Sequence record: PP942979.1 | Length of the DNA stretch: 64,000 nt | Strand: one strand, 5' to 3' | Part shown: positions 1 through 64,000 of the stretch, piece after piece | Layout: each line of letters begins with the position of its first letter | How positions within the stretch are numbered: the stretch's first letter is position 1 | Position numbers and translations under genes: made by a program | Notes under the pieces: model-generated | The model's database searches: none | Told to the model about the DNA's origin: nothing | What the model saw: only the letters and a program-made list of their open reading frames with translations

Positions 1-2994
1 GTAGGTCTTACCATCAACGGTAACGGCAGCAGCACGGAGCGTAGCAGTCTGGTTCTGGCTAATCGAGTTAGCAGGTACGGTCAGCTTCACGCGAGTTGAA
101 GTAGAACCGACAGACATAGTTGCATACGCAGCGCCCTGAGGCAGTGACCACGTTGGCAGTGAGGCGTACTCGTTTGTTGCACCCGACAGGCGAGTAACAC
201 GCACGAAGTAATCACCAGATACAGTGCCCTCAGTGATAGAGTCATCACCGATGATTTCCACTTTCGACACGTCATCGGTTGGTCCAACAACGGTGAACTG
301 CACGTTACCGGTCTTCGATACAGTACCAACAGTCGCAGCTACGTTGAGCTGGAAAGTCAGAGTGCCGTAGAAGCCGCTCAGTGCTTTCTTGGTGCGAATG
401 CGCCAGCCAGTTGTTCCACCAGCAACGATCTCAAAGTATTCTTGAGCCGCGGTGGACAGCGTGTAAGACAGTTCGCCGCTAGTACCCTCACGAGTAGTAG
501 AGTCAGAGAACGTCAGAACGCTATGCAGGTCGCGAGTCACACCGACAGCAGTACCGAAGTCATACACAGGCGATGGCGCTTGCGGCTGAACAGACAGCAG
601 GCTGATAACGATGATGTTCTTAACAAGCACGGACTTCTGGGCGTTACGTCCGTCGTAGGTTGCACGAATCAGAACAGTTGTGTCCTGAGTCACTTCACCA
701 GCAGACAGCACACCAGTTTGTGCGATGCTTGCGACGGCACTACCCTGAATCACAGACCACGTCGGTGAAGCTACCTGACGGTCAGTACCATCAGAGAGAA
801 TTTCCCACGCGGTGTATTGCGCAGTAGTGTTCTCGTTCATCGAATCGTTACCGCGAATCTCCAGAGAGGTCACAGTCGGTGGGTTACCAACGATGGACAC
901 AGGCAGGGTGGCAGTCTTCGTGATGCCGTTCTCAGTGTACGAAGCGTACAACGTTACGCTGGTGTTAGCGATAGGAACAGCGCCAACAATCAGTTCAGAC
1001 TTATCAAACGTTGCGTAGTTCGAAGCCTGCTGCAAACGGAACTCGTTAGGGCTGATCGTTGCAGTGTGTCCGTCAGAGTAAGTAGCCAGCACTGTATACG
1101 GAGTGGTTGTCTTCTCTTGAACAGACGACGGGCCGACGATCTTAATGCTCGACAGGTCAACGACAGGTACAACATTCACGATTGTAATATCGAGCGTTGC
1201 GGTCTTCGTGATACCGTTCTCCGTGTACGTTGCAGACAGCTTCACAGGAATGTCAGAAGACACTTTGCCTGCGTTGACGGTCTTGTTCACGATAGTAACA
1301 ATATCCAGTCGGTCAGCCGTAAACGTAGTCGGGTCAACCAGCTTGGTGTGGCCGTCAGAGTACGTAGCGAGGAACGTATAGTTCGCGCTCTCTTCACTGC
1401 GGATAGTGTTCGCACCCTGAATAGCAAGAGAGGTCAGCGTTACCGCAGCAGTCTCTTTCAGGATAGTAACGTTCTTGTTACCAGTGACGGTCTGATCTGC
1501 CGTGATGTACGTCGCAGTCAGGACGATGCTGCGGTCCTGCGTTGTCTCTTTCTTCGCAGTCACCACGTTGCCACTGATAGTGGTGTACGTAGTCGGTGCA
1601 GCAACGAAAGAGTTCGGCGTAATCATTTCAGTGTCGCCATTCGACCACGTAATCTTAAACGTGTAGGCTTCACTTTGCTGAGAAGCAATGGTAGAAGAAC
1701 CAAGCACTTCGAGCAGCGTGATCAACTGAGCCTTAACGGTGACGTTCTTTGTCGCGCTAAAGGTCAGGCCGTTATACTGATAAGTAGCAGTCAGTTTGAC
1801 CACGGTATCAGTAGAGACTTTCTTCGCAGTACCCTGCAGGCCAACGAGAGACAGAGCGTTCGCGTTATCCACCGTGAAGTTCGACGGCATGATAGTTGCG
1901 ACGTTACCGGACTTGTAGCGAGCAGTCACGGTGTAGGTCTCTTTCTGCTTATAGATCAGCGTGTCAGCACCAACGATGGAGATAGATACCAGCTCGTCGT
2001 CAGGGATGAATGCGTTCTTGATCAGCAGGTCGTAGGTAGCAGTTACCCAGTTGCCGTAAACAGGGTCACGCTTACGCGCCGTGACTTTCAGTACAACGTC
2101 AGCAGCTAGGTCAGGCGCAGACACAGTACCGTCTTGGTCGATAGTCACACCGATAACGTTCTCTTCGATGGACCATTCAACGCCAGAAGGGTTGTGCTCA
2201 ATGCTGTTTGACCACTCAGCGTCGATGTTCAGTTTGACGCTACTGTTATCCGACATGTAGCTCGCGTTGCCGGGCAGACTAATACGCAAGTTAATCAGGT
2301 GAGGTGATTCCCACTCGACGTTATCGGCGTTGGGCTTGACCCACTTACCGATATACTTGTTCGGGTTAACAGGGTCCTGATCGACAATCGCCAGAACATA
2401 CCCAGCCTGCGGTTCGTTAGAGCTTGCGACTTCAACGAATGCAGTGGAGTTCAGGCGAATCATGGTACGCGCATAATCAGGATGATCGTGATTAGTTGGA
2501 TAACGCGCATCAGCCATACGTGGGTCAGAGCTTGACACAGCGATAGGCATATCAGGGTCAGTCGGGTCAGTCTTAGTGACAACACTACCCAGACGGCTGG
2601 TGGTCGCATGTGCGATTTCCAGATCACCTACTTCGATACCCAGGTCAGCGGCATTCTCTACAACGAAACGGAAGAACTGTTTCTGAGCAAACAACTGCGC
2701 GTAGTCAGTCACGGTTACCCAGGAGCCACGGTGGTTGCCGTCAGATACAGCAGAGGTACGACGCAGCACATACTGGTACTGAGGGCTACCAGTGTTCGCG
2801 TCAATCCAAATCAGGTTGTACGGCTTCTCAGAAAACGATGGCTCAGTCAGAGACACAACAACCTGATGCACTTCCGTTTGATCGTTCGCGTTAGGACGGA
2901 ACAAGAAAGTGATTGGGTTACGTGGCGTCAGACCGCGAGTACGAGCCAGAGCGATATACTGTTTAGCAAAGCCGTCGATCGTGGTTACGCTCAT
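1..2994 (-). CDS. Ig-like repeat virion/tail-fibre protein (3' end runs off window)
   Basis: Missing from ORF track. ATG at 2994 overlaps the upstream TGA. Hand translation MSVTTIDGFAKQYIALARTRG... shows no stop in the stretches read; Thr/Val/Ser-rich beta-sandwich repeats (e.g. VKLTATYQYNGLTFSATKNVTV). Confidence 0.8.
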   Translation of the reverse strand, partial: MSVTTIDGFAKQYIALARTRGLTPRNPITFLFRPNANDQTEVHQVVVSLTEPSFSEKPYNLIWIDANTGSPQYQYVLRRTSAVSDGNHRGSWVTVTDYAQLFAQKQFFRFVVENAADLGIEVGDLEIAHATTSRLGSVVTKTDPTDPDMPIAVSSSDPRMADARYPTNHDHPDYARTMIRLNSTAFVEVASSNEPQAGYVLAIVDQDPVNPNKYIGKWVKPNADNVEWESPHLINLRISLPGNASYMSDNSSVKLNIDAEWSNSIEHNPSGVEWSIEENVIGVTIDQDGTVSAPDLAADVVLKVTARKRDPVYGNWVTATYDLLIKNAFIPDDELVSISIVGADTLIYKQKETYTVTARYKSGNVATIMPSNFTVDNANALSLVGLQGTAKKVSTDTVVKLTATYQYNGLTFSATKNVTVKAQLITLLEVLGSSTIASQQSEAYTFKITWSNGDTEMITPNSFVAAPTTYTTISGNVVTAKKETTQDRSIVLTATYITADQTVTGNKNVTILKETAAVTLTSLAIQGANTIRSEESANYTFLATYSDGHTKLVDPTTFTADRLDIVTIVNKTVNAGKVSSDIPVKLSATYTENGITKTATLDITIVNVVPVVDLSSIKIVGPSSVQEKTTTPYTVLATYSDGHTATISPNEFRLQQASNYATFDKSELIVGAVPIANTSVTLYASYTENGITKTATLPVSIVGNPPTVTSLEIRGNDSMNENTTAQYTAWEILSDGTDRQVASPTWSVIQGSAVASIAQTGVLSAGEVTQDTTVLIRATYDGRNAQKSVLVKNIIVISLLSVQPQAPSPVYDFGTAVGVTRDLHSVLTFSDSTTREGTSGELSYTLSTAAQEYFEIVAGGTTGWRIRTKKALSGFYGTLTFQLNVAATVGTVSKTGNVQFTVVGPTDDVSKVEIIGDDSITEGTVSGDYFVRVTRLSGATNEYASLPTWSLPQGAAYATMSVGSTSTRVKLTVPANSISQNQTATLRAAAVTVDGKTY

Positions 2995-3623
2995 TCATTA
3001 TTCTCCAGAATGTCGGTCGCAATCAGATGGCCGTATGATGCTTTCACGGACGTATCAGCGATGAAGGTAGAACCATTGTCGCCTACGTCTGCGTCCATGT
3101 TCACTTTGTCCTGCACGGTCTTCACTTCGACCAAAGGCTTCTCGGCGTGCATTTCATCGTGAGGCAGTGGTGTGCGCTTATCGGTGTTACGTGGGTCAGA
3201 GACAGACACGAACGTAGGACGACCGACAGTAGCAGGCTCAGTGGTCAGGCGAGCAATACCGTATTCGTCAACAGACGCGTTAGGAATATCGCTACCACCA
3301 CTAATGTCAGCAGGATCATAATACTGCGGAGCCCACAGAGAGTTGAAGTTCTTCACTTCTTCCCACGTATTTTTGTAGCCACCAGCAGGCTCTTTGGATT
3401 TACGTGCAAGGAACTTGCGATAGAACGCGCTGTTCACATCCATGCAAAGCCACACAACGTTCATCGGCAACACAACACCAACAGGCTCGGCTGAGGCGGT
3501 GATGAACGTACAACTGATGTTGAGTGTCGGGTTAATCTGACGAACGATTTGGTCTTTCGACGTATCATCCATAAAGCCCGTAACAGCCAACAGAGCAGCA
3601 GCGATTTCATTCAGTGTAGTCAT
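2991..3623 (-). CDS. Virion/tail-associated protein, paralogue of neighbours
   Basis: Start moved to ATG 3623 (GGAG SD; MTTLNEIAAALL). Shares P.N.vW, W..v, DPR..D.R.P..H..H motifs with both flanking genes. Confidence 0.7.
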   Translation of the reverse strand: MTTLNEIAAALLAVTGFMDDTSKDQIVRQINPTLNISCTFITASAEPVGVVLPMNVVWLCMDVNSAFYRKFLARKSKEPAGGYKNTWEEVKNFNSLWAPQYYDPADISGGSDIPNASVDEYGIARLTTEPATVGRPTFVSVSDPRNTDKRTPLPHDEMHAEKPLVEVKTVQDKVNMDADVGDNGSTFIADTSVKASYGHLIATDILENNE

Positions 3624-3633
3624 AACCGCTCCG

Positions 3634-4272
3634 TTAGTCAGTAGGTTGGCCGAGTTCAGATTCACGTACCTTACGCCATTGAAGCGTATTGTCTTCAAGT
3701 ACCATAACCTGATTCACAGCAGGAACCAGCTGGTCTTTGATAGGCACATGTTCTTCACCGTAGCTACCGTTGATAGAGATCATGGTAGCAGGCTTCTCAG
3801 GGTGTGTGTGGTCTTTCGGGTCACGATTGTTAGACAACGTTTCATCGCCCTCAAGCATAACACGCGACTCAGCCTCTGGGTAAGACAGATAGCCGATACC
3901 ACGAGTAATCGAAGTAGCAAGCGGAGGCAGAGTCTGGTTGATGATTTTCAGATCGTTTGGGTCATACGTCTGGTCTCCCATGGCATCGTCATAGAAGTAC
4001 AGCGCAGTCCAAACATCTTTGTACGGGTCAGCCAGGTCTTTCGTTGTGCGCTTAAACGCAGTGCGGAAAGTAGGCGACTCAGGGTCGTAGTCAATCCAGA
4101 TCGCATTGATCGGAAGGACTACATAACGTGGAACTGCATACGAGCAGTAGAACAACAGACCTAACTGCGAACCATCTTTAGGCAGACGGAACATGATTGG
4201 GTTTTTGTTCTGCTGGTGGATATTCGTAAGCAACTCAACGTTACTGATGAACTGTTCAAGTTTCAGTTCCAT
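3634..4272 (-). CDS. Virion/tail-associated protein, paralogue of neighbours
   Basis: 212 aa; PINAIWIDYDPESP and NRDPKDHTHPEKP; TAATTT motif upstream. Confidence 0.7.
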   Translation of the reverse strand: MELKLEQFISNVELLTNIHQQNKNPIMFRLPKDGSQLGLLFYCSYAVPRYVVLPINAIWIDYDPESPTFRTAFKRTTKDLADPYKDVWTALYFYDDAMGDQTYDPNDLKIINQTLPPLATSITRGIGYLSYPEAESRVMLEGDETLSNNRDPKDHTHPEKPATMISINGSYGEEHVPIKDQLVPAVNQVMVLEDNTLQWRKVRESELGQPTD

Positions 4273-4306
4273 TGTGTTCTCCGTTTACCAGAAGCGGTGG
4301 TTAAAA

Positions 4307-5002
4307 TTATACAGGGTCGCCTGACTTAGGACTGGTAGAACCGTATTTAATACGGAACATATAATCCAGGCTATCGAACGGGAAGTCATTGCGATAGACA
4401 ACATAATCAAAGCCACCGAGACTGACTTCCGCTGCGCCTTGGAAGTTGAAGTCATTGAACTCCATAGCGCCATCCCATGATCCAGAGAATCCCTGCGCGG
4501 TCTCTTGAAAATATCCATAGAGCAAACGCTTTGGCCATGCGACGTAGAAGAAGCGGTTGTTATCAGACGTAGATTCATTCGGTGGGCAAGTGATTGTTTG
4601 AGGACTCGATTCACCGAGAATAGTAGTCAGAGAACGGAAGAAGGTATCGTTGTAGTCTTGAATCGACAACACTTTATCGTGTATGCCAAAGCGAGGACCA
4701 TATTCACCACTGAACGGCACAGACACTCTAACCTTGTTCGACGTAGCATTGAGAGTGGTGCTGACGTTATACGCCTTAGCCACAAGGTCATGCTCGCCTG
4801 TATCAAAAGGCAGAGTGAAGTCGAAATATGCAGTCGTTCCAGAAGTAGGCAGGTCAAGTTTCTTGAGCACTGTACCCGCTGCATTCTCAATCTGGAGTGT
4901 ACCACGCAAAGGCGGATTATCCATTGCGACTAAGAATCGCAGTTCTTTGTTACGCAGCGAGAAACAGTATTCCAAGTTACCTTGAATGGTCAAAGTAAGC
5001 AT
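4307..5002 (-). CDS. Putative structural protein with Ig-like N-terminus
   Basis: 231 aa directly downstream of tail sheath; beta-rich (FTLPFDTGEHDLVAKAYN). Confidence 0.5.
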   Translation of the reverse strand: MLTLTIQGNLEYCFSLRNKELRFLVAMDNPPLRGTLQIENAAGTVLKKLDLPTSGTTAYFDFTLPFDTGEHDLVAKAYNVSTTLNATSNKVRVSVPFSGEYGPRFGIHDKVLSIQDYNDTFFRSLTTILGESSPQTITCPPNESTSDNNRFFYVAWPKRLLYGYFQETAQGFSGSWDGAMEFNDFNFQGAAEVSLGGFDYVVYRNDFPFDSLDYMFRIKYGSTSPKSGDPV

Positions 5003-5018
5003 AGAACCTCACAATACG

Positions 5019-5044
5019 AAAAAAGGAGGACCGAAGCCCTCCTC
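5019..5044 (-). terminator. Intrinsic terminator after tail sheath
   Basis: AGGAGGGC-TTCG-GTCCTCCT then T-run on minus strand. Confidence 0.8.
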
Positions 5045-5049
5045 ATTGA

Positions 5050-6726
5050 TTACTGACTCAGAGTTGTGGAGGTACTGCCTGTCGGGTTGATGTTGAAACG
5101 ATAGATCAGACGCTTCGTAGTACGCGTCGGGTCCAACACGATATCCAGAATCAGGTCGCCATTGGCGATAGTCTGGTTGGTGTTGTTGTTCTCGTCACAG
5201 ACAACCTGATAGCCCTGAGAACCGGAGCTACCACTACGCAGACCACGAGCCAGTTTGATCTCTTCGAGAAACTTCTCGACGATACCTTTCAGATAGCCAC
5301 GCAGGATGCTATCGTTCGGGTCAAACAGGCCAACGCGGCAAGTGCGCTGACAGACTTCAAGCACGTAGCCCACCATACGCTGAATCTGAATCTGCTGGAA
5401 AGCAGAGTTCTGATTGTACTGAGTGCTCGCTTCCCACACCGCATAGCCACCGCCCATAATATCAGGCAGCTTACGGATGTAGTTGACCTGCTCGCGCGTC
5501 ATTGCATCACGGTCGTCCTGATCATACTTCTGAGCGATAGCATGGAAGTCGAGAGGACCAGATGCAGTGATACCCGCAGGTGCGAACCAGCTACCACGGT
5601 TATTATCCGTGTAGGCAAACACAGCACAAATTTGACCAACACACGCAGTCCACAGGTAGCGGCCTGTGTCTTCGTCGAAGATTTTGATATCAGGCGTATA
5701 CAGAGCCATGTTGGTGTCGTTGACGTTCAACGTCTGACGGCGATAACGAATCGCTTTAGACACAGACTGCTCGGACGACGGGATGCCACAAATAACGAAG
5801 CAGTTAACGTGCGCAGCAGCCGCAGCTTTCATGCCGCGGTGGATGATGTAATCCTGAGTAGGACTAATCAGCAGCGTCACACGAACTTCTTCCGGATCAC
5901 CGAAGTATTCCTGATACGCTTTCGCAAAGTCATCAGAAGTACAGGTATCACCGTCAGCACCGCCCTGGAAGAAGATGAAGTCGGTGGTGAAGAAGTCGAT
6001 ATCGGTGGTGAAGTACGGGTTGCGCACGAAGCGGAAGTTGGAGCTTTCGTTTTCCATCGCGTGATCGATACGATACTGGCGGTCAAACTCATCCGCATAA
6101 TCATACAGGCTGCACTGGTAAGAGTTTACCGGATTGCTGCCGTTCTGATAGTTCTCGTACTCGTCGATATAAAACAGCTTCGTGTTATACGACTTACGGT
6201 CATCAAATGGGTCGAGACCCTTCGGACAGGCCGGACGAATCTGCAACGCCATCTGGTTGTTCCAGTCACCTGGGTTTTCCAGAATAACGTAGCCGATGAT
6301 GTTATCGTTCAACGGGTCAGTAGGCAGGAAGCCCAGCTGATCAGGAGAATCTACACCGACGATGTTACCATCTTGATCGGTATATGGGGTGATACGCACT
6401 ACAGGCTGAACAGCAGACGCGTCATCGACAGTAACCACACCGACCGCGTATTTTGCGTTCTTAGTGATACGGACGAATTTGAGCTGGTTAGTCTGTTTAG
6501 CAACAGGCAGAGCGAGATACAGGCCGAGGCCATACTTGGGATCTTTTGCACCGAAGATGTTCTTCAAATCATCTTTATTACGCACATCAACACGCTGGTT
6601 TACAGGGCCGCGACGAGCCTGACCAACAATGCCTACTACTGCCGTAGATAAAGACGTTGCACCAACGGAGAGATCCCGTACACCAGTATAAACACCAGCA
6701 GAGGAATGCGTTGAGTTAACGGGCAT
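5050..6726 (-). CDS. Contractile tail sheath protein
   Basis: Start at ATG 6726 (AGGAG SD). SAGVYTGVRDLS, GQARRGPVN, WFAPAG, LDIVLDPTRT are sheath-family motifs. Confidence 0.92.
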   Translation of the reverse strand: MPVNSTHSSAGVYTGVRDLSVGATSLSTAVVGIVGQARRGPVNQRVDVRNKDDLKNIFGAKDPKYGLGLYLALPVAKQTNQLKFVRITKNAKYAVGVVTVDDASAVQPVVRITPYTDQDGNIVGVDSPDQLGFLPTDPLNDNIIGYVILENPGDWNNQMALQIRPACPKGLDPFDDRKSYNTKLFYIDEYENYQNGSNPVNSYQCSLYDYADEFDRQYRIDHAMENESSNFRFVRNPYFTTDIDFFTTDFIFFQGGADGDTCTSDDFAKAYQEYFGDPEEVRVTLLISPTQDYIIHRGMKAAAAAHVNCFVICGIPSSEQSVSKAIRYRRQTLNVNDTNMALYTPDIKIFDEDTGRYLWTACVGQICAVFAYTDNNRGSWFAPAGITASGPLDFHAIAQKYDQDDRDAMTREQVNYIRKLPDIMGGGYAVWEASTQYNQNSAFQQIQIQRMVGYVLEVCQRTCRVGLFDPNDSILRGYLKGIVEKFLEEIKLARGLRSGSSGSQGYQVVCDENNNTNQTIANGDLILDIVLDPTRTTKRLIYRFNINPTGSTSTTLSQ

Positions 6727-6751
6727 GATTTGTCTCCTTATATGACTGTCT

Positions 6752-6760
6752 GAAATTATC
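6752..6760 (-). promoter_or_regulatory. Late-type promoter motif (C/A)TAATTT, representative site
   Basis: Also at 4303, 29991, 33603, 34485, 37602, 41917, 42817, 48229, 50356, 58204; mostly 24-38 nt upstream of virion-type genes. Confidence 0.65.
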
Positions 6761-6780
6761 GTATAAGAGACTAGAAACGC

Positions 6781-6808
6781 AAAAGGGGCAGCCGAAGCCA
6801 CCCCTTTG
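6781..6808 (-). terminator. Intrinsic terminator, tandem-wobble family
   Basis: GGGGTGGC-TTCG-GCTGCCCC then T-run. Confidence 0.85.
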
Positions 6809-6810
6809 TT

Positions 6811-7896
6811 TTAACAATCGCAACCTACGGAATCGAAGTCCAATTTCAGTCCCGGATAGAGTTCATTAAACTCCGTCAGAGGCATATTGAAACCTGCGGC
6901 ACTTGGATGCCCGTCACCGCCACGAGTACGCGCAATGTAGCGAGCACTGCCTTTGTGTCCTTCCGGATATCCTTGAGAACGGCAGCTAACATACACACGG
7001 TCTGGGTCGCGGTGACCTTTGCGCACCAGCAGCACTGTTTGGAAGTGCGGATAGTTTTCGTAGACGTGTGCGCCAGTTTCAGACGCGATGTTCTTATCGC
7101 AAGGTACAACTGCGTGTTTAACACCCACCAGCTCGTTAGGCTCAGAGAAGTTGCTGTTCTCGTCGATCATGCGGCGAATCTTCGCGTCACGATCAGCGAT
7201 TGCAGCTTCACCCTGTTTGATAATCTGCTCAATATCACCAGACAGGATAATCTTATATGCCTTGCGCACGGTGGGCGGCATATCGGTGTAGATGATACCA
7301 CACTTCTCAACGTCGCTAAACACGTCCTTAGAATAACCTTCGTAGAAAGCGAATGCGCGTTTGTTAGTACGAATCCACAGATCGCGGTCAGACACCAGTT
7401 GGGCACAGCGGATAATGTTGCCTGTGCAGGAGTATTGATGCTGCTGGAACTCACCGACATGCGCCATGTAGGCAAGCAGTGCGCCGCTACCGCCGGAAGC
7501 AAACGTCAGAGACACAGGAGAAACGTCGAGCGCAGCACATTCGGCAGCATACTTCTCTTGGTCACGAACATCGTGGTGGTCGAGAACTTTAAAGCCACCA
7601 GCTCCGAAGCGTTTAGTGAAGATAGCCATCTGCTTTTCAGTCAGAGAGAAATCAACTACGACAACGCGGGTGTAACCTTTGGGATCTTTGATGAACTCAC
7701 CTTTATCATCCTTGATGCCCTCAAGACCAGGCAGGTCTTGCAGCAGTACACCATTAGCGTCAACAATATCGCCCTGGTTTTCTGCATAGACAGCAGGATA
7801 GAAGTGAAGCGTATCATTGGAATACGCGAGTGCTGTGATGGCCGCAGCGAAACTGCCATCAGCACATCCTTGATGATAGACAACAAGTGTAGTCAT
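6811..7896 (-). CDS. DHH/DHHA1-family phosphoesterase
   Basis: YHQGCADG, VVVVDFS, VLDHH and C-terminal GGDGHPSAAGF motifs. Confidence 0.85.
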   Translation of the reverse strand: MTTLVVYHQGCADGSFAAAITALAYSNDTLHFYPAVYAENQGDIVDANGVLLQDLPGLEGIKDDKGEFIKDPKGYTRVVVVDFSLTEKQMAIFTKRFGAGGFKVLDHHDVRDQEKYAAECAALDVSPVSLTFASGGSGALLAYMAHVGEFQQHQYSCTGNIIRCAQLVSDRDLWIRTNKRAFAFYEGYSKDVFSDVEKCGIIYTDMPPTVRKAYKIILSGDIEQIIKQGEAAIADRDAKIRRMIDENSNFSEPNELVGVKHAVVPCDKNIASETGAHVYENYPHFQTVLLVRKGHRDPDRVYVSCRSQGYPEGHKGSARYIARTRGGDGHPSAAGFNMPLTEFNELYPGLKLDFDSVGCDC

Positions 7897-7898
7897 GA

Positions 7899-8765
7899 CT
7901 AAACCCAGTGGTTGTTAGAATTGTTTCCAGTTTGGGCAGCGCGAGCATGTGCAACCATCTGGCGCAAGCCCTCCAGCGTCCGTTCTAAGTGATCGCGATA
8001 GTGTTCGTCGGCAATGTTCACACCGTGATGGAATGCTACAGTAAACAATTGCCATTCATTCGATTGGCGCAGTGCTTCCATTTTACGGTAAAGAATTTCA
8101 CGACGCTCGCGGGCACGTAACAAACGCTGAATTAAATTAAGTGGATCGTGAGATTTTGAAGCAAGTTCAATGTGAATTGCATCTAAACCCTCATAGTCCA
8201 AACGAGCCAAAGCCAGCTTTGCGTTCAGGAACAATTCGCGGCGCCGAAGCTGTTCCTCCTGAGGCATACGGCGGCACTTATCTGGGTGCGTCATACGTGC
8301 AATAGCTTTGTAGATTGCCTTACACTTCTTAGCGAGGACGGCACGGGACCACTTCTCATGATCGGCCTGCTGGTCTGCATCACCTTCGTTATCACGCACT
8401 TCGTGGTCAGTATCTTCTTCGAAGTTATCGTCCACCAGCTTCTGCAAGTCTTCTGCATTCGCTTTGTCTTCGAGGTCGTCAGACTCTGCCATGTTGATAA
8501 TGATGGCCTGGAGTTCGGCGTTGAGTCGCTCAATCTCCATAATAATCGGCTTGTTGTTTTTGTTCAGCTTGTCGATTACTTTGGTAACGCGTTCACAATC
8601 AGCACTGTAGCGGAGTTCGAGTGCGGCTACTTCTTCGAGGACTTCTTCAAGCGTTTCGCCGCCTTCCTCTTCAAACTGCGCCAGTTCCTGTGTGTCCACC
8701 AATTCAGTGGACTGAGCTAACAGTGCTGGAAGTTGAGGGATAACCATCAACTGAGTATTTGTCAT
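7899..8765 (-). CDS. J-domain co-chaperone with coiled-coil/acidic N-terminus
   Basis: KAIYKAIARMTHPDK...LFLNAKLA: J-domain helix II-HPD-helix III. Confidence 0.8.
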   Translation of the reverse strand: MTNTQLMVIPQLPALLAQSTELVDTQELAQFEEEGGETLEEVLEEVAALELRYSADCERVTKVIDKLNKNNKPIIMEIERLNAELQAIIINMAESDDLEDKANAEDLQKLVDDNFEEDTDHEVRDNEGDADQQADHEKWSRAVLAKKCKAIYKAIARMTHPDKCRRMPQEEQLRRRELFLNAKLALARLDYEGLDAIHIELASKSHDPLNLIQRLLRARERREILYRKMEALRQSNEWQLFTVAFHHGVNIADEHYRDHLERTLEGLRQMVAHARAAQTGNNSNNHWV

Positions 8766-8956
8766 GGGCGAGTAAGCTCCGAGATTGGTTTAGCCACCAG
8801 CTCTGCAATGCGCGGCGGGCACTGAGGGTTGCGTTTTAAGTTCTTGTGCAACCACTGCAAGTTGTTACCTGACGAAGACACCTCAGCGCGAAAGCTGGGC
8901 AGTTTAAGTTCGTCACGGTGTTTGGCCAGCAGCGCATTCAGTTCATTCAGCAACAT
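8762..8956 (-). CDS. Hypothetical protein
   Basis: 64 aa, overlaps next start; AAGGA SD. Confidence 0.65.
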   Translation of the reverse strand: MLLNELNALLAKHRDELKLPSFRAEVSSSGNNLQWLHKNLKRNPQCPPRIAELVAKPISELTRP

Positions 8957-8965
8957 TGTTTTTCC

Positions 8966-9586
8966 TTAAAGAGAAGAAGTCATCAGTTCGAGAACATTTG
9001 AAACCACATGCGCAGGACCGATAGAGATACCAGTGTGCGCCTGCAGGTGAATACGTTTCGTAAACAGTTCGAGTGGGTCAGGCCCACCGCCTGTCACTAC
9101 GATTCGAGGTATCTTCGGGAACATCTCAAGGATGTCTCGCAGTCGTTCAATCTTATAGCTGGTGCTGTCCATCGTTACGTTGGTCAACACTAACAATGAT
9201 GGTCGCTTGCTTTTGAGTTGTTCATAGTCGAAGCGATCACCGTACAACGTTACCCAGCGAGGCTTGAGCGCTGTCTCTACGCTGTCTTCTACCGCAGCAT
9301 TAAAGATATTCAACGCTGCCATTTTCGCTCGATAGTCATTCGGGAAACTGCTAATCACCGTGATACGCGGGTCAGACTCAAACGGATTCTGAATCATCTT
9401 CGCAAGGTGAGTAAGCTGTTTGGCTTTGGAGACAACACGACCTTTGAAGTAAGGCGACATTGGCTTATAGTCCTGCGCAGCTTCAACTACATCAAAAGTC
9501 TCACGCTTGCCAAACAGTAGCTGGGGATCTACACCCAGCGTTTGCATTTGCTTTGCCGCAGCAGGTTCGAAATCGAATGTTAACAC
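8966..9586 (-). CDS. Degenerate DnaC/DnaA/Hda-like AAA+ protein (helicase-loader-like)
   Basis: ETFDVV start, LLVLTNV (Walker-B position), IERLRDILE...PRIVVTGG; no GxxGxGK Walker A. Confidence 0.5.
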   Translation of the reverse strand: MLTFDFEPAAAKQMQTLGVDPQLLFGKRETFDVVEAAQDYKPMSPYFKGRVVSKAKQLTHLAKMIQNPFESDPRITVISSFPNDYRAKMAALNIFNAAVEDSVETALKPRWVTLYGDRFDYEQLKSKRPSLLVLTNVTMDSTSYKIERLRDILEMFPKIPRIVVTGGGPDPLELFTKRIHLQAHTGISIGPAHVVSNVLELMTSSL

Positions 9587-9612
9587 AATACCCTCCGTTG
9601 TTCATGTCAGGT

Positions 9613-9620
9613 ATTTACAG
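9613..9620 (-). promoter_or_regulatory. Replication-gene promoter motif CTGTAAA(T), representative site
   Basis: Also at 15499, 18928, 28267, 35638, 38148, 47014, 49623, 49964, 53595, 55779, 63736 (minus) and 59203 (plus, before a plus gene). Confidence 0.7.
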
Positions 9621-9962
9621 ATTTGGGCTGCGCTGCCAAACAACGAATCTGATATTCAGAGCACGATCATCACGCAAGGCTGTTTCGCGTGGGTCGTGGC
9701 GATAGGCGTATTTCTGCAAATGCTCAGGTCTTTCGTGGGGTAAGACTGCATGAGCAGGATTGGGCACAGATTCATAGGTGTGACTCTCAATCACCACCAG
9801 ATTGTCAATACGAAGAACACCAGGAACCTCGAACACAGTCGGCAGATTGCCGGGCGTAGTTGCAGTACCAAGAACTGTCTCATGATACTCCACTAATGCT
9901 TTCACTAACGCCCGCCCAACAGCAGTAGTGAGCGTCAGATTATACTCGGTTCTAAATTCCAT
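9615..9962 (-). CDS. Hypothetical protein
   Basis: 115 aa, AGGAG SD, tightly packed. Confidence 0.7.
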   Translation of the reverse strand: MEFRTEYNLTLTTAVGRALVKALVEYHETVLGTATTPGNLPTVFEVPGVLRIDNLVVIESHTYESVPNPAHAVLPHERPEHLQKYAYRHDPRETALRDDRALNIRFVVWQRSPNL

Positions 9963-9977
9963 GGTGTTCTCCTATTA

Positions 9978-10349
9978 TTACATCAGTGGCATTTCTGGAT
10001 CGACGTAGGTGTACAAGAACACCACGTTCCAACCAGAGGCAGCTTCAGGGTTGTTGTGGAAGCGATATCCATAGAACATCAGGATGCCCGTACTACCTTC
10101 ACCCAGTGTTGGGTCATAGATAGTGAACGCTTCTTCCAACTTGAGCGCGTCAGCAATGCTGATAGCCCAGTTATCCAAATCAAACGGACCTTCTGGAACT
10201 TCCCACGAATACGAATGCTTCTGCCAGTGTTCGGCCTGCATGTCAGTATCTTTGGAAATCCAGTCGAGATGTTTAAGTCCCATGTGCAGAGCGACAGCGC
10301 GTGGAATGCCGTGCTCGTTCATGTAACGCTGCAATTGATCAAGACGCAT
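9978..10349 (-). CDS. Hypothetical protein
   Basis: 123 aa, overlaps upstream stop. Confidence 0.7.
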   Translation of the reverse strand: MRLDQLQRYMNEHGIPRAVALHMGLKHLDWISKDTDMQAEHWQKHSYSWEVPEGPFDLDNWAISIADALKLEEAFTIYDPTLGEGSTGILMFYGYRFHNNPEAASGWNVVFLYTYVDPEMPLM

Positions 10350-10662
10350 TGCATAGTTCCTTAATGGTGCGTGGGAAGACTGTCACATTAATGCGCGTGT
10401 GATCTTTGTGTTCAGGATGCGGTAGGCATTCATGAGACACAAGCCAGACGTTCGTGCATTCGAGTTTATCACGCATCACCATTAACAGGTTGGACATGAC
10501 AGACACGCTATGCACAAAGTTAGAATAATCGAGAGTGAGGACCATTACTTCACTCGTCGGTTCTTCATCGCCTTGGTTCCACAGGCTAACGTTCATCGAC
10601 AGGCGGGCTGCTTCACTTCTCAACATATCCATATCGAGAGTGTGCGGTAAACGCTCTTTCAT
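10339..10662 (-). CDS. Hypothetical protein
   Basis: 107 aa, AAGGAG SD. Confidence 0.7.
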   Translation of the reverse strand: MKERLPHTLDMDMLRSEAARLSMNVSLWNQGDEEPTSEVMVLTLDYSNFVHSVSVMSNLLMVMRDKLECTNVWLVSHECLPHPEHKDHTRINVTVFPRTIKELCNAS

Positions 10663-10700
10663 TTAAACTCCTTATAGCTTCAAAAGAGACAGTCTATAAA

Positions 10701-11186
10701 TTAGAGAGCGAGACCCTTAAGCAGTAAACGCGCACTGGTCAGGAATTGACGTTGTTTGTTTTGAGGCAGCTTGCGATAGCGCTGGAGGATATCCTCTAAC
10801 GAGGCGTCTTCGCCTGTACTCAGATGGACGCTTTCAATCGTGCCGAGTTCTCCTTTCATCCAGTTGGCTTTGGTGACAGTTAACAGGAAGGTGCCGCGAT
10901 ACTCCTCCACGATACGACCGCCAGGCCCGCCAACAGGGTTACGAACTTTGGTGTGCTCGATGTTTGCGATACGCTGAATCGCTATGCCGTCAGGGAATTG
11001 CGCAAACACCTCAGACAGATCAATATCTGCCTTGTTGTTCGGTGCAGGAGATTTAGCAACGAATGTTACACGGAACGTTTCGCCGCCTTCAACGTCGTAC
11101 TGACCATCATAGATGATCTTGTCGTTGGCGCGCAGCGTGTCAGTAATCAGTTTGAAAATCGGATCTGAGAACATGCTATTCCTCAA
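10701..11186 (-). CDS. Hypothetical protein
   Basis: 161 aa; true start may be the nearby MFSDP Met. Confidence 0.7.
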   Translation of the reverse strand: MRNSMFSDPIFKLITDTLRANDKIIYDGQYDVEGGETFRVTFVAKSPAPNNKADIDLSEVFAQFPDGIAIQRIANIEHTKVRNPVGGPGGRIVEEYRGTFLLTVTKANWMKGELGTIESVHLSTGEDASLEDILQRYRKLPQNKQRQFLTSARLLLKGLAL

Positions 11187-11691
11187 TGTAGTTGACGAGC
11201 ATACCGATATGATTTGTAATCATTGTCTTCTGCTCTGAGGTTAGCTCGCTATATGCAGGGATGTTTGGGAACTGGCCCTTCATTGCGAGATAGATTGTTT
11301 GAATATTTGGCGCTTCCTGCTCGACGCGACCGCGATGAATAATACAACCGCGATAGATGAATGCAGACGCAGGGCTGGTTGGTGTGAGATGTACAGGCTC
11401 AACATAGTCATATGCAACCAACACAATCGTATTGCCGAATACCTCTTTCAGCATGGACAGAGGCTCGTCTGGGTTATCACTTTCCAGATCATATGTCTCA
11501 TATGTCGCGTCAACGATACTTGTCGCAGCACCACAAAGGTTGATGTTCAGTCTGAGATCCATCTTCGTGTGAACATCACGCATATCAGGATGCGGTGTGA
11601 GAATAAAGCCCTTCTCCTTAAGGGCTTGACGCAGCATTTGGGACACTTCGATACTGCCCGGTTTATGCTGCGGTGTGTTTTGCAACTGCAT
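11176..11691 (-). CDS. Hypothetical protein
   Basis: 171 aa, TAATG overlap with helicase stop. Confidence 0.7.
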   Translation of the reverse strand: MQLQNTPQHKPGSIEVSQMLRQALKEKGFILTPHPDMRDVHTKMDLRLNINLCGAATSIVDATYETYDLESDNPDEPLSMLKEVFGNTIVLVAYDYVEPVHLTPTSPASAFIYRGCIIHRGRVEQEAPNIQTIYLAMKGQFPNIPAYSELTSEQKTMITNHIGMLVNYIEE

Positions 11692-13292
11692 TAGAATCGC
11701 CTCATGCCTAAGTTAGAGGGCTGGCCCTTCACTTTCGCTTCCGGTTCGAAGTAGTCAGGCAACTCGCTATCAAGCGCTTCACCTCTCGACACAACTCCCA
11801 TCCAATCACGCAGCTTCTTCGGTGTACGCTTCGCTTTCGCGTAACCAAACTTCCAGCACATCTTGAGAACGGAACGAGCACACTGCATAGAGCGGTCCAT
11901 CTTTGGATCAATGAACATACGAATCACAGGTGTGCGCTTGTTTTCCATCGGCGTCAGAATACGACACGATTCCTGTTTCCAGTTCGGCTCGTTGTTCATC
12001 GGCATGATGTAATACAGCGTGTCCCACTTAGGAACGTTCAGGCCGCGCTGCATCAGCTTACGCATACCGACAACGCAGCGTATCTTACCTTCACGCGCTG
12101 CATCAATAATCGGCTTACGCTTCTTCGCTTCTTTCGCGCCACCAAGGAACACAGCAGCAACTTCGTCCATGTAATGCTCATTGATACGCTGCACCAAACG
12201 ACGCGCCTGATCAGTGAACATGATTGGGATTGCGATACTTCGACCGGCATCGAGGTCTTTGATAATCCATTCAAAGATCTTATCGTTGCGGTCTGGATGA
12301 TTCGCAAGGAACTTACAGAATCGAACCCAACCACTTTTGTTGTTGTAGTTCGCTTTCGACTGCACTCTGTTTGAGGTCTTATGCAGCGTTACTTTCGGCA
12401 CAAGCTCCTCAACAAACGCCTCGGCAATCACAGGCCCGAAAATAGATTCAATCAGGTAGTGACGTCCGTCTTTACGTTTAGGCGTTGCAGTCAGACCGAA
12501 GCGATACTTCATTTTCAGAGAGGCCAGTACGCGGCTATAACAGCTTGCGTTACCAGCGTGACATTCATCGACGAACAGCGTACCGTAGTTCTCGTTCAGC
12601 AACTTGAGTCGCTTCTTCGAGTTCTTACTGTCAGAGATCAGAGACTGATAGGTCACGAGGATGATCTGGAAGTTCTTATAGTCGTCCAGAGTCTTCGGGA
12701 ATCCATACAGCTTCTTACCGTGCTTCTCTTCCAGCTCAGGCAAGTTCGTCATCGCTTCGATAGTTTCCAAGAAACCATCAAGGAAGTCCTTCTGGTCAGC
12801 CATAATGACTGTACGGAATCCAGAGTGACATGCACCAGCAGTACCGATAACTGTCTTACCAGAACGAGGCGGTGCTTTGAATACACCACACAGTTCGCCG
12901 AACATCTTCTCGAACGGCTCTTCCTGATATTCACGCAGCTTGCCTGTGAACTTCACTTTGTAGTCGTAAGGCACACGCGACGTACCGTTAACGAACTTCA
13001 CTTCTTTCAGGCTTAACCCTGCTGTCTTTTCGAAACGGTGCATCTCACCATAAGGAATCGACACATAACGCTTACCCTTAATGTCAGAGTATTTCGCCAG
13101 CACGGTTATATCAAGCAGACCGCCCTTTGAACACTGGCGGCATTCATCGGACGGTCGTATAGAACGAAACTCACAGTTCTTGCACACGGCATTTTCGAAC
13201 TCATAGTGAGTCATCTTCTTGATGATGTTGTCTGCGTCCACAACCTTAACTGGAATGTGCAGACGGCTATCGACCAATACTTTGGCAGTCAC
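11691..13292 (-). CDS. SF2 DExH helicase (UvsW-like) with N-terminal Cys cluster
   Basis: APPRSGKT, FVDECH, LTATP, GLNVP, QESCRIL; CKNC-x8-CRQC. Confidence 0.85.
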   Translation of the reverse strand: MTAKVLVDSRLHIPVKVVDADNIIKKMTHYEFENAVCKNCEFRSIRPSDECRQCSKGGLLDITVLAKYSDIKGKRYVSIPYGEMHRFEKTAGLSLKEVKFVNGTSRVPYDYKVKFTGKLREYQEEPFEKMFGELCGVFKAPPRSGKTVIGTAGACHSGFRTVIMADQKDFLDGFLETIEAMTNLPELEEKHGKKLYGFPKTLDDYKNFQIILVTYQSLISDSKNSKKRLKLLNENYGTLFVDECHAGNASCYSRVLASLKMKYRFGLTATPKRKDGRHYLIESIFGPVIAEAFVEELVPKVTLHKTSNRVQSKANYNNKSGWVRFCKFLANHPDRNDKIFEWIIKDLDAGRSIAIPIMFTDQARRLVQRINEHYMDEVAAVFLGGAKEAKKRKPIIDAAREGKIRCVVGMRKLMQRGLNVPKWDTLYYIMPMNNEPNWKQESCRILTPMENKRTPVIRMFIDPKMDRSMQCARSVLKMCWKFGYAKAKRTPKKLRDWMGVVSRGEALDSELPDYFEPEAKVKGQPSNLGMRRF

Positions 13293-13294
13293 AT

Positions 13295-13840
13295 CTATTT
13301 CCTTGAGTTCGGCAGACCGTACTCACGCTGATTGATGATGTTCATCGTATCGACAAGTGCTCTGTATGCGAAGCCGCACTTATCAATGTCCTTGATATAC
13401 AGGTCAAGCTCTTCCTTGAGCAACTCAAGCTGATCAGCGTAGCGGTAGTATTCGGCCATAATGTTTCTGACACAACGCTCGCGTTCTTTCGCAGCGCCGA
13501 CGGCTTTCAGATCTTTTGCATACGTGACCGAGGCGTAATCCTGAAACCGTTCCAACATATCATTTAACAGTTTCGAGGCTGTATGGATATGCGTCATAAT
13601 CTCAGTCATACGGCTTCGGTACGATTGATCTTGAATTATCGACTCGGCTACTTTGTTCAGTGCCTGCGGGTCAGAGATGTTTAACGTTCTGACCTTACGC
13701 ATCTTAAACAGTTTACGCGCTTCGTCTTGCAGCTCGGCCAAAGGTTGCTGAAAAATATCGTTGGTCTTATAAATATCTCTCAGCTTCTTATAGCGCTTGT
13801 CGTTCTTGACCTTTATTCGAATGCGCTTTAGGTCGTCCAT
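13295..13840 (-). CDS. UvsY-like recombination mediator (tentative)
   Basis: Helical protein next to UvsW-like gene; IKDIDKCGFAYRALVD resembles the T4 UvsY C-terminal pattern as recalled. Confidence 0.45.
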   Translation of the reverse strand: MDDLKRIRIKVKNDKRYKKLRDIYKTNDIFQQPLAELQDEARKLFKMRKVRTLNISDPQALNKVAESIIQDQSYRSRMTEIMTHIHTASKLLNDMLERFQDYASVTYAKDLKAVGAAKERERCVRNIMAEYYRYADQLELLKEELDLYIKDIDKCGFAYRALVDTMNIINQREYGLPNSRK

Positions 13841-14286
13841 TAATCACCTTTGTCAGTTACGAGAATAGGACTCTCAGGAGTCTTGTGTGGCATAGCAAAG
13901 AAACTACCATGCTCGTCTCGATAAATTAGCAGACCCCCAGAAGGACCTTCGATAGGACAGGTGAAGTTGTATAGTTTTTCGAGCGGAGGCATGTAGCCTA
14001 CAGTCACTGCGTTAAACGTACACCACTTCGCGGAGACTTCAAGCAGTGAGCCAACAACAGTGTCGGCTAGGCGCAGATACGATTGCTTGAAGTGGTAGCT
14101 ATGTTCTATAGGCGCAACGCTATCAATATCCAGCGAGTCACCATACACAGCTTTATAAATCAGACAGAAACGACGACGCCCGCGCGGGGCATTAGGTATT
14201 TCATACAGAACATCATGTATGAGCGAACAAACGTCCCCAATGAGGACGTTTTTCTTAATAGCCAGTTTGGCCAGACGTGCCGTCAT
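13840..14286 (-). CDS. Hypothetical protein
   Basis: 148 aa, coupled to both neighbours. Confidence 0.65.
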   Translation of the reverse strand: MTARLAKLAIKKNVLIGDVCSLIHDVLYEIPNAPRGRRRFCLIYKAVYGDSLDIDSVAPIEHSYHFKQSYLRLADTVVGSLLEVSAKWCTFNAVTVGYMPPLEKLYNFTCPIEGPSGGLLIYRDEHGSFFAMPHKTPESPILVTDKGD

Positions 14287-15461
14287 GCTGGCAGATACCC
14301 AAAGTACAACAGCGTGTGCGTGTCGAACTTATAGTTCAGGCTGAATGCGTTCAGGCTATTGATGTTCGCACCATGGAAGCCCATGTTGTGTCGTTCTTCA
14401 CGCCCGATGTTACGCAGCAACTCACGGATGATACGCATGTCAAGCGAGGTACTAAACTCTTTCTCAACAGGCTTCGCCAGCTTCAAGCTGTCCTGCACAC
14501 TACCGCTATCGTTACCAAACTTGAGTTTGAACTCTTGCTTCTTAACTAGGAGCTTCGCGTTCGTGTTACCTTTCTTCTCAATCAACGTCGAGATGTTGGC
14601 GAACGGTGCAGACAGGTCACCCTTAATCACACAACCAATCAGCGGCTTGCCGAGCTGTGCAATCATGTTGTCCATGTAACGATAGTCTTCATCGCTTGCC
14701 TGAATCGGAGGCAGTGTCAGAACAAACGACTCCGCTTCGGCTGCGAATGAACTGCTGTCTACGTGGAACGTTACCTTCTCTTCTCCGCAGAAGCGATAAA
14801 TCAAATCGAACATTTCGCCAGTCAGACTGAAACGGAACGGCTTCACTTTCTTTTTCAGTGCAGCGCGATAGCGAGATGAAGTCCAGTGACCAGGACTGAC
14901 GAGGCTCAGGCTCTCACCGTCACAGATAACACGACACATCACGGTCTGGCCTGTGATTGTATCTTTCAACCGAGTCAGCTTAACGCCCTGAGTCATCGCG
15001 TCGATAACTTCACGCGTCATCTCATGGCCACCTTCGATATGGTGATGCAGACCCTGTTCGACCATTGGAATCTGCTCGGCCGATACCGGACGCAGTTTCA
15101 CTTCTGCTTTGTACTTGCCTTTCTGTTCGCTGATGTTCAACGTCTTACCGTCGAACTCAACGTTCAGCTCTTTACGCTTGCTGATCAGACCGGTCAACTG
15201 AATCGGGTCGATGTTCATTACCGTGTCAGCGTCGGCGGTCGCGCCGGGAACGAGATAAGCGACGAAGGTATCGGGAGTACGACCCAGAACGAACACGTCG
15301 GACTTATACGTCACCAGCAGGTGGACGTGAGTCAGCTTGTCGTCCGACTCAGAGAAACGCGTTACGCTATCAACACGTTTAAGAATATCTGACAGGAACG
15401 TACCGTTCAGCGTTAGGCTGCATTTCTTAGCGGGGTTCTTCGGCAATCGACAAGTCTTCAT
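14283..15461 (-). CDS. Sliding clamp, DnaN/beta-like
   Basis: 392 aa with three-fold alpha/beta pattern (FLSDILKRVDSV; VIDAMTQGVKL; FSTSLDMRIIRELL); next to the polymerase; DnaX in window. Confidence 0.6.
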   Translation of the reverse strand: MKTCRLPKNPAKKCSLTLNGTFLSDILKRVDSVTRFSESDDKLTHVHLLVTYKSDVFVLGRTPDTFVAYLVPGATADADTVMNIDPIQLTGLISKRKELNVEFDGKTLNISEQKGKYKAEVKLRPVSAEQIPMVEQGLHHHIEGGHEMTREVIDAMTQGVKLTRLKDTITGQTVMCRVICDGESLSLVSPGHWTSSRYRAALKKKVKPFRFSLTGEMFDLIYRFCGEEKVTFHVDSSSFAAEAESFVLTLPPIQASDEDYRYMDNMIAQLGKPLIGCVIKGDLSAPFANISTLIEKKGNTNAKLLVKKQEFKLKFGNDSGSVQDSLKLAKPVEKEFSTSLDMRIIRELLRNIGREERHNMGFHGANINSLNAFSLNYKFDTHTLLYFGYLPA

Positions 15462-15720
15462 CTCTATCCTCTAAAACAAATTGTAGTGTGCCCTGTATAT
15501 TTACAGCATTGAGGCGTTTGCCGGATGCTGCAATCAGGCCATTCAGAACGCCAACGAAGTCAGCGCTGTAACAGTCAGGTGCTATCTGGTGAACATAAAT
15601 ATCATCAGGCACGTCACCCGGGTTAAGCTGCCAAGCAGTACGCAAGGCAGCACCCATGAATGCCGGACGTTCTACCAGATGCTTGTTCAGGAATGAACAT
15701 ACATCTTCGGCCGTCATCAT
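15427..15720 (-). CDS. Hypothetical protein
   Basis: 97 aa between polymerase and clamp, overlapping both. Confidence 0.6.
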   Translation of the reverse strand: MMTAEDVCSFLNKHLVERPAFMGAALRTAWQLNPGDVPDDIYVHQIAPDCYSADFVGVLNGLIAASGKRLNAVNIQGTLQFVLEDRDEDLSIAEEPR

Positions 15721-18700
15721 TTTTTCGCAATCCCCTTAAGAGCAGATTTGAGCATAGACTTACTGAGTTTGATTTTCTTCTTAGGCGCGGCTCCCTCTGT
15801 AGATGCAGCGGCTTTCTTCGCAGCTTCTTCCGCTTTGTACTTCTCGAACGTTTTAATGTTCTTCGGAAGTTCTGCCAGCCACTCCTTGATGTTCTTCTTG
15901 TCCTTGTTGGTGAGAGGATTAACTTTGTCCATGCTACGAATTTTAATATCGTTAGCCCAAAGCTGTTTCTTCATCCAATCGGACATGAGATGATACTGGT
16001 CTTCCATAATGCTGTCCAGTGTCTTCTCAACATCGAGGTCTTTCTCACCCAGCTCGTCACGCTTAATCTCAAGGCCGTCTTTAATGAGCTTCCTGAGTTG
16101 AACGTAAGAGAAGTTCCAACCCTGCACGTCTTTCTCGGACGCACCGATTTCAAAGTCAATCTCAGGCACGGACGTGAACGCAAACCCTTCGTGACGCTTC
16201 TGCACAACTTCGACCACTGCGCTGGTCATCGCACGTTCGATCATATCGAGCGCAAGGAAGATCCATTTGTAATCGCAGTCAACGGTCAAGGAGTCGTGTA
16301 CAGATACGTTCATGTCAAAGTCAGGGTACTCGCCGTTCGCTTTCCAATACTCATACTTCATACGGTCCAGAATACGAATCGCGGACATCATCAGGTCAGA
16401 ACCGAAGCCCTGCACTGGACTGTTTACCGCACGACGGTCACACGCTGCATGAACCATGTTAGCTTCACGATGCGACTCGGGCAACATCAGGCCCCAGAGA
16501 TGACGACGACGACCAACCGGCGACTCAACAAAGAAGTTCTCATGAGCAAACTTCTGAATCTTATCGAACCACTTCAAGCCCACAGGGAATCGTTTAAGGA
16601 ACTTGCTTTTGATCTCTTCAATCTCACCGACTTCACGTCCTGTGGACTTCGCAAGCCCTTTATTGCCCTGCTGATAGATCAGGCCGAAGATTACGGTCTT
16701 AACCGCGTTACGTACGGACTTGGTTACGTCCATTACGTTTGGAATGCCGAAGAAGTAAGCGGCGTTGATTTTGTGAACGTCACCCTCTGCTTCGACGCGG
16801 TGCTCAATCCATGGATCAGGTACTGTACGGAAACGATGACGCAGCTTACGGCCTTGCTCAAATACGTCTGCAACGCCCTGGTCACCTGAGATGATTGACC
16901 AACCACGAACTTCGTGCGCTGAGTAGTCGACCTTGATAAGCAGGCGATTCTTACGCGCAATCAGAATACGTTTGATCAACTTACCCATCTCACTACGAGA
17001 CGGTACCTGCTGCAAGTTCGGGTCAGACGCTGAGGTACGACCCGTTACAACTCCAAGATAACCATAAGTCGGTCTGATTGAACGGTCATGTTTGAAGTCT
17101 TCTGATTCACCCCAGAGCTTGAGCAGGCTGTTAACGTAGGCGTTCTTGAGCTTGTACGCTTTACCAAGTTTGGTGTAGAGAGACACAAGCGGTATATCAG
17201 CATACGCTGCCTGGAAGTCCTTGTCGAGCTTGCCCGCCTTCTTGCCGTTCTCACGTAACTGTTCCCCTTCTTTCAGAGGCTTGAGCTTCATCACATCGAA
17301 GAACAGAATCTGTTTGTGTTCCGACTTCGACATATCGAACTTGGTCACTTCGACTTTGCCCATAAGACCCATCTTAGGAACATTGTCGTCTTTGCAAATA
17401 ACCTTGTTCGCAGCCTTAACCTCAGGGCTGTTCATGAACTCACGCTCTACGTTTCGAATTTCTTCGTTGATAGGGCTGTTCGGTAGGTTGAGCTTAAACA
17501 GGTAATCAATGTCTGCGCCTGCACCTGTCGTTTCAAGAATCGAGAACGCATGAATCTGGTCGGAGATTTGCTCACTGACCATCGACTCATACTTCTTGTA
17601 TTTAATATCGTTGGCTCGCTTTTGCTGTTGCTCTGCAATACGGAACGGAACGATAACGTCGAGACCCGCATACTCCTGCACCGATTCGTCGAGGTCAACG
17701 TCTGCGATTGTCGCTCGCATCTCTTTACCGAACGACACTTCGTGGTACACCTGACAACCAAACTGCATCGTCAGGTTAGCCAAGTTATAATAACCGCTAC
17801 CGGTAACGTTCAACAACGACTTGGCGTTTTCATCGAACGCAAACTCACCCGCCTGAATATCCCAAACGTTTGCTGCATAACTACGAATGCCGAAGTTAGA
17901 GCGCATTACGTTCAGATCGAACTTCGCGTTGGTGTAGATTTGATACTTGTTATCGTTGTCCTCGAAATAATCTTTGAACAACTCACTTACCCTACGCAGT
18001 TCTTTCGGACTGAATGGACTGTCACGGTGATAGATAGGAACAACATACGCCTTCTGACCGTCAGATGATAACTGCACCGTCAAGATTTTATTCTTAATAC
18101 GATTCAGGTTCTCTGTTTCGGTATCGACTGCAACCTTCTTGGCGCGCTTCATACGCTTCAAGATTTTCTCAAGTTGCTTGACCTTCGTTACATACACGAG
18201 GTCCCAGTTACGCTTCTTACCACACGTAACTTCATCGATCTTATAGCGCATCCCCTTGTTAAGCCACGGCAACATCCAGCGAGCCATGTAGCCTAACGTA
18301 TACGATGAACCTTTGATGTGCATCGGGTTCAACACGGTGTGATAGCTGACGTTCGGCACATGGATAAAGCTGTGCTTCTTACCGTCGTACTTCACCTTCG
18401 TTGGAATCTCAACACCGTACCAGTGCTCGTAGTGATCTTTCGAGAACTGTATTTTCTCGCTGTTCAGTGCTTTGAACGGCGCTTTGCCGAAAGTCAGAAC
18501 ATAGTCTGGCTTGTACTCAACAATCAAATCACGAATACGATCCGCAAACGCTTGGTCTGCGTCTTCTTTGAACTGCTCGCCCTTGTCATACGTCTTGAAC
18601 ATGTTGTACGAGACAACAAGGAAGTTCCAGTCGTCAAGAGTTGTCTTGGTCGGAAACGTATCTTCAAGATACTGCATCTGATTCAGGAACAACTCACCTT

Positions 18701-18887
18701 CCGTACTACTGAATATTTTGCCGCTACGCAAATCTTCGGTAGGCATATGGTCTAGGACGAGAAGTGCTTTACCACCTTTGGCACTTTTACTTATGTGTTT
18801 TAGTATTCGAACACCGTCATACGTCTGCTGGTCAGCAAACTGTTCAGGTGGATCGAAGTCAAGAGCTACGTGCTTGATTTTCACCAT
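15717..18887 (-). CDS. polA: Family-A DNA polymerase: UDG-like domain, 3'-5' exonuclease, polymerase
   Basis: VAVDTET, NAKFD, YAGLD; TGRTSASDPNLQQVP; motif A DYSAHEVR, motif B RNAVKTVIFGLIY, motif C VHDS. Confidence 0.93.
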   Translation of the reverse strand: MVKIKHVALDFDPPEQFADQQTYDGVRILKHISKSAKGGKALLVLDHMPTEDLRSGKIFSSTEGELFLNQMQYLEDTFPTKTTLDDWNFLVVSYNMFKTYDKGEQFKEDADQAFADRIRDLIVEYKPDYVLTFGKAPFKALNSEKIQFSKDHYEHWYGVEIPTKVKYDGKKHSFIHVPNVSYHTVLNPMHIKGSSYTLGYMARWMLPWLNKGMRYKIDEVTCGKKRNWDLVYVTKVKQLEKILKRMKRAKKVAVDTETENLNRIKNKILTVQLSSDGQKAYVVPIYHRDSPFSPKELRRVSELFKDYFEDNDNKYQIYTNAKFDLNVMRSNFGIRSYAANVWDIQAGEFAFDENAKSLLNVTGSGYYNLANLTMQFGCQVYHEVSFGKEMRATIADVDLDESVQEYAGLDVIVPFRIAEQQQKRANDIKYKKYESMVSEQISDQIHAFSILETTGAGADIDYLFKLNLPNSPINEEIRNVEREFMNSPEVKAANKVICKDDNVPKMGLMGKVEVTKFDMSKSEHKQILFFDVMKLKPLKEGEQLRENGKKAGKLDKDFQAAYADIPLVSLYTKLGKAYKLKNAYVNSLLKLWGESEDFKHDRSIRPTYGYLGVVTGRTSASDPNLQQVPSRSEMGKLIKRILIARKNRLLIKVDYSAHEVRGWSIISGDQGVADVFEQGRKLRHRFRTVPDPWIEHRVEAEGDVHKINAAYFFGIPNVMDVTKSVRNAVKTVIFGLIYQQGNKGLAKSTGREVGEIEEIKSKFLKRFPVGLKWFDKIQKFAHENFFVESPVGRRRHLWGLMLPESHREANMVHAACDRRAVNSPVQGFGSDLMMSAIRILDRMKYEYWKANGEYPDFDMNVSVHDSLTVDCDYKWIFLALDMIERAMTSAVVEVVQKRHEGFAFTSVPEIDFEIGASEKDVQGWNFSYVQLRKLIKDGLEIKRDELGEKDLDVEKTLDSIMEDQYHLMSDWMKKQLWANDIKIRSMDKVNPLTNKDKKNIKEWLAELPKNIKTFEKYKAEEAAKKAAASTEGAAPKKKIKLSKSMLKSALKGIAKK

Positions 18888-18945
18888 CTAGTCCTATCAG
18901 AGTGTGTAACGCAAATCGATGGCTGTTATTTACAGATTTAGAAAT

Positions 18946-18973
18946 GAAAAAGGGCACCCGAAGGCACCCTTTT
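18946..18973 (-). terminator. Intrinsic terminator, tandem-wobble family
   Basis: AGGGTGCC-TTCG-GGTGCCCT then TTTTCATTTC. Confidence 0.85.
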
Positions 18974-18982
18974 GGTTAAATA

Positions 18983-20125
18983 TTACAGCGTAGATACGGT
19001 CGCACGAAACACCTGATACGCGCTCTGATAATCAGAGAATGTACCCAGCTGCTCAAATGCAGACTTAGGCAGATCGCTCGGTGCGCCCGCGGACGAATCA
19101 TACTTGGCAACAGTGAACGTACCACGACCACGAGCCTGTTTGATAGAGCCAGTCATTGTCGCAGTCGGTCCGAACACAACACCCGTCTTGCTACCGGCAC
19201 CCATCACAAGGATGCAATCTTCATCACCACCCATGTTAGCAACGGTAGCAGTCACGCTACGTTTCGGCGCAGGCAGTTGCATGGCTTTGAACATAGCTCT
19301 TACGTTCTCACCATCACCACCCTTCATCAGCGCAGCATACAGGAAGTCATAGCCGTTAGCGCTCGATGCGTTGCTGGTGCTAGGCATTCGAAGTTCAGCG
19401 GCAGTGCGCTCGCCTTTCTTAGCGGCCGCAGCAATCTCAGCGTCAGTTGCATCTTTGGTGGCCAGCAGTTTGATGACGTTTTTGATTGAACGCAGTTCGC
19501 CCAGATGAATCTGAACCTTCTTGACCTTTTTAAGATGGTCACCGACGAAGGTCATCAACCAGCCTTTCTGCTGCATGACAACAGCCACTTCCAGTTTCTT
19601 ATACTGGAAAGAGAACTGCTTGCCGGAAGCATATAAGAACTTACCAGCACCCGCAACAGGCTCAACAGCGCGGATGAAGTCAGGCGCATAGTCACGCGCA
19701 TCGCTTCTGATCAGACTGGAGTACGCAGGAGAGAACGTGCCTACGGTAGTTACCGGAGCCTGCGGCTTCCCAGCACGAGGCTTAGCGACGACTTTGTTCG
19801 GGTCAGTTGCTTTGATCTTGATTGCACGAAGACCGTTAATGGTAGCCACCAGCGTCTTGGCTTTATACAGGTTCTTCATCGCAGTGACAAGATTCTTGCC
19901 AGCAGCTTTCTTCGCAAGAGCGGTAGTTGCTTCTGCGTCGTTCAGCAGGTCAAGGACAGCGGACAGCTTCGCAGTGTCCAGCTCTTTGATTTTAACCAGC
20001 TCGTCAATCTTCTTAACGATAAGTTTTGCGTTCTTACCGAAAAGGATTTCAGCGTTGGCGATCTGCGTTTTGTTCGCAGCAGAGACCGACACAACAGTGC
20101 CGGACGGGAGAGTGATTTCGTGCAT
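18983..20125 (-). CDS. Basic hypothetical protein, putative internal head protein
   Basis: 380 aa Lys/Ala-rich; N-terminal VVSVSA. Confidence 0.6.
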   Translation of the reverse strand: MHEITLPSGTVVSVSAANKTQIANAEILFGKNAKLIVKKIDELVKIKELDTAKLSAVLDLLNDAEATTALAKKAAGKNLVTAMKNLYKAKTLVATINGLRAIKIKATDPNKVVAKPRAGKPQAPVTTVGTFSPAYSSLIRSDARDYAPDFIRAVEPVAGAGKFLYASGKQFSFQYKKLEVAVVMQQKGWLMTFVGDHLKKVKKVQIHLGELRSIKNVIKLLATKDATDAEIAAAAKKGERTAAELRMPSTSNASSANGYDFLYAALMKGGDGENVRAMFKAMQLPAPKRSVTATVANMGGDEDCILVMGAGSKTGVVFGPTATMTGSIKQARGRGTFTVAKYDSSAGAPSDLPKSAFEQLGTFSDYQSAYQVFRATVSTL

Positions 20126-20134
20126 TGCTGTTCC

Positions 20135-20701
20135 TTAACGTTTCTTGTTGGTCCAGTTGTTCTGCTTAACAGGCGCAGGTGAGGTGTTCTCTTCCGTGAT
20201 TTCGTCGTCGGCGTCTTCTTCCTCTTCCTCGACGTCATCTACTTCCTGCTCCGGCTCAGGTTGCGGTTCAGCCTGTTTAACAGGAGTAGTCTCCATCACA
20301 GACGCAGCGAGAGGTGCCTGAGACACAGTATTTACAGTAGCAACCGGCTCTGCCTCTACGGCCTGACGCGCTTTAGCTACTTCACCAACAGCGTGTTCGT
20401 GAATAACGTCAGTGGTAAGCAACGCACCCTTATCCTTCAGGATTGCATCTGCTTTCTCTTGATCCCATTGATCCCACAGGATATCAAGAGTCTTGTAGCC
20501 ATAGTTCATGCCCTTCGGCAGCTTACCGCGACCATTGAACGGCAGCCCATTAGAAGGAGTAGCTGGCTCGAACTCGTCCATCATCTCCCACTTACGTTTA
20601 GCCTCGATACACTTCGGGCCCCAGACGCCATCGCAGGCACCGTCGTACAGACCAAGCATGGTCATGATGACCTGTAGCTTCTGATAGAATTTGTTCAGCA
20701 T
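20135..20701 (-). CDS. Peptidoglycan-binding-domain protein with acidic tail
   Basis: LQVIMTMLGLYDGACDGVWGPKCIEA fits the PG_binding_1 pattern; Glu/Asp-rich C-terminus. Confidence 0.6.
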   Translation of the reverse strand: MLNKFYQKLQVIMTMLGLYDGACDGVWGPKCIEAKRKWEMMDEFEPATPSNGLPFNGRGKLPKGMNYGYKTLDILWDQWDQEKADAILKDKGALLTTDVIHEHAVGEVAKARQAVEAEPVATVNTVSQAPLAASVMETTPVKQAEPQPEPEQEVDDVEEEEEDADDEITEENTSPAPVKQNNWTNKKR

Positions 20702-20717
20702 AACGTGTTGTCCTATT

Positions 20718-20746
20718 AAAGAAGGAGGGGCCGAAGCCCCTTACCT
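20718..20746 (-). terminator. Hairpin/terminator after SNF2 gene
   Basis: AGGGGC-TTCG-GCCCCT followed by a pyrimidine run. Confidence 0.65.
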
Positions 20747-20747
20747 T

Positions 20748-23700
20748 TTAGACTGATTTGTTTTTCGACATGGTCAATTTCAACTTGTCGAGTGCGCCAG
20801 TGACCTTCTTGATGTTCGTGACGGTGTAGCCTGCTTTCACGATCTTATTGATACGTGCTTTTGCAGTAGCCGCATTCTTCACGAACCCAATCCACATACC
20901 TGGCGCCTGGTCGAACGTACCGAACTTACGAGTGTTCGGGATTTTCGTGCCGACGAAGCGTTTCATCTGCGGGTTGGTCTTCAGGTCGAACATGATACGC
21001 AGTCTGTCTTCCATGATCATCGGGTATGCCTTGACGTGTTTCTTATCGGAGGCAGACTTGTGACGAACGAGGAAGAACTTCGGCAGTTGCTCTTGACCTT
21101 TCGTTGCCAGCTTGACGTTGAAGCCCATACGCGGAGTAGACTCGTCAAAGAAGTCCAGTACGAACTCCAGACGCTTCTCCGACATACGGTCGAATTCCAG
21201 CTTCTTCTTAACTTCGATGAAGTCCAGCATCGCTTCAAAGTCAGCGTAGTACGCACAGTCGTAGTAAACGTAATCGCCGAACTCAACGAACTCGAAGTCC
21301 TTGAGTGCTTTCGCATCAGGGTCAGTCGCGTTCGCATACAGTGCCACAAATCCGTTGTACACGGTAGGAGTCAGCTCCAGTGCCATATCAGCACCAGTCG
21401 CTTCTGCAACAGCTTTCGCACCAGGCTTCATACGAGTCGTAGTGTTAGCCAAAGGAGGCAGGTCAGCAGACTTACGGCGACGAACTTTCTTGGCAGCTTC
21501 TTCAACACCTTCGTTGATTGGCTTACCAGTCTCTTTGTTCGAAGCGCGTTTGGCAGCACGGGCAGCTTTACGCGCCTGAGCTTCAACCTTCTTCTCTGTC
21601 TCTTTCGTATCAGCCGTCTGCGTTTCATCAGCAACGGTGTCTTCAACTTCAACACGGTTAGCTTCTGCGTTTGCACGTTTGCGATCTTTCTCGTTCGCCC
21701 ACGGCTTACGCTGTTCAAAGAAACGTTTCAGGTCGTTCTTGTCTACCTTAGTGGCAATGTGAACTTTGGTCGCAGGAATTGCAACGGTCTCACCAGAGCC
21801 AGCCAGACGAACACGAACGGTACTGATAGGACTATCGCCACGCAGCTTGCCGTCAACCATACGCACAGTCACAGACACGACAACACCGTTACCGAACTCA
21901 GTCACGACAGGTGCACGATTCAGAGAATCTTTCAGCCCTTCGCCGCTAGTGAAGTTACGGTTACGCGCCCAATCTAACAGACGCTCAGTGCCCCAGCCAT
22001 TACGATCAGGGATCTTCTGGTTAGCAACAAGCGGAGTCTGATCCATCACGCGGAAGTCAGTCAGAGCCGGAGTAGCTGGCAGAGCCTGCATTGCTGCAAC
22101 CGTTGTACGGCGCATCTCCTGGAACTCTTGAGATTCGATTTCGTTCAGGTCACGCTTCGCAAGGAAGTAGTCACCGAAGTCTTCCATCGTGTTGTTGTCG
22201 ATCAGCAGCTTCGCGCTCATTTTGATCGGGTCGAGCTTGTACTGATCGAGTGCTTCGTAACGCTGGTTGCCTTTCTCGTCGAAGCGAGTCTTCTCCAGAG
22301 TTTTCCACATCAGACGAGCAACCTTACCAACCTCCAAGGTCTTGTTCGTCATAACCCAGTCGATGAACACAACTTCACGAGCCATGTCACCCGGCTTACC
22401 GTTCTCGTCCAGCTTAGCAGCAGCAACGTCAGGACGGAAGATACGCGCAGTAGACTGATCGTAAGTACCCGGTGACCACGGAGTATCGCAGCGGATGATG
22501 CGGCTACCCATCTGCATGTTGTGGCCTTCGGAGATTGCCTGCTCGTTCGCAATCAGAATCTGGACGTTGTTGTCAGTTTTGAATGCGTCGAGGTTAGCGT
22601 CTTTGTTCTGACCCAGCTTACCAACTTCACCATGATACACCACAGCAACTTTCTTATAGTTGGCTGGCAGTGCGTTGTAGATGGCGTTTGCTGCACGAAC
22701 GTAACGCGTAAAGACAATCAACTTGCCCTGTACTTCTGGCTTCCAGTAGTCCGGATCGTCCGGAGGCGGAACCATTGAAGGCGGCAGCGCTTGACGCTTG
22801 AACTCTTCGGACTGCTTACGTGCCAGATACTTCTGACCGTTATAGACAGCAATGTCCAGTTCACGCGGCTCTACGCCCGGCTTCCATTCGAAGATCTGTT
22901 GCTCACCAATCATACGGTCGCGTTCTGGCTGCACTTCGAAGTGCTTACGAATACGGTCGATGATGGTCAGCACTTTCGCAGAAACGAAGTTGGTAACGCC
23001 GGCGGCTTCAAACGTCATACGAGCAACGTCATCACCCATAGGGTCAGTCAGCATCATTTCCATACGCTGGAAGTACATGTTCAGGTCAGCGTTGCTTGCC
23101 AGCAGTGCGCCTAAATCATCACCCTCTTCGATCTCGTCTTCGTCAATATCATCAGCGGCCGTGGCTTCTGCACCACCAGCTTCGTCGTCATCGTCATCGC
23201 TGCTACCGGCTTTCTTCTTCGCAGACTTGGCAGCTTCGTCCAACTTCTCCAGCACTTCTGCGTACATTGCGTTATACACTTCCTGGTGCAGCGCAGAGTT
23301 TGGAACTGACGGATCATCGATCTCAACCTGAATGAAGGTATCAATCGGGTTCGGCAGCATGAACGCCCAATGCTTACGCTTGAACGAGATGAACGCTGTA
23401 TGGTTTGCCATACGTGAGTGCGCACGACGAATCATTTCAATGTCGTCTTTCGCGCCGTCATATGCAACGTCCAGTGAGTCACCGAACATAGCAGGCGTCA
23501 TCAGTGCAGCCTGACCAACAATATCACGCACACGGTCAGTTACCAGCGTACCAGTAGCGATACGTGCATAGCGAACGGACGGAGCAGTGAACACCGCTTT
23601 GGTGTTGAAGTGAACCTGAGAGCCAGCCTGACCACCAGAGAAGTTCTTCACTTTATGCGACTCGTCGAGCAGCACATAGCTGAACTTGAAGCGATTAACG

Positions 23701-26597
23701 AACTCTACAGCACCACGCACACGAACACGCACACCGCCAATGTCAACGTTGAACGTACCAGTTTGCAAATAGCTCAGGCCGACGATGAAGATAGTGTTAC
23801 GAGGTGACTGAGAGATCACGTCGTACATACGTTCTTCGCCCCACGTGTTCACGGTATCAGCAGTAATAGGCACTGCGTTCCAGCCGTCAACGATTTTGTG
23901 TAGGTCGTCACACCAGTTCGCTACGAGGTTGGAAGGACAGATGATCAGAGGGCGAATGCCTTCTTCACCTAAGTCATCCAGCTCTTTGATTGTGGCTGCA
24001 ATATCAGTCAGACCGATGATTGTCTTACCACCGCCAGGCGCGATAAAGATTGTTGCAAAGCGCGGACGACGACGCAGAGTTTTGTGCGCTTCGACCTGAT
24101 GCGGCAGTAATGCTGCACCGTCTTTCAGACCTGGGATGCGAATATCATCAATGGTGATACCGCTGTCAGGTTTCAGGCGTTCGATCTCAGTCTCGGCCGA
24201 TTCGAAAATCTCAAGAGACTTAGGAATCACATCGCTGTACATCGTAGCGAATGGCAGGATGATCTGTTGCAGACGACCTGAGCCTGGAGCTTGTTCGCTT
24301 TCAATCAGAGAACTAAACAATTTCTTGCGATCGGCGCGTACAAGCGACTGCGCCATTTCACGGTACACCGCACCACCGAAGTAGTTGTTAAGGCGTGCCA
24401 TGTCAGACAGCTTGGACTTCTCACCCATCACAAAGTAGTGGGTGTGAGACGGCAGTGATTCGGTGGCAGCCTGAATGCTTCCCATCTCGCTCATGGAAGT
24501 TGCAATAAGGTTAGAACCACGCAGACCAGCAGCATCGTTCAGCACACGAATCATGATACGCAGCATCGTCAGAGCAGGGCGCTCGTTAGACAGGTCTGGT
24601 ACCGAGAAGTCGTTAGCGATCAGATTCTCATAGAGGTCTTTGTCCATCGGGCTTTCAGACAGAGCCGCATCTTCTGCGTCCATGCCGATTGCTTTACGTG
24701 CATTCTCCACCAGCGTTTTCAGGTCAGGAACTTGTTTGTTCTTGAGCATGAACTCGTAGGTCTGGCAGGTCTGCGCGATGATGTTCAGCAGCTCAGGCAG
24801 GTTAGAACCTTCTGTGGAGTTGTATTTGATCGTGGACTCACTCACACTCTCAACCAACTTACCGCTACCGGACTCAACTTTGGCAGCTTCAATCAGCGTG
24901 TCATACGACGGACGGAACAGAGCCATACCACCAGATGCCTGATTGTGATAAATGTTACCAATCACGTTCGCAGCAGAACGGAAGTTAGGCGCTTCACCCG
25001 GCTCCGCAAAGTCGTAGCCGAGAGCATCAGCAACGTCCAGAGAGTTAGGTGACTTCATGCCGACAGTACGAGTTTCGTTAACTGCCAGCCCGCCGCCGTT
25101 CGAGGTGTTCACGATCAGAGAGAAGTCAGGGTCGATACCGATGCACACGTCACTGAAACGAGACAGTGATTTGGCTTTCGTCTGCACATCACGGTCGAAG
25201 TCCAGATTACCGTTCTGGATAGCGAACATGTTGGTACGCAGCGTGTCGTGCTCAGTAGATAGCGGCACACCTTTTTCGAACAGGTCTTCGAGGACACCGT
25301 TGAGCGTGGTTTCGTAGGTCTTAACCATCTCAATGTCAATGTCTTCACGACGAGGCAGCACAGCCATCGTACCGTTAGGCATGATAGTCATACCGTGTTC
25401 ATCAGCAACCACGTCGTTAACCACGTAGCCGAATTTCTCACGCAGCTTTTTCAACTCAGGAAGAGAAGTGGCAGAAGTCACATAACGCGGAATACGAGCA
25501 GCACGGGTGATACCAGTACGAGTAGAACCAGCAACACGGAAGTAGTAGCTCGCCCAACCCTGGAACCAACGATACAGACACATGGTCTGAGTGTCAGCAC
25601 CCTGAGAGATATACTCCACCAGCTCTTTTTCGAAGTTAACAATCAGGCCACCTTCGACACGAATGTCGGTTGCCAGTGCTACTTCGTTGAAATCGACAGG
25701 CGTATCGTGACTGATCTTCATCGCTTGCAGCTTGCGATCAATCATCTGTTTGCCGGGGATAGAGCGGATGCCGATTGTCATGAAATCGCCCAGGCCGTCA
25801 ACTACGGATTTTTCCAAGTTGCGGAACAGGTCAATATCAATGCCGTTCATTGATGGGTGAATAGAACGCAGAGCAGCGTTATACACAGACCAGTCTTTGT
25901 CGAGCGGGATACGAATCATCTTCGTATCGAATGCGTTGGCGTTAGTGCGCTCAGTGCCAAAGATATCCTTATAGATAGTCTTCGCCACACGAATTGCAGA
26001 CTGCGCAATATCGGAGCTGTAGGTACGCAGGTTGGCGCTTTCGAAGTTCGCGTCGTTATCAACACGAGGACGGTCGCTACCCTGATTGTTCAGAACGTTG
26101 AAGTTACCGTTCGAAGCCAGCGGGCTGGTGGGGCACGGAGTACCAGACATGATAATGTCTTTGCCGCCAGGGAAGCGCGTACTGTTTTCGATGATAGCGC
26201 CAGAAGATGCAGACAGATGCTCGGCCAGAGCGGTCTTGATCTCACGACTCAGCTTATCGCCGTTCAACATCATGTTGATTTTCAGCGAGGACGCTTCGAC
26301 GTTGTTCTTGATGCGCTTAACGAAATCGTCAGGAGAGACTTCCAGCATATCTTCGAACTCTGCACCGTTAGTAACGATGTAGTTGATCAGGTCGAAGGCC
26401 GCGTAGATGCGAGCTACGGTAGAAGCGGTGAATACAGCCAGCGCCTCATAGTTACGACGGGACTTCCCTGTCGCGTACATCTTCGACGTCTTGGCGTCGA
26501 ATTCGGGCGGCAAGGGCTTGATAGCAAGTGCCTGATTAAACGTATCGGCAATTTGCTGGGTAGCCGTTGCTGACGTACTAATCATCTGATTCATCAT
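20748..26597 (-). CDS. 1949-aa SNF2-family helicase/ATPase
   Basis: LLPHQ, APGGGKT, LLDESHKVKN, IATGT, KLIVFTRY, SEGHNMQ, WSPGTYDQSTARIFR. Confidence 0.88.
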   Translation of the reverse strand: MMNQMISTSATATQQIADTFNQALAIKPLPPEFDAKTSKMYATGKSRRNYEALAVFTASTVARIYAAFDLINYIVTNGAEFEDMLEVSPDDFVKRIKNNVEASSLKINMMLNGDKLSREIKTALAEHLSASSGAIIENSTRFPGGKDIIMSGTPCPTSPLASNGNFNVLNNQGSDRPRVDNDANFESANLRTYSSDIAQSAIRVAKTIYKDIFGTERTNANAFDTKMIRIPLDKDWSVYNAALRSIHPSMNGIDIDLFRNLEKSVVDGLGDFMTIGIRSIPGKQMIDRKLQAMKISHDTPVDFNEVALATDIRVEGGLIVNFEKELVEYISQGADTQTMCLYRWFQGWASYYFRVAGSTRTGITRAARIPRYVTSATSLPELKKLREKFGYVVNDVVADEHGMTIMPNGTMAVLPRREDIDIEMVKTYETTLNGVLEDLFEKGVPLSTEHDTLRTNMFAIQNGNLDFDRDVQTKAKSLSRFSDVCIGIDPDFSLIVNTSNGGGLAVNETRTVGMKSPNSLDVADALGYDFAEPGEAPNFRSAANVIGNIYHNQASGGMALFRPSYDTLIEAAKVESGSGKLVESVSESTIKYNSTEGSNLPELLNIIAQTCQTYEFMLKNKQVPDLKTLVENARKAIGMDAEDAALSESPMDKDLYENLIANDFSVPDLSNERPALTMLRIMIRVLNDAAGLRGSNLIATSMSEMGSIQAATESLPSHTHYFVMGEKSKLSDMARLNNYFGGAVYREMAQSLVRADRKKLFSSLIESEQAPGSGRLQQIILPFATMYSDVIPKSLEIFESAETEIERLKPDSGITIDDIRIPGLKDGAALLPHQVEAHKTLRRRPRFATIFIAPGGGKTIIGLTDIAATIKELDDLGEEGIRPLIICPSNLVANWCDDLHKIVDGWNAVPITADTVNTWGEERMYDVISQSPRNTIFIVGLSYLQTGTFNVDIGGVRVRVRGAVEFVNRFKFSYVLLDESHKVKNFSGGQAGSQVHFNTKAVFTAPSVRYARIATGTLVTDRVRDIVGQAALMTPAMFGDSLDVAYDGAKDDIEMIRRAHSRMANHTAFISFKRKHWAFMLPNPIDTFIQVEIDDPSVPNSALHQEVYNAMYAEVLEKLDEAAKSAKKKAGSSDDDDDEAGGAEATAADDIDEDEIEEGDDLGALLASNADLNMYFQRMEMMLTDPMGDDVARMTFEAAGVTNFVSAKVLTIIDRIRKHFEVQPERDRMIGEQQIFEWKPGVEPRELDIAVYNGQKYLARKQSEEFKRQALPPSMVPPPDDPDYWKPEVQGKLIVFTRYVRAANAIYNALPANYKKVAVVYHGEVGKLGQNKDANLDAFKTDNNVQILIANEQAISEGHNMQMGSRIIRCDTPWSPGTYDQSTARIFRPDVAAAKLDENGKPGDMAREVVFIDWVMTNKTLEVGKVARLMWKTLEKTRFDEKGNQRYEALDQYKLDPIKMSAKLLIDNNTMEDFGDYFLAKRDLNEIESQEFQEMRRTTVAAMQALPATPALTDFRVMDQTPLVANQKIPDRNGWGTERLLDWARNRNFTSGEGLKDSLNRAPVVTEFGNGVVVSVTVRMVDGKLRGDSPISTVRVRLAGSGETVAIPATKVHIATKVDKNDLKRFFEQRKPWANEKDRKRANAEANRVEVEDTVADETQTADTKETEKKVEAQARKAARAAKRASNKETGKPINEGVEEAAKKVRRRKSADLPPLANTTTRMKPGAKAVAEATGADMALELTPTVYNGFVALYANATDPDAKALKDFEFVEFGDYVYYDCAYYADFEAMLDFIEVKKKLEFDRMSEKRLEFVLDFFDESTPRMGFNVKLATKGQEQLPKFFLVRHKSASDKKHVKAYPMIMEDRLRIMFDLKTNPQMKRFVGTKIPNTRKFGTFDQAPGMWIGFVKNAATAKARINKIVKAGYTVTNIKKVTGALDKLKLTMSKNKSV

Positions 26598-27088
26598 TCA
26601 CCCAGTTTGGTATAGTTGTCAATCATAGACTGCCACACGCTCGGTACAGGCAAGCGACGGTCTGCGGCGATATCCGATAGCACAACGGCTAATGCGTAAG
26701 CACGAAGAGGACTAAGCCCTTCGAACTTGTCGCGCGTAAACACAGACGTGAGTTGTTCGTTGGTCAGTGTCTGATACTGCGCACGATACTCGGACAGATA
26801 CGTGCCGTACTTACCGTCATCAACCGGCATGGTATCAGGGATGCTCTGAATAGACAACAATGCTTTCGCAAGAGCGTCCATAATCAGAAGCAGGTCAGCC
26901 TGATCATACGGTGTGATATCCGGCACGTTTGAACGACCCAGCAGTTCGATGACTGACTGCGGAAGTTGGATAGGCTCTCGCGCTTGAGAGATGGACTTCA
27001 TGATTCCTTCGGCAGCACCAGCATACAGCTTACCGCTATCTGCGATGCCCTTCAAAAGAGTATGAAGCCGCGAGTTTACGTCAATCAC
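26594..27088 (-). CDS. Hypothetical protein
   Basis: Start moved to GTG 27088 (AGGAG SD). Confidence 0.65.
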   Translation of the reverse strand: MIDVNSRLHTLLKGIADSGKLYAGAAEGIMKSISQAREPIQLPQSVIELLGRSNVPDITPYDQADLLLIMDALAKALLSIQSIPDTMPVDDGKYGTYLSEYRAQYQTLTNEQLTSVFTRDKFEGLSPLRAYALAVVLSDIAADRRLPVPSVWQSMIDNYTKLGE

Positions 27089-27098
27089 GGTTCTTCTC

Positions 27099-27881
27099 CT
27101 AAATAAAAATGCTCTTGACCAAAGTGTTGAGCCTCTTCTCCACAGCATGACGTTTGTACGTGGACAGGAAGCAGGTTAGCCTGCGCGATTGCAGATGCAG
27201 CGCAATAGCGTTACCCTTAACCCGCGCACAGTCAACTCCCAAATCAATACTCCACGGATGCCAAGCACGAGGCGCAAGCATCACTTGTTGAATTGTTGGG
27301 TAAGTGTCTGGCACAACAGGCAGAGGAGACTTTGCCAGTTTCTTCGTCAAATTATCAGTTTTGAACAAGGCTTTAGGCTGTTTGTTCGAAAACCAGTAAG
27401 GAACCTGCTTGTGCAGTATCTCACCTACTTTCGGAATACCACCACGCGTTGTCTGCGGTACATACACCAGATAAATATCGATCGTGGTGTTGATGCAGTT
27501 AGCAACCCGATTGTAGTCGCTGTTGGTTCGACTATGCACCTCAGCCAGCCTGAACTTATTGCTGAACTCAATACGTTGCAGCCATCTTTTCAAGTCAGCC
27601 TGTTGGACCTTGAGAAGCGCTTTTGCCTGCTCAAGAGAGTGCTTGGTGATCGGTGGGATAGGACGTAACAGGTACGTTGTGCTGCTACGAGCCAGAGAAG
27701 AAATAAACCCTTCTACAACGCGCTGCATACCAAGAGGTTGTGGTAGCGAATGAAAGAGGTCAACCGCTGTTTGTGTTGAGATGTACGCACCCCAAGCCTC
27801 GATGTACTCAGGGCTAACGCAGTCAGGAAAGTTGCGTAAGTCCAATCCCACGTCTGAGCCATATTTCTGCAAACGACTCAC
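27099..27881 (-). CDS. Hypothetical protein
   Basis: 260 aa, GTG start with GGAGG SD overlapping HNH stop. Confidence 0.65.
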   Translation of the reverse strand: MSRLQKYGSDVGLDLRNFPDCVSPEYIEAWGAYISTQTAVDLFHSLPQPLGMQRVVEGFISSLARSSTTYLLRPIPPITKHSLEQAKALLKVQQADLKRWLQRIEFSNKFRLAEVHSRTNSDYNRVANCINTTIDIYLVYVPQTTRGGIPKVGEILHKQVPYWFSNKQPKALFKTDNLTKKLAKSPLPVVPDTYPTIQQVMLAPRAWHPWSIDLGVDCARVKGNAIALHLQSRRLTCFLSTYKRHAVEKRLNTLVKSIFI

Positions 27882-28243
27882 CGTCTACCTCCATGCAGCA
27901 GTCTTGAACCACGTCGGTTGTTACTGCCGATCTGATTGTTATCGCAGTCATAGCAAAGCAGTTCGAGGTTATGTTTCATATTCGAACCACCCTGCGCATG
28001 ACCAACTTTGTGGTTGAGAATGAGTTGTGGAGTACGAGTACCACAGCGCTCACATTGTTGTCCACGCTCGTCGATGATGCTCATTTTGAGACGTGTCCAA
28101 TCACTCCTGTCCATGCGAACGTGAGTACCAGCGCGAGCACGTTCAAATCCCGTAACACCAGCAAGACGTTGAGAAGTGGACATACTTCTTCCACGACCAC
28201 CCATAGTTCTTGCTGCAATACCGCCTTTTGGTCTGTATGCCAT
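27878..28243 (-). CDS. HNH endonuclease-like protein
   Basis: CERCG...ILNHK...GGSN...NLELLCYDC. Confidence 0.75.
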   Translation of the reverse strand: MAYRPKGGIAARTMGGRGRSMSTSQRLAGVTGFERARAGTHVRMDRSDWTRLKMSIIDERGQQCERCGTRTPQLILNHKVGHAQGGSNMKHNLELLCYDCDNNQIGSNNRRGSRLLHGGRR

Positions 28244-28276
28244 GATGATCTCCTAAATACAGTTCTATTTACAGAC

Positions 28277-29101
28277 TTAGGCGCTCGCGCTAAATATCTG
28301 AACTGTCTTCGATAGACCCGCCTGATAGGCTTGCTCAATATCTTTCGCAGCGTTACGAATGATCGTTTGCGTCTGATTCTGCGCACCAGCAATCATTTCA
28401 ACAGGCAGATTCTTTTTATTCCATGCGTTAATCTGGTGGAATACGCCAACCAGAATTGTACCAGCAGACTCAGCGAAAGGTCCCATGACTTCTTCGTTGA
28501 GAATCTCTGCCAGTTGCGACACGTCACGCAGCGCACGAAGGTCAGCGATAATCTCACGCATCTGGTTATAGAGTTGCATCAGTGCGTAAATATCACGGCT
28601 CTGTTTGGATTTCGTATACTGCTCCTCACACAGTCGCGCCATTGACTGACACTGCTTGAACATCGTCATGTACTCGGCAATCTGGTCGTTCTCTTGTTTG
28701 ATAACGTCAGGCACATCTGCCATAACCTCAAGGAACTGACCTTCCAGAGCAACCATATCGGTGCTCAAACTCCGTGACTCTTTTTTCTTCTTTTTCTTTT
28801 TGATGGTATCTACTGCATTCTCTTTCTTTTTCTTAGCTTTCTTTGGCTTTGGTTCATCCAGAGACTGCATTGCCTTTTGAGATGCTGCAATATCCGAATA
28901 GAAGTCATCGGGATCAATGTGTTTGGGCAGCACGTCTTTCGAAGGGTCGGACTTATTTTTCTTCTTGACCTTAACGCCTTTGCTAACTGTCTTAGCTTTC
29001 TTGACGGTGGTCTTAGCTTTAACTTTCGCTTTACTCTTTTTCGCAGATGCTTTTGCAGGCTGGGCGAAAGAGCCAATGTCATCCAAGCTTATGGCCGCCA
29101 T
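28277..29101 (-). CDS. Hypothetical protein, Lys-rich N-half and helical C-half
   Basis: 274 aa; function not recognisable. Confidence 0.65.
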   Translation of the reverse strand: MAAISLDDIGSFAQPAKASAKKSKAKVKAKTTVKKAKTVSKGVKVKKKNKSDPSKDVLPKHIDPDDFYSDIAASQKAMQSLDEPKPKKAKKKKENAVDTIKKKKKKKESRSLSTDMVALEGQFLEVMADVPDVIKQENDQIAEYMTMFKQCQSMARLCEEQYTKSKQSRDIYALMQLYNQMREIIADLRALRDVSQLAEILNEEVMGPFAESAGTILVGVFHQINAWNKKNLPVEMIAGAQNQTQTIIRNAAKDIEQAYQAGLSKTVQIFSASA

Positions 29102-29122
29102 GTGAAAATCCTCAGTAGAAAC

Positions 29123-29152
29123 GAAAAAGGGAACCCCGCGAGGCTCCCTTTA
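29123..29152 (-). terminator. Intrinsic terminator
   Basis: AGGGAGCC-TCGC-GGGGTTCCC then T-run (imperfect stem). Confidence 0.6.
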
Positions 29153-29160
29153 GGGTTTGT

Positions 29161-29967
29161 TTAGAAGCTGTGACCTTTGATGATAGCAGCAATCTTGCCA
29201 AAGTATTCCGGGCTGTAGCGGAACATCTTGGCATAGTAGTCCAGCAGCTTGTTAACGTCAACGCCAGCAGCGGCAGACACTGAATCAACCTGCGGGAAGT
29301 GTTTCTCGTCCAACTCGTCGCCAGACAGAACAGCTACCATGCTCATGGAAGTAATCTGCTCTTCCTGACCCTGATCGTCAACAACGATGAAGCTGTTGTC
29401 GTCAGTTACGTTAGCGGCAACGAAACCAACTTTCAGCGCGCCAGAGTTAGACACGAAGCTAACCATGTCACCGCCAACAACGCTGGACAGTTCCAGATTG
29501 TGGCGAGCAACGGCCTGAGCCAGAGTAGGCATAGACGCCTGCAGGTTAACGGTAGCGGCGCCTGACACAGAACGAATCATGTCGATCAGTTCAGAGTTGT
29601 CGTTCGCGTTGCTTTCGCGCACCAGAACGTCTTCACCGCTTTCGCTACGGCGAACGGCCCACATGCGCTCGGACTTGTCCATGTACATGTTTTTCGACAG
29701 CGCCTGGAACTCGTCACCCATCTGCGATACAGGGATAACGTCCTGCATACGGCTGAGGATGGTACGAACGAAGCTGGTGGTTTTACCCTGCTCGATCATA
29801 GAAGACGCACCTTCAACAGGCATGTATTCACGATTGCAGGAAGCGCTTACGATGGCGCCGAAGTTGTCTGCGATATTCTCGCCGACGTTGTGAGTTACTT
29901 GCACGATGGCCACGCTCTGGTTGTCGTTGAGCTGGTCAATCTGTTTGATGAAAGCCTTCATTGTCAT
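29161..29967 (-). CDS. Putative virion/prohead-core protein
   Basis: 268 aa, own TAATTT promoter; internal S-x-S-[AGC] sites. Confidence 0.55.
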   Translation of the reverse strand: MTMKAFIKQIDQLNDNQSVAIVQVTHNVGENIADNFGAIVSASCNREYMPVEGASSMIEQGKTTSFVRTILSRMQDVIPVSQMGDEFQALSKNMYMDKSERMWAVRRSESGEDVLVRESNANDNSELIDMIRSVSGAATVNLQASMPTLAQAVARHNLELSSVVGGDMVSFVSNSGALKVGFVAANVTDDNSFIVVDDQGQEEQITSMSMVAVLSGDELDEKHFPQVDSVSAAAGVDVNKLLDYYAKMFRYSPEYFGKIAAIIKGHSF

Positions 29968-30009
29968 CTCCTGAATGTTTCGACAATATGAAATTAGTAA
30001 ACTTAGGGT

Positions 30010-31206
30010 TTAGCCTGTCACGCGATACCGCGCATTGACCCAGATACTGCGGTTACCAACAGTAGCCCATTTGGTTGTTGGGCTGTTTGTGATGCCGAGC
30101 TTGCCAAGTGCGCGAGCACCGTCAATCGCACCAGAACCCTGAGAACCATCACCGTCGTTGATTCCGGCCTTAGACAGTTTGTTCTTCAAGTTCGTAACAG
30201 GACCTTGAATCTGCGTTTCAAGTCTGCCTAAAGCAGCCTCAATCGAAGGTGTTCGGTCCATGTTTAAGTTGACGACTTGCCCCGTAAAGTCGAATGCCAT
30301 TTGCCCTTCTGCCTGCAACTGAGCAGCGAGCGCATAGTAGCAACTACAGGTAATCCAGCCATCTAAGATTGTGCCCTGCATGTTCGTGCCACTAAAGCCA
30401 GTAACACGCGGGCCAATCATATTGAACAGCGCAAGACCACGATAGAGATAACCAATCAGGTCAGCTTGCGTGTACTCCAGTTCAGGAATAACGTTATGCT
30501 GACGTGCTTTGTTGATGTGGTCTTCCACCAGCGATGCAGCAATAAGAACCTGAGGCGTCACTGCCCAGAGCTTATATGTCAGCATCTTGGTTGTCTTGCG
30601 TGTCGCAGAGGTGTAGTGCGCGATTAAACTAATCGGCTCAAGGCGACGAGTAGCAACCCACACAGGCACCTGAAACACGCAGGTCTTTGCACGGTTCACA
30701 ATCATCTTCACACCAGCATCGCCGGAGTCGATATCGGATGCAACGATTTGGTTATTAAGTGCGAGCTGGAATCTCAGCTTATCGCCACGAGTGTCAAAGT
30801 GGAACGGCAACGTCAGTTCAAACGTTTCGTTATCACCGAACAACGTAACGATATCCGTAACACGGTTTTCAGTCAGTGGTTCAACAATGAGTTCCTGACT
30901 GGACTGCATGATCCCTTCTTCGGAATCATAACGCCATTTGACTGTCAGACGTTTATCGTCCACCAGCCCCATGTTAGGAATCGCAACATCAGCAGTCCAA
31001 TAGCCAGGAACTTCTCCCGGCGTTGCGACTACTTGAGCCAGCACCGATTTATCGTCAGGGTCAATGAGGCTTACGACAGGCCCCATATCGTCTGACTGCG
31101 GATAAACGGGCTGGTCTAGATCATCGAAGAAACTCTCCTCGAGGACCAGTACGTTACCTTCTGTTGTGCGCATATCAGTCTGCCTTAGTGAGTCCCAGAT
31201 ACTCAA
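30010..31206 (-). CDS. Putative neck/head-tail adaptor with Ig-like N-terminus
   Basis: Helical C-domain (LEYTQADLIGYLYRGLALFN; FDFTGQVVNL) as in myovirus adaptors; tentative. Confidence 0.45.
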   Translation of the reverse strand: MSIWDSLRQTDMRTTEGNVLVLEESFFDDLDQPVYPQSDDMGPVVSLIDPDDKSVLAQVVATPGEVPGYWTADVAIPNMGLVDDKRLTVKWRYDSEEGIMQSSQELIVEPLTENRVTDIVTLFGDNETFELTLPFHFDTRGDKLRFQLALNNQIVASDIDSGDAGVKMIVNRAKTCVFQVPVWVATRRLEPISLIAHYTSATRKTTKMLTYKLWAVTPQVLIAASLVEDHINKARQHNVIPELEYTQADLIGYLYRGLALFNMIGPRVTGFSGTNMQGTILDGWITCSCYYALAAQLQAEGQMAFDFTGQVVNLNMDRTPSIEAALGRLETQIQGPVTNLKNKLSKAGINDGDGSQGSGAIDGARALGKLGITNSPTTKWATVGNRSIWVNARYRVTG

Positions 31207-32281
31207 TCAGATTGCGTAGCTGGTCGTTATACCCACCTTCGATTAGCGCTCGCGCCATTGCGACGTGGTTCGAGTTAATCGTCCTCACCACTTTAGCCTG
31301 ATACTCAGGAACGTTCTGCATGTTCTGACTCAGGTTGTAGAAGTAACTACGGACGAAGTTGGTTCGTTCCACGTTGCTCGCTTCCATATCGCTTGTGTCC
31401 TGCGTAGGAGTTAGCAGCAGGTAGAGCGCAGCAAGTAATTCCGGACTCTGGTCAACTATAGGAGATACCAACGAGGCAGCAATCTTCGTCAGTCCTTTCG
31501 CAACAAAATCAACCACAGTCTTCTCGATGAACGCTGTACCAGCTTTACCTACGTTTGGCAAATACAAGCCAGGCAGGATGTAGATGCAGAAGTAAAGCGG
31601 AAAGTCTTTGCGCATCACGTCAGAGATAAGCATCTCCGAGTAGTCTTTCCAGATGTTGACGTTGAAGTGCCATTCATCGTAAGGCACGGTACGCATCAGG
31701 TTCGACACTGACAGATCTTTCACTTGGTTCGCCTGAGATGCAAGATCGCGAGCGCTTTGCGAAGGGCCAAGATTCGAACTTGATACCAGCTGGACGTAGT
31801 TGCGTGTAACAGCACCAACAGTGTTGTACACAACGTTCAGCATTTCAACACCATTACCGTTCAGTGCAAAGATAACCGAACGAGGAAGACCGATAGTGAT
31901 GTACTCGTTATTATTGTCAACGCCCCACAAGCGCCAGTAACGCCCGCGACCGAGTTGAGTCATCGGCTGCGGGAGAATACGATTAGCGCGAGGTTTCAGG
32001 CAGAACGTGAAGCAGATACCGCTGTCAATCATGATCACTGAATCATCAGGACGATTCGAATAACCCATCGACATATCGTTATCCGTCGAGTACACGTTCA
32101 CCAGAGTGAAGTTCAGCGACTTGGTGAAAGGCATCTGAGCTTCAATCAAATAGGCGAGGACTTGACGAATGATAGTATCAAGCACATAAGGAGAAGCGCT
32201 ACGCATTTGTTGTGGCCGATACTGACCACCATACGTATTCTCCTTAAATGTGCGATCTACCTTGAAATGCGTTAACGCCAT
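31175..32281 (-). CDS. Hypothetical, probably structural, protein
   Basis: 368 aa in a late operon, coupled to neighbours. Confidence 0.6.
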   Translation of the reverse strand: MALTHFKVDRTFKENTYGGQYRPQQMRSASPYVLDTIIRQVLAYLIEAQMPFTKSLNFTLVNVYSTDNDMSMGYSNRPDDSVIMIDSGICFTFCLKPRANRILPQPMTQLGRGRYWRLWGVDNNNEYITIGLPRSVIFALNGNGVEMLNVVYNTVGAVTRNYVQLVSSSNLGPSQSARDLASQANQVKDLSVSNLMRTVPYDEWHFNVNIWKDYSEMLISDVMRKDFPLYFCIYILPGLYLPNVGKAGTAFIEKTVVDFVAKGLTKIAASLVSPIVDQSPELLAALYLLLTPTQDTSDMEASNVERTNFVRSYFYNLSQNMQNVPEYQAKVVRTINSNHVAMARALIEGGYNDQLRNLIEYLGLTKAD

Positions 32282-33570
32282 TACTTGACCGACTGTTTCA
32301 GCAGGCGTTTCTGTTGCGGGTTCAGGCCCATAACATCTGCAATCTCGTCGATCTTACGCAGAGTCAGGACGCCTTTCGCAGTACCACCAGAACCGGTCAG
32401 AGAGATCTTAATGAACTCACGACCGTTACGGCCGCTGACCATCTGATGCACAACGCTGTTCTTACCACCACGTCCTGCACGAAGCGCAGTAGAGGCCATG
32501 CCCAGGATTTCAGTAACAGCTTCTTTCTTCTCGGTCGGGCTGAGGCCAGGAACGAGACGCACATACAAGCTATCGTTCTGGACGCGCACGTTATCGAAGA
32601 TTTCTTTCTTACGACCGCGAATGGTGTGCTGTTGCAGACCCAGCGTAGTGGTATCACGCAGGTTCTGAGTAGAACGGTTGATTGGCTTACGCTCACTGTA
32701 GTTCAGGAAGCCGTCGAGAGCCATCAGGTGGTTGATGGTACGCTTCATTTCAGGAGCAGTAGCAATCTGACGACCCATCGGGAAGCTACCTGGAACTTTC
32801 TCGTCAACGATTGACGTCAGGAAGTTTTCGCTGATACCGTTAGCGACCGCGATTGTGGTAGACAGTACCAGAGCATAGTTCGGGTAGTGCATACCGTCAG
32901 AGTTCACGAAGTTGTCGATGAACACATAGGTCTGGAAGCAGATTGGGTCAGTACCGGACGCGATGAAAGTACGAGTACGAATCTTCGAATAGTCTTCTTT
33001 ATTCAGAATCTTCGACAGGTAGTTGGCGATGGTTGCAGCCAGCTTGGTATGTTCTTTCGGCGCGCCGTTTTTAACGTCGATGCTCATGAGCTTAACCAGT
33101 TTGGTCTGCTGGTCTTTCGCCTGAGTAATAACGTTGAGCAGAGACTTAGCGGCTGCGTTCTGATCTTTGAATGCGCTGAAAGTCTTGCTGTTCAGAATCT
33201 GGTAGGCAACGGACAGTTCACCAATTGCCTGAGACAGTTGGCTTACCTGCTGGTTGTATTGAGCTTTGCTCTTAACGTCAGAAATATCGATCTTAGACAG
33301 GTCGATAACTTGGTTCAGGTCAATCGCTTTTGCCTGTTTGCCTTTGATTGAGCCTTCGATATCGGAAAGTTCGATGGCCTTAGCGCTGACGGACAGGAGT
33401 TTCTGCGGGATTGTAACTGACGTGGCGTTTGCGATAACTTTATCGAGTACGTTACGGAACTCTTTCGCTGTGCGGGCACCACGTAAGGCAGTCATGTTCC
33501 CAGAGCTATAGTCAACAGATGCGCTGATACTGCTAACTTCATTGTTTTTGGCAGTCTTAGCCATGATCAT
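32281..33570 (-). CDS. Putative virion/head protein
   Basis: 429 aa, TAATTT promoter, N-terminal VSSISA and LLSVSA. Confidence 0.6.
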   Translation of the reverse strand: MIMAKTAKNNEVSSISASVDYSSGNMTALRGARTAKEFRNVLDKVIANATSVTIPQKLLSVSAKAIELSDIEGSIKGKQAKAIDLNQVIDLSKIDISDVKSKAQYNQQVSQLSQAIGELSVAYQILNSKTFSAFKDQNAAAKSLLNVITQAKDQQTKLVKLMSIDVKNGAPKEHTKLAATIANYLSKILNKEDYSKIRTRTFIASGTDPICFQTYVFIDNFVNSDGMHYPNYALVLSTTIAVANGISENFLTSIVDEKVPGSFPMGRQIATAPEMKRTINHLMALDGFLNYSERKPINRSTQNLRDTTTLGLQQHTIRGRKKEIFDNVRVQNDSLYVRLVPGLSPTEKKEAVTEILGMASTALRAGRGGKNSVVHQMVSGRNGREFIKISLTGSGGTAKGVLTLRKIDEIADVMGLNPQQKRLLKQSVK

Positions 33571-33676
33571 CCTCTACTGGGTCTAGTAATCATATCGAAT
33601 AAAAATTAGCGACTCAGGCGTGTTTTGTCCGATATAGTGTTCGCACTGACTTTACAAATTTTGGTCGCTATAAACG

Positions 33677-33707
33677 CAAAAAGGGGCAGCCGAAGCCACC
33701 CCTTTTT
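33677..33707 (-). terminator. Intrinsic terminator, tandem-wobble family
   Basis: GGGGTGGC-TTCG-GCTGCCCC then T-run; same stem as 6781. Confidence 0.85.
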
Positions 33708-33739
33708 GTTTCGTAGTAATGTCTTACCGACCAGGTCGA

Positions 33740-34417
33740 TTAAACAGTTACTTTACCTTTTTTCTTGGTCTTTGCTGCTTTTTTCGCGCCGGCTTTCTGA
33801 GCTGCGGTACCTTTGTGGTGTACCTGCTTCTGGGTAGTTTCTTTACCCTTTTTCAGACGCGGCAGCGGTTTCAGCTTCGGCTTAACCAGAGTTACTGCTT
33901 TCGGAGCGACTTTCGGCGTTACCAGTTTGCCGTCTTTGATCATCGGCTTACGAGCTTTACGCGCGGCCAGACGAGCTTTCTGCTTCGCAACCAGGTTGCG
34001 GTAGCCGGCTTTCTGTTTGGCTTTCAGGTTGCTCAGAGCGATGGTCTGACGTTTCAGCAGCAGCTTACGTACCGCGCCCTGAGAGCTTGCGGTAGTTTTC
34101 AGGCCGGCCTGATATTTAGCCAGACGCTCTTTCAGACGCTGTTCGATAGACTTCGCTTTGCCTTTAGCTTTCTGCTTACGCAGGTGCGTGGCGCGCTCGT
34201 TGTCGAACTTTTTGTCCGCAGTGGTTTTCTTCGCAGCAGGCTTTTTAGCTTTAGCAGCTTTCGGAGCCTTTGCAGCTTTAGGTGCTTTCGCAGCCTTAGG
34301 CGCTTTGGTGGTTTTCGCCTTTTTGGTACCAGTAGCTTTGGTAGCTTTCGCTTTCTTAGCTTTGGAACCGCCTTTAACCGGATCGGTCGGAGATGCAAGT
34401 TTGCGTTTTACGGCCAT
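33740..34417 (-). CDS. Histone-H1-like Lys/Ala-rich DNA-binding protein
   Basis: (KAPKAA)x3, KKPAAKK; extremely basic; own late-type promoter and terminator. Confidence 0.7.
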   Translation of the reverse strand: MAVKRKLASPTDPVKGGSKAKKAKATKATGTKKAKTTKAPKAAKAPKAAKAPKAAKAKKPAAKKTTADKKFDNERATHLRKQKAKGKAKSIEQRLKERLAKYQAGLKTTASSQGAVRKLLLKRQTIALSNLKAKQKAGYRNLVAKQKARLAARKARKPMIKDGKLVTPKVAPKAVTLVKPKLKPLPRLKKGKETTQKQVHHKGTAAQKAGAKKAAKTKKKGKVTV

Positions 34418-34533
34418 GATTATATCCTCAAGTTACAATTGAACTTTCGTCCTGTGGACATTAAGTTTTGAAATCAGCATGTAAAAATTAGTATATTCCC
34501 TAATACTTTCGTCAGGAATTTTCCTAAATCTTT

Positions 34534-35607
34534 TTACATAGCAGCATACCCTATTTCAGATAACACCGCGTTAAGTTCCTTGCGAGCACGGATGCGCAAG
34601 GACTTTTTAATCCCAGAAGCCTTCAGGTAATCCTTTAGGCCATCTCGTGGGTCAATGTCCGCAAGCGCCAGCTCACTAACATCAACTGTATCTATATTAT
34701 CGAGATCGACACGTTTATTCGTGGAATTTATTTGGGAAATGTTTGGGACGCGAGTACGGATATCTGCTGGGATCGACACGGTATCTTTAACAACAAGACG
34801 GTAGCGAATCGCAGGGTTTACTTCCAGACGTGACCAGTCTTTCTGATTTTCAATTGCAACTGTTTCCAATCTAAACCCAGGCTTGCTGTCAACAAACTTC
34901 TGTTGTACCACCAGCTCACCTTTCTTATACTGCACACGGATATGAATGAATCCTTTCGGCAGTGCTTCGCCAAACGTTTTCTGATACGGCGACCCGCAGT
35001 AAGTGAAACGTTTCTTTTCCAGAACCTGATGCAGGTGGATGTGTCCGCTGATTGTATAATCACGCGGGTCTACTTTGATATCCTTCTTTGTTTTAAGAGG
35101 GCGTCCGTTATCGCCAAGCGCGCCTACAGCTTCAACGTGACAGAAGTTGAGGCAAGGCTTCTTATGCTTGATGCTTTCTTTCGCAGGGTGTGGCAGGAAG
35201 TTAACAACGATGCCGTCAATCTCAACCTGCTTTGGTCGGAGATAGATATGCAACGACTTGAGGAAGTCCCATTCGCAGAATGTCTTGATCAAGTCCATGC
35301 TGGTGCTCGACATATCGGCCCAGTCGTGGTTGCCACCACAGTACCACGTTTCGATAACGCCTTCGTATTTGAGGAAGAACTGGAGCAGCTTGCGCTTTGT
35401 CTCGTCATCCATTTTAAACTTGTCGGTTATGTCACCAGGAACAAAGATGTGACGAATGCCATGCTCTACAGCGTACTGATAAATACGGTCGATCGTTTCA
35501 AGCTGACGGTCAACGTGATCAGTAGGGAAATGATTAGCAAGCCCCTCGAAGTGCCAGTCAGCGGTCACCAGAGCCTCTAACATCTCAGATACTTTTTTCT
35601 TTTTCAT
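34534..35607 (-). CDS. sbcD: SbcD/Mre11/gp47-like nuclease
   Basis: ADWH, PGD, GGNHD, FCH, SGHIH metallophosphoesterase motifs; start moved to MKKKKV. Confidence 0.85.
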   Translation of the reverse strand: MKKKKVSEMLEALVTADWHFEGLANHFPTDHVDRQLETIDRIYQYAVEHGIRHIFVPGDITDKFKMDDETKRKLLQFFLKYEGVIETWYCGGNHDWADMSSTSMDLIKTFCEWDFLKSLHIYLRPKQVEIDGIVVNFLPHPAKESIKHKKPCLNFCHVEAVGALGDNGRPLKTKKDIKVDPRDYTISGHIHLHQVLEKKRFTYCGSPYQKTFGEALPKGFIHIRVQYKKGELVVQQKFVDSKPGFRLETVAIENQKDWSRLEVNPAIRYRLVVKDTVSIPADIRTRVPNISQINSTNKRVDLDNIDTVDVSELALADIDPRDGLKDYLKASGIKKSLRIRARKELNAVLSEIGYAAM

Positions 35608-35655
35608 CAATACAATCCACGAGTTTCTTTGACTGCTATTTACAGAATCAAAATG

Positions 35656-35682
35656 AAAACGGGCAGCATAAGCCACCCGTTA
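35656..35682 (-). terminator. Intrinsic terminator, tandem-wobble family
   Basis: ACGGGTGGC-TTAT-GCTGCCCGT then TTTCATTT. Confidence 0.8.
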
Positions 35683-35685
35683 GGT

Positions 35686-37572
35686 TTACTTCATTTTAGC
35701 GAGGCGTTCACGACGTGCTTTAGCTTCCTCACGCATGTAGACGGCTTCTTCTTTTGCTTCTGCAAGAGCTATTTCAAGCGCACGATCACAGATGGCTTGG
35801 ATCACATGCTTCGGAGATTCATTTGGCTCAACCAGAAAATTACCGCTACGTGATAGCACCTCAGTATCAGGATAGAGTTCCTCTCTGGCCTGAGTTATAC
35901 ACAGCTCCTCGTCGATGCGGTAGATTAACGTGGCCAGCTCTGTCTTCTTGAACTTGTTCTCCTTACGCTCAAACAGAGGACGCAGTTTAGGGTGGAAGTC
36001 TCTGCGAGCATCAATAGCCACATACTTCCACCCATCAAATACCTTCTGCGCACATTCATAGTAGCGAGCATCTACACTGTCCTTGTATCGCTCAAGGCTT
36101 GCGCGTGTTGCAGCAGGGCAGATAGGAGACATGTTGGCTAGTGAGCCGATGGCGGGAGCAAGCACGTACTCGTCTCTATAGCTATCACCTACCACGTATT
36201 CTTCGTCTACATATTTGGTCTGCACTTCGCCTGTATTAACGCGGCACGCATTGTACCAGAATGCACTTTCAGGATTTTTGGTATACTTAACGAACGACCA
36301 AATCTGCGAGAGTGCGGCAGGGTATGACCAGTTCTGGATGTTCTCTTCCCTGTTTCCGTAGAAGTCCACATCACCAAGATTCGCGTCCAAGAAGTTCTGA
36401 CGTTTAGTGTGAGGCAGCTTGTCAATGAAGATTTCCATAGCTCTAGGCCTATGCGTCAGGTACTGCCACAACTTGATCACAGTCGGGTCTTCAACACCAA
36501 GTGTATCAAAAACTATATCGAGATAGTCGCCGAACTCTTGGTAGTGTTTATTCACAAGTAGCTCGGTAGCGGTGCGCACATAAAACATAGGCTGCCCCCA
36601 CTTCTCACGCGCGAGCGCAAGAGCAATGCTCGGATATCGGTCCATATAACTCCGTGCAATGTCTTCTCCGTCTTTAGTGCGCTTTGCAGCAATCAAACGT
36701 TTAACAAACGTGTTGACGTCACCATGAATAAGAGGACTTTCGAGATCATAGTCAAACTCCTCCCAGCGGCGATCTGGATAGAGCTTGCTGCTTAGTTCGT
36801 ATATGCCTTTACGTTCGGTTGTTGCGAGGAACGGATTGATGTGCTCGTCAAGCCACTCCTGCAGCACGTGGACGAAAGGCATCTTAGCATCAGGATAGGC
36901 AAACTCGACCAGATAGAGAGCGTTCACCTTTTCAGAGCCTACGAATCGATCGGACGCTTTAATCTTAGCCTTCTTTTCAAAGTAAGGCTTAGCTAGGCAG
37001 CGACCAATAGGCTTGTTGATGTTCTTGTCTGATGGGTCAATCAGATAGGCAACCAGAGTACCACCAGCGATATCCTGTTTGACATACTTCTTGTTCGAAC
37101 CTGTCTTCACGTTCATGCAGCTAACCCAGCCACGATCGGTGGACATACCTGCAATGTCGTATGGGTGCATTGAGATACAAATGAGCTGACGATTACGCGT
37201 AGCATTCACAATAGACTTACGATTCGGGTCAGAGTCGAACATCTTTTTGAGTTCTGGATTGTTCGATAACACACGACCAATCTTAACGATTCGACCATGC
37301 TTGTCCTTTCCTGCACCTGTCAGGTAATCGACGAGAACAATATCTTTCTCTGCCAGCGCGTCTACGATCTGAATCGGCGGCTTGACGTTTTGCGCAACGT
37401 TTTTGATCACGTTGTCGCTCTTTGCGTCTATATAGATACGCATGGCCTTGTGGCCTTTCTTACCGCTAATCTTTTCGAAAAGATTGAGTAAAGTCGTATT
37501 AGGCTTCCAACCTTTTCTGTACTTGCGGTACAACGAAGGAGGGAGAGCGGACAGACTGACTTGAATTTCCAT
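35686..37572 (-). CDS. Hypothetical protein with MEIQVSLSA N-terminus
   Basis: 628 aa, TAATTT promoter 30 nt upstream. Confidence 0.7.
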   Translation of the reverse strand: MEIQVSLSALPPSLYRKYRKGWKPNTTLLNLFEKISGKKGHKAMRIYIDAKSDNVIKNVAQNVKPPIQIVDALAEKDIVLVDYLTGAGKDKHGRIVKIGRVLSNNPELKKMFDSDPNRKSIVNATRNRQLICISMHPYDIAGMSTDRGWVSCMNVKTGSNKKYVKQDIAGGTLVAYLIDPSDKNINKPIGRCLAKPYFEKKAKIKASDRFVGSEKVNALYLVEFAYPDAKMPFVHVLQEWLDEHINPFLATTERKGIYELSSKLYPDRRWEEFDYDLESPLIHGDVNTFVKRLIAAKRTKDGEDIARSYMDRYPSIALALAREKWGQPMFYVRTATELLVNKHYQEFGDYLDIVFDTLGVEDPTVIKLWQYLTHRPRAMEIFIDKLPHTKRQNFLDANLGDVDFYGNREENIQNWSYPAALSQIWSFVKYTKNPESAFWYNACRVNTGEVQTKYVDEEYVVGDSYRDEYVLAPAIGSLANMSPICPAATRASLERYKDSVDARYYECAQKVFDGWKYVAIDARRDFHPKLRPLFERKENKFKKTELATLIYRIDEELCITQAREELYPDTEVLSRSGNFLVEPNESPKHVIQAICDRALEIALAEAKEEAVYMREEAKARRERLAKMK

Positions 37573-37630
37573 TGGGGATCTCTGTGTTCGGGTGATGATA
37601 AAAATTAGCGTAGAAACGACAAACGCCCCT

Positions 37631-38140
37631 TCAGGAGCGTCTATTGAATTTTAGCCAGTCTTTCCACCAATACGTAACGGGCTTGTTTTGCTTGAGCGCG
37701 TAGTCAATACAGTTCTGTGTTCCTGATGGTGCACCACAACACAATGAAATCAGACGATCTGTTTGATCAACCATGTAGTGATTGCGTTTGTTGAGTGCGA
37801 AGCCTGCTTGACCGTCCATGTGAAGCCAGTCTTCTTTTGATGTGACTATTCTTACTTCGTGGCTTTTATTAAGAAGACCGTCAAGTTCAATCACGCTACT
37901 GATTGGCCAGCGAGCATTGAACCCAGGATAAGGTAGACAGGAAACAACTTTATGTCCTTGGGATATTGCGGCAGTCGCTACAGCCATATCAAAGCCAAGA
38001 GCGCACCCGACGTAGATGATTGCATCGTCGTCCAGTGCGAGTAATCTGCGATGTGCGAAAGTATACAGGCGATCTTTTGCCTTAGGGCTGAATCCACCCA
38101 ACGATTGTGGGCGATGACCAGTGAAGGATATCTTTTCCAT
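37631..38140 (-). CDS. SLOG-superfamily protein (YspA/DUF1273-like)
   Basis: ISFTGHRP, GCALGFD, RNHYMVD, SGTQNCIDYA. Confidence 0.8.
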   Translation of the reverse strand: MEKISFTGHRPQSLGGFSPKAKDRLYTFAHRRLLALDDDAIIYVGCALGFDMAVATAAISQGHKVVSCLPYPGFNARWPISSVIELDGLLNKSHEVRIVTSKEDWLHMDGQAGFALNKRNHYMVDQTDRLISLCCGAPSGTQNCIDYALKQNKPVTYWWKDWLKFNRRS

Positions 38141-38179
38141 ACAGAGTATTTACAGAAGCACGTCCGTGTGCCGATACAA

Positions 38180-38545
38180 TTAGACCGTTACTTCGAGGTC
38201 ATGATCGCCTGAGTTCCATACGAGTTCGCGGATGTTACGAGGCATGATGATACAACCCGAAGAGGCAGTACCCGGAGCCTTGATGCTATCGCCGTGCATC
38301 TGAAATGCAGAGCGACCGAACATCTCGTTCTCTTTTGCTGGAGTCAGGTCCATAGCATACGGTCCTGTCTTCTGGCTGGTACGAGGTTTGTTCAGAGTGT
38401 AGCGACCCACAGGCAGAGGGCCCATGCCGACTACGTTCTGAGACTCGTGTTTGTTTTTGTGTTCGCCTTTACCTGCGTAGCCACGAGCGACCAGCTGATG
38501 TTGAGCGTTGAACAGTTCACCTGTCGTTTGTTTATAAATCCACAT
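38180..38545 (-). CDS. Tlde1/DUF2778-like L,D-transpeptidase-fold protein
   Basis: GYAG, GPLPVGRY, GRSAFQMHG...ASSGCI catalytic His/Cys motif. Confidence 0.8.
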   Translation of the reverse strand: MWIYKQTTGELFNAQHQLVARGYAGKGEHKNKHESQNVVGMGPLPVGRYTLNKPRTSQKTGPYAMDLTPAKENEMFGRSAFQMHGDSIKAPGTASSGCIIMPRNIRELVWNSGDHDLEVTV

Positions 38546-38642
38546 AAATGCTCCTTATAGCTCAGTGGTGATTGGAAAGAAACTGGATAAATATTGCATG
38601 TTATAAGCCTTGGTTTTTTATTGTGGAACCACGGCATAGCAC

Positions 38643-38676
38643 AAAAGGGCCTACACCTTTCGATGCAAGCCCTTTT
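38643..38676 (-). terminator. Terminator ending the endolysin-to-ART operon
   Basis: GGGCTTGCATC-GAAA-GGTGTAGGCCC then TTTT; G.U pairs favour minus strand. Confidence 0.8.
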
Positions 38677-38681
38677 AAGTG

Positions 38682-38819
38682 TCAGACTATAACTGTCTTG
38701 ATCACGTTACGGTTCTTCTTTGGGTCGAACCATACTTCTTCAATAATCTTGCCCATGCCGAAGTTAATCATCTGCACCGTGCGTCGGCTGACGAGTTGCA
38801 GACGTTTAGACTGGAACAT
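38682..38819 (-). CDS. 45-aa protein (not in ORF track)
   Basis: MFQSKRLQLVSRRTVQMINFGMGKIIEEVWFDPKKNRNVIKTVIV; AAGGAG SD. Confidence 0.7.
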   Translation of the reverse strand: MFQSKRLQLVSRRTVQMINFGMGKIIEEVWFDPKKNRNVIKTVIV

Positions 38820-38821
38820 GA

Positions 38822-39331
38822 TTACTCCTTAATCATCTTGACGCGTGTGGGATCAAAGATGCCGAAGGTAGGCACATCGTTGTGCTCACCCTCATTACCT
38901 TTAATCGAGTCATACCCAGCAAGTTTGAGTATCTTGCTGATCTCGGTATACTCGTCCCACCACATATAAACCCTTTTGTGTTGCGATGAAGGGATAAGGT
39001 TGCTAAGCGCGTCTAATCGTTTGACAAGAGTTATCGCCTCATCTTTGCCCACCAGATGCAACTGGAAGGCTTCCATGATAAGTTGTTTAACCCTTCTATA
39101 AATCTCAGCGAACTTTACTTCCGTCCACAGAGAACGGAACTTCAAGGTAGCATAGCGACCGGGGTCCGCATGAAACTTGTAGAGACGCCCACCTTCTGCA
39201 TACAGTTCGGCATACGCACGATCTGGAGTTACCCAAGTCATGTGTTGCTTCTTCGCATGATCATCTGACCAGTCTTCTGCAAGACCGCGATAGTAGATAG
39301 TGGGCGCACTCAGACTGACAAAGATCTGCAT
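38822..39331 (-). CDS. ADP-ribosyltransferase-fold protein (ART-PolyVal-like)
   Basis: YYRG, WVTP...A..YA, GYDSI...E...FGIFDPTRVK; N-terminal MQIFVSLSA. Confidence 0.65.
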   Translation of the reverse strand: MQIFVSLSAPTIYYRGLAEDWSDDHAKKQHMTWVTPDRAYAELYAEGGRLYKFHADPGRYATLKFRSLWTEVKFAEIYRRVKQLIMEAFQLHLVGKDEAITLVKRLDALSNLIPSSQHKRVYMWWDEYTEISKILKLAGYDSIKGNEGEHNDVPTFGIFDPTRVKMIKE

Positions 39332-39633
39332 TACTTACGCACACGCAATGCAGGGTCGTTCGCCTTGTCATAGCGATCAGGTCGAACGATAACAACACCG
39401 GTAGGTCCAGTTTTCACTTCCAGCAAGCCAGGAATTTCAAAACCATCGGCAGTGTCTGACACAGGGAATTTCTTCTCCAGCAGTCCACGCATCTTGGTCA
39501 GTCCTTCATTGGACTTGGCGATCTTCCCGCCCTTCATATTACGAATCAGACCAGCACTGCGACCTACGTTGAATTTGAAACCAACAGAGTTCAAAATCCC
39601 AGGCAGTGCTTTATCGATCTGAGCCGAAGTTAC
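39331..39633 (-). CDS. 100-aa -1 frameshift extension of 39630..40364
   Basis: Open -1 frame from A_AAA_AAG (39639-39633) to TAA 39331; no SD-supported start of its own. Confidence 0.65.
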   Translation of the reverse strand, partial: VTSAQIDKALPGILNSVGFKFNVGRSAGLIRNMKGGKIAKSNEGLTKMRGLLEKKFPVSDTADGFEIPGLLEVKTGPTGVVIVRPDRYDKANDPALRVRK

Positions 39634-40364
39634 TTTTTTGAAGCCACCTTGCCTGTAAGAAGTTTTGCACGTTGCTCTTTCAGTGCTTTCTTCTTAGAAG
39701 GTGAGTGGGCACCGGTGACTGCGTTTTTGTTTTTAGGGAAGAGCTTAGCCTTCTCACGGTCAATCTCTGCCTGAGTAACAGTCTTTTTCTTCGCACCTGG
39801 TTTCACCTTACGATCAGATGGAGTGCTGGCATTACCATTGACCATCTTTTCAGCTTTCATGAACTTAGGCTTGAACGCACCACGCTTACCAGTAACACCG
39901 AACTCGGTCAGCTTGGCCGCACGAATAGCTTTCAGTGCTTTGTCTGAGCCAACACCAGTTTTGATATCGGTAGCGGACAGAGGAAGATTCAAACCGCCCA
40001 GATGATGTTTCTTCGCGTGAGAGTTTGCTTCACGAATCAGAGCTTTCGCCTGCTTTATCTCAGCACTGGCTTTGGTCTTCTCGGTTTTACGAGTTTCCAT
40101 CAGCGCAGTACGCTTAGGCCCTCTAGGCAGTTGACGCACTTTAGTGGCGGCGGTATTCGATTTAATCGAAGCAGAGATGCCAGCGATAGCAGCGGCTTTA
40201 GCTTTCTTCAACAGACCAACAACTGCCTGCAATTCAGCCTTGTACTCAGTCGCTACGATCAGAGTAGTAACGCCACCGACACGAGCTACTTTATATGCCT
40301 GAGGTTTAATACGCGCAGACTCGGACGCTACGGTCTGATTAACATTGATTTTAATAAGTGCCAT
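39630..40364 (-). CDS. Lys-rich putative internal head protein
   Basis: Start moved to ATG 40364 (GAGGA SD); MALIKINVNQTVASESA. Confidence 0.75.
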   Translation of the reverse strand: MALIKINVNQTVASESARIKPQAYKVARVGGVTTLIVATEYKAELQAVVGLLKKAKAAAIAGISASIKSNTAATKVRQLPRGPKRTALMETRKTEKTKASAEIKQAKALIREANSHAKKHHLGGLNLPLSATDIKTGVGSDKALKAIRAAKLTEFGVTGKRGAFKPKFMKAEKMVNGNASTPSDRKVKPGAKKKTVTQAEIDREKAKLFPKNKNAVTGAHSPSKKKALKEQRAKLLTGKVASKK

Positions 40365-40374
40365 TTTGGATTCC

Positions 40375-40977
40375 TCAAACCAGGGCTCTGCCTGGGAGAT
40401 CGAAGTTCTTACCAGCCGAGTAATCACCCAGCGCCTGATAAAGGGAGTCACGCAGCATTTGCTGAATGATATCCGAGTTATGTGCCGAAGCGTCTTTAAA
40501 AGCAACCTCGATTGCTTCTGTTCTCGGATTCAATACAGCATAACGCAGCGGGCAGATCTTTTGCACATCACACCACGCGTCGATTCTGATTTGCAAATCA
40601 GGCGTGATTGGAATACGAAAGTCTGATAGTTGAAACACAACGCTCTGGATAGGAGGAGGCGATGACTCTGACTTAACAGTGTCAGTGCCCAGCTTCTCCA
40701 TAGCCATCGCCGCGTTGTACACGGAGGAGAACTTGGTCTTCAACGTGTTTGTTTCGACGAGCTTATAGCTATTCGCAGCAAGCCCTTGACGACGCAACTT
40801 GGCAATCTTAACAACGTAATCACCAGAGTCGTCAGAAGCAAATGCAACGTAAGCGTAGAACACGAAGCCAGACGCTTCACGCAGCAACTTATGATCTAAG
40901 GCGCGGTCACCTATGATAGCATTCAGTTGTTGCAGACCCATCTGGACTTCGCGTGACAGTGAAACGTAGATTTGCAT
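40375..40977 (-). CDS. Hypothetical protein with MQIYVSLSR N-terminus
   Basis: 200 aa, coupled start. Confidence 0.7.
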   Translation of the reverse strand: MQIYVSLSREVQMGLQQLNAIIGDRALDHKLLREASGFVFYAYVAFASDDSGDYVVKIAKLRRQGLAANSYKLVETNTLKTKFSSVYNAAMAMEKLGTDTVKSESSPPPIQSVVFQLSDFRIPITPDLQIRIDAWCDVQKICPLRYAVLNPRTEAIEVAFKDASAHNSDIIQQMLRDSLYQALGDYSAGKNFDLPGRALV

Positions 40978-41315
40978 TAGCGCAGACGAGCGAGAGCCTG
41001 TTTAGCTTTTGCCAGAGTCTGTTCGTAGTTCGCTTCGTCGTCGAACTCAGGCTCCATGCGGATCTCGATGCCAGAGATATTGAAACCTACATCTTCGTCT
41101 TCATCTTTGGTCACCATGCCGAAACGTGCAACGCCGTTTTTGTAGCTGATGAAACGGAAGTCAAGAATATCTTCCGGACCGCCTAGGTCAGACGGCATAC
41201 CGTCATCCAGCAGATCGAAGAACTCTTTCTTCGTCAGTTTGCTGAACACTGCATTAATAGCAGAGGCAGATTCGGACTTAACAGCTTCGTCCAGATTCAG
41301 TTTGATAAGGGACAT
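40977..41315 (-). CDS. Acidic protein with MSLIKLNLDEAVKSESA N-terminus
   Basis: 112 aa. Confidence 0.7.
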   Translation of the reverse strand: MSLIKLNLDEAVKSESASAINAVFSKLTKKEFFDLLDDGMPSDLGGPEDILDFRFISYKNGVARFGMVTKDEDEDVGFNISGIEIRMEPEFDDEANYEQTLAKAKQALARLR

Positions 41316-41317
41316 GG

Positions 41318-41890
41318 TTAGTGTACTCCAACTTGTTTAGTGATTGTGATAACACGCTGGTACCAACCATAGATGTTATCTTCCTGAGTTTCATCTGCCT
41401 TTGCAATGTTCTTCAACTTCGCAATACGGCAGCCGTTGTAGGCATAAGCCAATACTTTAATGTCGCGTACTTTGACATAGGCGGCAAGAGCAGCCAGCGT
41501 CTTCGGACCAACATTCGCAGCAGGAGTAAAGTCAGGGTAGAGTTTACCACGACCATTCAAGATGTTCAGTTGGTCCTGCAGTTCAGCGATTGCTGCTGGT
41601 GGGCCTGAATTAACAGCGTAGTCGAATACCCACAGTGCCAGCTCCTGGCTATACTTCGCAATTTCATCACACTTGCAGAAATCCCAGAAGTTAGCGCTGT
41701 AGATCTTATACGCGATCTCATAAGGCAGGTCTTGCATCGCACCCTTGTAACCATAGGCACGAGCGTTCTTTTCAGTGACGCCCCAACGAGTAGGACCGCC
41801 ACGGTCAGCAGCACGGTTAGTGTACGTCGAGCCACCTTCGCGATCAATAACCTCAGCGATAGCGTTCTTTCTAAACGTCAATGCGTCCAT
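41318..41890 (-). CDS. GH108 N-acetylmuramidase (endolysin)
   Basis: REGGSTY...DRGGPTRWGVT, FDYAVNSG, VGPKTLAAL, YGWYQR. Confidence 0.9.
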   Translation of the reverse strand: MDALTFRKNAIAEVIDREGGSTYTNRAADRGGPTRWGVTEKNARAYGYKGAMQDLPYEIAYKIYSANFWDFCKCDEIAKYSQELALWVFDYAVNSGPPAAIAELQDQLNILNGRGKLYPDFTPAANVGPKTLAALAAYVKVRDIKVLAYAYNGCRIAKLKNIAKADETQEDNIYGWYQRVITITKQVGVH

Positions 41891-41925
41891 AATAAAGCCC
41901 TCTGTTAGACAGACTAAAATTAGCG

Positions 41926-42768
41926 TTAGATGAACAAGTTTGTCTTCTTGAACTTCATCTTAGGGCGGGTGCCTGGAGCAGACACGATAGCATCAAAATC
42001 GGTCGTATCGAACTTACAAAACGCACGGAACTGAGGACTATAGAAGAATGCTTTGTCCAACACAGGAGATTCATCTGCGCCTGTTTGAGTCTGAGCAAAT
42101 ACACCATCATACGTCGGGAACGAAATGCCAGGCTGTCCGTTAGCACCACTTACTGTAGTAGAGGTTGGGAGGCCCATCATAGCGTAACCAAAGTTTGGTG
42201 TTTCTGTGGCTGCGTATGTTCTGAATGTACAAGCACCAGTAGACCCACCAGCTGAGGCAGTAGATGCCGCAGTCTCACCTGTCGCTCTTACATATCTAAT
42301 ACCGATGAATCCTGTGGCATACTGACCGTACGGACAGTTACCGTCATGCAGATTCATAGGAGGCAACTGTATAGGCTGACCTGAAATCATTCCTGTTGTC
42401 AGAAAGACAGTTGTTAAGGTGCTGGAGTTAAGCAACAAATAAGACTGGGCTTCGGCGATACTTGAGTTACCGCTCAATCCCCACGCCGTATTTTGTTGAA
42501 CAATATCAGTGTCGTTGGTCAAAGAATTGGACGCAGCGTGCATATACTTCAAACAGGTGAAGTGATATTTGTTTGCCTTGCGACCACGAATAGGATTGAG
42601 AAAGCCGTTGAAGCCAAGCACCGCTCGCGCGGTTCTGGCAAGCGTGTTTGCTTTCGTCATGTCCGTAAGCACGGAGAAGTCGGACGGCTCTCGACTGTCA
42701 TATAGAAAGACGTTAGGCATAGTGGGTGAGGGCCCAGCTAAGCCAGCGAATGAAGATATGTACTGCAT
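41926..42768 (-). CDS. Hypothetical, probably structural, protein
   Basis: 280 aa Thr/Gly/Ser-rich; TAATTT promoter. Confidence 0.6.
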   Translation of the reverse strand: MQYISSFAGLAGPSPTMPNVFLYDSREPSDFSVLTDMTKANTLARTARAVLGFNGFLNPIRGRKANKYHFTCLKYMHAASNSLTNDTDIVQQNTAWGLSGNSSIAEAQSYLLLNSSTLTTVFLTTGMISGQPIQLPPMNLHDGNCPYGQYATGFIGIRYVRATGETAASTASAGGSTGACTFRTYAATETPNFGYAMMGLPTSTTVSGANGQPGISFPTYDGVFAQTQTGADESPVLDKAFFYSPQFRAFCKFDTTDFDAIVSAPGTRPKMKFKKTNLFI

Positions 42769-42835
42769 AGTTTCTACCTCAGGTAGGTTGATTACAAGGT
42801 ACTGCGCGTTGAGGTAAAATTAGTTCCAAGATCGA

Positions 42836-42856
42836 CAAAAGGGGCCGAAGCCCCTT
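42836..42856 (-). terminator. Intrinsic terminator
   Basis: GGGGC-TTCG-GCCCC then TTTT. Confidence 0.8.
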
Positions 42857-43205
42857 AGAATGTCCAACGTGTCGCCCAAGCGATTAAGCCGGAGAGAATA
42901 CCGATGTGAGACAGATACGCGTACTGCAACACGTAACCCTTCACGTAGTGCTTGAGACCACCAGCATATGCACCGTCATAAATGGCAGCGATTATGGTGA
43001 ACGACATTACGTAGGTGAATACGTGCCACTTCGTCATCTCCATCACCTCGTAACAGAACACAATCAGAAAGAGAGCTACGGTCATGAGGTATACAGTGCG
43101 TTTGATTTCCGTCAGGTTAATACAGAGAACAACAGGACGTATCAGAAACGCAGCGAGTATCGACACCCAGATTAACGTTTCGTAATCGGTTGACATATTA
43201 GACAC
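42855..43205 (-). CDS. Small membrane protein (holin candidate)
   Basis: 3-4 hydrophobic segments; two possible Met starts; near endolysin. Confidence 0.5.
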   Translation of the reverse strand: MSNMSTDYETLIWVSILAAFLIRPVVLCINLTEIKRTVYLMTVALFLIVFCYEVMEMTKWHVFTYVMSFTIIAAIYDGAYAGGLKHYVKGYVLQYAYLSHIGILSGLIAWATRWTF

Positions 43206-43911
43206 CCTGATTAGCGAGATAGGTATCGGTGATGTTCGAGGTCTTCTCTACGTTACCGCGAATGTAACCTATCTCGAACACCTGAACGTTGTGTTTGACA
43301 ACAGCTTCACCAACTGTCTCACACGCACCGCTATTCAAATCAAGGAAGGCCTGACACAAACGCTCTGCTACAGGCTTGGCCAAGATCTTCATCAGCGTGT
43401 GCTTTTGGATTGCAGTCAGCTTGATAGGCAGTGCTTCGATCTCACGCTCGATATTCTTACGACCGCCGTGATAAATCCAGCGACAGATAGTTGCAGTCAA
43501 AGGCTTTTGGTGAGTCTTTGAAGGCAACGTATAGATGTACGTCATCAGACGATAGAACAGGCTGCCGTCGATTGCACGTTTCTTGAGGTCATCAAGATAC
43601 TTACCAACAGGACTCAGCTTGCCTTTCTGCGGCTCCATCTGATCGAGTTTGAGATCAACATCAAGCCCGTAACGACGCAGCGTTTCAGAATGTCCAAACA
43701 CAAAGACAATGTGGTCAGGCATATCACGAATAGCAACAGCATTACGGCTATACTCTTTCTCGCCGACAACGAACATGTACTTACGATATTTCTTGGATGG
43801 ATCAATGACACCACCAAGTGGAACGAAGGTCACACGATCAGCCTGACCTTTCTTTCTCAGCCAGCCCAGCACTTGCTCTGGGCTCTGCCGCGTTACTGCG
43901 ATTACAGGCAT
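43198..43911 (-). CDS. Hypothetical protein
   Basis: 237 aa alpha/beta then helical; possibly a clamp-loader delta-like subunit (weak inference). Confidence 0.55.
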   Translation of the reverse strand: MPVIAVTRQSPEQVLGWLRKKGQADRVTFVPLGGVIDPSKKYRKYMFVVGEKEYSRNAVAIRDMPDHIVFVFGHSETLRRYGLDVDLKLDQMEPQKGKLSPVGKYLDDLKKRAIDGSLFYRLMTYIYTLPSKTHQKPLTATICRWIYHGGRKNIEREIEALPIKLTAIQKHTLMKILAKPVAERLCQAFLDLNSGACETVGEAVVKHNVQVFEIGYIRGNVEKTSNITDTYLANQGV

Positions 43912-43913
43912 CG

Positions 43914-44237
43914 TTACTCCACCGTGTTAAGGGCTTGTGCCGTGTACTCACGCAGAGTACGTTCGATATTCTGCGCCAGCGTCGGGTGACAGATAAGCTG
44001 ATGATCTTTCATGTATACACGCAGCGAAGGACGCATCACCTTGCGAACCTGTGGATAGACGCCGAAGATTTTATGCAGAGGTGTCTTGTAATAAAACTCC
44101 TCCTGCTCGTCCATGCAGTTAATGTTTGCCACAACTTCGTACTTGGCAAAGATAGCTGGGTTACGATTGATGTACGCAGGTTCAATCGGCACACTGCCTT
44201 TCTCGTGATCGCTATTGAGCTTACCGAAGATCATCAC
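43914..44237 (-). CDS. Hypothetical protein
   Basis: 107 aa, overlaps sbcC stop. Confidence 0.65.
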   Translation of the reverse strand: MMIFGKLNSDHEKGSVPIEPAYINRNPAIFAKYEVVANINCMDEQEEFYYKTPLHKIFGVYPQVRKVMRPSLRVYMKDHQLICHPTLAQNIERTLREYTAQALNTVE

Positions 44238-46564
44238 ATTACCTTACGCGTTAACTCAGACACACCACCTTGCTTGGTGATAGTCCATTGGTTGTCAGAG
44301 AAGTGCTCAACGTCCAGAGGGGTAATCCAGTAAACGTTAGGGATGATTTGCTTGAGAATCGGTAGGAAGTTCTTCACGATATGATCGCGTGTCGCATCAC
44401 TACAGGAGTTCTCAGGTTCATCGAGCACAATAAAGTTTGTACGTCGATTAGCAGGAATGAATGGCATGATCGCAACAGCAAACAACAAGCGGAAACAGTT
44501 TGTCTCTGCACCACTCATGATTGCAATGTCAGTCGTCTTCTTCGACACCAGACGAGTAACGGTTGCACCAACACCCTGCTTGGTAGTAAACAGTTCGAAG
44601 TGCATCGGCTCAGGGAACACCAGACCGGAGTATTCGTTCAGCTTCTTCTCAATCTGTTTGAGACGGCCTTCAACCGCTTTCAGTTTGAGAGCATTGTTGC
44701 TGTACGCCTTATACAGGACTTCGAATACCTTGCGCTTGTCGATTAGCGGTTGCAGGTCTGCGAGCTTGCTGCGAAGTTCACGTAACGTTTCTTCGTAGTG
44801 TTCGTGTTCCTGAATGCGCATCTGGATGTTCTGTGCCTTGCGCTCCTTCTTCTCAATGTCTGCGATCAGCTTCTCAACTTCGGCGCTAACCTTTTTGTAC
44901 TCACCATCGATCAGATAGAACTCACGGTCAGGCTTACCAACGCCTTTGATTGCAGCACGAAGGTCTTTCAGAATCTCAAGATCCTTGATTCGGTTCTTGA
45001 TTGTCTTACGAGCTTTCTTGGGCTGCTTAACCGCTTTAGGTTTCTTGAGCGCATCACGCTTGGCCACCAGCTTCTCATACTTCTTCGCTGTCTCGAACTG
45101 TTCTTCGATTTCATCCAGCTTAGTGCCGACTGCATTGAGTTGCTTTTCAAGGTCTTTACGTTTATGCTTCGGCTTCTTGACCTTCTCTGCCTGCAATTCA
45201 GTGAGCTGGTCATTCAGCTTGTAGTAGTCGAGAGCTTCGATGCACTCGTCAATGATCGACTGAGCTTTCGTTGCAGCGCGAGCCATAGCTTTAAGGTCAA
45301 CATCTTGCCCACAGGTAGGACATGAGTTGCCGTCGTGATCGTGTTCCTGAAACGCACGATACGCCTGAACTATTGCTTTGGATTCTGCGCGGGCATCTTG
45401 TGCCTCTTCCTGAGTTCGTTTAGGAGCTTTGAGCTTAGACAGCTTTTTACTGAGCTTGTCCACGGCTTCTCGCCAGTCGTCGTACTCTTCCTGTTGTTCA
45501 TCGACTTTCTCCAGTAACGCTTCGAGGCTCTCTTCCTCTTTTACCAGTGCTCCGTGCTTCTTACGCAGCTTCTTGTTGTCAAGCGCCGCAACGTCACCGA
45601 GTGCTTTGATTTTCTTTTTGACTTCGGACAGCTCGGACTGATATTCGTCCAGTGCTTCCACAAAGTCATCGTAACGGTCATGCTCAATCAACAGACCACG
45701 TAAGGTATTCAGTTCACCTTTGAGATCGTCCGTCTCGATGCCTAACGTGTCGAGTTCATGCTTGAGCTTCTCGTACTTCTTCGCGGTTGTGCGCTGAGTA
45801 CCGAGTTCAATCAGGAGTTCCGACAGTTCGTTACGTTTGGCTTTCATCTTATCCGACTGCTTGATGATTGCCGCCAGCGTGTTCTTTTCTTCGGCGTGAA
45901 TCGACAGCGCGTTTTGTTTACGCTGTGTAACGTCCAGCATGTCCGCCAGACCTTTCGATTCTGTCTCGGCATCTTTAGCCAAGTCCAGTTTCTTCTTCAA
46001 CGCCGCACGAATGTTATCGAACACATCCAGATTGAATAACGAGGTCAGGTACTTTAAACGATCAGCAGGTTGCGCACGTTGGAAGGGATGCGGTATCTGC
46101 GACTGAATGTAGGCATAGCTGTAGAACTCGTCTTTCGACAACGGCCAATGCTTTGAGATCCACGAACGCGCTACGTCCTGACGACCTACCTTCTGGTCTT
46201 CACCGTTGTAATAAACTTTGTAGCTCTTGGCTGTTTGCTCAATACGAACAATACCACCCAACGGAGATTGCCATGACAGATCGATAACGCTGCCCTTACT
46301 GAGCATGTTACCCTTGTCTTTCTTTTTCAGAGCAAGAGGGTCAGCTTCGTAGAGCAGCGTGGGTATTGCACCGAACAGGAGACTTTTGCCTACGCCGTTC
46401 GTATTGTCTTTAACGTTTGGACTGTCGAGGTTTCTGCCGCAGATAGTTGCGAAGCCTTCACTGTCCAATGTGTCAATATCAAGTTCTTTATACACGCCAA
46501 CATCGCGAAGGTGAATCTCCTTCAAGCCGATGCCGTGGTTCTGCTTTTGCTTCGCTTTGGCCAT
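44234..46564 (-). CDS. sbcC: SbcC/Rad50/gp46-like ABC ATPase
   Basis: NGVGKS, coiled coils around CPTCGQ zinc hook, MSGAE, IVLDEPE. Confidence 0.9.
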   Translation of the reverse strand: MAKAKQKQNHGIGLKEIHLRDVGVYKELDIDTLDSEGFATICGRNLDSPNVKDNTNGVGKSLLFGAIPTLLYEADPLALKKKDKGNMLSKGSVIDLSWQSPLGGIVRIEQTAKSYKVYYNGEDQKVGRQDVARSWISKHWPLSKDEFYSYAYIQSQIPHPFQRAQPADRLKYLTSLFNLDVFDNIRAALKKKLDLAKDAETESKGLADMLDVTQRKQNALSIHAEEKNTLAAIIKQSDKMKAKRNELSELLIELGTQRTTAKKYEKLKHELDTLGIETDDLKGELNTLRGLLIEHDRYDDFVEALDEYQSELSEVKKKIKALGDVAALDNKKLRKKHGALVKEEESLEALLEKVDEQQEEYDDWREAVDKLSKKLSKLKAPKRTQEEAQDARAESKAIVQAYRAFQEHDHDGNSCPTCGQDVDLKAMARAATKAQSIIDECIEALDYYKLNDQLTELQAEKVKKPKHKRKDLEKQLNAVGTKLDEIEEQFETAKKYEKLVAKRDALKKPKAVKQPKKARKTIKNRIKDLEILKDLRAAIKGVGKPDREFYLIDGEYKKVSAEVEKLIADIEKKERKAQNIQMRIQEHEHYEETLRELRSKLADLQPLIDKRKVFEVLYKAYSNNALKLKAVEGRLKQIEKKLNEYSGLVFPEPMHFELFTTKQGVGATVTRLVSKKTTDIAIMSGAETNCFRLLFAVAIMPFIPANRRTNFIVLDEPENSCSDATRDHIVKNFLPILKQIIPNVYWITPLDVEHFSDNQWTITKQGGVSELTRKVM

Positions 46565-46767
46565 TAGATATACTCGAAGGTTTCTTCCTGAATAAGACCT
46601 TTACCGTGAATCTGCTCGAACACTTCGATCTCGTCATCGGTATACGGCTCGGCTGCTTCTGCAATCACATCGTAACTGACAGATTCGTCTTTGCGGCCTT
46701 CACCGTAGTAATGAACAGGCTTGACGATGCGCCAGACAGGGACTTGTATTAGTTCGCGCTTTAACAT
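46564..46767 (-). CDS. Hypothetical protein
   Basis: 67 aa, coupled at both ends. Confidence 0.65.
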   Translation of the reverse strand: MLKRELIQVPVWRIVKPVHYYGEGRKDESVSYDVIAEAAEPYTDDEIEVFEQIHGKGLIQEETFEYI

Positions 46768-46976
46768 TAGTGGAACACCGCAGTTGGTTCAACCCACAAT
46801 TCAGCAGCGTTATACTTTTTACGCAGCTCGTTCAGCACGGTATCAGACACAGGGCTGGTGGACGAGAAAATACACTGAGGCACTTTCTCTTCCTGACCTG
46901 TTACCGGATTAATATCGTGGTCGTGACGCATTACGTTCCAGCGTTTGTTTACGCGGATATTGATAGTGTGTTCCAT
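46767..46976 (-). CDS. Hypothetical protein
   Basis: 69 aa, first gene after CTGTAAAT at 47014. Confidence 0.65.
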   Translation of the reverse strand: MEHTINIRVNKRWNVMRHDHDINPVTGQEEKVPQCIFSSTSPVSDTVLNELRKKYNAAELWVEPTAVFH

Positions 46977-47038
46977 AGTTGTATGCCCAGGTTTGGTATG
47001 AAAGATACTGCTTATTTACAGTTTCTAGGCGTATAGAT

Positions 47039-47075
47039 AAAAAGAAGGGCCACCAGCAATGGCAGCCCCGTCTTT
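47039..47075 (-). terminator. Intrinsic terminator with tandem wobble
   Basis: GGGCTGCC-ATTGCT-GGTGGCCC then TTCTTTT. Confidence 0.75.
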
Positions 47076-47523
47076 AGTAGCGTCTTGGTTTCTTTGGCTT
47101 CTTAATCTTGGTGGACTTCGGACGCTTGATACGCTGCAATGCCTTACGTGCCTCAGCAATCTGACCAGACAGAGTAGCGCGTTGTTTCTTCACGGCATCT
47201 GTATCTTGGTCAGTGCCTTTCAGTTTATCAAGGCGGTTCCACTCTTTGACCAAACGATCAACGACAGCAGCACGACTAACACGTTGCTGATTGGTACGCA
47301 CAATATCCTGCTGCGTCTTTACCGAGCGTTGCGCTTCTAATACTTTGGCACGTCCTGACTCAATGCCTTTCGTATCACCGTCAGACTGTTTTTCGTTGAG
47401 CGTCTTACGTGCCACGGTTGCTCTGCGTTGTGCTCCTTTCAGATCATCACGCGAGTTCTCTAAACTGACTTTCGTTTCTTCAAGTGGGCTGGTACGCGCA
47501 CTCAAGCTAATGAGGATTTTCAT
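47074..47523 (-). CDS. Basic coiled-coil protein with MKILISLSA N-terminus
   Basis: 149 aa, Lys/Arg-rich tail. Confidence 0.7.
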   Translation of the reverse strand: MKILISLSARTSPLEETKVSLENSRDDLKGAQRRATVARKTLNEKQSDGDTKGIESGRAKVLEAQRSVKTQQDIVRTNQQRVSRAAVVDRLVKEWNRLDKLKGTDQDTDAVKKQRATLSGQIAEARKALQRIKRPKSTKIKKPKKPRRY

Positions 47524-47538
47524 AACGGCTCCAGAAAT

Positions 47539-47566
47539 GAAAAAGGGCAGCCGAAGCCACCCTTTT
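47539..47566 (-). terminator. Intrinsic terminator, tandem-wobble family
   Basis: AGGGTGGC-TTCG-GCTGCCCT then TTTTCATTTC. Confidence 0.85.
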
Positions 47567-47654
47567 GTAGAATGGCGCGCTATGCACCCGACTGTTAAGT
47601 CTACTACGGTTATTTTACCTCGCAGTAGTCAGCGAGGAGATTGGGATCACCTCC

Positions 47655-48191
47655 TCATGCTGATTGAAGATCGACAACTTCCTCGTCTTCTATATCAGCG
47701 GCAGACCACGAACGAAGCACGGACGCATTGCCGCGATTGCCCGTCAGCATAGATTTAACTGCTGGTTTGGCATCGCGCTCTGCATAGTAGTTGCTAAGAG
47801 CGTTCTCATTAGCGAACCACAGAATGGAGTGACCACCTTTCGGGCAGATCAGGAATTGTGCTGGACGCTGCGGAACGTTCAACGTCATATAAAAATCACC
47901 AGCACCAGTAGGACCCATCATAGGCATGGGTTTCATGATCTGCATAAAATCGTTGGCATCTTTAAGGCGAGTATCGCCTAACAGCCAGAGAGCACCTTCT
48001 TCACCTTCACGCACGGCAGACAATGTACCTTTGCGAGTAGTGATTGAACCGAATACATCCTGATCAAATCGAGCCAGACCAAAGATAAGCGATGCGAGTT
48101 TCTTTAAATCAGGAGTGGTGCATGGGCTATCAATTTTCGCCATGCCCTCAGACCCAATTGTAATCTTCGACAGTGATACAAAGATTTCCAT
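47655..48191 (-). CDS. Hypothetical protein with MEIFVSLSK N-terminus
   Basis: 178 aa, TAATTT promoter. Confidence 0.7.
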   Translation of the reverse strand: MEIFVSLSKITIGSEGMAKIDSPCTTPDLKKLASLIFGLARFDQDVFGSITTRKGTLSAVREGEEGALWLLGDTRLKDANDFMQIMKPMPMMGPTGAGDFYMTLNVPQRPAQFLICPKGGHSILWFANENALSNYYAERDAKPAVKSMLTGNRGNASVLRSWSAADIEDEEVVDLQSA

Positions 48192-48258
48192 TTATTGTCT
48201 TCCAGAGCTGTATGATTAATTGTAGTTAAAATTATCGTTCAGTCAGACATTTCTGAAA

Positions 48259-48292
48259 TAAAAATGGGCAGCACTTTGGCCACCCATTTTTC
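48259..48292 (-). terminator. Intrinsic terminator, tandem-wobble family
   Basis: ATGGGTGGC-CAAAGT-GCTGCCCAT then TTTTATTTC. Confidence 0.8.
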
Positions 48293-48301
48293 ACTTATTT
48301 A

Positions 48302-49585
48302 TCACTTCTTCTTTTTCTTTTTCTTCTTAGGCTCGTCGTCTTCTTCGTCGTCGTTGCCTAAATCAACAGTCAACTTACCGCTGTAGATGTTCGCCATCAC
48401 TTCGGTAATTCCAGTCTCCAGCATAATATCTGCCGGCACCGAAGTTGAGTTGAATGCCACTTCTGCATCAGCCAGAGCTTTCTGCAAATACACCAAACTG
48501 ACCAGATTGACTTTGATGTTGTCTTTCTTGATCATGTTCATGAACATCTTGAGGCCCGCAGACTGCCACTTGTTCGTTTCGGCGTAATGCCCCAACACAC
48601 CATGAATAATCCAACGAGCTTTCGCTACGATTGCACGTGGGTTGTTTGCTTCCCGCAGGAACTGAATAACGCCTATCAGGTCCATACTGAGATAAGCACC
48701 GATCATCTGAACGGCTTTCGCTTCCATGTCGATTTCTGGATCAGCAGCAGCCAGTTCAGCAACGAGGTTCTTATCAAAGTCTTCACCACCACGAACAGAG
48801 GCGTAGATGTTTTGCAGCATGGTGATTGCACCACGCATTTGTCCACCAGCGTACTCTGCTACCTGATGAAGTGCCGCTTCTGCTTTATCACGCGCCTTGT
48901 CTTTCTTCGGCAGGATATCAAGCTGACCACTGATCTCAATCAGGCGTTTATGAATCACGTCAGTTGCAATCGGTCTGATCGGCAGTTGCGTCATACGACT
49001 GATCATCGTGCCTTTCATCTTCTCAGGGTTCGTTGTTACGAAGATGAAGACTACGTGCGCTGGGGGCTGTTCGGTAATCTTGAGCAGCTTGGATTCAGCA
49101 GCACTGGACATGAGGTGCGATTCGTCGAAGATGAACACACGACGTTTGAACATCGGGCTTAACGGGGCCGAGTCAACAATCTTCTGTGAGCCCTCAACTT
49201 TACCTGCATCGCCGCCCATATCGAACTCTTGTTCGTCAGGATGTGCGCCACGGTCGTGCATCTCACACGAACGACACTTACCGCAGGCAGAGAACGAATC
49301 ACAGTTGATGTACTTCGCTACCAGACGTGCGAACGTTGTCTTGCCTGAACCGAGATGACCTGTGATGATCATTGTTGACGGAATCGTTTTCGACTTCTGC
49401 CAACCTTTCATGATCTTCACGATGTGGTCTTGACCAACGTAATCTTCGATACGCTTCGGTCGGAACTGATCTGCAAAGTTAACCGTGGTCAACTCAACAG
49501 ACTCGGAAGAACCGCTTTTCTTTTTCGATGGCTTATCGTCACCGAACGAACGCGACTTCTTCTTTTTCTTTTCTTCTTTCGCCAT
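48302..49585 (-). CDS. dnaX: Clamp-loader ATPase, DnaX gamma-like
   Basis: GHLGSGKT, C4 zinc module, VFIFDESH, SR motif, GQMRGAITML. Confidence 0.9.
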   Translation of the reverse strand: MAKEEKKKKKSRSFGDDKPSKKKSGSSESVELTTVNFADQFRPKRIEDYVGQDHIVKIMKGWQKSKTIPSTMIITGHLGSGKTTFARLVAKYINCDSFSACGKCRSCEMHDRGAHPDEQEFDMGGDAGKVEGSQKIVDSAPLSPMFKRRVFIFDESHLMSSAAESKLLKITEQPPAHVVFIFVTTNPEKMKGTMISRMTQLPIRPIATDVIHKRLIEISGQLDILPKKDKARDKAEAALHQVAEYAGGQMRGAITMLQNIYASVRGGEDFDKNLVAELAAADPEIDMEAKAVQMIGAYLSMDLIGVIQFLREANNPRAIVAKARWIIHGVLGHYAETNKWQSAGLKMFMNMIKKDNIKVNLVSLVYLQKALADAEVAFNSTSVPADIMLETGITEVMANIYSGKLTVDLGNDDEEDDEPKKKKKKKK

Positions 49586-49649
49586 TTTACTTCGCCCTTT
49601 ATTTTGATGCGTTACACCAGTAATTTACAGATTTTAGACAAAAAGAAAG

Positions 49650-49678
49650 GACCACATCTCAAAGTGAGAGGGTCCTTA
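49650..49678 (-). terminator. Intrinsic terminator
   Basis: AAGGACC...GGTCCTT then TCTTTTT. Confidence 0.65.
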
Positions 49679-49724
49679 TTTATAATGTGTTGGATGATAA
49701 CACATCGGCAGTGGGCGCTGACGA

Positions 49725-49922
49725 TTAGGCAAAGCACATTTCCCAGCGTGGTACAACGCGGAAGAACTGCTTAAAGTTGGACGGCGGATTCTTCTTGATT
49801 GATTCAAGTTTCTGTTCCACTACGTCATAATCTTTTATGCCACTCTCTACGGTGTGAGTGGTGAATGTACCGTCAGCCTGAATCAAATCGGCGACAACAC
49901 GGTAGCTAGGTTTACGAAGCAT
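49725..49922 (-). CDS. Hypothetical protein
   Basis: 65 aa, AGGAG SD, CTGTAAAC upstream. Confidence 0.65.
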   Translation of the reverse strand: MLRKPSYRVVADLIQADGTFTTHTVESGIKDYDVVEQKLESIKKNPPSNFKQFFRVVPRWEMCFA

Positions 49923-50015
49923 CTATTCTCCTGTGTAAAAATTTTCTCGTTCTTCTGAATTATGTTTACAGTTTACTGCGAGTAGTCACACAAGGATAAA
50001 GTCAGACAAATCTTA

Positions 50016-50344
50016 AACTCCAATAGGCTCTCAATCAAGAACATATTGGAGTCCACCCTCGCCAGATGACGGTCTAGCCAGGGCTTTCTCCCCGTGTCTT
50101 TCAATTGCACCGACACGGTAGCGCTCGCGGTCTTACGCTCTCTGTGGCTTGCGAACATATCGGCAGGTAGCAGGGTTCGCAGCCTAGAGCAGCCGCTTTC
50201 GGCCATTAGCGATAACGCGGTGTTACGCTAGTTGGCCTGACTCTGTGGCCGAGTCTGTACAAAAAAGAGTTCGGCCTATCCCCAAATTCGGCAAAAGAAA
50301 CAGGCCGAACTAAACAGTCAGCGCAAACTCCATATGCACTGTTT
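50016..50344 (-). ncRNA. Candidate structured non-coding RNA, family not recognised
   Basis: Eight consecutive stem domains cover the gap; G.U pairs favour minus strand; CTAATTT promoter motif at 50356-50362. Confidence 0.65.
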
Positions 50345-50390
50345 TGTACTGTTACAAATTAGAAACATCCTGCAATAAATCAGACAATTC

Positions 50391-50978
50391 TTAGTCTAAC
50401 ATTGGAATAAGATTTTGCAGGAAATGCTCACGATCAAACGACGAAATTCTGTGCGGATGATCGATGTGCATGTTCCAGGGTTTGTTGAATAACAGAACGC
50501 TACGAGGCAGCACCAGTTGCTCACCGACGCGAGTGAACTTGTCACGCACGGCAGTAACAGGATTATCATCGACAAGGACGTAGGTACCTTCGCCGTGTAC
50601 TTCGTTCAGGTACGCAATCTTGTCAGGATGCTGGCGGCTATCCAAAACATGAATGTGATCGAACAATGACAAGTGCTTCTCCAAAGACTTGCGCGTGTTG
50701 CGTTCGCCTTTAGGGTGATAGCCTCGATGCGTACAAATGCCCGCACTGAAACCCTCACGCACCAACATTGCAACTGTCTGGATGAAGTAGTCACGCATGT
50801 TGGCTTCAAGCATGAAACGGCCGTCTTCCAACATATCAACGAAAGGCTCAAGCCCATTCTCTGGCGTGATGTAGGAATCGGTACCTGGATAGATTCCCCA
50901 GTTCATCAGATAGCACAACATAAAGTTATGCGTGTCGAATGCTGTGTCGTCCATGTCGAAGAAAATCTTCTTAATCAT
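50391..50978 (-). CDS. HAD-family 5'(3')-nucleotidase-like protein
   Basis: IFFDMDDT, CTHR, VLVDDNP, LLFNKPWN. Confidence 0.8.
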   Translation of the reverse strand: MIKKIFFDMDDTAFDTHNFMLCYLMNWGIYPGTDSYITPENGLEPFVDMLEDGRFMLEANMRDYFIQTVAMLVREGFSAGICTHRGYHPKGERNTRKSLEKHLSLFDHIHVLDSRQHPDKIAYLNEVHGEGTYVLVDDNPVTAVRDKFTRVGEQLVLPRSVLLFNKPWNMHIDHPHRISSFDREHFLQNLIPMLD

Positions 50979-51286
50979 TAGTGCCTCGTACTTTTGACAA
51001 CCAAAGGAATGTCATTGATGAAAGCGAGAGTTAGCAACTCACCATTATGGCGCAATCGCATTTCATCGGCATTCATTACGACAACAATATCGGCGAGAGG
51101 ATCTACCTTGAACGTTGGGACTTCGATAAGCTGTGCTTCAACTTCGCTTTCTTCGTCGTCAACAACGTAATAGCCTCCATACATTAATACAGTGTCACCA
51201 TCAATAACCATATGCAGTGGTTGATCGATGTAGTAACCGTTACCGTCATCTGAGTCGAACTCAAAGTCGAAGTCCTCGTCGCCCAT
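50978..51286 (-). CDS. Acidic hypothetical protein
   Basis: 102 aa, coupled to HAD gene. Confidence 0.65.
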   Translation of the reverse strand: MGDEDFDFEFDSDDGNGYYIDQPLHMVIDGDTVLMYGGYYVVDDEESEVEAQLIEVPTFKVDPLADIVVVMNADEMRLRHNGELLTLAFINDIPLVVKSTRH

Positions 51287-51289
51287 AGT

Positions 51290-51865
51290 CTATGCCCTCA
51301 AATCAACCAAGATAGATGCAGACAAATCTCGGAGCATGTCACGACCGAGAGGTGTGTACATTGTTTGGGAAACTACAATTCGTTCAAGGAAGAGGCGAGA
51401 ACTGATAACGTCCTGCCCTGTACGCTGTTGAACGAAATCAATGATGGCTGATGGCGGTTGAATGAGGAACGTTAAGATCTCAGCGTCGTGCAGGACGCTA
51501 CCCATCTCTGTAACAGGACGCATCTCTGTTTCCTGATCGAGAATGTATGAGATCACACGGTCTTCATTACCAATATTGCGATGTGTTTTAAAGAACTTGC
51601 GAGCAGCACTCACGGTGCGCATAAAATCGTAGTCCGAAGAAGTCGGCATACGGAGAAAGAGTGAAGCTAAGAGCAGGTTTATTTCTAACTGCGGGCCTTG
51701 CTCGATGTTTAACATGGCATGAGAGGTCAGTACCACATCTAACGAGAAGTCACGAGTGTAGAGCGGGTGAGAGTTTGCTGTCTGATCAAAGTAGTCGAGA
51801 GCCATGTGCAGCCCTCGACGTTTTAACAGGTGCTCTGCCTTGATACGGTTCAGGCGGTGCATCAC
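51290..51865 (-). CDS. Degenerate HD-domain-like protein
   Basis: HD-fold spacing (LLLASLFLR; VLHDAEI) without the HD dyad. Confidence 0.45.
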   Translation of the reverse strand: MMHRLNRIKAEHLLKRRGLHMALDYFDQTANSHPLYTRDFSLDVVLTSHAMLNIEQGPQLEINLLLASLFLRMPTSSDYDFMRTVSAARKFFKTHRNIGNEDRVISYILDQETEMRPVTEMGSVLHDAEILTFLIQPPSAIIDFVQQRTGQDVISSRLFLERIVVSQTMYTPLGRDMLRDLSASILVDLRA

Positions 51866-52836
51866 TCGGCGCCACGAATCTCTTTGAGAGAGTTCTTGAT
51901 CGCTTTGCGCAGCGTCTTACCAGTGTCGATGCCGTCGATGTGGCGAGCGAACACATTCGCAAACAACGTGGTCGGATTCTTCATGATTGCTTTATCGAGG
52001 TCAGGACGACCCTCAGCAATCTGAATCTCACCCGGCCAGAGTTCAGCAACTGCCTGACTATCATTAGCGGCAATCAGCTCCAGCTCACGGACCGAGATAC
52101 TGTTCTGGCGAGCAATCGTGCGGAAGATCATGTCAACGAAAGGCAGCAGGTCTTCGGACACAACGTTCTTCACGTCTTTCGCATCACCAGCTCTCTGGAA
52201 ATCTTCCAGCAGTCCTTCGAGGTGAGTCTGCGTGATCTTCTGGACGTTACGCAGTTTCTTGAACAGCATCATCCAGCGGACTTTGCGTTTGGAACTCAGC
52301 AGGTGAGTCCACACTGATTCGCCTAAGGCAATCATCAGTTTGTTGTAGACGTCAACCGATACGCAATCACGATCAACAAATACCGTGATCTCGTCATGCC
52401 ACTCGTCCTTCTTGAACTTGGTTCGGAAGGAGTGAGTCTTCGACCCTGACTGCTGGACGAAGTTGATTTGTTTGCAGCGACGAATAGCTTCCTGAAGGCC
52501 ATACTTAGCAATCACCTTCGGAAGTTTCTTCACGGCCAGACGACAGGCTTTAGCGACTTCTGCTTCGCGCCCGTAGAGAGCGAGGCGAGGCAGACCACCA
52601 TAGACAGGCATTGATGCGTAAGGTCGGACAGTGACGCCACACACGGACATACCCGGCTCAGGGTCTGGACCCAAGACCGCAAGCACGTCACCTGCCTTAG
52701 GACTGAACTTGATCGTTTCTGTTTCCGGCGCACCAAGCGTGTTAGCCAGAATGCCAACAGTGTTGCCGGTTGCCAGAACAAGATGATTCTTATTACCCTG
52801 CCTTACGACAAGGTAATCATTTTCACTATGTTTCAT
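51862..52836 (-). CDS. Hypothetical protein, possible degenerate zincin fold
   Basis: 324 aa; LMIALGESVW where HExxH would be expected. Confidence 0.55.
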   Translation of the reverse strand: MKHSENDYLVVRQGNKNHLVLATGNTVGILANTLGAPETETIKFSPKAGDVLAVLGPDPEPGMSVCGVTVRPYASMPVYGGLPRLALYGREAEVAKACRLAVKKLPKVIAKYGLQEAIRRCKQINFVQQSGSKTHSFRTKFKKDEWHDEITVFVDRDCVSVDVYNKLMIALGESVWTHLLSSKRKVRWMMLFKKLRNVQKITQTHLEGLLEDFQRAGDAKDVKNVVSEDLLPFVDMIFRTIARQNSISVRELELIAANDSQAVAELWPGEIQIAEGRPDLDKAIMKNPTTLFANVFARHIDGIDTGKTLRKAIKNSLKEIRGAE

Positions 52837-52844
52837 AACGGCCT

Positions 52845-53363
52845 TTAATAGAGTGAGTCAGCGATATTGTAGGTGTGGACTTCCGCGGTATGTTGACGGA
52901 AGATACGACCTTCGGATTGCTCGAACGTTGCAGGACGCCAGTCTTCTTTGACTTCAATAGAAACGAGGACTTGCTCGTCCCACATATCACCGTCTTCGAG
53001 AGCATCAGCGATCATGCGAAGCGAAGCAGGACGGTCCTTGCCAAGATGCGATAACTCCGCAATCATGACACGCGGCTTGGTACGATCACCAAGTTCATCG
53101 AGCGCCCAGCCAAGCTCAGACAGAGAACGAATCTGGTACGCTTCAACTTGAGCGTTACCACGATACTCGTCTGGTCCGAAATAAACAATTTCAAAATCGT
53201 TGACGTCGGTTTGACTGACAAAGAAGTGAGGTGCGTCCGCCAGAATAGAAGGCGAGGCGCACATCTGGAGCAAGCCCATGTATGGATTATGAATCTCATG
53301 GGCTTCTACCGAACAGGACTTCCCAGCAAAACTTTTGATTATGCTGTGTGCGAGATTATTCAT
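52845..53363 (-). CDS. Hypothetical protein
   Basis: Start moved to ATG 53363 (GAGG SD). Confidence 0.65.
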   Translation of the reverse strand: MNNLAHSIIKSFAGKSCSVEAHEIHNPYMGLLQMCASPSILADAPHFFVSQTDVNDFEIVYFGPDEYRGNAQVEAYQIRSLSELGWALDELGDRTKPRVMIAELSHLGKDRPASLRMIADALEDGDMWDEQVLVSIEVKEDWRPATFEQSEGRIFRQHTAEVHTYNIADSLY

Positions 53364-53370
53364 TGTAACC

Positions 53371-53565
53371 TCAGTTCTCAGGAGTAGGTTTGGACGAGCT
53401 TTGGGTATAACTGAAACCATAGCCCACCATTTTATTTTGCTGCCGCTTTGCTCGCTGCTTGCGTTGGATCTCGGCGTCACGTTTGTCCAGCTCGTCAAAG
53501 ATACCTACGCGACGAGCATAGCGAAACTTCGGATGTACGGAGATATGTTTGACGATAGCTGTCAT
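53371..53565 (-). CDS. Small basic protein
   Basis: 64 aa, GAGGA SD, CTGTAAAC upstream. Confidence 0.65.
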   Translation of the reverse strand: MTAIVKHISVHPKFRYARRVGIFDELDKRDAEIQRKQRAKRQQNKMVGYGFSYTQSSSKPTPEN

Positions 53566-53604
53566 GCGTTATTCCTCTATGTTGATTGCTGTTAGTTTAC
53601 AGTA

Positions 53605-54129
53605 TCAATCACTCTTGCCCATTTGACGTTCGAGCACGTAAGCCAGATAGTCATCCCACGTAGCGAAACCATCTTTGGCCAACATACGGTCAAACTCGCG
53701 GTCAGACTTAGATCCCTTAGGAAAGCGAATCTTGTTTGACAGACGCTGGAGTCGGTCGTACATAAACCGAGACTGCTTAACAATCGGATTCTTCTCAGGT
53801 AAATGATTCTGCAACAATTTGTAGCTGAACACCAGAGGGAAGTCTTTGTTAGGCACCGTAACACCCAACAGCCTATGTACCGTGTTTAGGTACTGCTCGA
53901 TTTGAGCATGACATTCTGGGTGAGCATAGTACCAGTCGTCCAGTGAGGCCAAGCCATGAGTTTCCTCATAAACCATTGCGTCATACATGACCATGAGAAT
54001 CGGCTTCTCTTCCTTCTTTTCTTTGTACGCCTGAAACAAAACTGGGCAAGTCCCATATTTGTTTTGCAGCATCGTTTCCAAGATTGCTGCGAAGCGTACA
54101 ACTTCATATTCGGTAAGTACCTTACTCAT
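53605..54129 (-). CDS. Hypothetical protein
   Basis: 174 aa, GGAG SD. Confidence 0.7.
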   Translation of the reverse strand: MSKVLTEYEVVRFAAILETMLQNKYGTCPVLFQAYKEKKEEKPILMVMYDAMVYEETHGLASLDDWYYAHPECHAQIEQYLNTVHRLLGVTVPNKDFPLVFSYKLLQNHLPEKNPIVKQSRFMYDRLQRLSNKIRFPKGSKSDREFDRMLAKDGFATWDDYLAYVLERQMGKSD

Positions 54130-54132
54130 ACT

Positions 54133-55749
54133 TCACTCCGAGAATATCTTTTTGTCAGAAAACTTCTTGAGCACAAACTCGGCACAATCGCTCGTCACGC
54201 TGTCTCCATCAACGCAGAGTAGCGCACCGTCATGCTCAAGGGAATACACACCCTTGACGTTCGGACAATTAAGAATAGCATCGAACAAATACAAACTCTC
54301 CCAGCCAGACAGCATGTGGTTGAGAATGCGTTTGTCAATCTTCTTGCCTGTGTCGTCAGGATCAGGATCGTAGTTAGATCCTGTCGGGCACTGGAGTACC
54401 CCATACTCGGGTCTTCGTGCATTTTTATTCTTGCGGAACTTAGACCGATACACGTTAAGCAATTCTTTGATCGCAAGATACAGAGGAGTCATCCTCGTGT
54501 TCCAGTCTAAGATTTCCTCTTTCACTCTCGAAGCTGGTACGAAGCGAGCTAACTCTTTATAGACGTTGCTGTACTTCGTTGGTTCAAGTTGACCTGCCGA
54601 AAAAATTGTACCATACAAACAAACCTTGGCTGCGCGTCTGTCAAGTTTCATAATGCGGCTAATGTCGTCAACAGAACTAATCTGGTCGAACATCGCACAC
54701 GCAATACCGTAAGCGTCAAACTCCCTACGCAACACGTTGAACTGGCTGGACTTCATATCCCAGTTAGTGCCAATCGTGTAGCACTGCTCCTTCAAGTCCG
54801 AAGGTAAGTTCTGGAACCCACCACCGACCTCGAACAATCGCCCGCCAATCTGAGACAGCCTATACTTCGGCCAGTAGCGAACGACAAGAGGTTTCTCGCT
54901 AACGATCTGAACAGGACCCGACACTATGGTATCGAGTAACGTTTTCACCTGCAGGTATTGCTTCTTCGCCTTGTGATTAGCAATCAACGATTTGTCTTCT
55001 AAATAAGCAAGTATAGGGTCGATGTTCACTTCATTAGGCATCAGCTTATCAAGTACCTGTCGATAAAGAGCACGGCCACTAAGCACCTTAGAGTTTCCTC
55101 TGTCTCGGTTGCGATCAAGTGAACTAAGATCATGCGCAGGGCGCTTGAACGGTAGCTTAGAATTTTTCTGAATCTGTGACCACACCGTCACACCATAATC
55201 CTCCCTTAAAATTTTAAGAGGACTATAGAAACGAATGCGGTACAAAATATCGTAATGCGACTGCGGCTTAAAGTGCCCGTACATCCCGTCTAAGATTTCA
55301 GGACGCATCCTAAACTCTCGACTAAGGCCCTTTTCTTTGCTGTAAGGCTTCGTTTCAAATACGTTAGCCATCAACCACTCAAGGGACCTACCGTACGTGC
55401 CTTTTTTAGACTTGGCATATCGCCCGACAGCAACATTATCGCCACCACGCTTGTGACCGAAGACCATTGGCAGTTTTTCTTTTCCTAACGAGCTTGGAAA
55501 CGGCACCCAGACCCGTCCAAACTTCTTTTTCTTGTGTTTACGTGCAGGATAAAGACTGCATTGAAGAATGTGCCAGAAGAATAAGTTCAATTGAGCACGA
55601 AACGCAGATCGCTCGCTCTCGGGGCCGTCGTAGGGACAGGCATCAAGAACATGTTTTCGCACCCACAAAACAACTTCCTTCTCCTGGTAAGAGGGGTTCG
55701 TGATTAATACTGGCCCCTGACCGGAAACGATTCGTTTTTTCATGTTCAC
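54133..55749 (-). CDS. Divergent family-A-like polymerase without exonuclease (TV-Pol-like)
   Basis: GGRLF...FQNLP, motif A DMKSSQ, motif B RRAAKVCLYG, NHMLSG, motif C EHDG. Confidence 0.7.
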   Translation of the reverse strand: MNMKKRIVSGQGPVLITNPSYQEKEVVLWVRKHVLDACPYDGPESERSAFRAQLNLFFWHILQCSLYPARKHKKKKFGRVWVPFPSSLGKEKLPMVFGHKRGGDNVAVGRYAKSKKGTYGRSLEWLMANVFETKPYSKEKGLSREFRMRPEILDGMYGHFKPQSHYDILYRIRFYSPLKILREDYGVTVWSQIQKNSKLPFKRPAHDLSSLDRNRDRGNSKVLSGRALYRQVLDKLMPNEVNIDPILAYLEDKSLIANHKAKKQYLQVKTLLDTIVSGPVQIVSEKPLVVRYWPKYRLSQIGGRLFEVGGGFQNLPSDLKEQCYTIGTNWDMKSSQFNVLRREFDAYGIACAMFDQISSVDDISRIMKLDRRAAKVCLYGTIFSAGQLEPTKYSNVYKELARFVPASRVKEEILDWNTRMTPLYLAIKELLNVYRSKFRKNKNARRPEYGVLQCPTGSNYDPDPDDTGKKIDKRILNHMLSGWESLYLFDAILNCPNVKGVYSLEHDGALLCVDGDSVTSDCAEFVLKKFSDKKIFSE

Positions 55750-55789
55750 ATCATGATTACCTGATTTTTCTATCGTTTCTTTACAGTTT

Positions 55790-56400
55790 CAGACAACTCT
55801 TAACCCGAAAGCTACTACAGCGCTAATGCTAGGAAGGCTAAGGCTACAGCAGGCTTGCTACAACGCTCATGGCATGCTTCAACAATAGTTCTACAGGTAC
55901 ATCTTTAGGCGGCACGTTTCAGAGACATAGAAAATAAAGAAACCATGTCCTCAGCAGCCCGAACTATAGTCCATACGCACTATAGGTAGCGATCTAGCGG
56001 AAATCCCTAGGTCGTCTAAACCGTGTAAATTTTCCGTCAAAAACAGTCCGTTTTTTAACCAAACGCCCTTTTTGACTCTGAAAATGAGGAAAATCCGAGA
56101 AAAATCAAGGACTTTCTCCTCTTTTCTACCTCGGTGAAACTCAAATTGCATCATCAGGTTGAGTATTTGAGATATCGGCATGTACATGCAGCTTCATCGC
56201 ACTATAGTCACGCGGAATTAGCGCCTCAGTCCCAAAACCCTCGCGCTAGGAGCTATAACCCTGACGTAGAACCGTGTGCTGAGGGCCCAAAACATCAAAC
56301 CGTCAATAGACTGGTTATTTGGTACCAATACAGAGGATTCTTAATCCTCACACGTAGACGTCAAAAGGAGATGCTCCTAGCGCGATTCCATAGGAAACTG
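55790..56400. other. Origin-like non-coding region
   Basis: ~600 bp with no credible gene; GCTA/CTACAG/ACTATAG repeats, phased A/T tracts, palindromes, 13-bp inverted repeat. Confidence 0.5.
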
Positions 56401-56401
56401 G

Positions 56402-57061
56402 TTACTTTTTGCGCGATACTTGTTTTCCGAGTTTTACGCCGATCTGCGTCATAATACGCTTAACGGTCTCTCCATCGTGCTCTTCCATAGCGTTTGCGAG
56501 CCTTTCGCCCTGTTCGCGCGATAGCTCAGGCATAACCATTTTAAGCATCTGCGAACGCAGTTTTGCGCTCTTGGATTTGCCTTTCGAGACAGACACGCCT
56601 TCATTCGCCTTAAGCGCACTGCTAATCGCTTTCTGAACACGACGATCACCAAAAATGTCGCCGAATATGTCACCGAACAGGTCCTTGAACGACAATCCGC
56701 CGCCCATAATGTCGTCTTTCGTGAAACGAACAGGTACACCCAGCGCATTCACTTTATTGCAATGCACCGATTCGACCTGATTCGTTGTACGTCCACCAGC
56801 ACGGAAGTTCTCGTCAGGGCGTGACGCTTTGCCCTCTGCACCGGGCTTAGTGTTGCCGTTGCGCAAATCTGGATCGCCTTCAACCTGTTTGTTTTGATCA
56901 AACATATCGTCGGCAGTTTCGCTTTGATTTGGGTCGAACGGGATCTTACCTGTCAGCTTGTTTGCGTCTGGCCAGCTATCAGGAATATCAGACGCAGGCT
57001 GTGCCTTGTTCGTCATATCACCGTTTGCTTCACCACTCAAACTGATCTTAATACGAGTCAT
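56402..57061 (-). CDS. Hypothetical protein with MTRIKISLSG N-terminus
   Basis: 219 aa, GGAG SD, late operon. Confidence 0.7.
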   Translation of the reverse strand: MTRIKISLSGEANGDMTNKAQPASDIPDSWPDANKLTGKIPFDPNQSETADDMFDQNKQVEGDPDLRNGNTKPGAEGKASRPDENFRAGGRTTNQVESVHCNKVNALGVPVRFTKDDIMGGGLSFKDLFGDIFGDIFGDRRVQKAISSALKANEGVSVSKGKSKSAKLRSQMLKMVMPELSREQGERLANAMEEHDGETVKRIMTQIGVKLGKQVSRKK

Positions 57062-57070
57062 GCTAATCTC

Positions 57071-58180
57071 CTATCGAATTTTATAGCCTTTGAAAATGTT
57101 ATACGCAATCTCTTTGCGCTGTACGGGACGAGTGACGCACACCCATTCCCACTGATCGTTTTTCGCTGTGCGTTTCTTCGGTGCTTCCATAACTTTCAGC
57201 ACGTAGTTTTTGAAAGGCAGAACGAGAATGTCTTCCGGCTCAATCGCGCCGCTGCGAGCAGGCAGAACTACCGTGATGTTGCCGACAGTCAGTTCCTGAT
57301 CGTAGTTGAGCACGTTTGCTTCTTCGCTGATGTTGCCTTTAACAGGCGGAACACCTAAGTCAAAGATCATGGTGCAGTGTGTGAATGCCTCAATGCCTTT
57401 GACGCGAATCGTTACATGCTTGCCTCGCCAGCGCTCCAGATTCTCTGCTGTCAGATCGACTTCAACACCGTTCACCAGCAGCATAGGACGTGGGAAAGCA
57501 GGAAGCAGAGTTTCATTCAGACGTACCGAATAAGTCGCCTGCGTAAAGTATTTTGGAATAAGCTGATCAAAATCAGCGTAGCCGTCTTTACGTACCTGCC
57601 TGAATGTTGCAGGGCTGGTGGACTGATCAAGAGTATAGCCAGTCAGCTCTTTAATATGATGATGCGTAGCGATATTGTAGATGAAGCCAGTGCTGATAAA
57701 GCCTGGCACAACACCCTGACGGAAACAGATACCGCAGTTCGCAACGTTGCCGCCGTCCCATTTAACGTCGAACTCCTCACCTGAGTCTACGCCCATGATA
57801 TCGGCTGCGTCCATAACGGCGTTCATGCCATCATCAATATCGTCGAGGGTTACTGCTTGACGTCCACCGCCAAACATGCCCTTGCCTACGGTATCGATCT
57901 TAACGCCGCCTGACATTGAATCAGATTCTCGGCCAAGGCTTTTCATGCCTGCCGGAATATTGTCCATAATGTCGTTCTCAACCTTGTTGCAACTACAGGT
58001 GAGACCCATCTTCGCTTTCTTGAAGATGACAATATCGGTGGCGTCAACCGCAAGCGCCTGTTCGACTTTGGATTGCACGACCTTCTGAATACTGTCGAGG
58101 CGTTGCTGGACACGTTCAGTTTCGTAGGTCTTGTGCCTGTCATAGGTATTTCGTGGTCTCCCACGTTCAATCCAGCTCAT
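57071..58180 (-). CDS. Putative head-closure/neck protein with Zn motif
   Basis: CSC...CGICFRQG..PGF and EDILVLP; TAATTT promoter. Confidence 0.55.
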   Translation of the reverse strand: MSWIERGRPRNTYDRHKTYETERVQQRLDSIQKVVQSKVEQALAVDATDIVIFKKAKMGLTCSCNKVENDIMDNIPAGMKSLGRESDSMSGGVKIDTVGKGMFGGGRQAVTLDDIDDGMNAVMDAADIMGVDSGEEFDVKWDGGNVANCGICFRQGVVPGFISTGFIYNIATHHHIKELTGYTLDQSTSPATFRQVRKDGYADFDQLIPKYFTQATYSVRLNETLLPAFPRPMLLVNGVEVDLTAENLERWRGKHVTIRVKGIEAFTHCTMIFDLGVPPVKGNISEEANVLNYDQELTVGNITVVLPARSGAIEPEDILVLPFKNYVLKVMEAPKKRTAKNDQWEWVCVTRPVQRKEIAYNIFKGYKIR

Positions 58181-58279
58181 AAAAGTTCTCCTCTGTGTGC
58201 TTGAAATTAGTGACTAAGAATTTAGGACCTTCTGCCTAGCAAATACTTATTTATAGCATGTTAAATCACGGAGCCTAAC

Positions 58280-58828
58280 ATGCGTATTCTTTCAGGCGAC
58301 CCGGGAAAGGTTAACTTCGCGTTGTCTGTTCAGGAGTTTAAGGACAATCGCATTAACATACTCGGCACCCGGATGTTTCAGCATCCTATTCAAAACCTGC
58401 ATTACGATATGCGCCAGCCGGTCAAAGAGTTCATGAAGGAACTCGAAGACATATGGAAGCGCTATGGACCGTTTGATGCGATGTGCTTTGAACGATTCCA
58501 GTCGCGCGGATTGGGCGGCAACACCATTGAAGCAATCAGTCTTATGCTTGGTGTGCTGTCAATGTTCGCGCTGAAAAAGAATTGCCCGATCGATCTGATC
58601 ACGGCCAGTCAGTGGAAGAACGCGTTTAACCGCACTATGGACCTCAAGGGCTATTACGCGGAATACAATCTGACTTCGAAAAAGAGCCGCAAAGCGATTC
58701 ACGAATTTGACGCAAGCCTTATTGGCATGTATACCTTCTATCGCCAAACGAACCGGAAACCTTTTGTAGGCTTCAACAGAATCGTTGACGTTTACGTTCC
58801 GAAGTTCTTGGCAGCACCTGTACTGTGA
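58280..58828 (+). CDS. ruvC: RuvC-like Holliday junction resolvase
   Basis: RILSGDPG, CFERFQ, HEFDAS RNase-H-fold acidic residues. Confidence 0.8.
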   Translation: MRILSGDPGKVNFALSVQEFKDNRINILGTRMFQHPIQNLHYDMRQPVKEFMKELEDIWKRYGPFDAMCFERFQSRGLGGNTIEAISLMLGVLSMFALKKNCPIDLITASQWKNAFNRTMDLKGYYAEYNLTSKKSRKAIHEFDASLIGMYTFYRQTNRKPFVGFNRIVDVYVPKFLAAPVL

Positions 58829-58835
58829 GGAAAAC

Positions 58836-59201
58836 ATGGAACACGAACAACTGCTCGCTCTCGTTAAAGATGTAGTGTCTGAATTTGGCACTCCTGTATA
58901 CCTCGATCGTGGTCAGGTTGGCGAGAACAGCCGCACGTATGCCACTATCGAAACTCTGATCAACGTTCAGTCCGACGCACAAGGCACGACGCTGCTGCAA
59001 GATCTGAAAGCGAAGATCGCAGAGTATGTTGAACTGCTGCGTACCGAAGGCACGACGCGCTCTATTGACGGAGCCGTTCAGCGCCTGGAACCTGTTACTC
59101 AGGGTCAGAAGTTTACCTACCGCGACCCAATGGTAAACGAAATTCCCAACGGTGTGCTGTACTCTGTCTCCATTGGTTTTCCCATGTTTGTGGCCAATTA
59201 A
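58836..59201 (+). CDS. Hypothetical protein
   Basis: Start moved to ATG 58836 (GAGGA SD). Confidence 0.65.
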   Translation: MEHEQLLALVKDVVSEFGTPVYLDRGQVGENSRTYATIETLINVQSDAQGTTLLQDLKAKIAEYVELLRTEGTTRSIDGAVQRLEPVTQGQKFTYRDPMVNEIPNGVLYSVSIGFPMFVAN

Positions 59202-59247
59202 TCTGTAAATATCCTTACTTGGTTAACATGGCTCGTGGGATATAGAA

Positions 59248-59940
59248 ATGGCGAAGTTGAAGAAAGAACAAAAGACAGTTGTGGCTAAAAAACCTGCGAA
59301 GGTCAAGCAGTCCAAAGCCGTCAAAACAAATAAAGGAAAAGCAGTAGCTATTCATGTTGTTCAGGACACGCGTCCGATTGTGCATTGCCCTGAAATGGAA
59401 GACAAGCCTCAACCGTTTCGTTTTCGTGGCCAGTGCCCGATCACAACATGTCAGTATTGCACCCGCGAAACGCCTAACGGCTGCATGGCGCTTGACCGCA
59501 AAGAAGCCGCCGACCGTTCAATCTCTAACAGGGAGATCGCTTATTACAAACGTGGCCTCTTCCCAGAACTCAAAGAGATGGATCAAAAGCAGTTGGACAA
59601 TACGATTCGACGCGCACAAAATCGTACCCGTACTGCTATCTGTCTTACTATGTTTATTGCCGGGATTGATGATAGTGATTGCGATAGGTCTTTTCAGTAT
59701 GTAGAAGGCCGCAGTCGCATTGTCGATCAGGTTCATAACTATCTGGTGCAAACGTTCAATGACTACCGTCCGTGGATGCTGGCGTATCTCGACGACGAAG
59801 AACGTTTCTCTCAGATGGTAGGCAAGATAACCAATTCTGACTTTAATTTAGGTATGGCACTGCGGTTAACGCCTCGTAAGTATCAGACGTTCTGCCAGTC
59901 GCTGCAAAACCTTAAACAATCTGGAGACTCAAATGAGTGA
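59248..59940 (+). CDS. Cys-cluster protein with Lys-rich N-tail, putative regulator
   Basis: CP...CPITTCQYC...C then SNREIAYY helix; CTGTAAAT at 59203. Confidence 0.6.
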   Translation: MAKLKKEQKTVVAKKPAKVKQSKAVKTNKGKAVAIHVVQDTRPIVHCPEMEDKPQPFRFRGQCPITTCQYCTRETPNGCMALDRKEAADRSISNREIAYYKRGLFPELKEMDQKQLDNTIRRAQNRTRTAICLTMFIAGIDDSDCDRSFQYVEGRSRIVDQVHNYLVQTFNDYRPWMLAYLDDEERFSQMVGKITNSDFNLGMALRLTPRKYQTFCQSLQNLKQSGDSNE

Positions 59941-61702
59941 AATTTTCTCTCTCGATCAGTATCGCGCTATGATTAAGCGCAACATCCTGAGCGAGCCTCA
60001 GATGCTGGTGAAGAACCAAACCCAACCGCTGGGCCAAATCTCTTTCCAGTGCCCTGGTGACAACTTCAAAATGAAGGACGTCATCATCCCAGCAACTCGT
60101 AACGCCGTTGACCTGACTCAACAGGCACCGTTGGAAAATCTGCTGGCGTGTAGCCAACTGAAATCTCTGATTCAGTTGCAGCGCATCGCGCTGCTTAACC
60201 CTGAAGAGATGCCGCAGCCGGGTGAAGGTATCTCTCAGCCTTCTCTGTCTCAGCCGCCTGTCGCTGGCGCGCTGTCTGTTGACGGCACAACTATCCCGAA
60301 CGCTGTTGTGATTGTTGAGCAGAACGGTAACGTTTGGACCAGCACTTCTAACGGCAGCGGTGTCTTCACTGTTGACGTGTCTGGTCTGGAAGAAGGCCCG
60401 TTCTCAATCACTGTAACAGCGACCGGTTATACTCCTGCACGTTTCGACTACGAAGCAGGCCCGCAGCCACGTCAACCAATGCCTGAACCGACTGTACACG
60501 CTGTCTTTAAAGAGACGACTGTTTCGGGAACGACTGTTGCGAATGCTAATATCGTTGTATCTGTGGCGAGCAAACAGTTTACGGGTCAGGCTGACGATGC
60601 TGGTGCGTTCTCTGTGGATGTTGACCCGCTGCCGTTTGGCACTATCTACGTGACCTTCACTGCTGATGGTTATCTGGACAAGCAGGTTGATGTTGTTGTC
60701 GATAGCGTTGCCGGTTTGGCTCAGGTTGATGCAACCTCATTCCTGTCTACTGCACTGTCCGGTAAGGCAAACCCGAACGGTGAAGTCGAAATCATGATCG
60801 ACGGTCAGCCCAATCAGTTCGCTACTGCTGATGCGCAGGGCAACTGGACTGCGACTGTCGGCGCGATTAAAGGCGCTGTGTCTATTCGTGCTCTGGAAAT
60901 TGATGGGTACGATGAAGCGACTGCAACCATGCAACCGACCAAGCGTCAGTTTGGTGCAATCGTTGTTGATGACGCTGATGCGTTCGGCGAGACCCGTACC
61001 GAAGTCACAGGTAGTATTGCTGGTCTGAATGCCGAAGCGAATGACATTGCTGTTACAGTAACAGTTCAGGCTGGCGTGTACGAAGGTACTGTCAATCTGG
61101 CTTCTGGCACTTTCAACATCTCTGGTGTTGATGCAAAAGCTGGTGTGGGTTCTACTGGTGTGGTCAACGTTACCTCTGCGTTCTACGAAGATGGTTCAAC
61201 GTCGTTCACTATTCTGGAAGAGTTCTCTCCGCCTACGTTGCAGCAAGCACAGGATGGCCAGACTGCGGTAGTCGGCGATACAGCCGCTTCTACTCAGGTT
61301 AAAATCACGATGAACGGCGAAACCAAAACTGCGTCTTCAAATGCGCAGGGTGCGTTCAGCGTTGGCGGCTTCACTAACGTTGTCCCAGGTCCGGTCACCA
61401 TCGAACTGTCTCGCGCTCAATATCTGACTGCAACCTTCCAGGTCACTCAGGTAGTTCAAGCGCTGGCGCAACTCGACGCTGATCTGAAAGCTGGTGAAGA
61501 GACTGTTGCAGGTCAAGCAACTCCTGGCTCCAATGTTACCTTGACGCAGGGTAGCGTTACTGGTGACGCAGTAGCAGATGCAAGCACTGGTGAGTTCATT
61601 ATTACGCTGTCCGGCCCTCTGGTTGAAGGTCAGGCTCAGCTTGTGGCGCAACATGCTGGTTATGTTGACTACACCGACACCTTAGCTGTCGCGGCAGCTT
61701 AA
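59933..61702 (+). CDS. Ig-like repeat protein (decoration/Hoc-like candidate)
   Basis: Repeated G.T.P.A.V...G....A.AD..G.F.V units; N-domain paralogous to next gene. Confidence 0.75.
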   Translation: MSEIFSLDQYRAMIKRNILSEPQMLVKNQTQPLGQISFQCPGDNFKMKDVIIPATRNAVDLTQQAPLENLLACSQLKSLIQLQRIALLNPEEMPQPGEGISQPSLSQPPVAGALSVDGTTIPNAVVIVEQNGNVWTSTSNGSGVFTVDVSGLEEGPFSITVTATGYTPARFDYEAGPQPRQPMPEPTVHAVFKETTVSGTTVANANIVVSVASKQFTGQADDAGAFSVDVDPLPFGTIYVTFTADGYLDKQVDVVVDSVAGLAQVDATSFLSTALSGKANPNGEVEIMIDGQPNQFATADAQGNWTATVGAIKGAVSIRALEIDGYDEATATMQPTKRQFGAIVVDDADAFGETRTEVTGSIAGLNAEANDIAVTVTVQAGVYEGTVNLASGTFNISGVDAKAGVGSTGVVNVTSAFYEDGSTSFTILEEFSPPTLQQAQDGQTAVVGDTAASTQVKITMNGETKTASSNAQGAFSVGGFTNVVPGPVTIELSRAQYLTATFQVTQVVQALAQLDADLKAGEETVAGQATPGSNVTLTQGSVTGDAVADASTGEFIITLSGPLVEGQAQLVAQHAGYVDYTDTLAVAAA

Positions 61703-61754
61703 TCCTTTTACAGGGGCTTCGGCCCCTAATAGAAATGAAATTCGGAGATTTACA

Positions 61755-62408
61755 ATGAGCAAGCAAAAGACTACCGTACAGCCGATTACTCTCGCAACCT
61801 ATAACGAGCGCTACGGCAAAGACACAGTTGCACCGATGTATGTCGCTAACCGTACCGAGCCGCGTGGCAACGTAATGTTCAGCGCGAAAGACGATCTCGG
61901 CCAGCCAGTGCCTGTACTCGTACCTGCAACTTTCATCCCGATCGATCTGACCCAGCAGGCTACTAAAGACAGCCTGTTGCAGTCTACTCACCTGCGTCGC
62001 GCCCTGACTATGGGCCAGCTGGTTATCATCGACACCAAGAGCGCCGAAGAGTATCTGCGTAACAGCAAGATCGCTCAGACCGAGATGCGTAATCTGAATA
62101 AGATGAACGCGTCTATCGCTGCTGACCTGGGCGAAGAAACTGGCGAACTGGCTGCAATCGATCTGGGCGGCGGTAGCAAGAAGAAAGAGATCCTGTTCGA
62201 AGACGGTGATCAGTATTCTTCTAACCAGTTCGTTAACGCATTCATCATGCGAGCGCAAGAAGACAGCGGCGAGTCCGACGACAATCTGGAACGTGAATTC
62301 CTGTCTCGCGGTCTCGGCCTGCCTGTGTCTGAGCTGAACATTCTGCGCGAGCATATCACTCGTCCGGCAATCGTTGAGCTGATCGTTCAGGCGCTTGACG
62401 ACGCGTAA
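61755..62408 (+). CDS. Head-associated protein candidate
   Basis: NRTEPRG...VPAT..PIDLTQQA shared with N-domain of 59933..61702. Confidence 0.6.
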   Translation: MSKQKTTVQPITLATYNERYGKDTVAPMYVANRTEPRGNVMFSAKDDLGQPVPVLVPATFIPIDLTQQATKDSLLQSTHLRRALTMGQLVIIDTKSAEEYLRNSKIAQTEMRNLNKMNASIAADLGEETGELAAIDLGGGSKKKEILFEDGDQYSSNQFVNAFIMRAQEDSGESDDNLEREFLSRGLGLPVSELNILREHITRPAIVELIVQALDDA

Positions 62409-62423
62409 TCCAAAGCTACAAAC

Positions 62424-62464
62424 AAAAAAAAATGGGAGGCCCCGAAAGGAGTCTCCCATTTTTA
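62424..62464. terminator. Bidirectional terminator between convergent genes
   Basis: A-run, AATGGGAGGC...GTCTCCCATT, T-run. Confidence 0.85.
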
Positions 62465-62635
62465 TTACTGCTGCTGTTCTCTCATGCGATCAAGAAACGC
62501 TTTACCTGCGCCTGGCACAAGCACTCGCGGCTCGAAAGGAATCTTATTGATTCTGCGCTGCATGTTACGGCGAAAGCGTTCACGTAGTGCCTGAACGGTG
62601 TGTTGCTTAAACTGTGATCTGAATTTCAAAGCCAT
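62465..62635 (-). CDS. 56-aa basic protein (not in ORF track)
   Basis: MALKFRSQFKQHTVQALRERFRRNMQRR...; starts 1 nt after primase stop. Confidence 0.6.
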   Translation of the reverse strand: MALKFRSQFKQHTVQALRERFRRNMQRRINKIPFEPRVLVPGAGKAFLDRMREQQQ

Positions 62636-62636
62636 T

Positions 62637-63695
62637 CTACTTTCCTTTCTTCTCTATTGCCTTTGGTCTATTCCACCCAAGTTCTTTCGCAGGCATGATG
62701 CACTTCTTACCGTGAATATCACGCAGCGTCATACGAACTTCTTTGATCAACTTGAATGGTGCGTTGTCGGGGTCGAGCTTAATCAGCTTGCCGTCTTCAT
62801 CAAACTCACGAGGTAGTTTAAAGTGCTTGACCGGTACTGGTGAGTTACGTTCAAATTCATCTTTGATCTTTGTGCGCAACAACTTCCCACCACCATCGTT
62901 ATCTGTCATCGTATAGACAACACTCACGCCAAGCATTTCAATCGTTCTGCGTTTCGTTTCACCAAACTGCTCTGCACCGAGAACAGCCAGCGCTGGTATT
63001 CCGTATGACAGGAGAGCCAGAGCATCTCGCGGACCTTCGACAAGAACGATGTAGCGCAACTTGTACTTCTTCAAACACTCTTTGACCAGAGGCAGTGGGA
63101 ACAGGCCTTTGTCTTTTGCCCAATCGCCTTGCGAGTTCACATAGCTGGTGCCGTTCATTTGCTTACGCAGATAAGCTGCAATCCCACCTATGTATTTCGT
63201 TCCATGCTTACACGGAAAGAAACAAACGTTTGTGCCTGTATGCTGCGCATTAAGCAGACCACCAGCAGCACGAACAAGCGCACCCGGATATCCACGCCAC
63301 TCAACATCAAGCGGCCACTCCATGTATGACTTACGTCCGAGTGCTTTCATCAATAGACCGACAGACGGATAGGTACCAATCTTCGAGCCAATCTGATCAT
63401 ACGTTTTAAGCAAGGCACTGAGCGAGTTCGTTCCTGCGTCTTTTAACGCCCAGCCTTTGATCTCTTGCAGTCGAGCGTGAGCCGCTAATTTATTCCAGCC
63501 GCCTTTCTCGCCACAGCCGAAGCAGTGAAAGAATCCGAGTGGTATCTCCATGCCTACAGAAGTGTAAATACCACAACTAGGAGTCTTATCACTGTGGAAC
63601 GGACAGCACACCATAACAGTGTCGCCGTTATATTTCTTCTCGCCCGGCAGTTTACCTATTTCGTCAAGAATTATCTGATGAACGTCTTCTGCCAT
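62637..63695 (-). CDS. dnaG: DnaG-type primase
   Basis: CPFH...CFGC zinc-binding domain; TOPRIM VEGPRD and TDND. Confidence 0.88.
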   Translation of the reverse strand: MAEDVHQIILDEIGKLPGEKKYNGDTVMVCCPFHSDKTPSCGIYTSVGMEIPLGFFHCFGCGEKGGWNKLAAHARLQEIKGWALKDAGTNSLSALLKTYDQIGSKIGTYPSVGLLMKALGRKSYMEWPLDVEWRGYPGALVRAAGGLLNAQHTGTNVCFFPCKHGTKYIGGIAAYLRKQMNGTSYVNSQGDWAKDKGLFPLPLVKECLKKYKLRYIVLVEGPRDALALLSYGIPALAVLGAEQFGETKRRTIEMLGVSVVYTMTDNDGGGKLLRTKIKDEFERNSPVPVKHFKLPREFDEDGKLIKLDPDNAPFKLIKEVRMTLRDIHGKKCIMPAKELGWNRPKAIEKKGK

Positions 63696-63760
63696 ACCAT
63701 CCTCTGTCTATTTCGTAATTTACGCATATAAGCATATTTACAGATATAGGGATAACTAGA

Positions 63761-64000
63761 ATGGGTAACCAGCATCGTTATGTAGCTTCGGTAGAACGTC
63801 GCTTTTATGGACCTCAATGGTTGGCGCTATGCGACCTGATTAAGGTAGAGCCTCAGACGTGTGGTGCGTTCGCAAAGAACGGCCATATGATGGGACTGAC
63901 TCTGCCTAAAGAGTTTGATGTTGAAGCTGCAACAAAGAGCCTGCGCCTTGTCTACGCAGTCAAGGAAGAAGACGTGGCCGTGCGCTGTTACCTGTTCGGT
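63761..64000 (+). CDS. Hypothetical protein (partial)
   Basis: MGNQHRYVASVERRFYG... open to window end. Confidence 0.55.
   Translation, partial: MGNQHRYVASVERRFYGPQWLALCDLIKVEPQTCGAFAKNGHMMGLTLPKEFDVEAATKSLRLVYAVKEEDVAVRCYLFG

Follow-up and report, generated by a model that had tools for sequence, protein, structure and literature searches.

What is encoded in a stretch of phage DNA that carries no annotation, yet lies within a cluster of replication genes? In Erwinia phage phB78 (Alexandravirus), a jumbo phage with a genome of 262 kb, a gap of 468 nt (49923-50390) without annotation separates a HAD-like phosphatase gene (50391-50978) from a 65-aa ORF (49725-49922), and the surrounding cluster includes genes for the clamp loader, an exonuclease, a helicase and polymerases. 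To our knowledge, very few stand-alone structured phage RNAs have a known job, with phi29 pRNA as the classic case. A preliminary description of the window, i.e., the whole stretch of 64,000 nucleotides analysed here, to which all positions refer, proposed that the minus strand of this gap encodes a fully structured intergenic RNA behind a late-type promoter.

The proposal of a structured minus-strand RNA was confirmed by folding energy as well as by covariation. The minus strand of 50016-50362 folds at −140.9 kcal/mol against a mean of −108.4 for shuffled controls (z −6.03), and none of the 100 shuffles was as good; the z-score of the plus strand was −3.34, that of the 246-nt core alone −4.79, and a further folding z-score for the RNA was −4.7. 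Comparison across relatives was based on three alignments. On A4, the unbiased alignment from MAFFT, pairing reaches 96.9% of cells, compared with 33-50% for slid partners, and both sides have changed in 15 of 36 pairs, with the observed values reached by 0 of 500 shuffles. A model-guided alignment of 15 sequences gave 94.3% pairing and 20 of 32 pairs compensated. Both of these back the counts from a hand alignment of 17 representatives, which provided the statistics for the whole family and in which 97.8% of 678 cells are canonical. An all-lineage MAFFT alignment was left out of the counting because the pseudoknot was misaligned in it. Since the sequences are related by descent, the shuffle controls overstate significance, and the slid controls together with compensation in several lineages are the stronger evidence. 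Compensatory changes were seen in six helices, and the core fold of ~170-245 nt has been kept by compensatory evolution. The non-Watson-Crick cells of the hand alignment, ~50 G.U against 2 A.C, identify the minus strand as the RNA strand, which agrees with the earlier remark that most non-canonical pairs are G.U on this strand.

The RNA is built from two modules, a leader hairpin with a terminator and a core of 245 nt (Table 1), and the leader module is missing in JA11-type phages, which have the core alone; to call it fully structured as a single unit was therefore inaccurate. Seven of the eight sets of stems in the preliminary description were reproduced. The exception is the first (50344-50338/50318-50312), in which any variation at 3 of the 7 pairs disrupts the pairing and no pair is compensated. 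It is replaced by hairpin 1, shifted by 3 nt (50341-50335/50325-50319), which is 100% paired in 22 sequences with both sides changed in 3 of its 7 pairs, while Yoloswag and SNUABM_5 form other stems under the same GGAGU loop. The 11-bp stem followed by U6 was recovered and extends to 14-15 bp; 13 pairs of this hairpin are 96.9% paired, with both sides changed in 6, and together with the leader hairpin the figures are 98% paired and 9 of 20 pairs compensated. After the 2-nt UC spacer the U-run measures U6 in phB78 and U6 to U12 among relatives, so that hairpin and U-run have the features of a putative Rho-independent terminator. A simple terminator scan missed it because of the 12-nt loop (>8 nt) and the 2-nt spacer before the U-run.

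Table 1. Positions of the predicted features of the RNA gene and its flanks in the phB78 window.
Feature	Position	Strand	Basis or remark
Direct repeat UAAGAUUUGUCUGACUU, left copy	50377-50393		Right after the HAD stop codon
Promoter-like motif CTAATTT (class B), extended form TTCTAATTTGTAAC	50356-50362	-	Putative promoter
Leader hairpin 1, 7-bp CAGUGCA/UGCGCUG, conserved loop UAnGGAGUU	50319-50341	-	Covariation
Intrinsic-terminator-like hairpin, 14-15 bp, then UC and U6	50261-50310	-	Covariation and U-run
Hairpin HA, GACUC/GAGUC	50239-50255	-	All independent folds of clade 1 sequences
Hairpin HB, conserved loop (U)AACACCGCG(U)	50201-50237	-	Independent folding
Closing helix Pc GCGG/CCGC, internal loop and P2 hairpin with loop GCUACCUGCCG	50127-50196	-	Hand alignment
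H-type pseudoknot: S1 50124-50121/50110-50107, S2 50118-50112/50098-50092	50092-50124	-	Covariation
Purine junction GGAGAAA	50085-50091	-	(Near-)invariant columns in alignments A1, A2 and A4
Hairpin H4, 12 bp, invariant loop GACCGUCAUC	50055-50084	-	A4 covariation
Hairpin H5, outer stem ACUCCAA/UUGGAGU, covarying inner stem, variable loop	50015-50054	-	
Direct repeat UAAGAUUUGUCUGACUU, 17 nt, right copy	49999-50015	-	Repeat family D2
Degenerate class A promoter-like motif CTGTAAACATAATTCA, before the 65-aa ORF	49957-49972	-	

The remaining stems of the preliminary description all fall within the core. Its GACTC/GAGTC stem (HA) was reproduced as well, but covariation says nothing about it because the stem is invariant in clade 1; in Yoloswag and SNUABM_5 it is longer (ACUCUCAC/GUGAGAGU). 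Reproduction went together with support from covariation for the GGCCA...TGGCC arm, the nested GCGG/GCTCT/GGCT/GCGAAC domain, CCGTGTC/GACACGG, GCCCT.GCTAGA/TCTGGC.AGGGT and GACTCCAATA/TATTGGAGTT. HB was recovered by separate folding of 10 representatives despite differing stem sequences, e.g., UAGCG/CGCUA versus CAGUGU/ACACUG in Y3. In the domain that follows, both-sided changes were counted across the 17 representatives in 5 of 7 pairs of Pc and 4 of 5 pairs of P2o, the internal loop between Pc and P2 is asymmetric with CU opposite GUAAGA (50132-50137), and UAAGAC is invariant across all lineages.

In the pseudoknot, helix S1, 4-6 bp in length, interleaves with the CCGTGTC/GACACGG helix (S2). 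S1 did not appear in the preliminary list of stems. On A4 both helices are 100% paired, with both-sided changes in 2 of 4 pairs (S1) and 5 of 7 pairs (S2), and across the 17 representatives these rise to 5 of 6 and 6 of 7, respectively. Yoloswag pairs GGCGCG/CGCGCC with CCCUC/GAGGG, and L135 pairs AGUGCC/GGCACU with CACGC/GCGUG. The loops (L1 1-6 nt, L2 1-3 nt, L3 7-10 nt and A-rich) have lengths that could span the grooves, and the interleaving of two helices, both kept by compensatory change in every lineage, is what would be expected of an H-type pseudoknot. Downstream of it the purine junction, counted with the end of S2, reads GGGRG in all lineages. H4 is 95.4% paired on A4 with both-sided changes in 6 of 12 pairs, its outer pairs are compensated in 7 of 7 cases across the family, and clade 1 has CCGUCA as the loop, the JA11 type CCGACA. 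The outer 7 bp of H5 are identical in 17 of 17 representatives with compensation at 7 of 15 positions among the inner pairs, and this hairpin forms the 3' end of a covariance-model match to 50015-50135 (137 bits). Two further pairings were dropped: an 8-bp long-range pairing in Yoloswag between the 5' region and a site ~50 nt past H5, which is not kept in SNUABM_5 or L116, and a GGUUCC/GGAACC pairing of the H4 loop with the terminator in JA11 and L135, considered as an antiterminator, which is not kept in L091.

The signals around the RNA suggest how it might be transcribed. The window has 11 copies of CTAATTT where 5.5 would be expected, 10 of these on the gene strand and mostly intergenic. 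At the RNA, every relative has the motif conserved in the same place; the copies of JA11, L091 and L135 overlap the HAD stop codon. The endolysin gene and several genes adjoining structural genes also have it immediately in front, so that the RNA promoter is probably late, an assignment that draws on motif-sharing genes within one 64-kb window only; the late-type promoter of the preliminary description thus appears reasonable. A second class, class A, has the core CTGTAAAT, with 11 copies in the window against 2 expected; it precedes DNA polymerase, clamp loader and recombination genes and is labelled 'putative middle/late promoter' in the Lu11 record. The degenerate class A motif before the 65-aa ORF is invariant in 22 relatives, and the RNA unit has its downstream limit there. 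The phages of this group have a gene for a sigma-70-family factor of their own (PMC7412058).

Gene order around the RNA is constant on one side and variable on the other. The HAD gene directly precedes the RNA in all members, while the gene downstream varies by lineage: in phB78 it is the 65-aa ORF, which has its own Shine-Dalgarno sequence and is missing in JA11-type phages, followed by the clamp loader, and in Yoloswag and SNUABM_5 it is a membrane coiled-coil ORF. In JA11, L091 and L135, TCTAATTTATAA sits at the HAD stop codon and is followed in turn by the RNA, a GC hairpin and its run of U7-U9, AATCTGTAAAT and the clamp loader. In clade 1 the core lacks both a promoter of its own and a clear terminator; H5 with the adjoining UUUAAGAUUU is a weak candidate for the latter. 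The D2 direct repeats (88% identity, 378 nt spacing) are both kept in clade 1 and missing in the Yoloswag and JA11 types; a repeat search found just this 17-nt flanking pair and a 14-nt internal pair at the locus.

The RNA belongs to a family of about 56 GenBank records (46 + 6 + 4) plus several uncultured contigs, found in jumbo phages of Erwinia and Dickeya from at least 7 lineages of genus rank. Its sequence is at least as conserved as that of the neighbouring protein gene; in comparison with pEa_SNUABM_32 the gap is 91-95% identical and the HAD gene 80%. PaBG and Lu11 have neither a gap nor a model match at the syntenic site, and the gap of Alcaligenes phage Afa-NA1 was rejected as a member, with a 13-bit match and iteron-like repeats. 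Two scans of bacterial and archaeal genomes found no family member. A pattern scan of metagenomes was swamped by chance matches, and the covariance model confirmed 1 of 80 among the matches listed, a contig that was already known; the first pattern used on IMG/VR mostly matched an unrelated coding motif of another phage family.

Known RNA classes did not account for the locus. Rfam 15 gave no match at gathering scores in the whole window, the best match in 49800-50500 had an E-value of 0.7 and 19 bits against a threshold of 48, with none from any family passing, and six relatives from five lineages gave no match at E-values up to 1; the families considered were tRNA, tmRNA, RNase P, group I/II introns, 6S, riboswitches, ribozymes, pRNA and GOLLD/ROOL/HEARO. 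ARAGORN found no tRNA or tmRNA genes in the 64-kb window. These searches bear out the statement that the RNA is not a tRNA, tmRNA, RNase P or an intron. A group I intron was rejected in particular, with the HAD ORF aligning through its last residue (195) with the JA11 and YerA41 homologues and no Intron_gpI match in 49800-50500. A type III antitoxin-like RNA (ToxI or pseudo-ToxI) was likewise rejected, as tandem ~36-nt repeats are absent and no toxin-like gene was found among the neighbours of the RNA. The order of CTAATTT, hairpin 1 and terminator is what a ~85-nt base-pairing small RNA with its own promoter and terminator might show. Complements of the conserved loops, sought in the 64 kb of phage sequence of the window, occurred at a near-chance level, with one at a start codon (15709-15718), and on this search the idea of antisense targets is not convincing.

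The RNA might instead act on its neighbours in cis. A cis-acting leader or riboswitch, in which the core senses a ligand or protein and controls the downstream gene or genes, would account for the complex fold, the pseudoknot and the invariant junction nucleotides, as in aptamers, as well as for the position upstream of same-strand genes, and the hairpin and terminator resemble an expression platform. This terminator, however, lies 5' rather than 3' of the core, the downstream gene changes with lineage and no Rfam riboswitch matches. JA11, L091 and L135 place a strong terminator and a separate CTGTAAAT clamp-loader promoter behind the RNA, and clade 1 has the conserved promoter-like motif between the RNA and the 65-aa ORF. 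Only in Yoloswag and SNUABM_5, where the stretch from the RNA to the next ORF shows neither terminator nor promoter, do the two appear to share a transcription unit, and so the RNA could be a 5' leader there; this does not extend to the family, and we consider a cis-acting role unlikely overall. The upstream side offers another candidate, a 3'-UTR element of the HAD-phosphatase operon that stabilises or processes the mRNA or serves as a source of small RNA, with the U-run hairpin as operon terminator. The invariable position directly behind the HAD gene favours it, JA11-type HAD transcripts would cross the RNA before ending at the terminator that follows, and in clade 1 the leader terminator is the first terminator past the HAD gene. 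Yet in every lineage a conserved promoter-like motif separates the RNA from the coding sequence, or the last codons, of the HAD gene, the 245-nt core of clade 1 lies beyond the terminator, and a mere stabiliser would need no 5-helix pseudoknotted fold with invariant loops, which makes this reading quite improbable.

Transcripts that prime replication, such as ColE1 RNA II and the T4 oriF and oriG transcripts, are a precedent for a structured RNA beside replication genes that forms an R-loop or primer. The location within the replication gene cluster, a GGGGAG G-run present in all lineages and the ~8 iteron-like repeats that Afa-NA1 carries at the same position upstream of its clamp loader are in keeping with such an origin transcript. 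Against it, repeat searches found no tandem repeats, iterons, AT-rich unwinding element or DnaA-box-like repeats at the locus, the GC skew has no inflection near 50 kb, the syntenic locus of PaBG and Lu11 is without the element, and the RNA pairing under selection is remote from any evident DNA site, so that we rate it as very improbable. A ribozyme, self-cleaving or other, with the conserved junctions as its active site has a slim chance: catalysis is known for some RNAs of >200 nt that combine a pseudoknot with invariant unpaired nucleotides, and processing could make the 5' end of the core after the terminator, but no known family matches at E-values up to 1 and no conserved cleavage-site motif was recognised. 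Slighter still is the prospect that there is no RNA here, and that the region is a DNA-level element, a missed small protein gene or a chance structure. There is a 77-aa ORF (49973-50206, minus strand) in phB78, and small ORFs are annotated in the Yoloswag and SNUABM_5 gaps; these are not conserved, however, and no CDS is annotated in the clade 1 and JA11 gaps. From one relative to another the ORFs in the gap change frame, strand and length, indel sizes do not keep to multiples of three, and the RNA region holds no conserved ORF. The predominance of G.U over A.C, the six compensated helices and the pairing far above the slid controls also speak against it.

On balance we lean towards a stand-alone structured non-coding RNA gene of Erwinia and Dickeya jumbo phages, probably late and trans-acting, most likely protein-binding and gated by a 5' attenuator. 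It would be driven by its own phage promoter of the CTAATTT class. In JA11-type phages the transcript would end at its own strong terminator, ahead of the separate clamp-loader promoter. The CTAATTT motif and the core of phB78 and most relatives are separated by the leader hairpin and terminator, so that a short RNA of ~85 nt is the predicted default and the full RNA of ~335 nt would need read-through; the leader hairpin with its GGAGU loop and the terminator may thus act as an attenuator that gates the core. As the U-run follows a covarying hairpin, the short and long forms suggested in the preliminary description are plausible, and its overall interpretation is partly supported. The invariant loops, junctions and H5 stem may be recognition surfaces with a phage or host protein as the most likely partner, which is the weakest step of this scheme. 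On that view the RNA would serve late in infection as a trans-acting molecule, either the RNA component of a ribonucleoprotein or a decoy for proteins. A bolder version, that it is an essential RNA subunit of a new late-acting jumbo-phage RNP or ribozyme (a capsid or packaging RNA, or a decoy for host defence or a regulator) switched on by regulated read-through of the leader terminator, is possible but doubtful.

Several known phage RNAs invite comparison. The pRNA of phi29 is a phage-encoded, stand-alone structured RNA of 120-174+ nt that acts in trans within a protein machine, and the likeness, a stand-alone phage RNA with helices and conserved loops, could serve as a precedent for a virion or packaging role. 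However, there was no Rfam match at E-values up to 10 (with the library presumed to include the pRNA family), pRNA has no H-type pseudoknot of this kind, and phi29 is a 19-kb podovirus whereas phB78 is a 262-kb myovirus with a headful-type terminase. Inspection of the conserved loops ACACCGCG, GCUACCUGCCG, GACCGUCAUC and GGAGU found none with a complementary conserved loop elsewhere in the RNA to pair with, and a loop-loop ring of the phi29 type is therefore unsupported. The leader recalls the lambda pR'-tR' '6S' short transcript with Q antitermination and the HK022 put RNA in having a late-type promoter, an intrinsic terminator <100 nt on, a conserved hairpin just upstream of that terminator, and a short default product with a long one by read-through. 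It differs in that read-through here gives a structured non-coding RNA rather than a late operon, no Q-like or put-like element was identified, and JA11-type phages are without the module. T4, a large myovirus, has the stable RNAs C and D (species 1 and 2), structured non-tRNAs of ~120-140 nt with no assigned function, which are likewise encoded among other genes; they are located in a tRNA cluster and processed from it, whereas the phB78 window is without tRNA genes, and kinship in sequence would not be expected. GOLLD, ROOL and the viral csRNA catalogue are orphan pseudoknotted intergenic RNAs, often from phages, that emerged from comparative analysis (bioRxiv 10.1101/2024.12.08.627333; PMC10690425), and the RNA described here shares with them a complex pseudoknotted fold found by comparing intergenic regions. 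The catalogue motifs are 29-151 nt and were compared with the phB78 RNA by description only. To GOLLD and ROOL the phB78 RNA is unrelated in sequence and fold, with no Rfam match, and it also differs in its smaller size (~170-335 nt) and its restriction to a single clade of Erwinia and Dickeya jumbo phages.

Large orphan pseudoknotted RNAs have repeatedly proved to be ribozymes, sensors or RNP scaffolds. The present one is well defined, with clear boundaries, strong covariation and its own promoter-like and terminator signals, and it comes in two natural versions, with and without the leader attenuator. The annotation can now be corrected, as at least 56 GenBank records of members leave the RNA unannotated or carry doubtful small ORFs, and candidate middle and late promoter motifs have been gained for this phage group. 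Because members come from phages of Erwinia amylovora and Dickeya solani that can be cultivated and are under study for biocontrol, the function of the RNA is directly testable.

The window matches Erwinia phage phB78 (PP942979.1), an Alexandravirus with a 261.8-kb genome, at 100% identity from record position 124001 onward. The structured RNA of this phage lies within a 468-nt gap (window 49923-50390), and the surrounding genes are all on the minus strand. The gap is without any annotation in 22 close relatives (clade 1) and in Dickeya phage JA11, among the records compared, and it holds no conserved ORF; those of at least 35 aa vary in frame, strand and length between phages. Yoloswag and pEa_SNUABM_5 each have one small annotated ORF here, neither of them conserved and one of the two on the opposite strand, and these genes (gp204 and gp214) are probably mis-annotations over the RNA. 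At the nucleotide level the gap is conserved more strongly than the HAD gene: compared with pEa_SNUABM_32, identity is 91-95% for the gap and 80% for the HAD gene.

Features of the phB78 RNA, its neighbours and the promoter-like motifs. Positions are window coordinates; g1-g468 number the gap along the RNA strand (window coordinate = 50391 - g); L082 and L083 are the compared loci of Yoloswag and pEa_SNUABM_5.
Feature	Position	Strand	Remarks
HAD-type phosphatase-like protein, 195 aa	50391-50978	minus	upstream; phrog_16292 and phrog_415, DxDxT motif
CTAATTT motif	50356-50362	minus	
Hairpin 1	g50-56/66-72		conserved loop UAnGGAGUU
14-15-bp hairpin	g81-95/108-122		then UC and U6; U6-U12 in relatives
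HA	g136-140/148-152		
HB	g154-190		loop AACACCGCG
Closing helix Pc	g195-198/261-264		encloses asymmetric internal loop (CU opposite GUAAGA) and P2 hairpin
P2 hairpin			inside Pc; loop GCUACCUGCCG
H-type pseudoknot	S1 g267-270/281-284, S2 g273-279/293-299		loops of 2, 1 and 8 nt; third A-rich
Junction GGAGAAA			between pseudoknot and H4
H4	g307-318/325-336		loop GACCGUCAUC
H5	g337-349/364-376		outer stem ACUCCAA/UUGGAGU invariant
Degenerate CTGTAAAC motif			between right direct repeat and 65-aa ORF
65-aa ORF	49725-49922	minus	downstream of gap
Clamp loader	48302-49585	minus	downstream of gap
CTGTAAAT(A) examples	18928-18935, 35638-35645, 49623-49630		before DNA-metabolism genes
CTAATTT examples	29991-29997, 41917-41923, 42817-42823		before endolysin (41917-41923) and structural-region genes
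Yoloswag gp204	L082:1452-1616		small 'hypothetical protein' gene inside homologous RNA region
pEa_SNUABM_5 gp214	L083:1464-1589		small 'hypothetical protein' gene inside homologous RNA region

The RNA fold is conserved, contains a pseudoknot and is under selection. A preliminary description had proposed a structured RNA at 50016-50362, which was borne out by the minus-strand fold of -140.9 kcal/mol against a shuffle mean of -108.4 (z -6.0; none of 100 shuffles as good) and by covariation; the plus strand gave z -3.3. Folded by itself, the 246-nt core reached z -4.8 with a minimum-free-energy fold that comprises the tabulated helices, and the JA11 homologue z -4.7. On an unbiased MAFFT alignment of the 3' half of nine representatives (A4), the structure was 96.9% paired, falling to only 33-50% when the 3' partners were slid by 1-3 columns, and both-side changes were found in 15 of 36 pairs; the observed values were reached by none of 500 shuffles. 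The leader hairpin and terminator were 98% paired (9 of 20 pairs compensated), RNAalifold found 24 pairs with both-side changes in an alignment of 22 among 46 GenBank records, and an alignment of 15 sequences guided by the covariance model R1 reached 94.3% pairing, with compensation in 20 of 32 pairs. Seventeen representatives were also aligned by hand; this alignment, fitted to the structure and to be weighed together with the A4 result, had 97.8% of 678 cells canonical, with both-side changes in 5/7 pairs of Pc, 4/5 of P2o, 5/6 of S1, 6/7 of S2, 7/7 of outer H4 and 7/15 of H5. Non-canonical helix cells were mostly G.U, as the description had it (about 50, against 2 A.C), and the RNA strand is therefore the minus strand. 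The stems it listed were likewise confirmed except the first (50344-50338/50318-50312), in which variation at three pairs always disrupts the pairing and no pair shows compensation; the real hairpin is offset by 3 nt, at 50341-50335/50325-50319.

The region is present, at 70-100% identity, in 46 phage records of GenBank, and the family's GenBank phage records number 46 + 6 + 4. Synteny via the HAD gene and 65-aa ORF led to Yoloswag, pEa_SNUABM_5 and JA11, while pattern and HAD-profile scans of IMG/VR gave the uncultured contigs L091/L134, L116/L131 and L135 and a JA29-like locus, L132. All distant relatives retain the core despite very different sequences, as the pseudoknot helices illustrate.

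Pseudoknot helices in six members of the family.
Phage or contig	S1	S2
phB78	GCGC/GUGC	CCGUGUC/GACACGG
Y3	ACGU/ACGU	CCUGCAC/GUGCAGG
Yoloswag	GGCGCG/CGCGCC	CCCUC/GAGGG
JA11	GGUGCG/CGCACU	CCCGC/GCGGG
L091	GGUGUG/CGCACC	CCCAC/GUGGG
L135	AGUGCC/GGCACU	CACGC/GCGUG

R1, built from nine clade-1 sequences, recovers all members, with scores that range from 137 to 25.8 bits (E about 1e-4 to 1e-5), and no further match in the window or decoy loci. No Rfam family matched in phB78 or six relatives, and two scans of 185,579 bacterial and archaeal genomes found no member; in a metagenome scan, chance matches flooded the result. PaBG and Lu11 are members of the wider group that includes these phages (PMC7412058), and their syntenic site has no HAD gene, no gap and no R1 match. 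The gap upstream of the clamp loader in Alcaligenes phage Afa-NA1 was rejected as a member; at the position matching the RNA, about eight iteron-like direct repeats (CAACTGATACATGAG, CAACTTAAATGAG variants; L262:1950-2330) fill its 482 nt and look like an origin or regulator array.

Invariant parts of the core are single-stranded (UAAGAC, GGGRG and CCGNCA loops) or double-stranded (the H5 outer stem). A 17-nt direct repeat (UAAGAWUUGUCUGA...; 50377-50393 and 49999-50015, minus strand) flanks the unit in imperfect copies of 88% identity (UAAGAUUUGUCUGACUU / UAAGAAUUGUCUGAUUU), the left one beginning at the HAD stop codon; it is kept in Alexandra-, Y3- and SNUABM_25-type phages, is missing from Yoloswag and JA11 types, and could be a regulator site, processing signal or recombination scar. 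A 14-nt internal repeat, AGCGUAA(G/C)ACCGCG (50126-50139 and 50216-50229, minus strand; similarity reaching about 27 nt), has one copy in HB and one spanning the GUAAGA loop and the closing helix, which points to an ancient duplication within the RNA or to a pair of sites for a single factor. In pEp_SNUABM_52, 10 nt of the HB loop have been freshly duplicated in tandem (GUAACACCGC; L017 around 880-900).

Two motifs recur in intergenic gaps of the window. CTGTAAAT (11 copies, 2 expected) lies upstream of the two DNA polymerase genes and the clamp loader as well as a recombination endonuclease and an HNH gene, and is labelled 'putative middle/late promoter' in the Lu11 record. CTAATTT (11 copies, 5.5 expected; 10 of 11 on the gene strand) precedes the endolysin gene, the operon containing the head-tail connector and others, and a variant, GATAATTT, precedes the tail-sheath gene. 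In front of both there is usually a GC-hairpin terminator whose loop is UUCG and whose tail is CATTTCT or CGTTTCT, and the two motifs may correspond to the sigma factor(s) that this phage group is reported to encode. The phB78 RNA carries the CTAATTT class and, judged from these signals, would be transcribed from its own promoter, probably late. In clade 1, Yoloswag and pEa_SNUABM_5, an insertion made up of hairpin 1 and the terminator separates motif from core, so that the default product should be about 85 nt, with the core made only by read-through; this putative 5' attenuator would gate the core RNA. The U-run after the terminator (50261-50266) varies from 6 to 12 residues among otherwise near-identical phages (L007, L008, L014, L015, L021, L022), a homopolymer polymorphism that could tune read-through.

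In JA11, L091 and L135, which have the core only, the CTAATTT-class motif (TCTAATTTATAA) overlaps the HAD stop codon with the RNA directly after, and about 45 nt past H5 come a strong GC hairpin and U7-U9, then AATCTGTAAAT, then the clamp loader. By its sequence signals this is a self-contained RNA gene, and mainly for this reason we prefer a stand-alone RNA over a leader of the next gene. A cis leader or riboswitch has against it this terminator and AATCTGTAAAT between RNA and clamp loader, and a uniform cis leader failed its test. The other rivals are a 3'-UTR element, an origin primer RNA, a ribozyme and a non-RNA explanation. For the stand-alone RNA, the weakest step is our proposal that its invariant surfaces would serve as binding sites, most likely for a protein partner, and that it would act in trans, late in infection. 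No partner emerged: complements of the loops showed no enrichment at start codons in the window, and there is no constant RNA-binding neighbour gene, because JA11-type phages lack the 65-aa ORF.

Elsewhere in the window, an unannotated 169-aa ORF (MEKISFTGHRPQSLGG...; 37631-38140, minus) takes up the greater part of what the phB78 record shows as a 607-nt 'gap', with CTGTAAAT just 5' of it (38148-38155); its GHRP motif presumably recalls SLOG/DUF1273-type proteins. In the 934-nt annotated gap 55468-56401, an ORF at 54133-55749 (GTG start, 538 aa) would lengthen SHZ78_208 by 94 residues upstream, and within the ~650 nt left over (55750-56401) there is a single ORF, of 78 aa, and no Rfam match at E-values up to 1.

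Among known systems, the phB78 RNA is most akin to the few structured RNAs that phages encode as separate genes (phi29 pRNA; T4 RNAs C and D; ornate orphans of the GOLLD and ROOL type), and its leader resembles lambda pR'-tR' in its short default transcript. A phi29-type pRNA is not supported, the RNA being without complementary loops, nor is a ToxI-like array, with no tandem repeats present; the complete HAD ORF rules against a group I intron, in keeping with the preliminary description. Fragments of the RNA may be among the 10,006 viral candidate structures catalogued in 2023 (PMC10690425). Directly 3' of the RNA, Yoloswag (L082:916-1239) and pEa_SNUABM_5 (L083:894-1253) have an extra minus-strand ORF of 107-119 aa with weak likeness to Rz-like spanins and coiled-coil proteins (E about 1e-3); this likeness, if real, would fit late expression of the transcription unit. 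This structured RNA family of Erwinia and Dickeya jumbo phages is real and previously unannotated: what is new is the family, while its general kind, a phage non-coding RNA gene, is known.

Follow-up and report, generated by a model that had tools for sequence, protein, structure and literature searches.

Does a jumbo phage that already has a complete replication apparatus encode a second family-A polymerase, and if so, would such an enzyme make primers, extend them, or transcribe from promoters? The question is raised by one open reading frame in a stretch of 64,000 nucleotides from sequence record PP942979.1 (the window), whose source is a jumbo phage of Erwinia of the Alexandravirus type. 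From the nucleotide sequence, the frame had been described as a second family-A polymerase without exonuclease or steric-gate Glu, and either a primase or a single-subunit RNA polymerase had been proposed. Three genes are central:

15717–18887, minus strand: replicase (PF00476 plus exonuclease)
54133–55749, minus strand: TV-Pol-type polymerase gene, exonuclease-less, with a family-A fold; a single ORF of 538 aa
62637–63695: DnaG-type primase

The ORF is real, but the end first given for it, 55786, sits 37 nt upstream of the actual start at 55749. The start codon is GTG, with an ATG at codon 3, the stop codon occupies 54133–54135, and conservation among homologs begins at about residue 12. The gene lies among those for RuvC, DnaG, a clamp loader, SbcC, and an HAD/PNK-like phosphatase, the last of which also accompanies it in distant relatives, and it is found at the identical position in 51 of the 51 related phage genomes found. 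No D5-like helicase, integrase, resolvase, or transposase is linked to it within the 64-kb window, and there is no helicase in its operon. The product is annotated as “hypothetical” in all records except one, where it is a “helicase,” and a literature search found no paper mentioning the 538-aa polymerase.

Sequence models from Pfam, NCBIfam, PADLOC, and the PDB, with PF00476 and PDB PolA chains among them, matched neither the polymerase, nor 44 of its relatives, nor the relatives' profile. In PHROGs it matches solely a family of unknown function. Alignment by hhalign with the phage's own PolA replicase is collinear but not significant (E 0.05, probability 1%). The resemblance to PolA is undetectable by sequence models. 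Structure comparison, in turn, supports the PolA-like fold that had been predicted. The AF2 model (pLDDT 92.1, pTM 0.88) was compared with the PDB using Foldseek, and every one of the best 21 matches is a family-A DNA polymerase (E 4e-5 to 1.6e-3, probability 0.99–1.0), with alignments spanning ~300 columns. T7 RNAP and mitochondrial RNA polymerases (POLRMT) follow, with weaker matches (E 1.6e-3 to 5e-2, rmsd 11–20 Å) that nevertheless have the largest query TM-scores (0.38–0.42). In BFVD, matches to phage PolA are interspersed with a virophage “putative DNA helicase/primase/polymerase” and further long replication proteins of viruses. The model divides into two parts, and the core holds both catalytic aspartates:

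54136–55020, minus strand: polymerase core, residues 244–538 (AF2 model, Foldseek, and alignments)
54229–54231, minus strand: codon of catalytic Asp507, motif C (HDG); D in 62/63 aligned members
54757–54759, minus strand: codon of catalytic Asp331, motif A, equivalent to Klenow D705; D in 65/66 aligned members
55021–55749, minus strand: alpha/beta N-terminal domain, residues 1–243 (DSSP of the AF2 model)

The core begins with a short thumb of two helices (244–255 and 259–276). A beta-hairpin follows, in which R304 (GGRLFEVGGGFQNLP) is the template-contacting Arg. D331 lies in motif A, and K375, Y379, and F383 lie in motif B, which is O-helix-like; a QG-type motif (N477, S481, G482, E484) precedes motif C, H506-D507-G508. 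Neither a sequence model nor a fold match for an exonuclease was obtained in residues 1–245, in agreement with the predicted absence of that domain. The N-terminal domain, which is common to MGE-type relatives and the Ma-LMM01 protein considered below, holds a conserved helix with FFWH and, resembling a winged helix, a helix and beta-hairpin with R121, W125, R144, and R147. A clear winged helix is not claimable for it, as winged-helix matches were scattered and none was significant. The best E for the domain alone against the PDB was 1.6, and the suggestion that the N-terminal half looks DNA-binding is not borne out by a model that has no structural neighbor at E<1.

The active site fared better. 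Four PolA motifs are collinear with those of Klenow and the phage's own replicase, and both catalytic Asp residues are where they had been placed, D331 in NWDMKSSQ and H506-D507-G508 in SLEHDGAL. Across 44–68 relatives, R304, D331, K375, E484, D507, and G508 are invariant or nearly so. D331, K375/Y379/F383, and H506-D507 align with Klenow D705, K758/F762/Y766, and H881-D882, D507 also aligns with T7 RNAP D812, and G508 stands where Klenow has E883. Comparison with Klenow and T7 sequences likewise confirms two predicted residues, a Tyr at K+4, where Klenow has F762, and a Phe at K+8, where Klenow has Y766. Among 67 family members, the K+4 residue is Y in 56 (T7 RNAP has Met), the K+8 residue, F383 in this protein, is F in 47, M in 10, N in 5, and Y in 3, and the K-4 position is R or K in 40, the Arg of RxxxK being partly conserved. 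The PolA-type minor-groove motifs QNLP and QG are also present. These conserved motifs predict a catalytically intact polymerase.

The steric-gate Glu is absent in either possible alignment (Q336 or N338), as had been claimed, and the replicase retains its own in DYSAHE. Which residue replaces the Glu is a finer point. The proposed Gln at the E710 position stands only if the alignment is ungapped; the family motif S-[SC]-Q-[LF]-x better fits PolA S-Q-I-E, which would make Q336 the counterpart of Q708 and N338 that of E710. On this alignment N338 is more likely than Q336 to be the gate equivalent. Position 338 is variable in the family (N in 34, E in 7, and T, S, and others).

The affiliation of the protein is suggested by its distant relatives. 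With hhalign, the family profile (A2) matches MAP_030 of Microcystis phage Ma-LMM01 at 99.1% (E 8.7e-19, 403 columns, N-terminal domain included) and ORF1 of the 7.2-kb plasmid pW9NP1, also at 99.1%; a profile search of a 5.8-billion-protein set yielded no further relatives. The Ma-LMM01 homolog is located in a transposon-like insert and adjoins two transposases, from which place we infer that it is very probably the TV-Pol of Iyer and colleagues (PMC2579912). TV-Pols were predicted in 2008 as primase-polymerases with a PolA fold (Iyer, Abhiman and Aravind; PMC2579912), and the CcPol study states that the atypical CcPol-MP is the only one of them to have been assayed (PMC7581432). pW9NP1 ORF1 adjoins RepA_C, ParA, and resolvase. 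Distant relatives also adjoin a D5_N/DUF5906 (D5-like) helicase, DnaB_C, or integrases, with or without Y1_Tnp; the D5-like helicase beside one relative itself bears AEP-primase-like domains. Neighborhoods of several metagenomic relatives were too short to add to this list. The island in which a bacterial homolog occurs also encodes an integrase, a MORC-like ATPase, and a Schlafen-like protein.

The Ma-LMM01 profile match and the mobile-element neighbors of the distant relatives support membership in the TV-Pol assemblage, as a subtype with its own N-terminal domain, and the TV-Pol assignment put forward originally is thus upheld by the alignments to the Ma-LMM01 and pW9NP1 proteins together with the relatives' neighborhoods. 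The polymerase has the minimal core by which TV-Pols are recognized (two-helix thumb, Arg beta-hairpin, two Asp, and fingers Lys, with partial conservation of the K-4 Arg), and a nuclease domain is neither fused nor linked to it. In the window its gene is not linked to a D5-like helicase, integrase, resolvase, or transposase; such linkage is seen in distant relatives.

The gene does not vary alone. Comparison with related phages delimits a mosaic cassette with the following parts:

53581–56400, no strand: mosaic cassette of 2.8 kb, comprising the small ORF, the polymerase gene, and the upstream region (blastn break points)
53605–54129, minus strand: 174-aa ORF, candidate accessory subunit, starting 4 nt past the polymerase stop
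55750–56401, minus strand: upstream noncoding region, co-inherited with the polymerase gene
55778–55787, in the upstream region: promoter-like ACTGTAAAGA
55899–55919 and 56008–56029: two upstream blocks, invariant in 8 related loci
56126–56401: 276-nt insert, specific to the phage lineage and also present in the near-identical phB78

In Alexandra-type phages the flanks have 79–84% DNA identity and the cassette version is non-alignable (blastn), with sharp break points at gene ends, such that two deeply diverged types share one locus. Neighboring proteins are 85–97% identical, versus 40–45% for the polymerase. The 174-aa ORF is present in the Y3-type cassette (53% identity); at its place Alexandra-type cassettes have an unrelated 156-aa ORF, to which BLASTP detected no similarity. 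The 174-aa ORF has no Pfam or PHROG match and no OB-fold/SSB signature detectable in its sequence, and the cassette contains no integrase, transposase, or terminal repeats. The polymerase gene, its upstream noncoding DNA, and the small downstream ORF are exchanged together.

The 20- to 30-nt conserved blocks upstream of the polymerase gene are single copies. The region has no tRNA, no Rfam match at gathering or E ≤ 1 thresholds, no covariation support for RNA structure, and, at 55750–56401, no GC-skew inflection and no iteron array, so the sequence lends the idea of an origin no support. The window shows no enrichment of the CTATAGTGCG repeat. The joint exchange of gene and upstream region is one circumstantial point in favor of the suggested origin-specific primase for the adjacent region. 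A stronger version, which we consider unlikely, is that the cassette is a self-contained initiation unit, in which the N-terminal domain would recognize the upstream conserved blocks, the PolA-fold primase-polymerase would prime there, and jumbo phages would swap the unit. If true, this would constitute a polymerase-based origin/initiator module and the first TV-Pol with an assigned cis-site.

Could the enzyme instead transcribe a phage promoter class, as a single-subunit DNA-dependent RNA polymerase? Several features would suit such a role: the steric-gate Glu is absent, motif C, HDG, lacks a Glu following the Asp, as does the HDS of T7 RNAP, the T7 RNAP/POLRMT matches have the top query TM-scores, and the extra N-terminal domain may bind promoters. 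However, the ribose-selecting Tyr of T7 RNAP (Y639) is absent, with F383 in its place and F, M, and Y in 47, 10, and 3 of the 67 family members; the residue at K+4 is, as in DNA polymerases, aromatic and not the Met of T7 RNAP; the gate-equivalent position is variable, with Glu in 7 members; and the RNAP matches of Foldseek are weaker than those to DNA polymerases. A T7 RNAP-type N-terminal domain was not found either, the Foldseek match of the N-terminal model to T7 RNAP having E 4.6 and probability 0.02. The sole recurrent promoter-like motif in the 64-kb window is the 10-nt TCTGTAAATA, of the -10 or T4-late type, which precedes the genes for PolA, DnaG, and clamp loader and, as a variant, the TV-Pol-type gene; no recurrent conserved promoter of ~20 nt was found there. 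PaBG and Lu11 are relatives of the Erwinia phage, and the wider jumbo-phage group to which they were assigned is reported to encode sigma factors and a gp33 homolog and no RNAP (PMC7824862, PMC7412058). Relatives of the polymerase, moreover, are in replication modules, not transcription modules. Given the Phe at Tyr639, the aromatic K+4, the non-T7 N-terminal domain, the short motif, and the sigma-encoding group, the proposed reading of a phage promoter class is unsupported, and we regard an RNA polymerase as highly improbable.

We infer that the protein is a DNA-templated DNA polymerase acting in replication, not transcription, and the explanation that we tentatively prefer is a primase-polymerase with a family-A fold, of the TV-Pol assemblage and without a proofreading domain. 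The fused N-terminal domain would hold template or origin-like DNA, the PolA active site would then join the first nucleotides to form a short primer, and the proofreading replicase (15717–18887) would extend it. The sugar of the incoming nucleotide might be selected laxly, because the protein has neither the PolA gate Glu nor the T7-type selecting Tyr. Co-travel of the 2.8-kb cassette is what would be expected of a unit of cis-site and trans-factor. Counted in favor were the fold, the conserved active site, QNLP/QG and the aromatic K+4, the TV-Pol link, the phage replication context, and the cassette and, for priming, the precedent of CcPol-MP as a PolA-type primase (PMC7581432). Counted against a second primase was the DnaG-type primase and full replicase that the phage already has. 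Also counted on that side were the relative beside the AEP-primase-bearing helicase, where the TV-Pol-like protein may merely elongate; the lack of a helicase or integrase adjoining the gene in the phage; N-terminal DNA binding without structural support; the lack of origin marks at 55750–56401; and a 174-aa ORF without a detectable OB-fold/SSB signature.

Two other explanations draw on much of the same evidence. One is an auxiliary DNA polymerase that lacks proofreading, strictly needs a primer, and serves gap filling, lesion bypass, or recombination-dependent synthesis beside the replicase, with no part in priming. It would account for the retention of all DNA-polymerase motifs, among them R304 and QG as minor-groove readers and the aromatic K+4, and for a gene placed among the recombination/repair genes RuvC, SbcC, and HAD/PNK-like phosphatase. 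A repair role has been proposed for other second divergent phage PolAs (Yutin et al.; PMC11348598), and CcPol by itself is primer-dependent (PMC7581432). Such an enzyme is harder to reconcile with relatives in replication-initiation modules of small replicons, beside RepA or helicases, and neither a conserved extra N-terminal domain nor co-exchange with noncoding DNA would be expected of a generic repair enzyme; we hold this explanation to be possible, if rather doubtful. The gene could also be a remnant or semi-autonomous selfish TV-Pol module, kept for its own propagation or for counter-defense and maybe co-opted for phage-phage or phage-host conflict. Two deeply diverged cassettes at one locus, with sharp break points between flanks of ~83% identity, point in that direction, as do the transposon-like insert holding the Ma-LMM01 homolog and the island of the bacterial homolog, with its integrase, MORC-like ATPase, and Schlafen-like protein. 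Yet the cassette is devoid of integrase, transposase, and terminal repeats, PADLOC gave no match, and the same position in 51 of 51 related phage genomes resembles a fixed phage function; a selfish module is quite unlikely in our estimation.

The locus matters for several reasons. It adds a second polymerase to ~50 sequenced jumbo phages of one clade, overlooked by all annotation pipelines, and provides a TV-Pol representative that is compact, single-chain, and well modeled, includes the N-terminal domain, and occurs in culturable phages whose hosts are tractable in the laboratory. Should the enzyme prove to prime, it would explain how the active site of a polymerase can be adapted to start synthesis de novo. 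With neither the gate Glu nor the selecting Tyr, it is well suited to tests of sugar selectivity, and the cassette exchange hints at a specificity determinant.

With T7-like RNAP and POLRMT, the phage protein shares the palm and fingers fold, two catalytic Asp, an extra N-terminal domain, and the lack of a Glu after the motif C Asp. Unlike T7-like RNAP, it lacks a counterpart of Tyr639, a T7-type N-terminal domain is not detectable in it, and it carries the PolA-type QNLP and QG motifs. The divergent divPolA2 and divPolA1 (Yutin et al. 2024; PMC11348598) are similar in that a phage with a regular replicase has a highly diverged, exonuclease-less PolA with an unassignable N-terminal domain and structural matches to DNA polymerases and mitochondrial RNAP. 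Motif C is FDE in divPolA2 versus HDG in the phage protein, and divPolA1, set apart by its description, keeps an inactivated exonuclease domain that is absent here. That divPolA2 is the same family was rejected: its profile, a 28-member alignment (A5; AUR84708 and relatives), aligned to the family profile A2 with an hhalign probability of 6.7%, over the 45-column Arg-hairpin motif only.

CcPol-MP of SCCmec (PMC7581432; bioRxiv 10.1101/2022.12.02.518924) is, like the phage protein, an exonuclease-less family-A polymerase from mobile DNA. Each has an additional module, needed or proposed for binding the template and priming de novo, and a small ORF directly downstream of its gene. CcPol, recognizably PolI-like (15–22% identity, “PolA” domain), has retained E710 and F762, whereas the phage protein is unseen by PolA models and lacks the gate Glu, its extra module is the fused N-terminal domain, its operon has no helicase, and an OB fold is not seen in the sequence of its 174-aa ORF.

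Some features set the phage protein apart from the TV-Pol family as well. No helicase, integrase, or transposase adjoins the jumbo-phage gene, which coexists with a complete replisome (PolA plus exonuclease, DnaG, and clamp loader), the Arg of RxxxK is R or K in only ~60% of the family members, and the N-terminal domain is predicted to be alpha/beta, not all-helical. What the two have in common is the minimal PolA core, with its short two-helix thumb, Arg beta-hairpin, two catalytic Asp, and fingers Lys, and the lack of a nuclease domain. Distant relatives of the phage protein adjoin a D5-like helicase, resolvase, integrase, or IS200/605-type transposase, a further likeness to TV-Pols, and the homology to Ma-LMM01 MAP_030 is full-length, extending through the N-terminal domain.

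The second polymerase gene is a single open reading frame running from 55749 to 54133 (minus strand) and encoding 538 aa. Erwinia phage phB78 (262 kb, Alexandravirus) has a product 99.8% identical to it, and 51 records of Erwinia, Dickeya, and Yersinia jumbo phages contain full-length homologues. These phages are members of the PaBG/Lu11/Y3 "Lupandier" group (PMC7412058), and the homologues are annotated as hypothetical throughout, with the exception of one "putative helicase." Because conservation starts at about residue 12 in homologues that are 43%–45% identical, the long 538-aa form is the correct one. The phB78 GenBank CDS (12283-13617 of its locus, the counterpart of 54133-55749) begins at an internal Met and spans 444 aa; judged by the alignment it is truncated, its missing 94 N-terminal residues being conserved in 43% identical relatives. 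The window also encodes an SbcC-like protein, RuvC, and the following replication proteins:

15717-18887, minus strand: true replicase, 1056 aa, matching PF00476 (E 3e-52) and a 3'-5' exonuclease model
62637-63695: DnaG-type primase
48302-49585: clamp loader

About 230 residues N-terminal to the replicase's exonuclease domain had no Pfam match in the scan; according to the PaBG paper, a UDG domain is fused to PolA in the PaBG/Lu11 group.

The claim of a second polymerase proved real, and the gene had not been annotated as such before. Its motifs are present as originally noted, although sequence models detect no polymerase: neither the protein, 44 relatives, nor their profile matched anything in Pfam, NCBIfam, PADLOC, or the PDB sequence set, PHROGs returned only a family of unknown function, and only 53 relatives were recovered when 1.84 billion cluster representatives were scanned exhaustively with HMMER. 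An AlphaFold2 model built from a 68-sequence alignment (pLDDT 92.1, pTM 0.88) did reveal the expected PolA-like fold. The first 21 Foldseek matches in the PDB are family-A DNA polymerases (E 4e-5 to 1.6e-3, ~300 columns), including M. smegmatis Pol1, Taq, Bst, the apicoplast polymerase, DpoZ, and T7 DNA polymerase, and T7 RNAP, POLRMT, and Pol gamma rank after them. Among predicted viral structures, matches outside the family mix phage PolAs with proteins of Pyramimonas orientalis virus, Zamilon ("DNA replication protein"), and a Qinghai Lake virophage ("putative DNA helicase/primase/polymerase"). Residues 1-245, modeled separately (pLDDT 76), had no structural neighbor at E<1, only scattered MarR/PadR/winged-helix matches, and T7 RNAP scored E 4.6. 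Based on these searches, the C-terminal ~295 residues are a PolA-type thumb, palm, and fingers, and the N-terminal ~243 residues a separate domain with no significant structural neighbor and, as anticipated, no exonuclease.

Comparison with the E. coli PolA, T7 gp5, and T7 gp1 sequences located the active-site motifs:

Arg hairpin: target GGRLFEVGGGFQNLP (R304); Klenow TGRLSSTDPNLQNIP (R668)
Motif A Asp: target D331; Klenow D705; T7 RNAP D537
Motif B: target K375, Y379, F383; Klenow K758, F762, Y766; T7 RNAP K631, M635, Y639
Minor-groove motif: target N477, S481-G482 (QG in most relatives); Klenow N845, Q849-G850
Motif C: target H506-D507-G508; Klenow H881-D882-E883; T7 RNAP H811-D812-S813

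Residues R304, D331, K375, E484, D507, and G508 are (near-)invariant in 68 relatives, which argues for an active enzyme. For the steric gate, the residue five positions after the motif A Asp, Q336, was originally proposed as the equivalent of Klenow E710. We favor N338 instead, because the family motif S-[SC]-Q-[LF]-x parallels S-Q-I-E of PolA, Q336 is conserved in 61 of 66 members (equal to the conservation of PolA Q708), and position 338 is variable (N in 34, E in 7, T, S, and others); some relatives carry CQLEILR, close to the PolA SQIELR. Under either alignment the target has no gate Glu, and the replicase retains it (DYSAHE). Lacking both this Glu and the selecting Tyr of T7 RNAP, the target may have a relaxed choice of sugar rather than being an RNA-only enzyme.

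An RNA polymerase would be expected to have the equivalent of T7 Tyr639, to resemble T7 RNAP in its N-terminal domain, and to use long conserved promoters. The target has Phe at K+8, a DNA-polymerase-like aromatic residue at K+4, and an N-terminal domain that the structure search did not match to T7 RNAP. Upstream of genes, a single motif recurs in the 64 kb, the 10-nt TCTGTAAATA, with 12 copies at ≤1 mismatch against 3.5 expected, a number reached in 0 of 100 shuffles (9612-9621, 15498-15507, 18927-18936, 28266-28275, 35637-35646, 38147-38156, 47013-47022, 49622-49631, 59202-59211, 63735-63744, and others). Most copies lie shortly upstream of a gene start and on that gene's strand, among them copies ahead of PolA, DnaG, and the clamp loader. 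Conserved over only ~10–12 nt and without a −35 element, the motif resembles a T4-late-type −10 element, in agreement with the sigma factors and gp33 homologue, and no RNAP, reported for the wider group that includes this phage's relatives PaBG and Lu11 (PMC7824862; PMC7412058). The proposed reading of a phage promoter class by this enzyme is thus not upheld, and an RNA-polymerase role is unlikely. A variant, ACTGTAAAGA (55778-55787), precedes the GTG start of the target by 26 nt, with CTGTAAA conserved there in all relatives, suggesting co-expression with the replication genes. Five near-identical hairpins (6781-6812, 18947-18978, 33679-33710, 35656-35687, 47540-47571; minus strand GGGGUGGC-UUCG-GCUGCCCC, then a U-run) look like intrinsic terminators, and the promoter-like motif directly follows two of them.

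A new finding of this analysis is that the gene belongs to an exchangeable cassette. The polymerase is 40%–45% identical to its Alexandra-type counterpart, versus 85%–97% for neighboring proteins. The flanks (44128-53580 and 56401-64000) share 79%–84% DNA identity with Alexandra-type phages, and 53581-56400 cannot be aligned with them save for ~150–200 nt that code for the region of the Arg hairpin and motif A; with AD1/SNUABM_1-type phages the alignment continues across it at 85%. The alignment breaks fall where the flanking genes end, and the block comprises a small ORF, the polymerase gene, and the entire upstream non-coding region. The small ORF (174 aa, 53605-54129) has no counterpart in Alexandra-type phages; their cassettes have a separate small overlapping ORF that shows no detectable similarity to the 174-aa product. 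Further downstream of the polymerase gene lie a 324-aa protein annotated "peptidase" (51862-52836, phrog_17197) and a 195-aa HAD/PNK-like protein (50391-50978), an arrangement repeated in metagenomic relatives (L003 4908-6423; L021 9522-11621) with polymerases only 27% identical.

Within the non-coding region, two blocks (56008-56029 and 55899-55919) do not vary among eight loci with the Y3/AD1-type cassette and lie at a fixed distance from the start, amid varying sequence; both are single-copy in the window, match nothing in Rfam, and form no RNA structure supported by covariation. Block 56008-56029 forms an imperfect inverted repeat with the promoter-like region 55775-55795. A 276-nt stretch (56126-56401) that separates the conserved region from the upstream gene, absent from AD1, SNUABM_1, SNUABM_2, and Y3, contains a perfect 13-nt inverted repeat (56241-56253/56373-56385) and one CGCACTATAG copy. 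In replication-origin modules, a trans-acting protein is co-exchanged with adjacent non-coding DNA; the joint exchange seen here therefore fits the suggested origin-specific role, if only circumstantially; origin signatures such as a skew inflection or an iteron array were not found.

Gene contexts of weak but significant relatives bear on function. One (P0058) lies directly downstream of a D5_N/DUF5906/Pox_D5 helicase, another (P0067) has a DnaB-type helicase two genes downstream, and ORF1 of the 7.2-kb Polaromonas plasmid pW9NP1 (hhalign against the family profile 99.1%, E 8e-19) is immediately followed by genes for RepA, ParA, and a serine resolvase. By homology of context, the best-supported mechanism is that the target would prime and/or initiate DNA synthesis. 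Nearly as likely is a plain auxiliary DNA polymerase. In a metagenomic element (L026 1684-3906), the D5-like helicase beside a TV-Pol-like gene also has AEP-primase-like RepB_primase and PriCT_1 domains, so that the PolA-fold protein there may be an elongating enzyme rather than a primase. The target may instead have a selfish or conflict-related role. Another relative, P0049, neighbors an excisionase-like HTH protein, an IS200/605 transposase, and an integrase, and a 613-aa homologue in a Desulfobacula MAG (L024 6267-16618) belongs to an island that also encodes DUF5131, a tyrosine integrase, a DnaJ-domain protein, a MORC-like HATPase, and a Schlafen/AlbA_2 protein.

Helicase, integrase, and resolvase-type contexts such as these are those by which Iyer et al. 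defined the TV-Pols (PMC2579912). In a direct test of membership, the family profile aligns with MAP_030 of Microcystis phage Ma-LMM01, a gene flanked by two transposases, at 99.1% probability (hhalign, E 8.7e-19, 403 columns, N-terminal domain covered), and an HMM of the N-terminal domain detects many MGE-type members collinearly. In a quick ML tree, the jumbo-phage clade falls in a phage-type group, apart from this MGE-type group (members adjoining D5, DnaB, integrase, or RepA). The divergent phage polymerase divPolA2 (Yutin et al.) was rejected as the same family, its alignment being limited to a 45-column Arg-hairpin motif at 7% probability. The family also differs from CcPol, in which E710 and F762 are retained. 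The target is well supported as a TV-Pol-type, exonuclease-less PolA-fold enzyme with its own N-terminal domain, the MAP_030 alignment and the relatives' gene contexts bearing out the original assignment.
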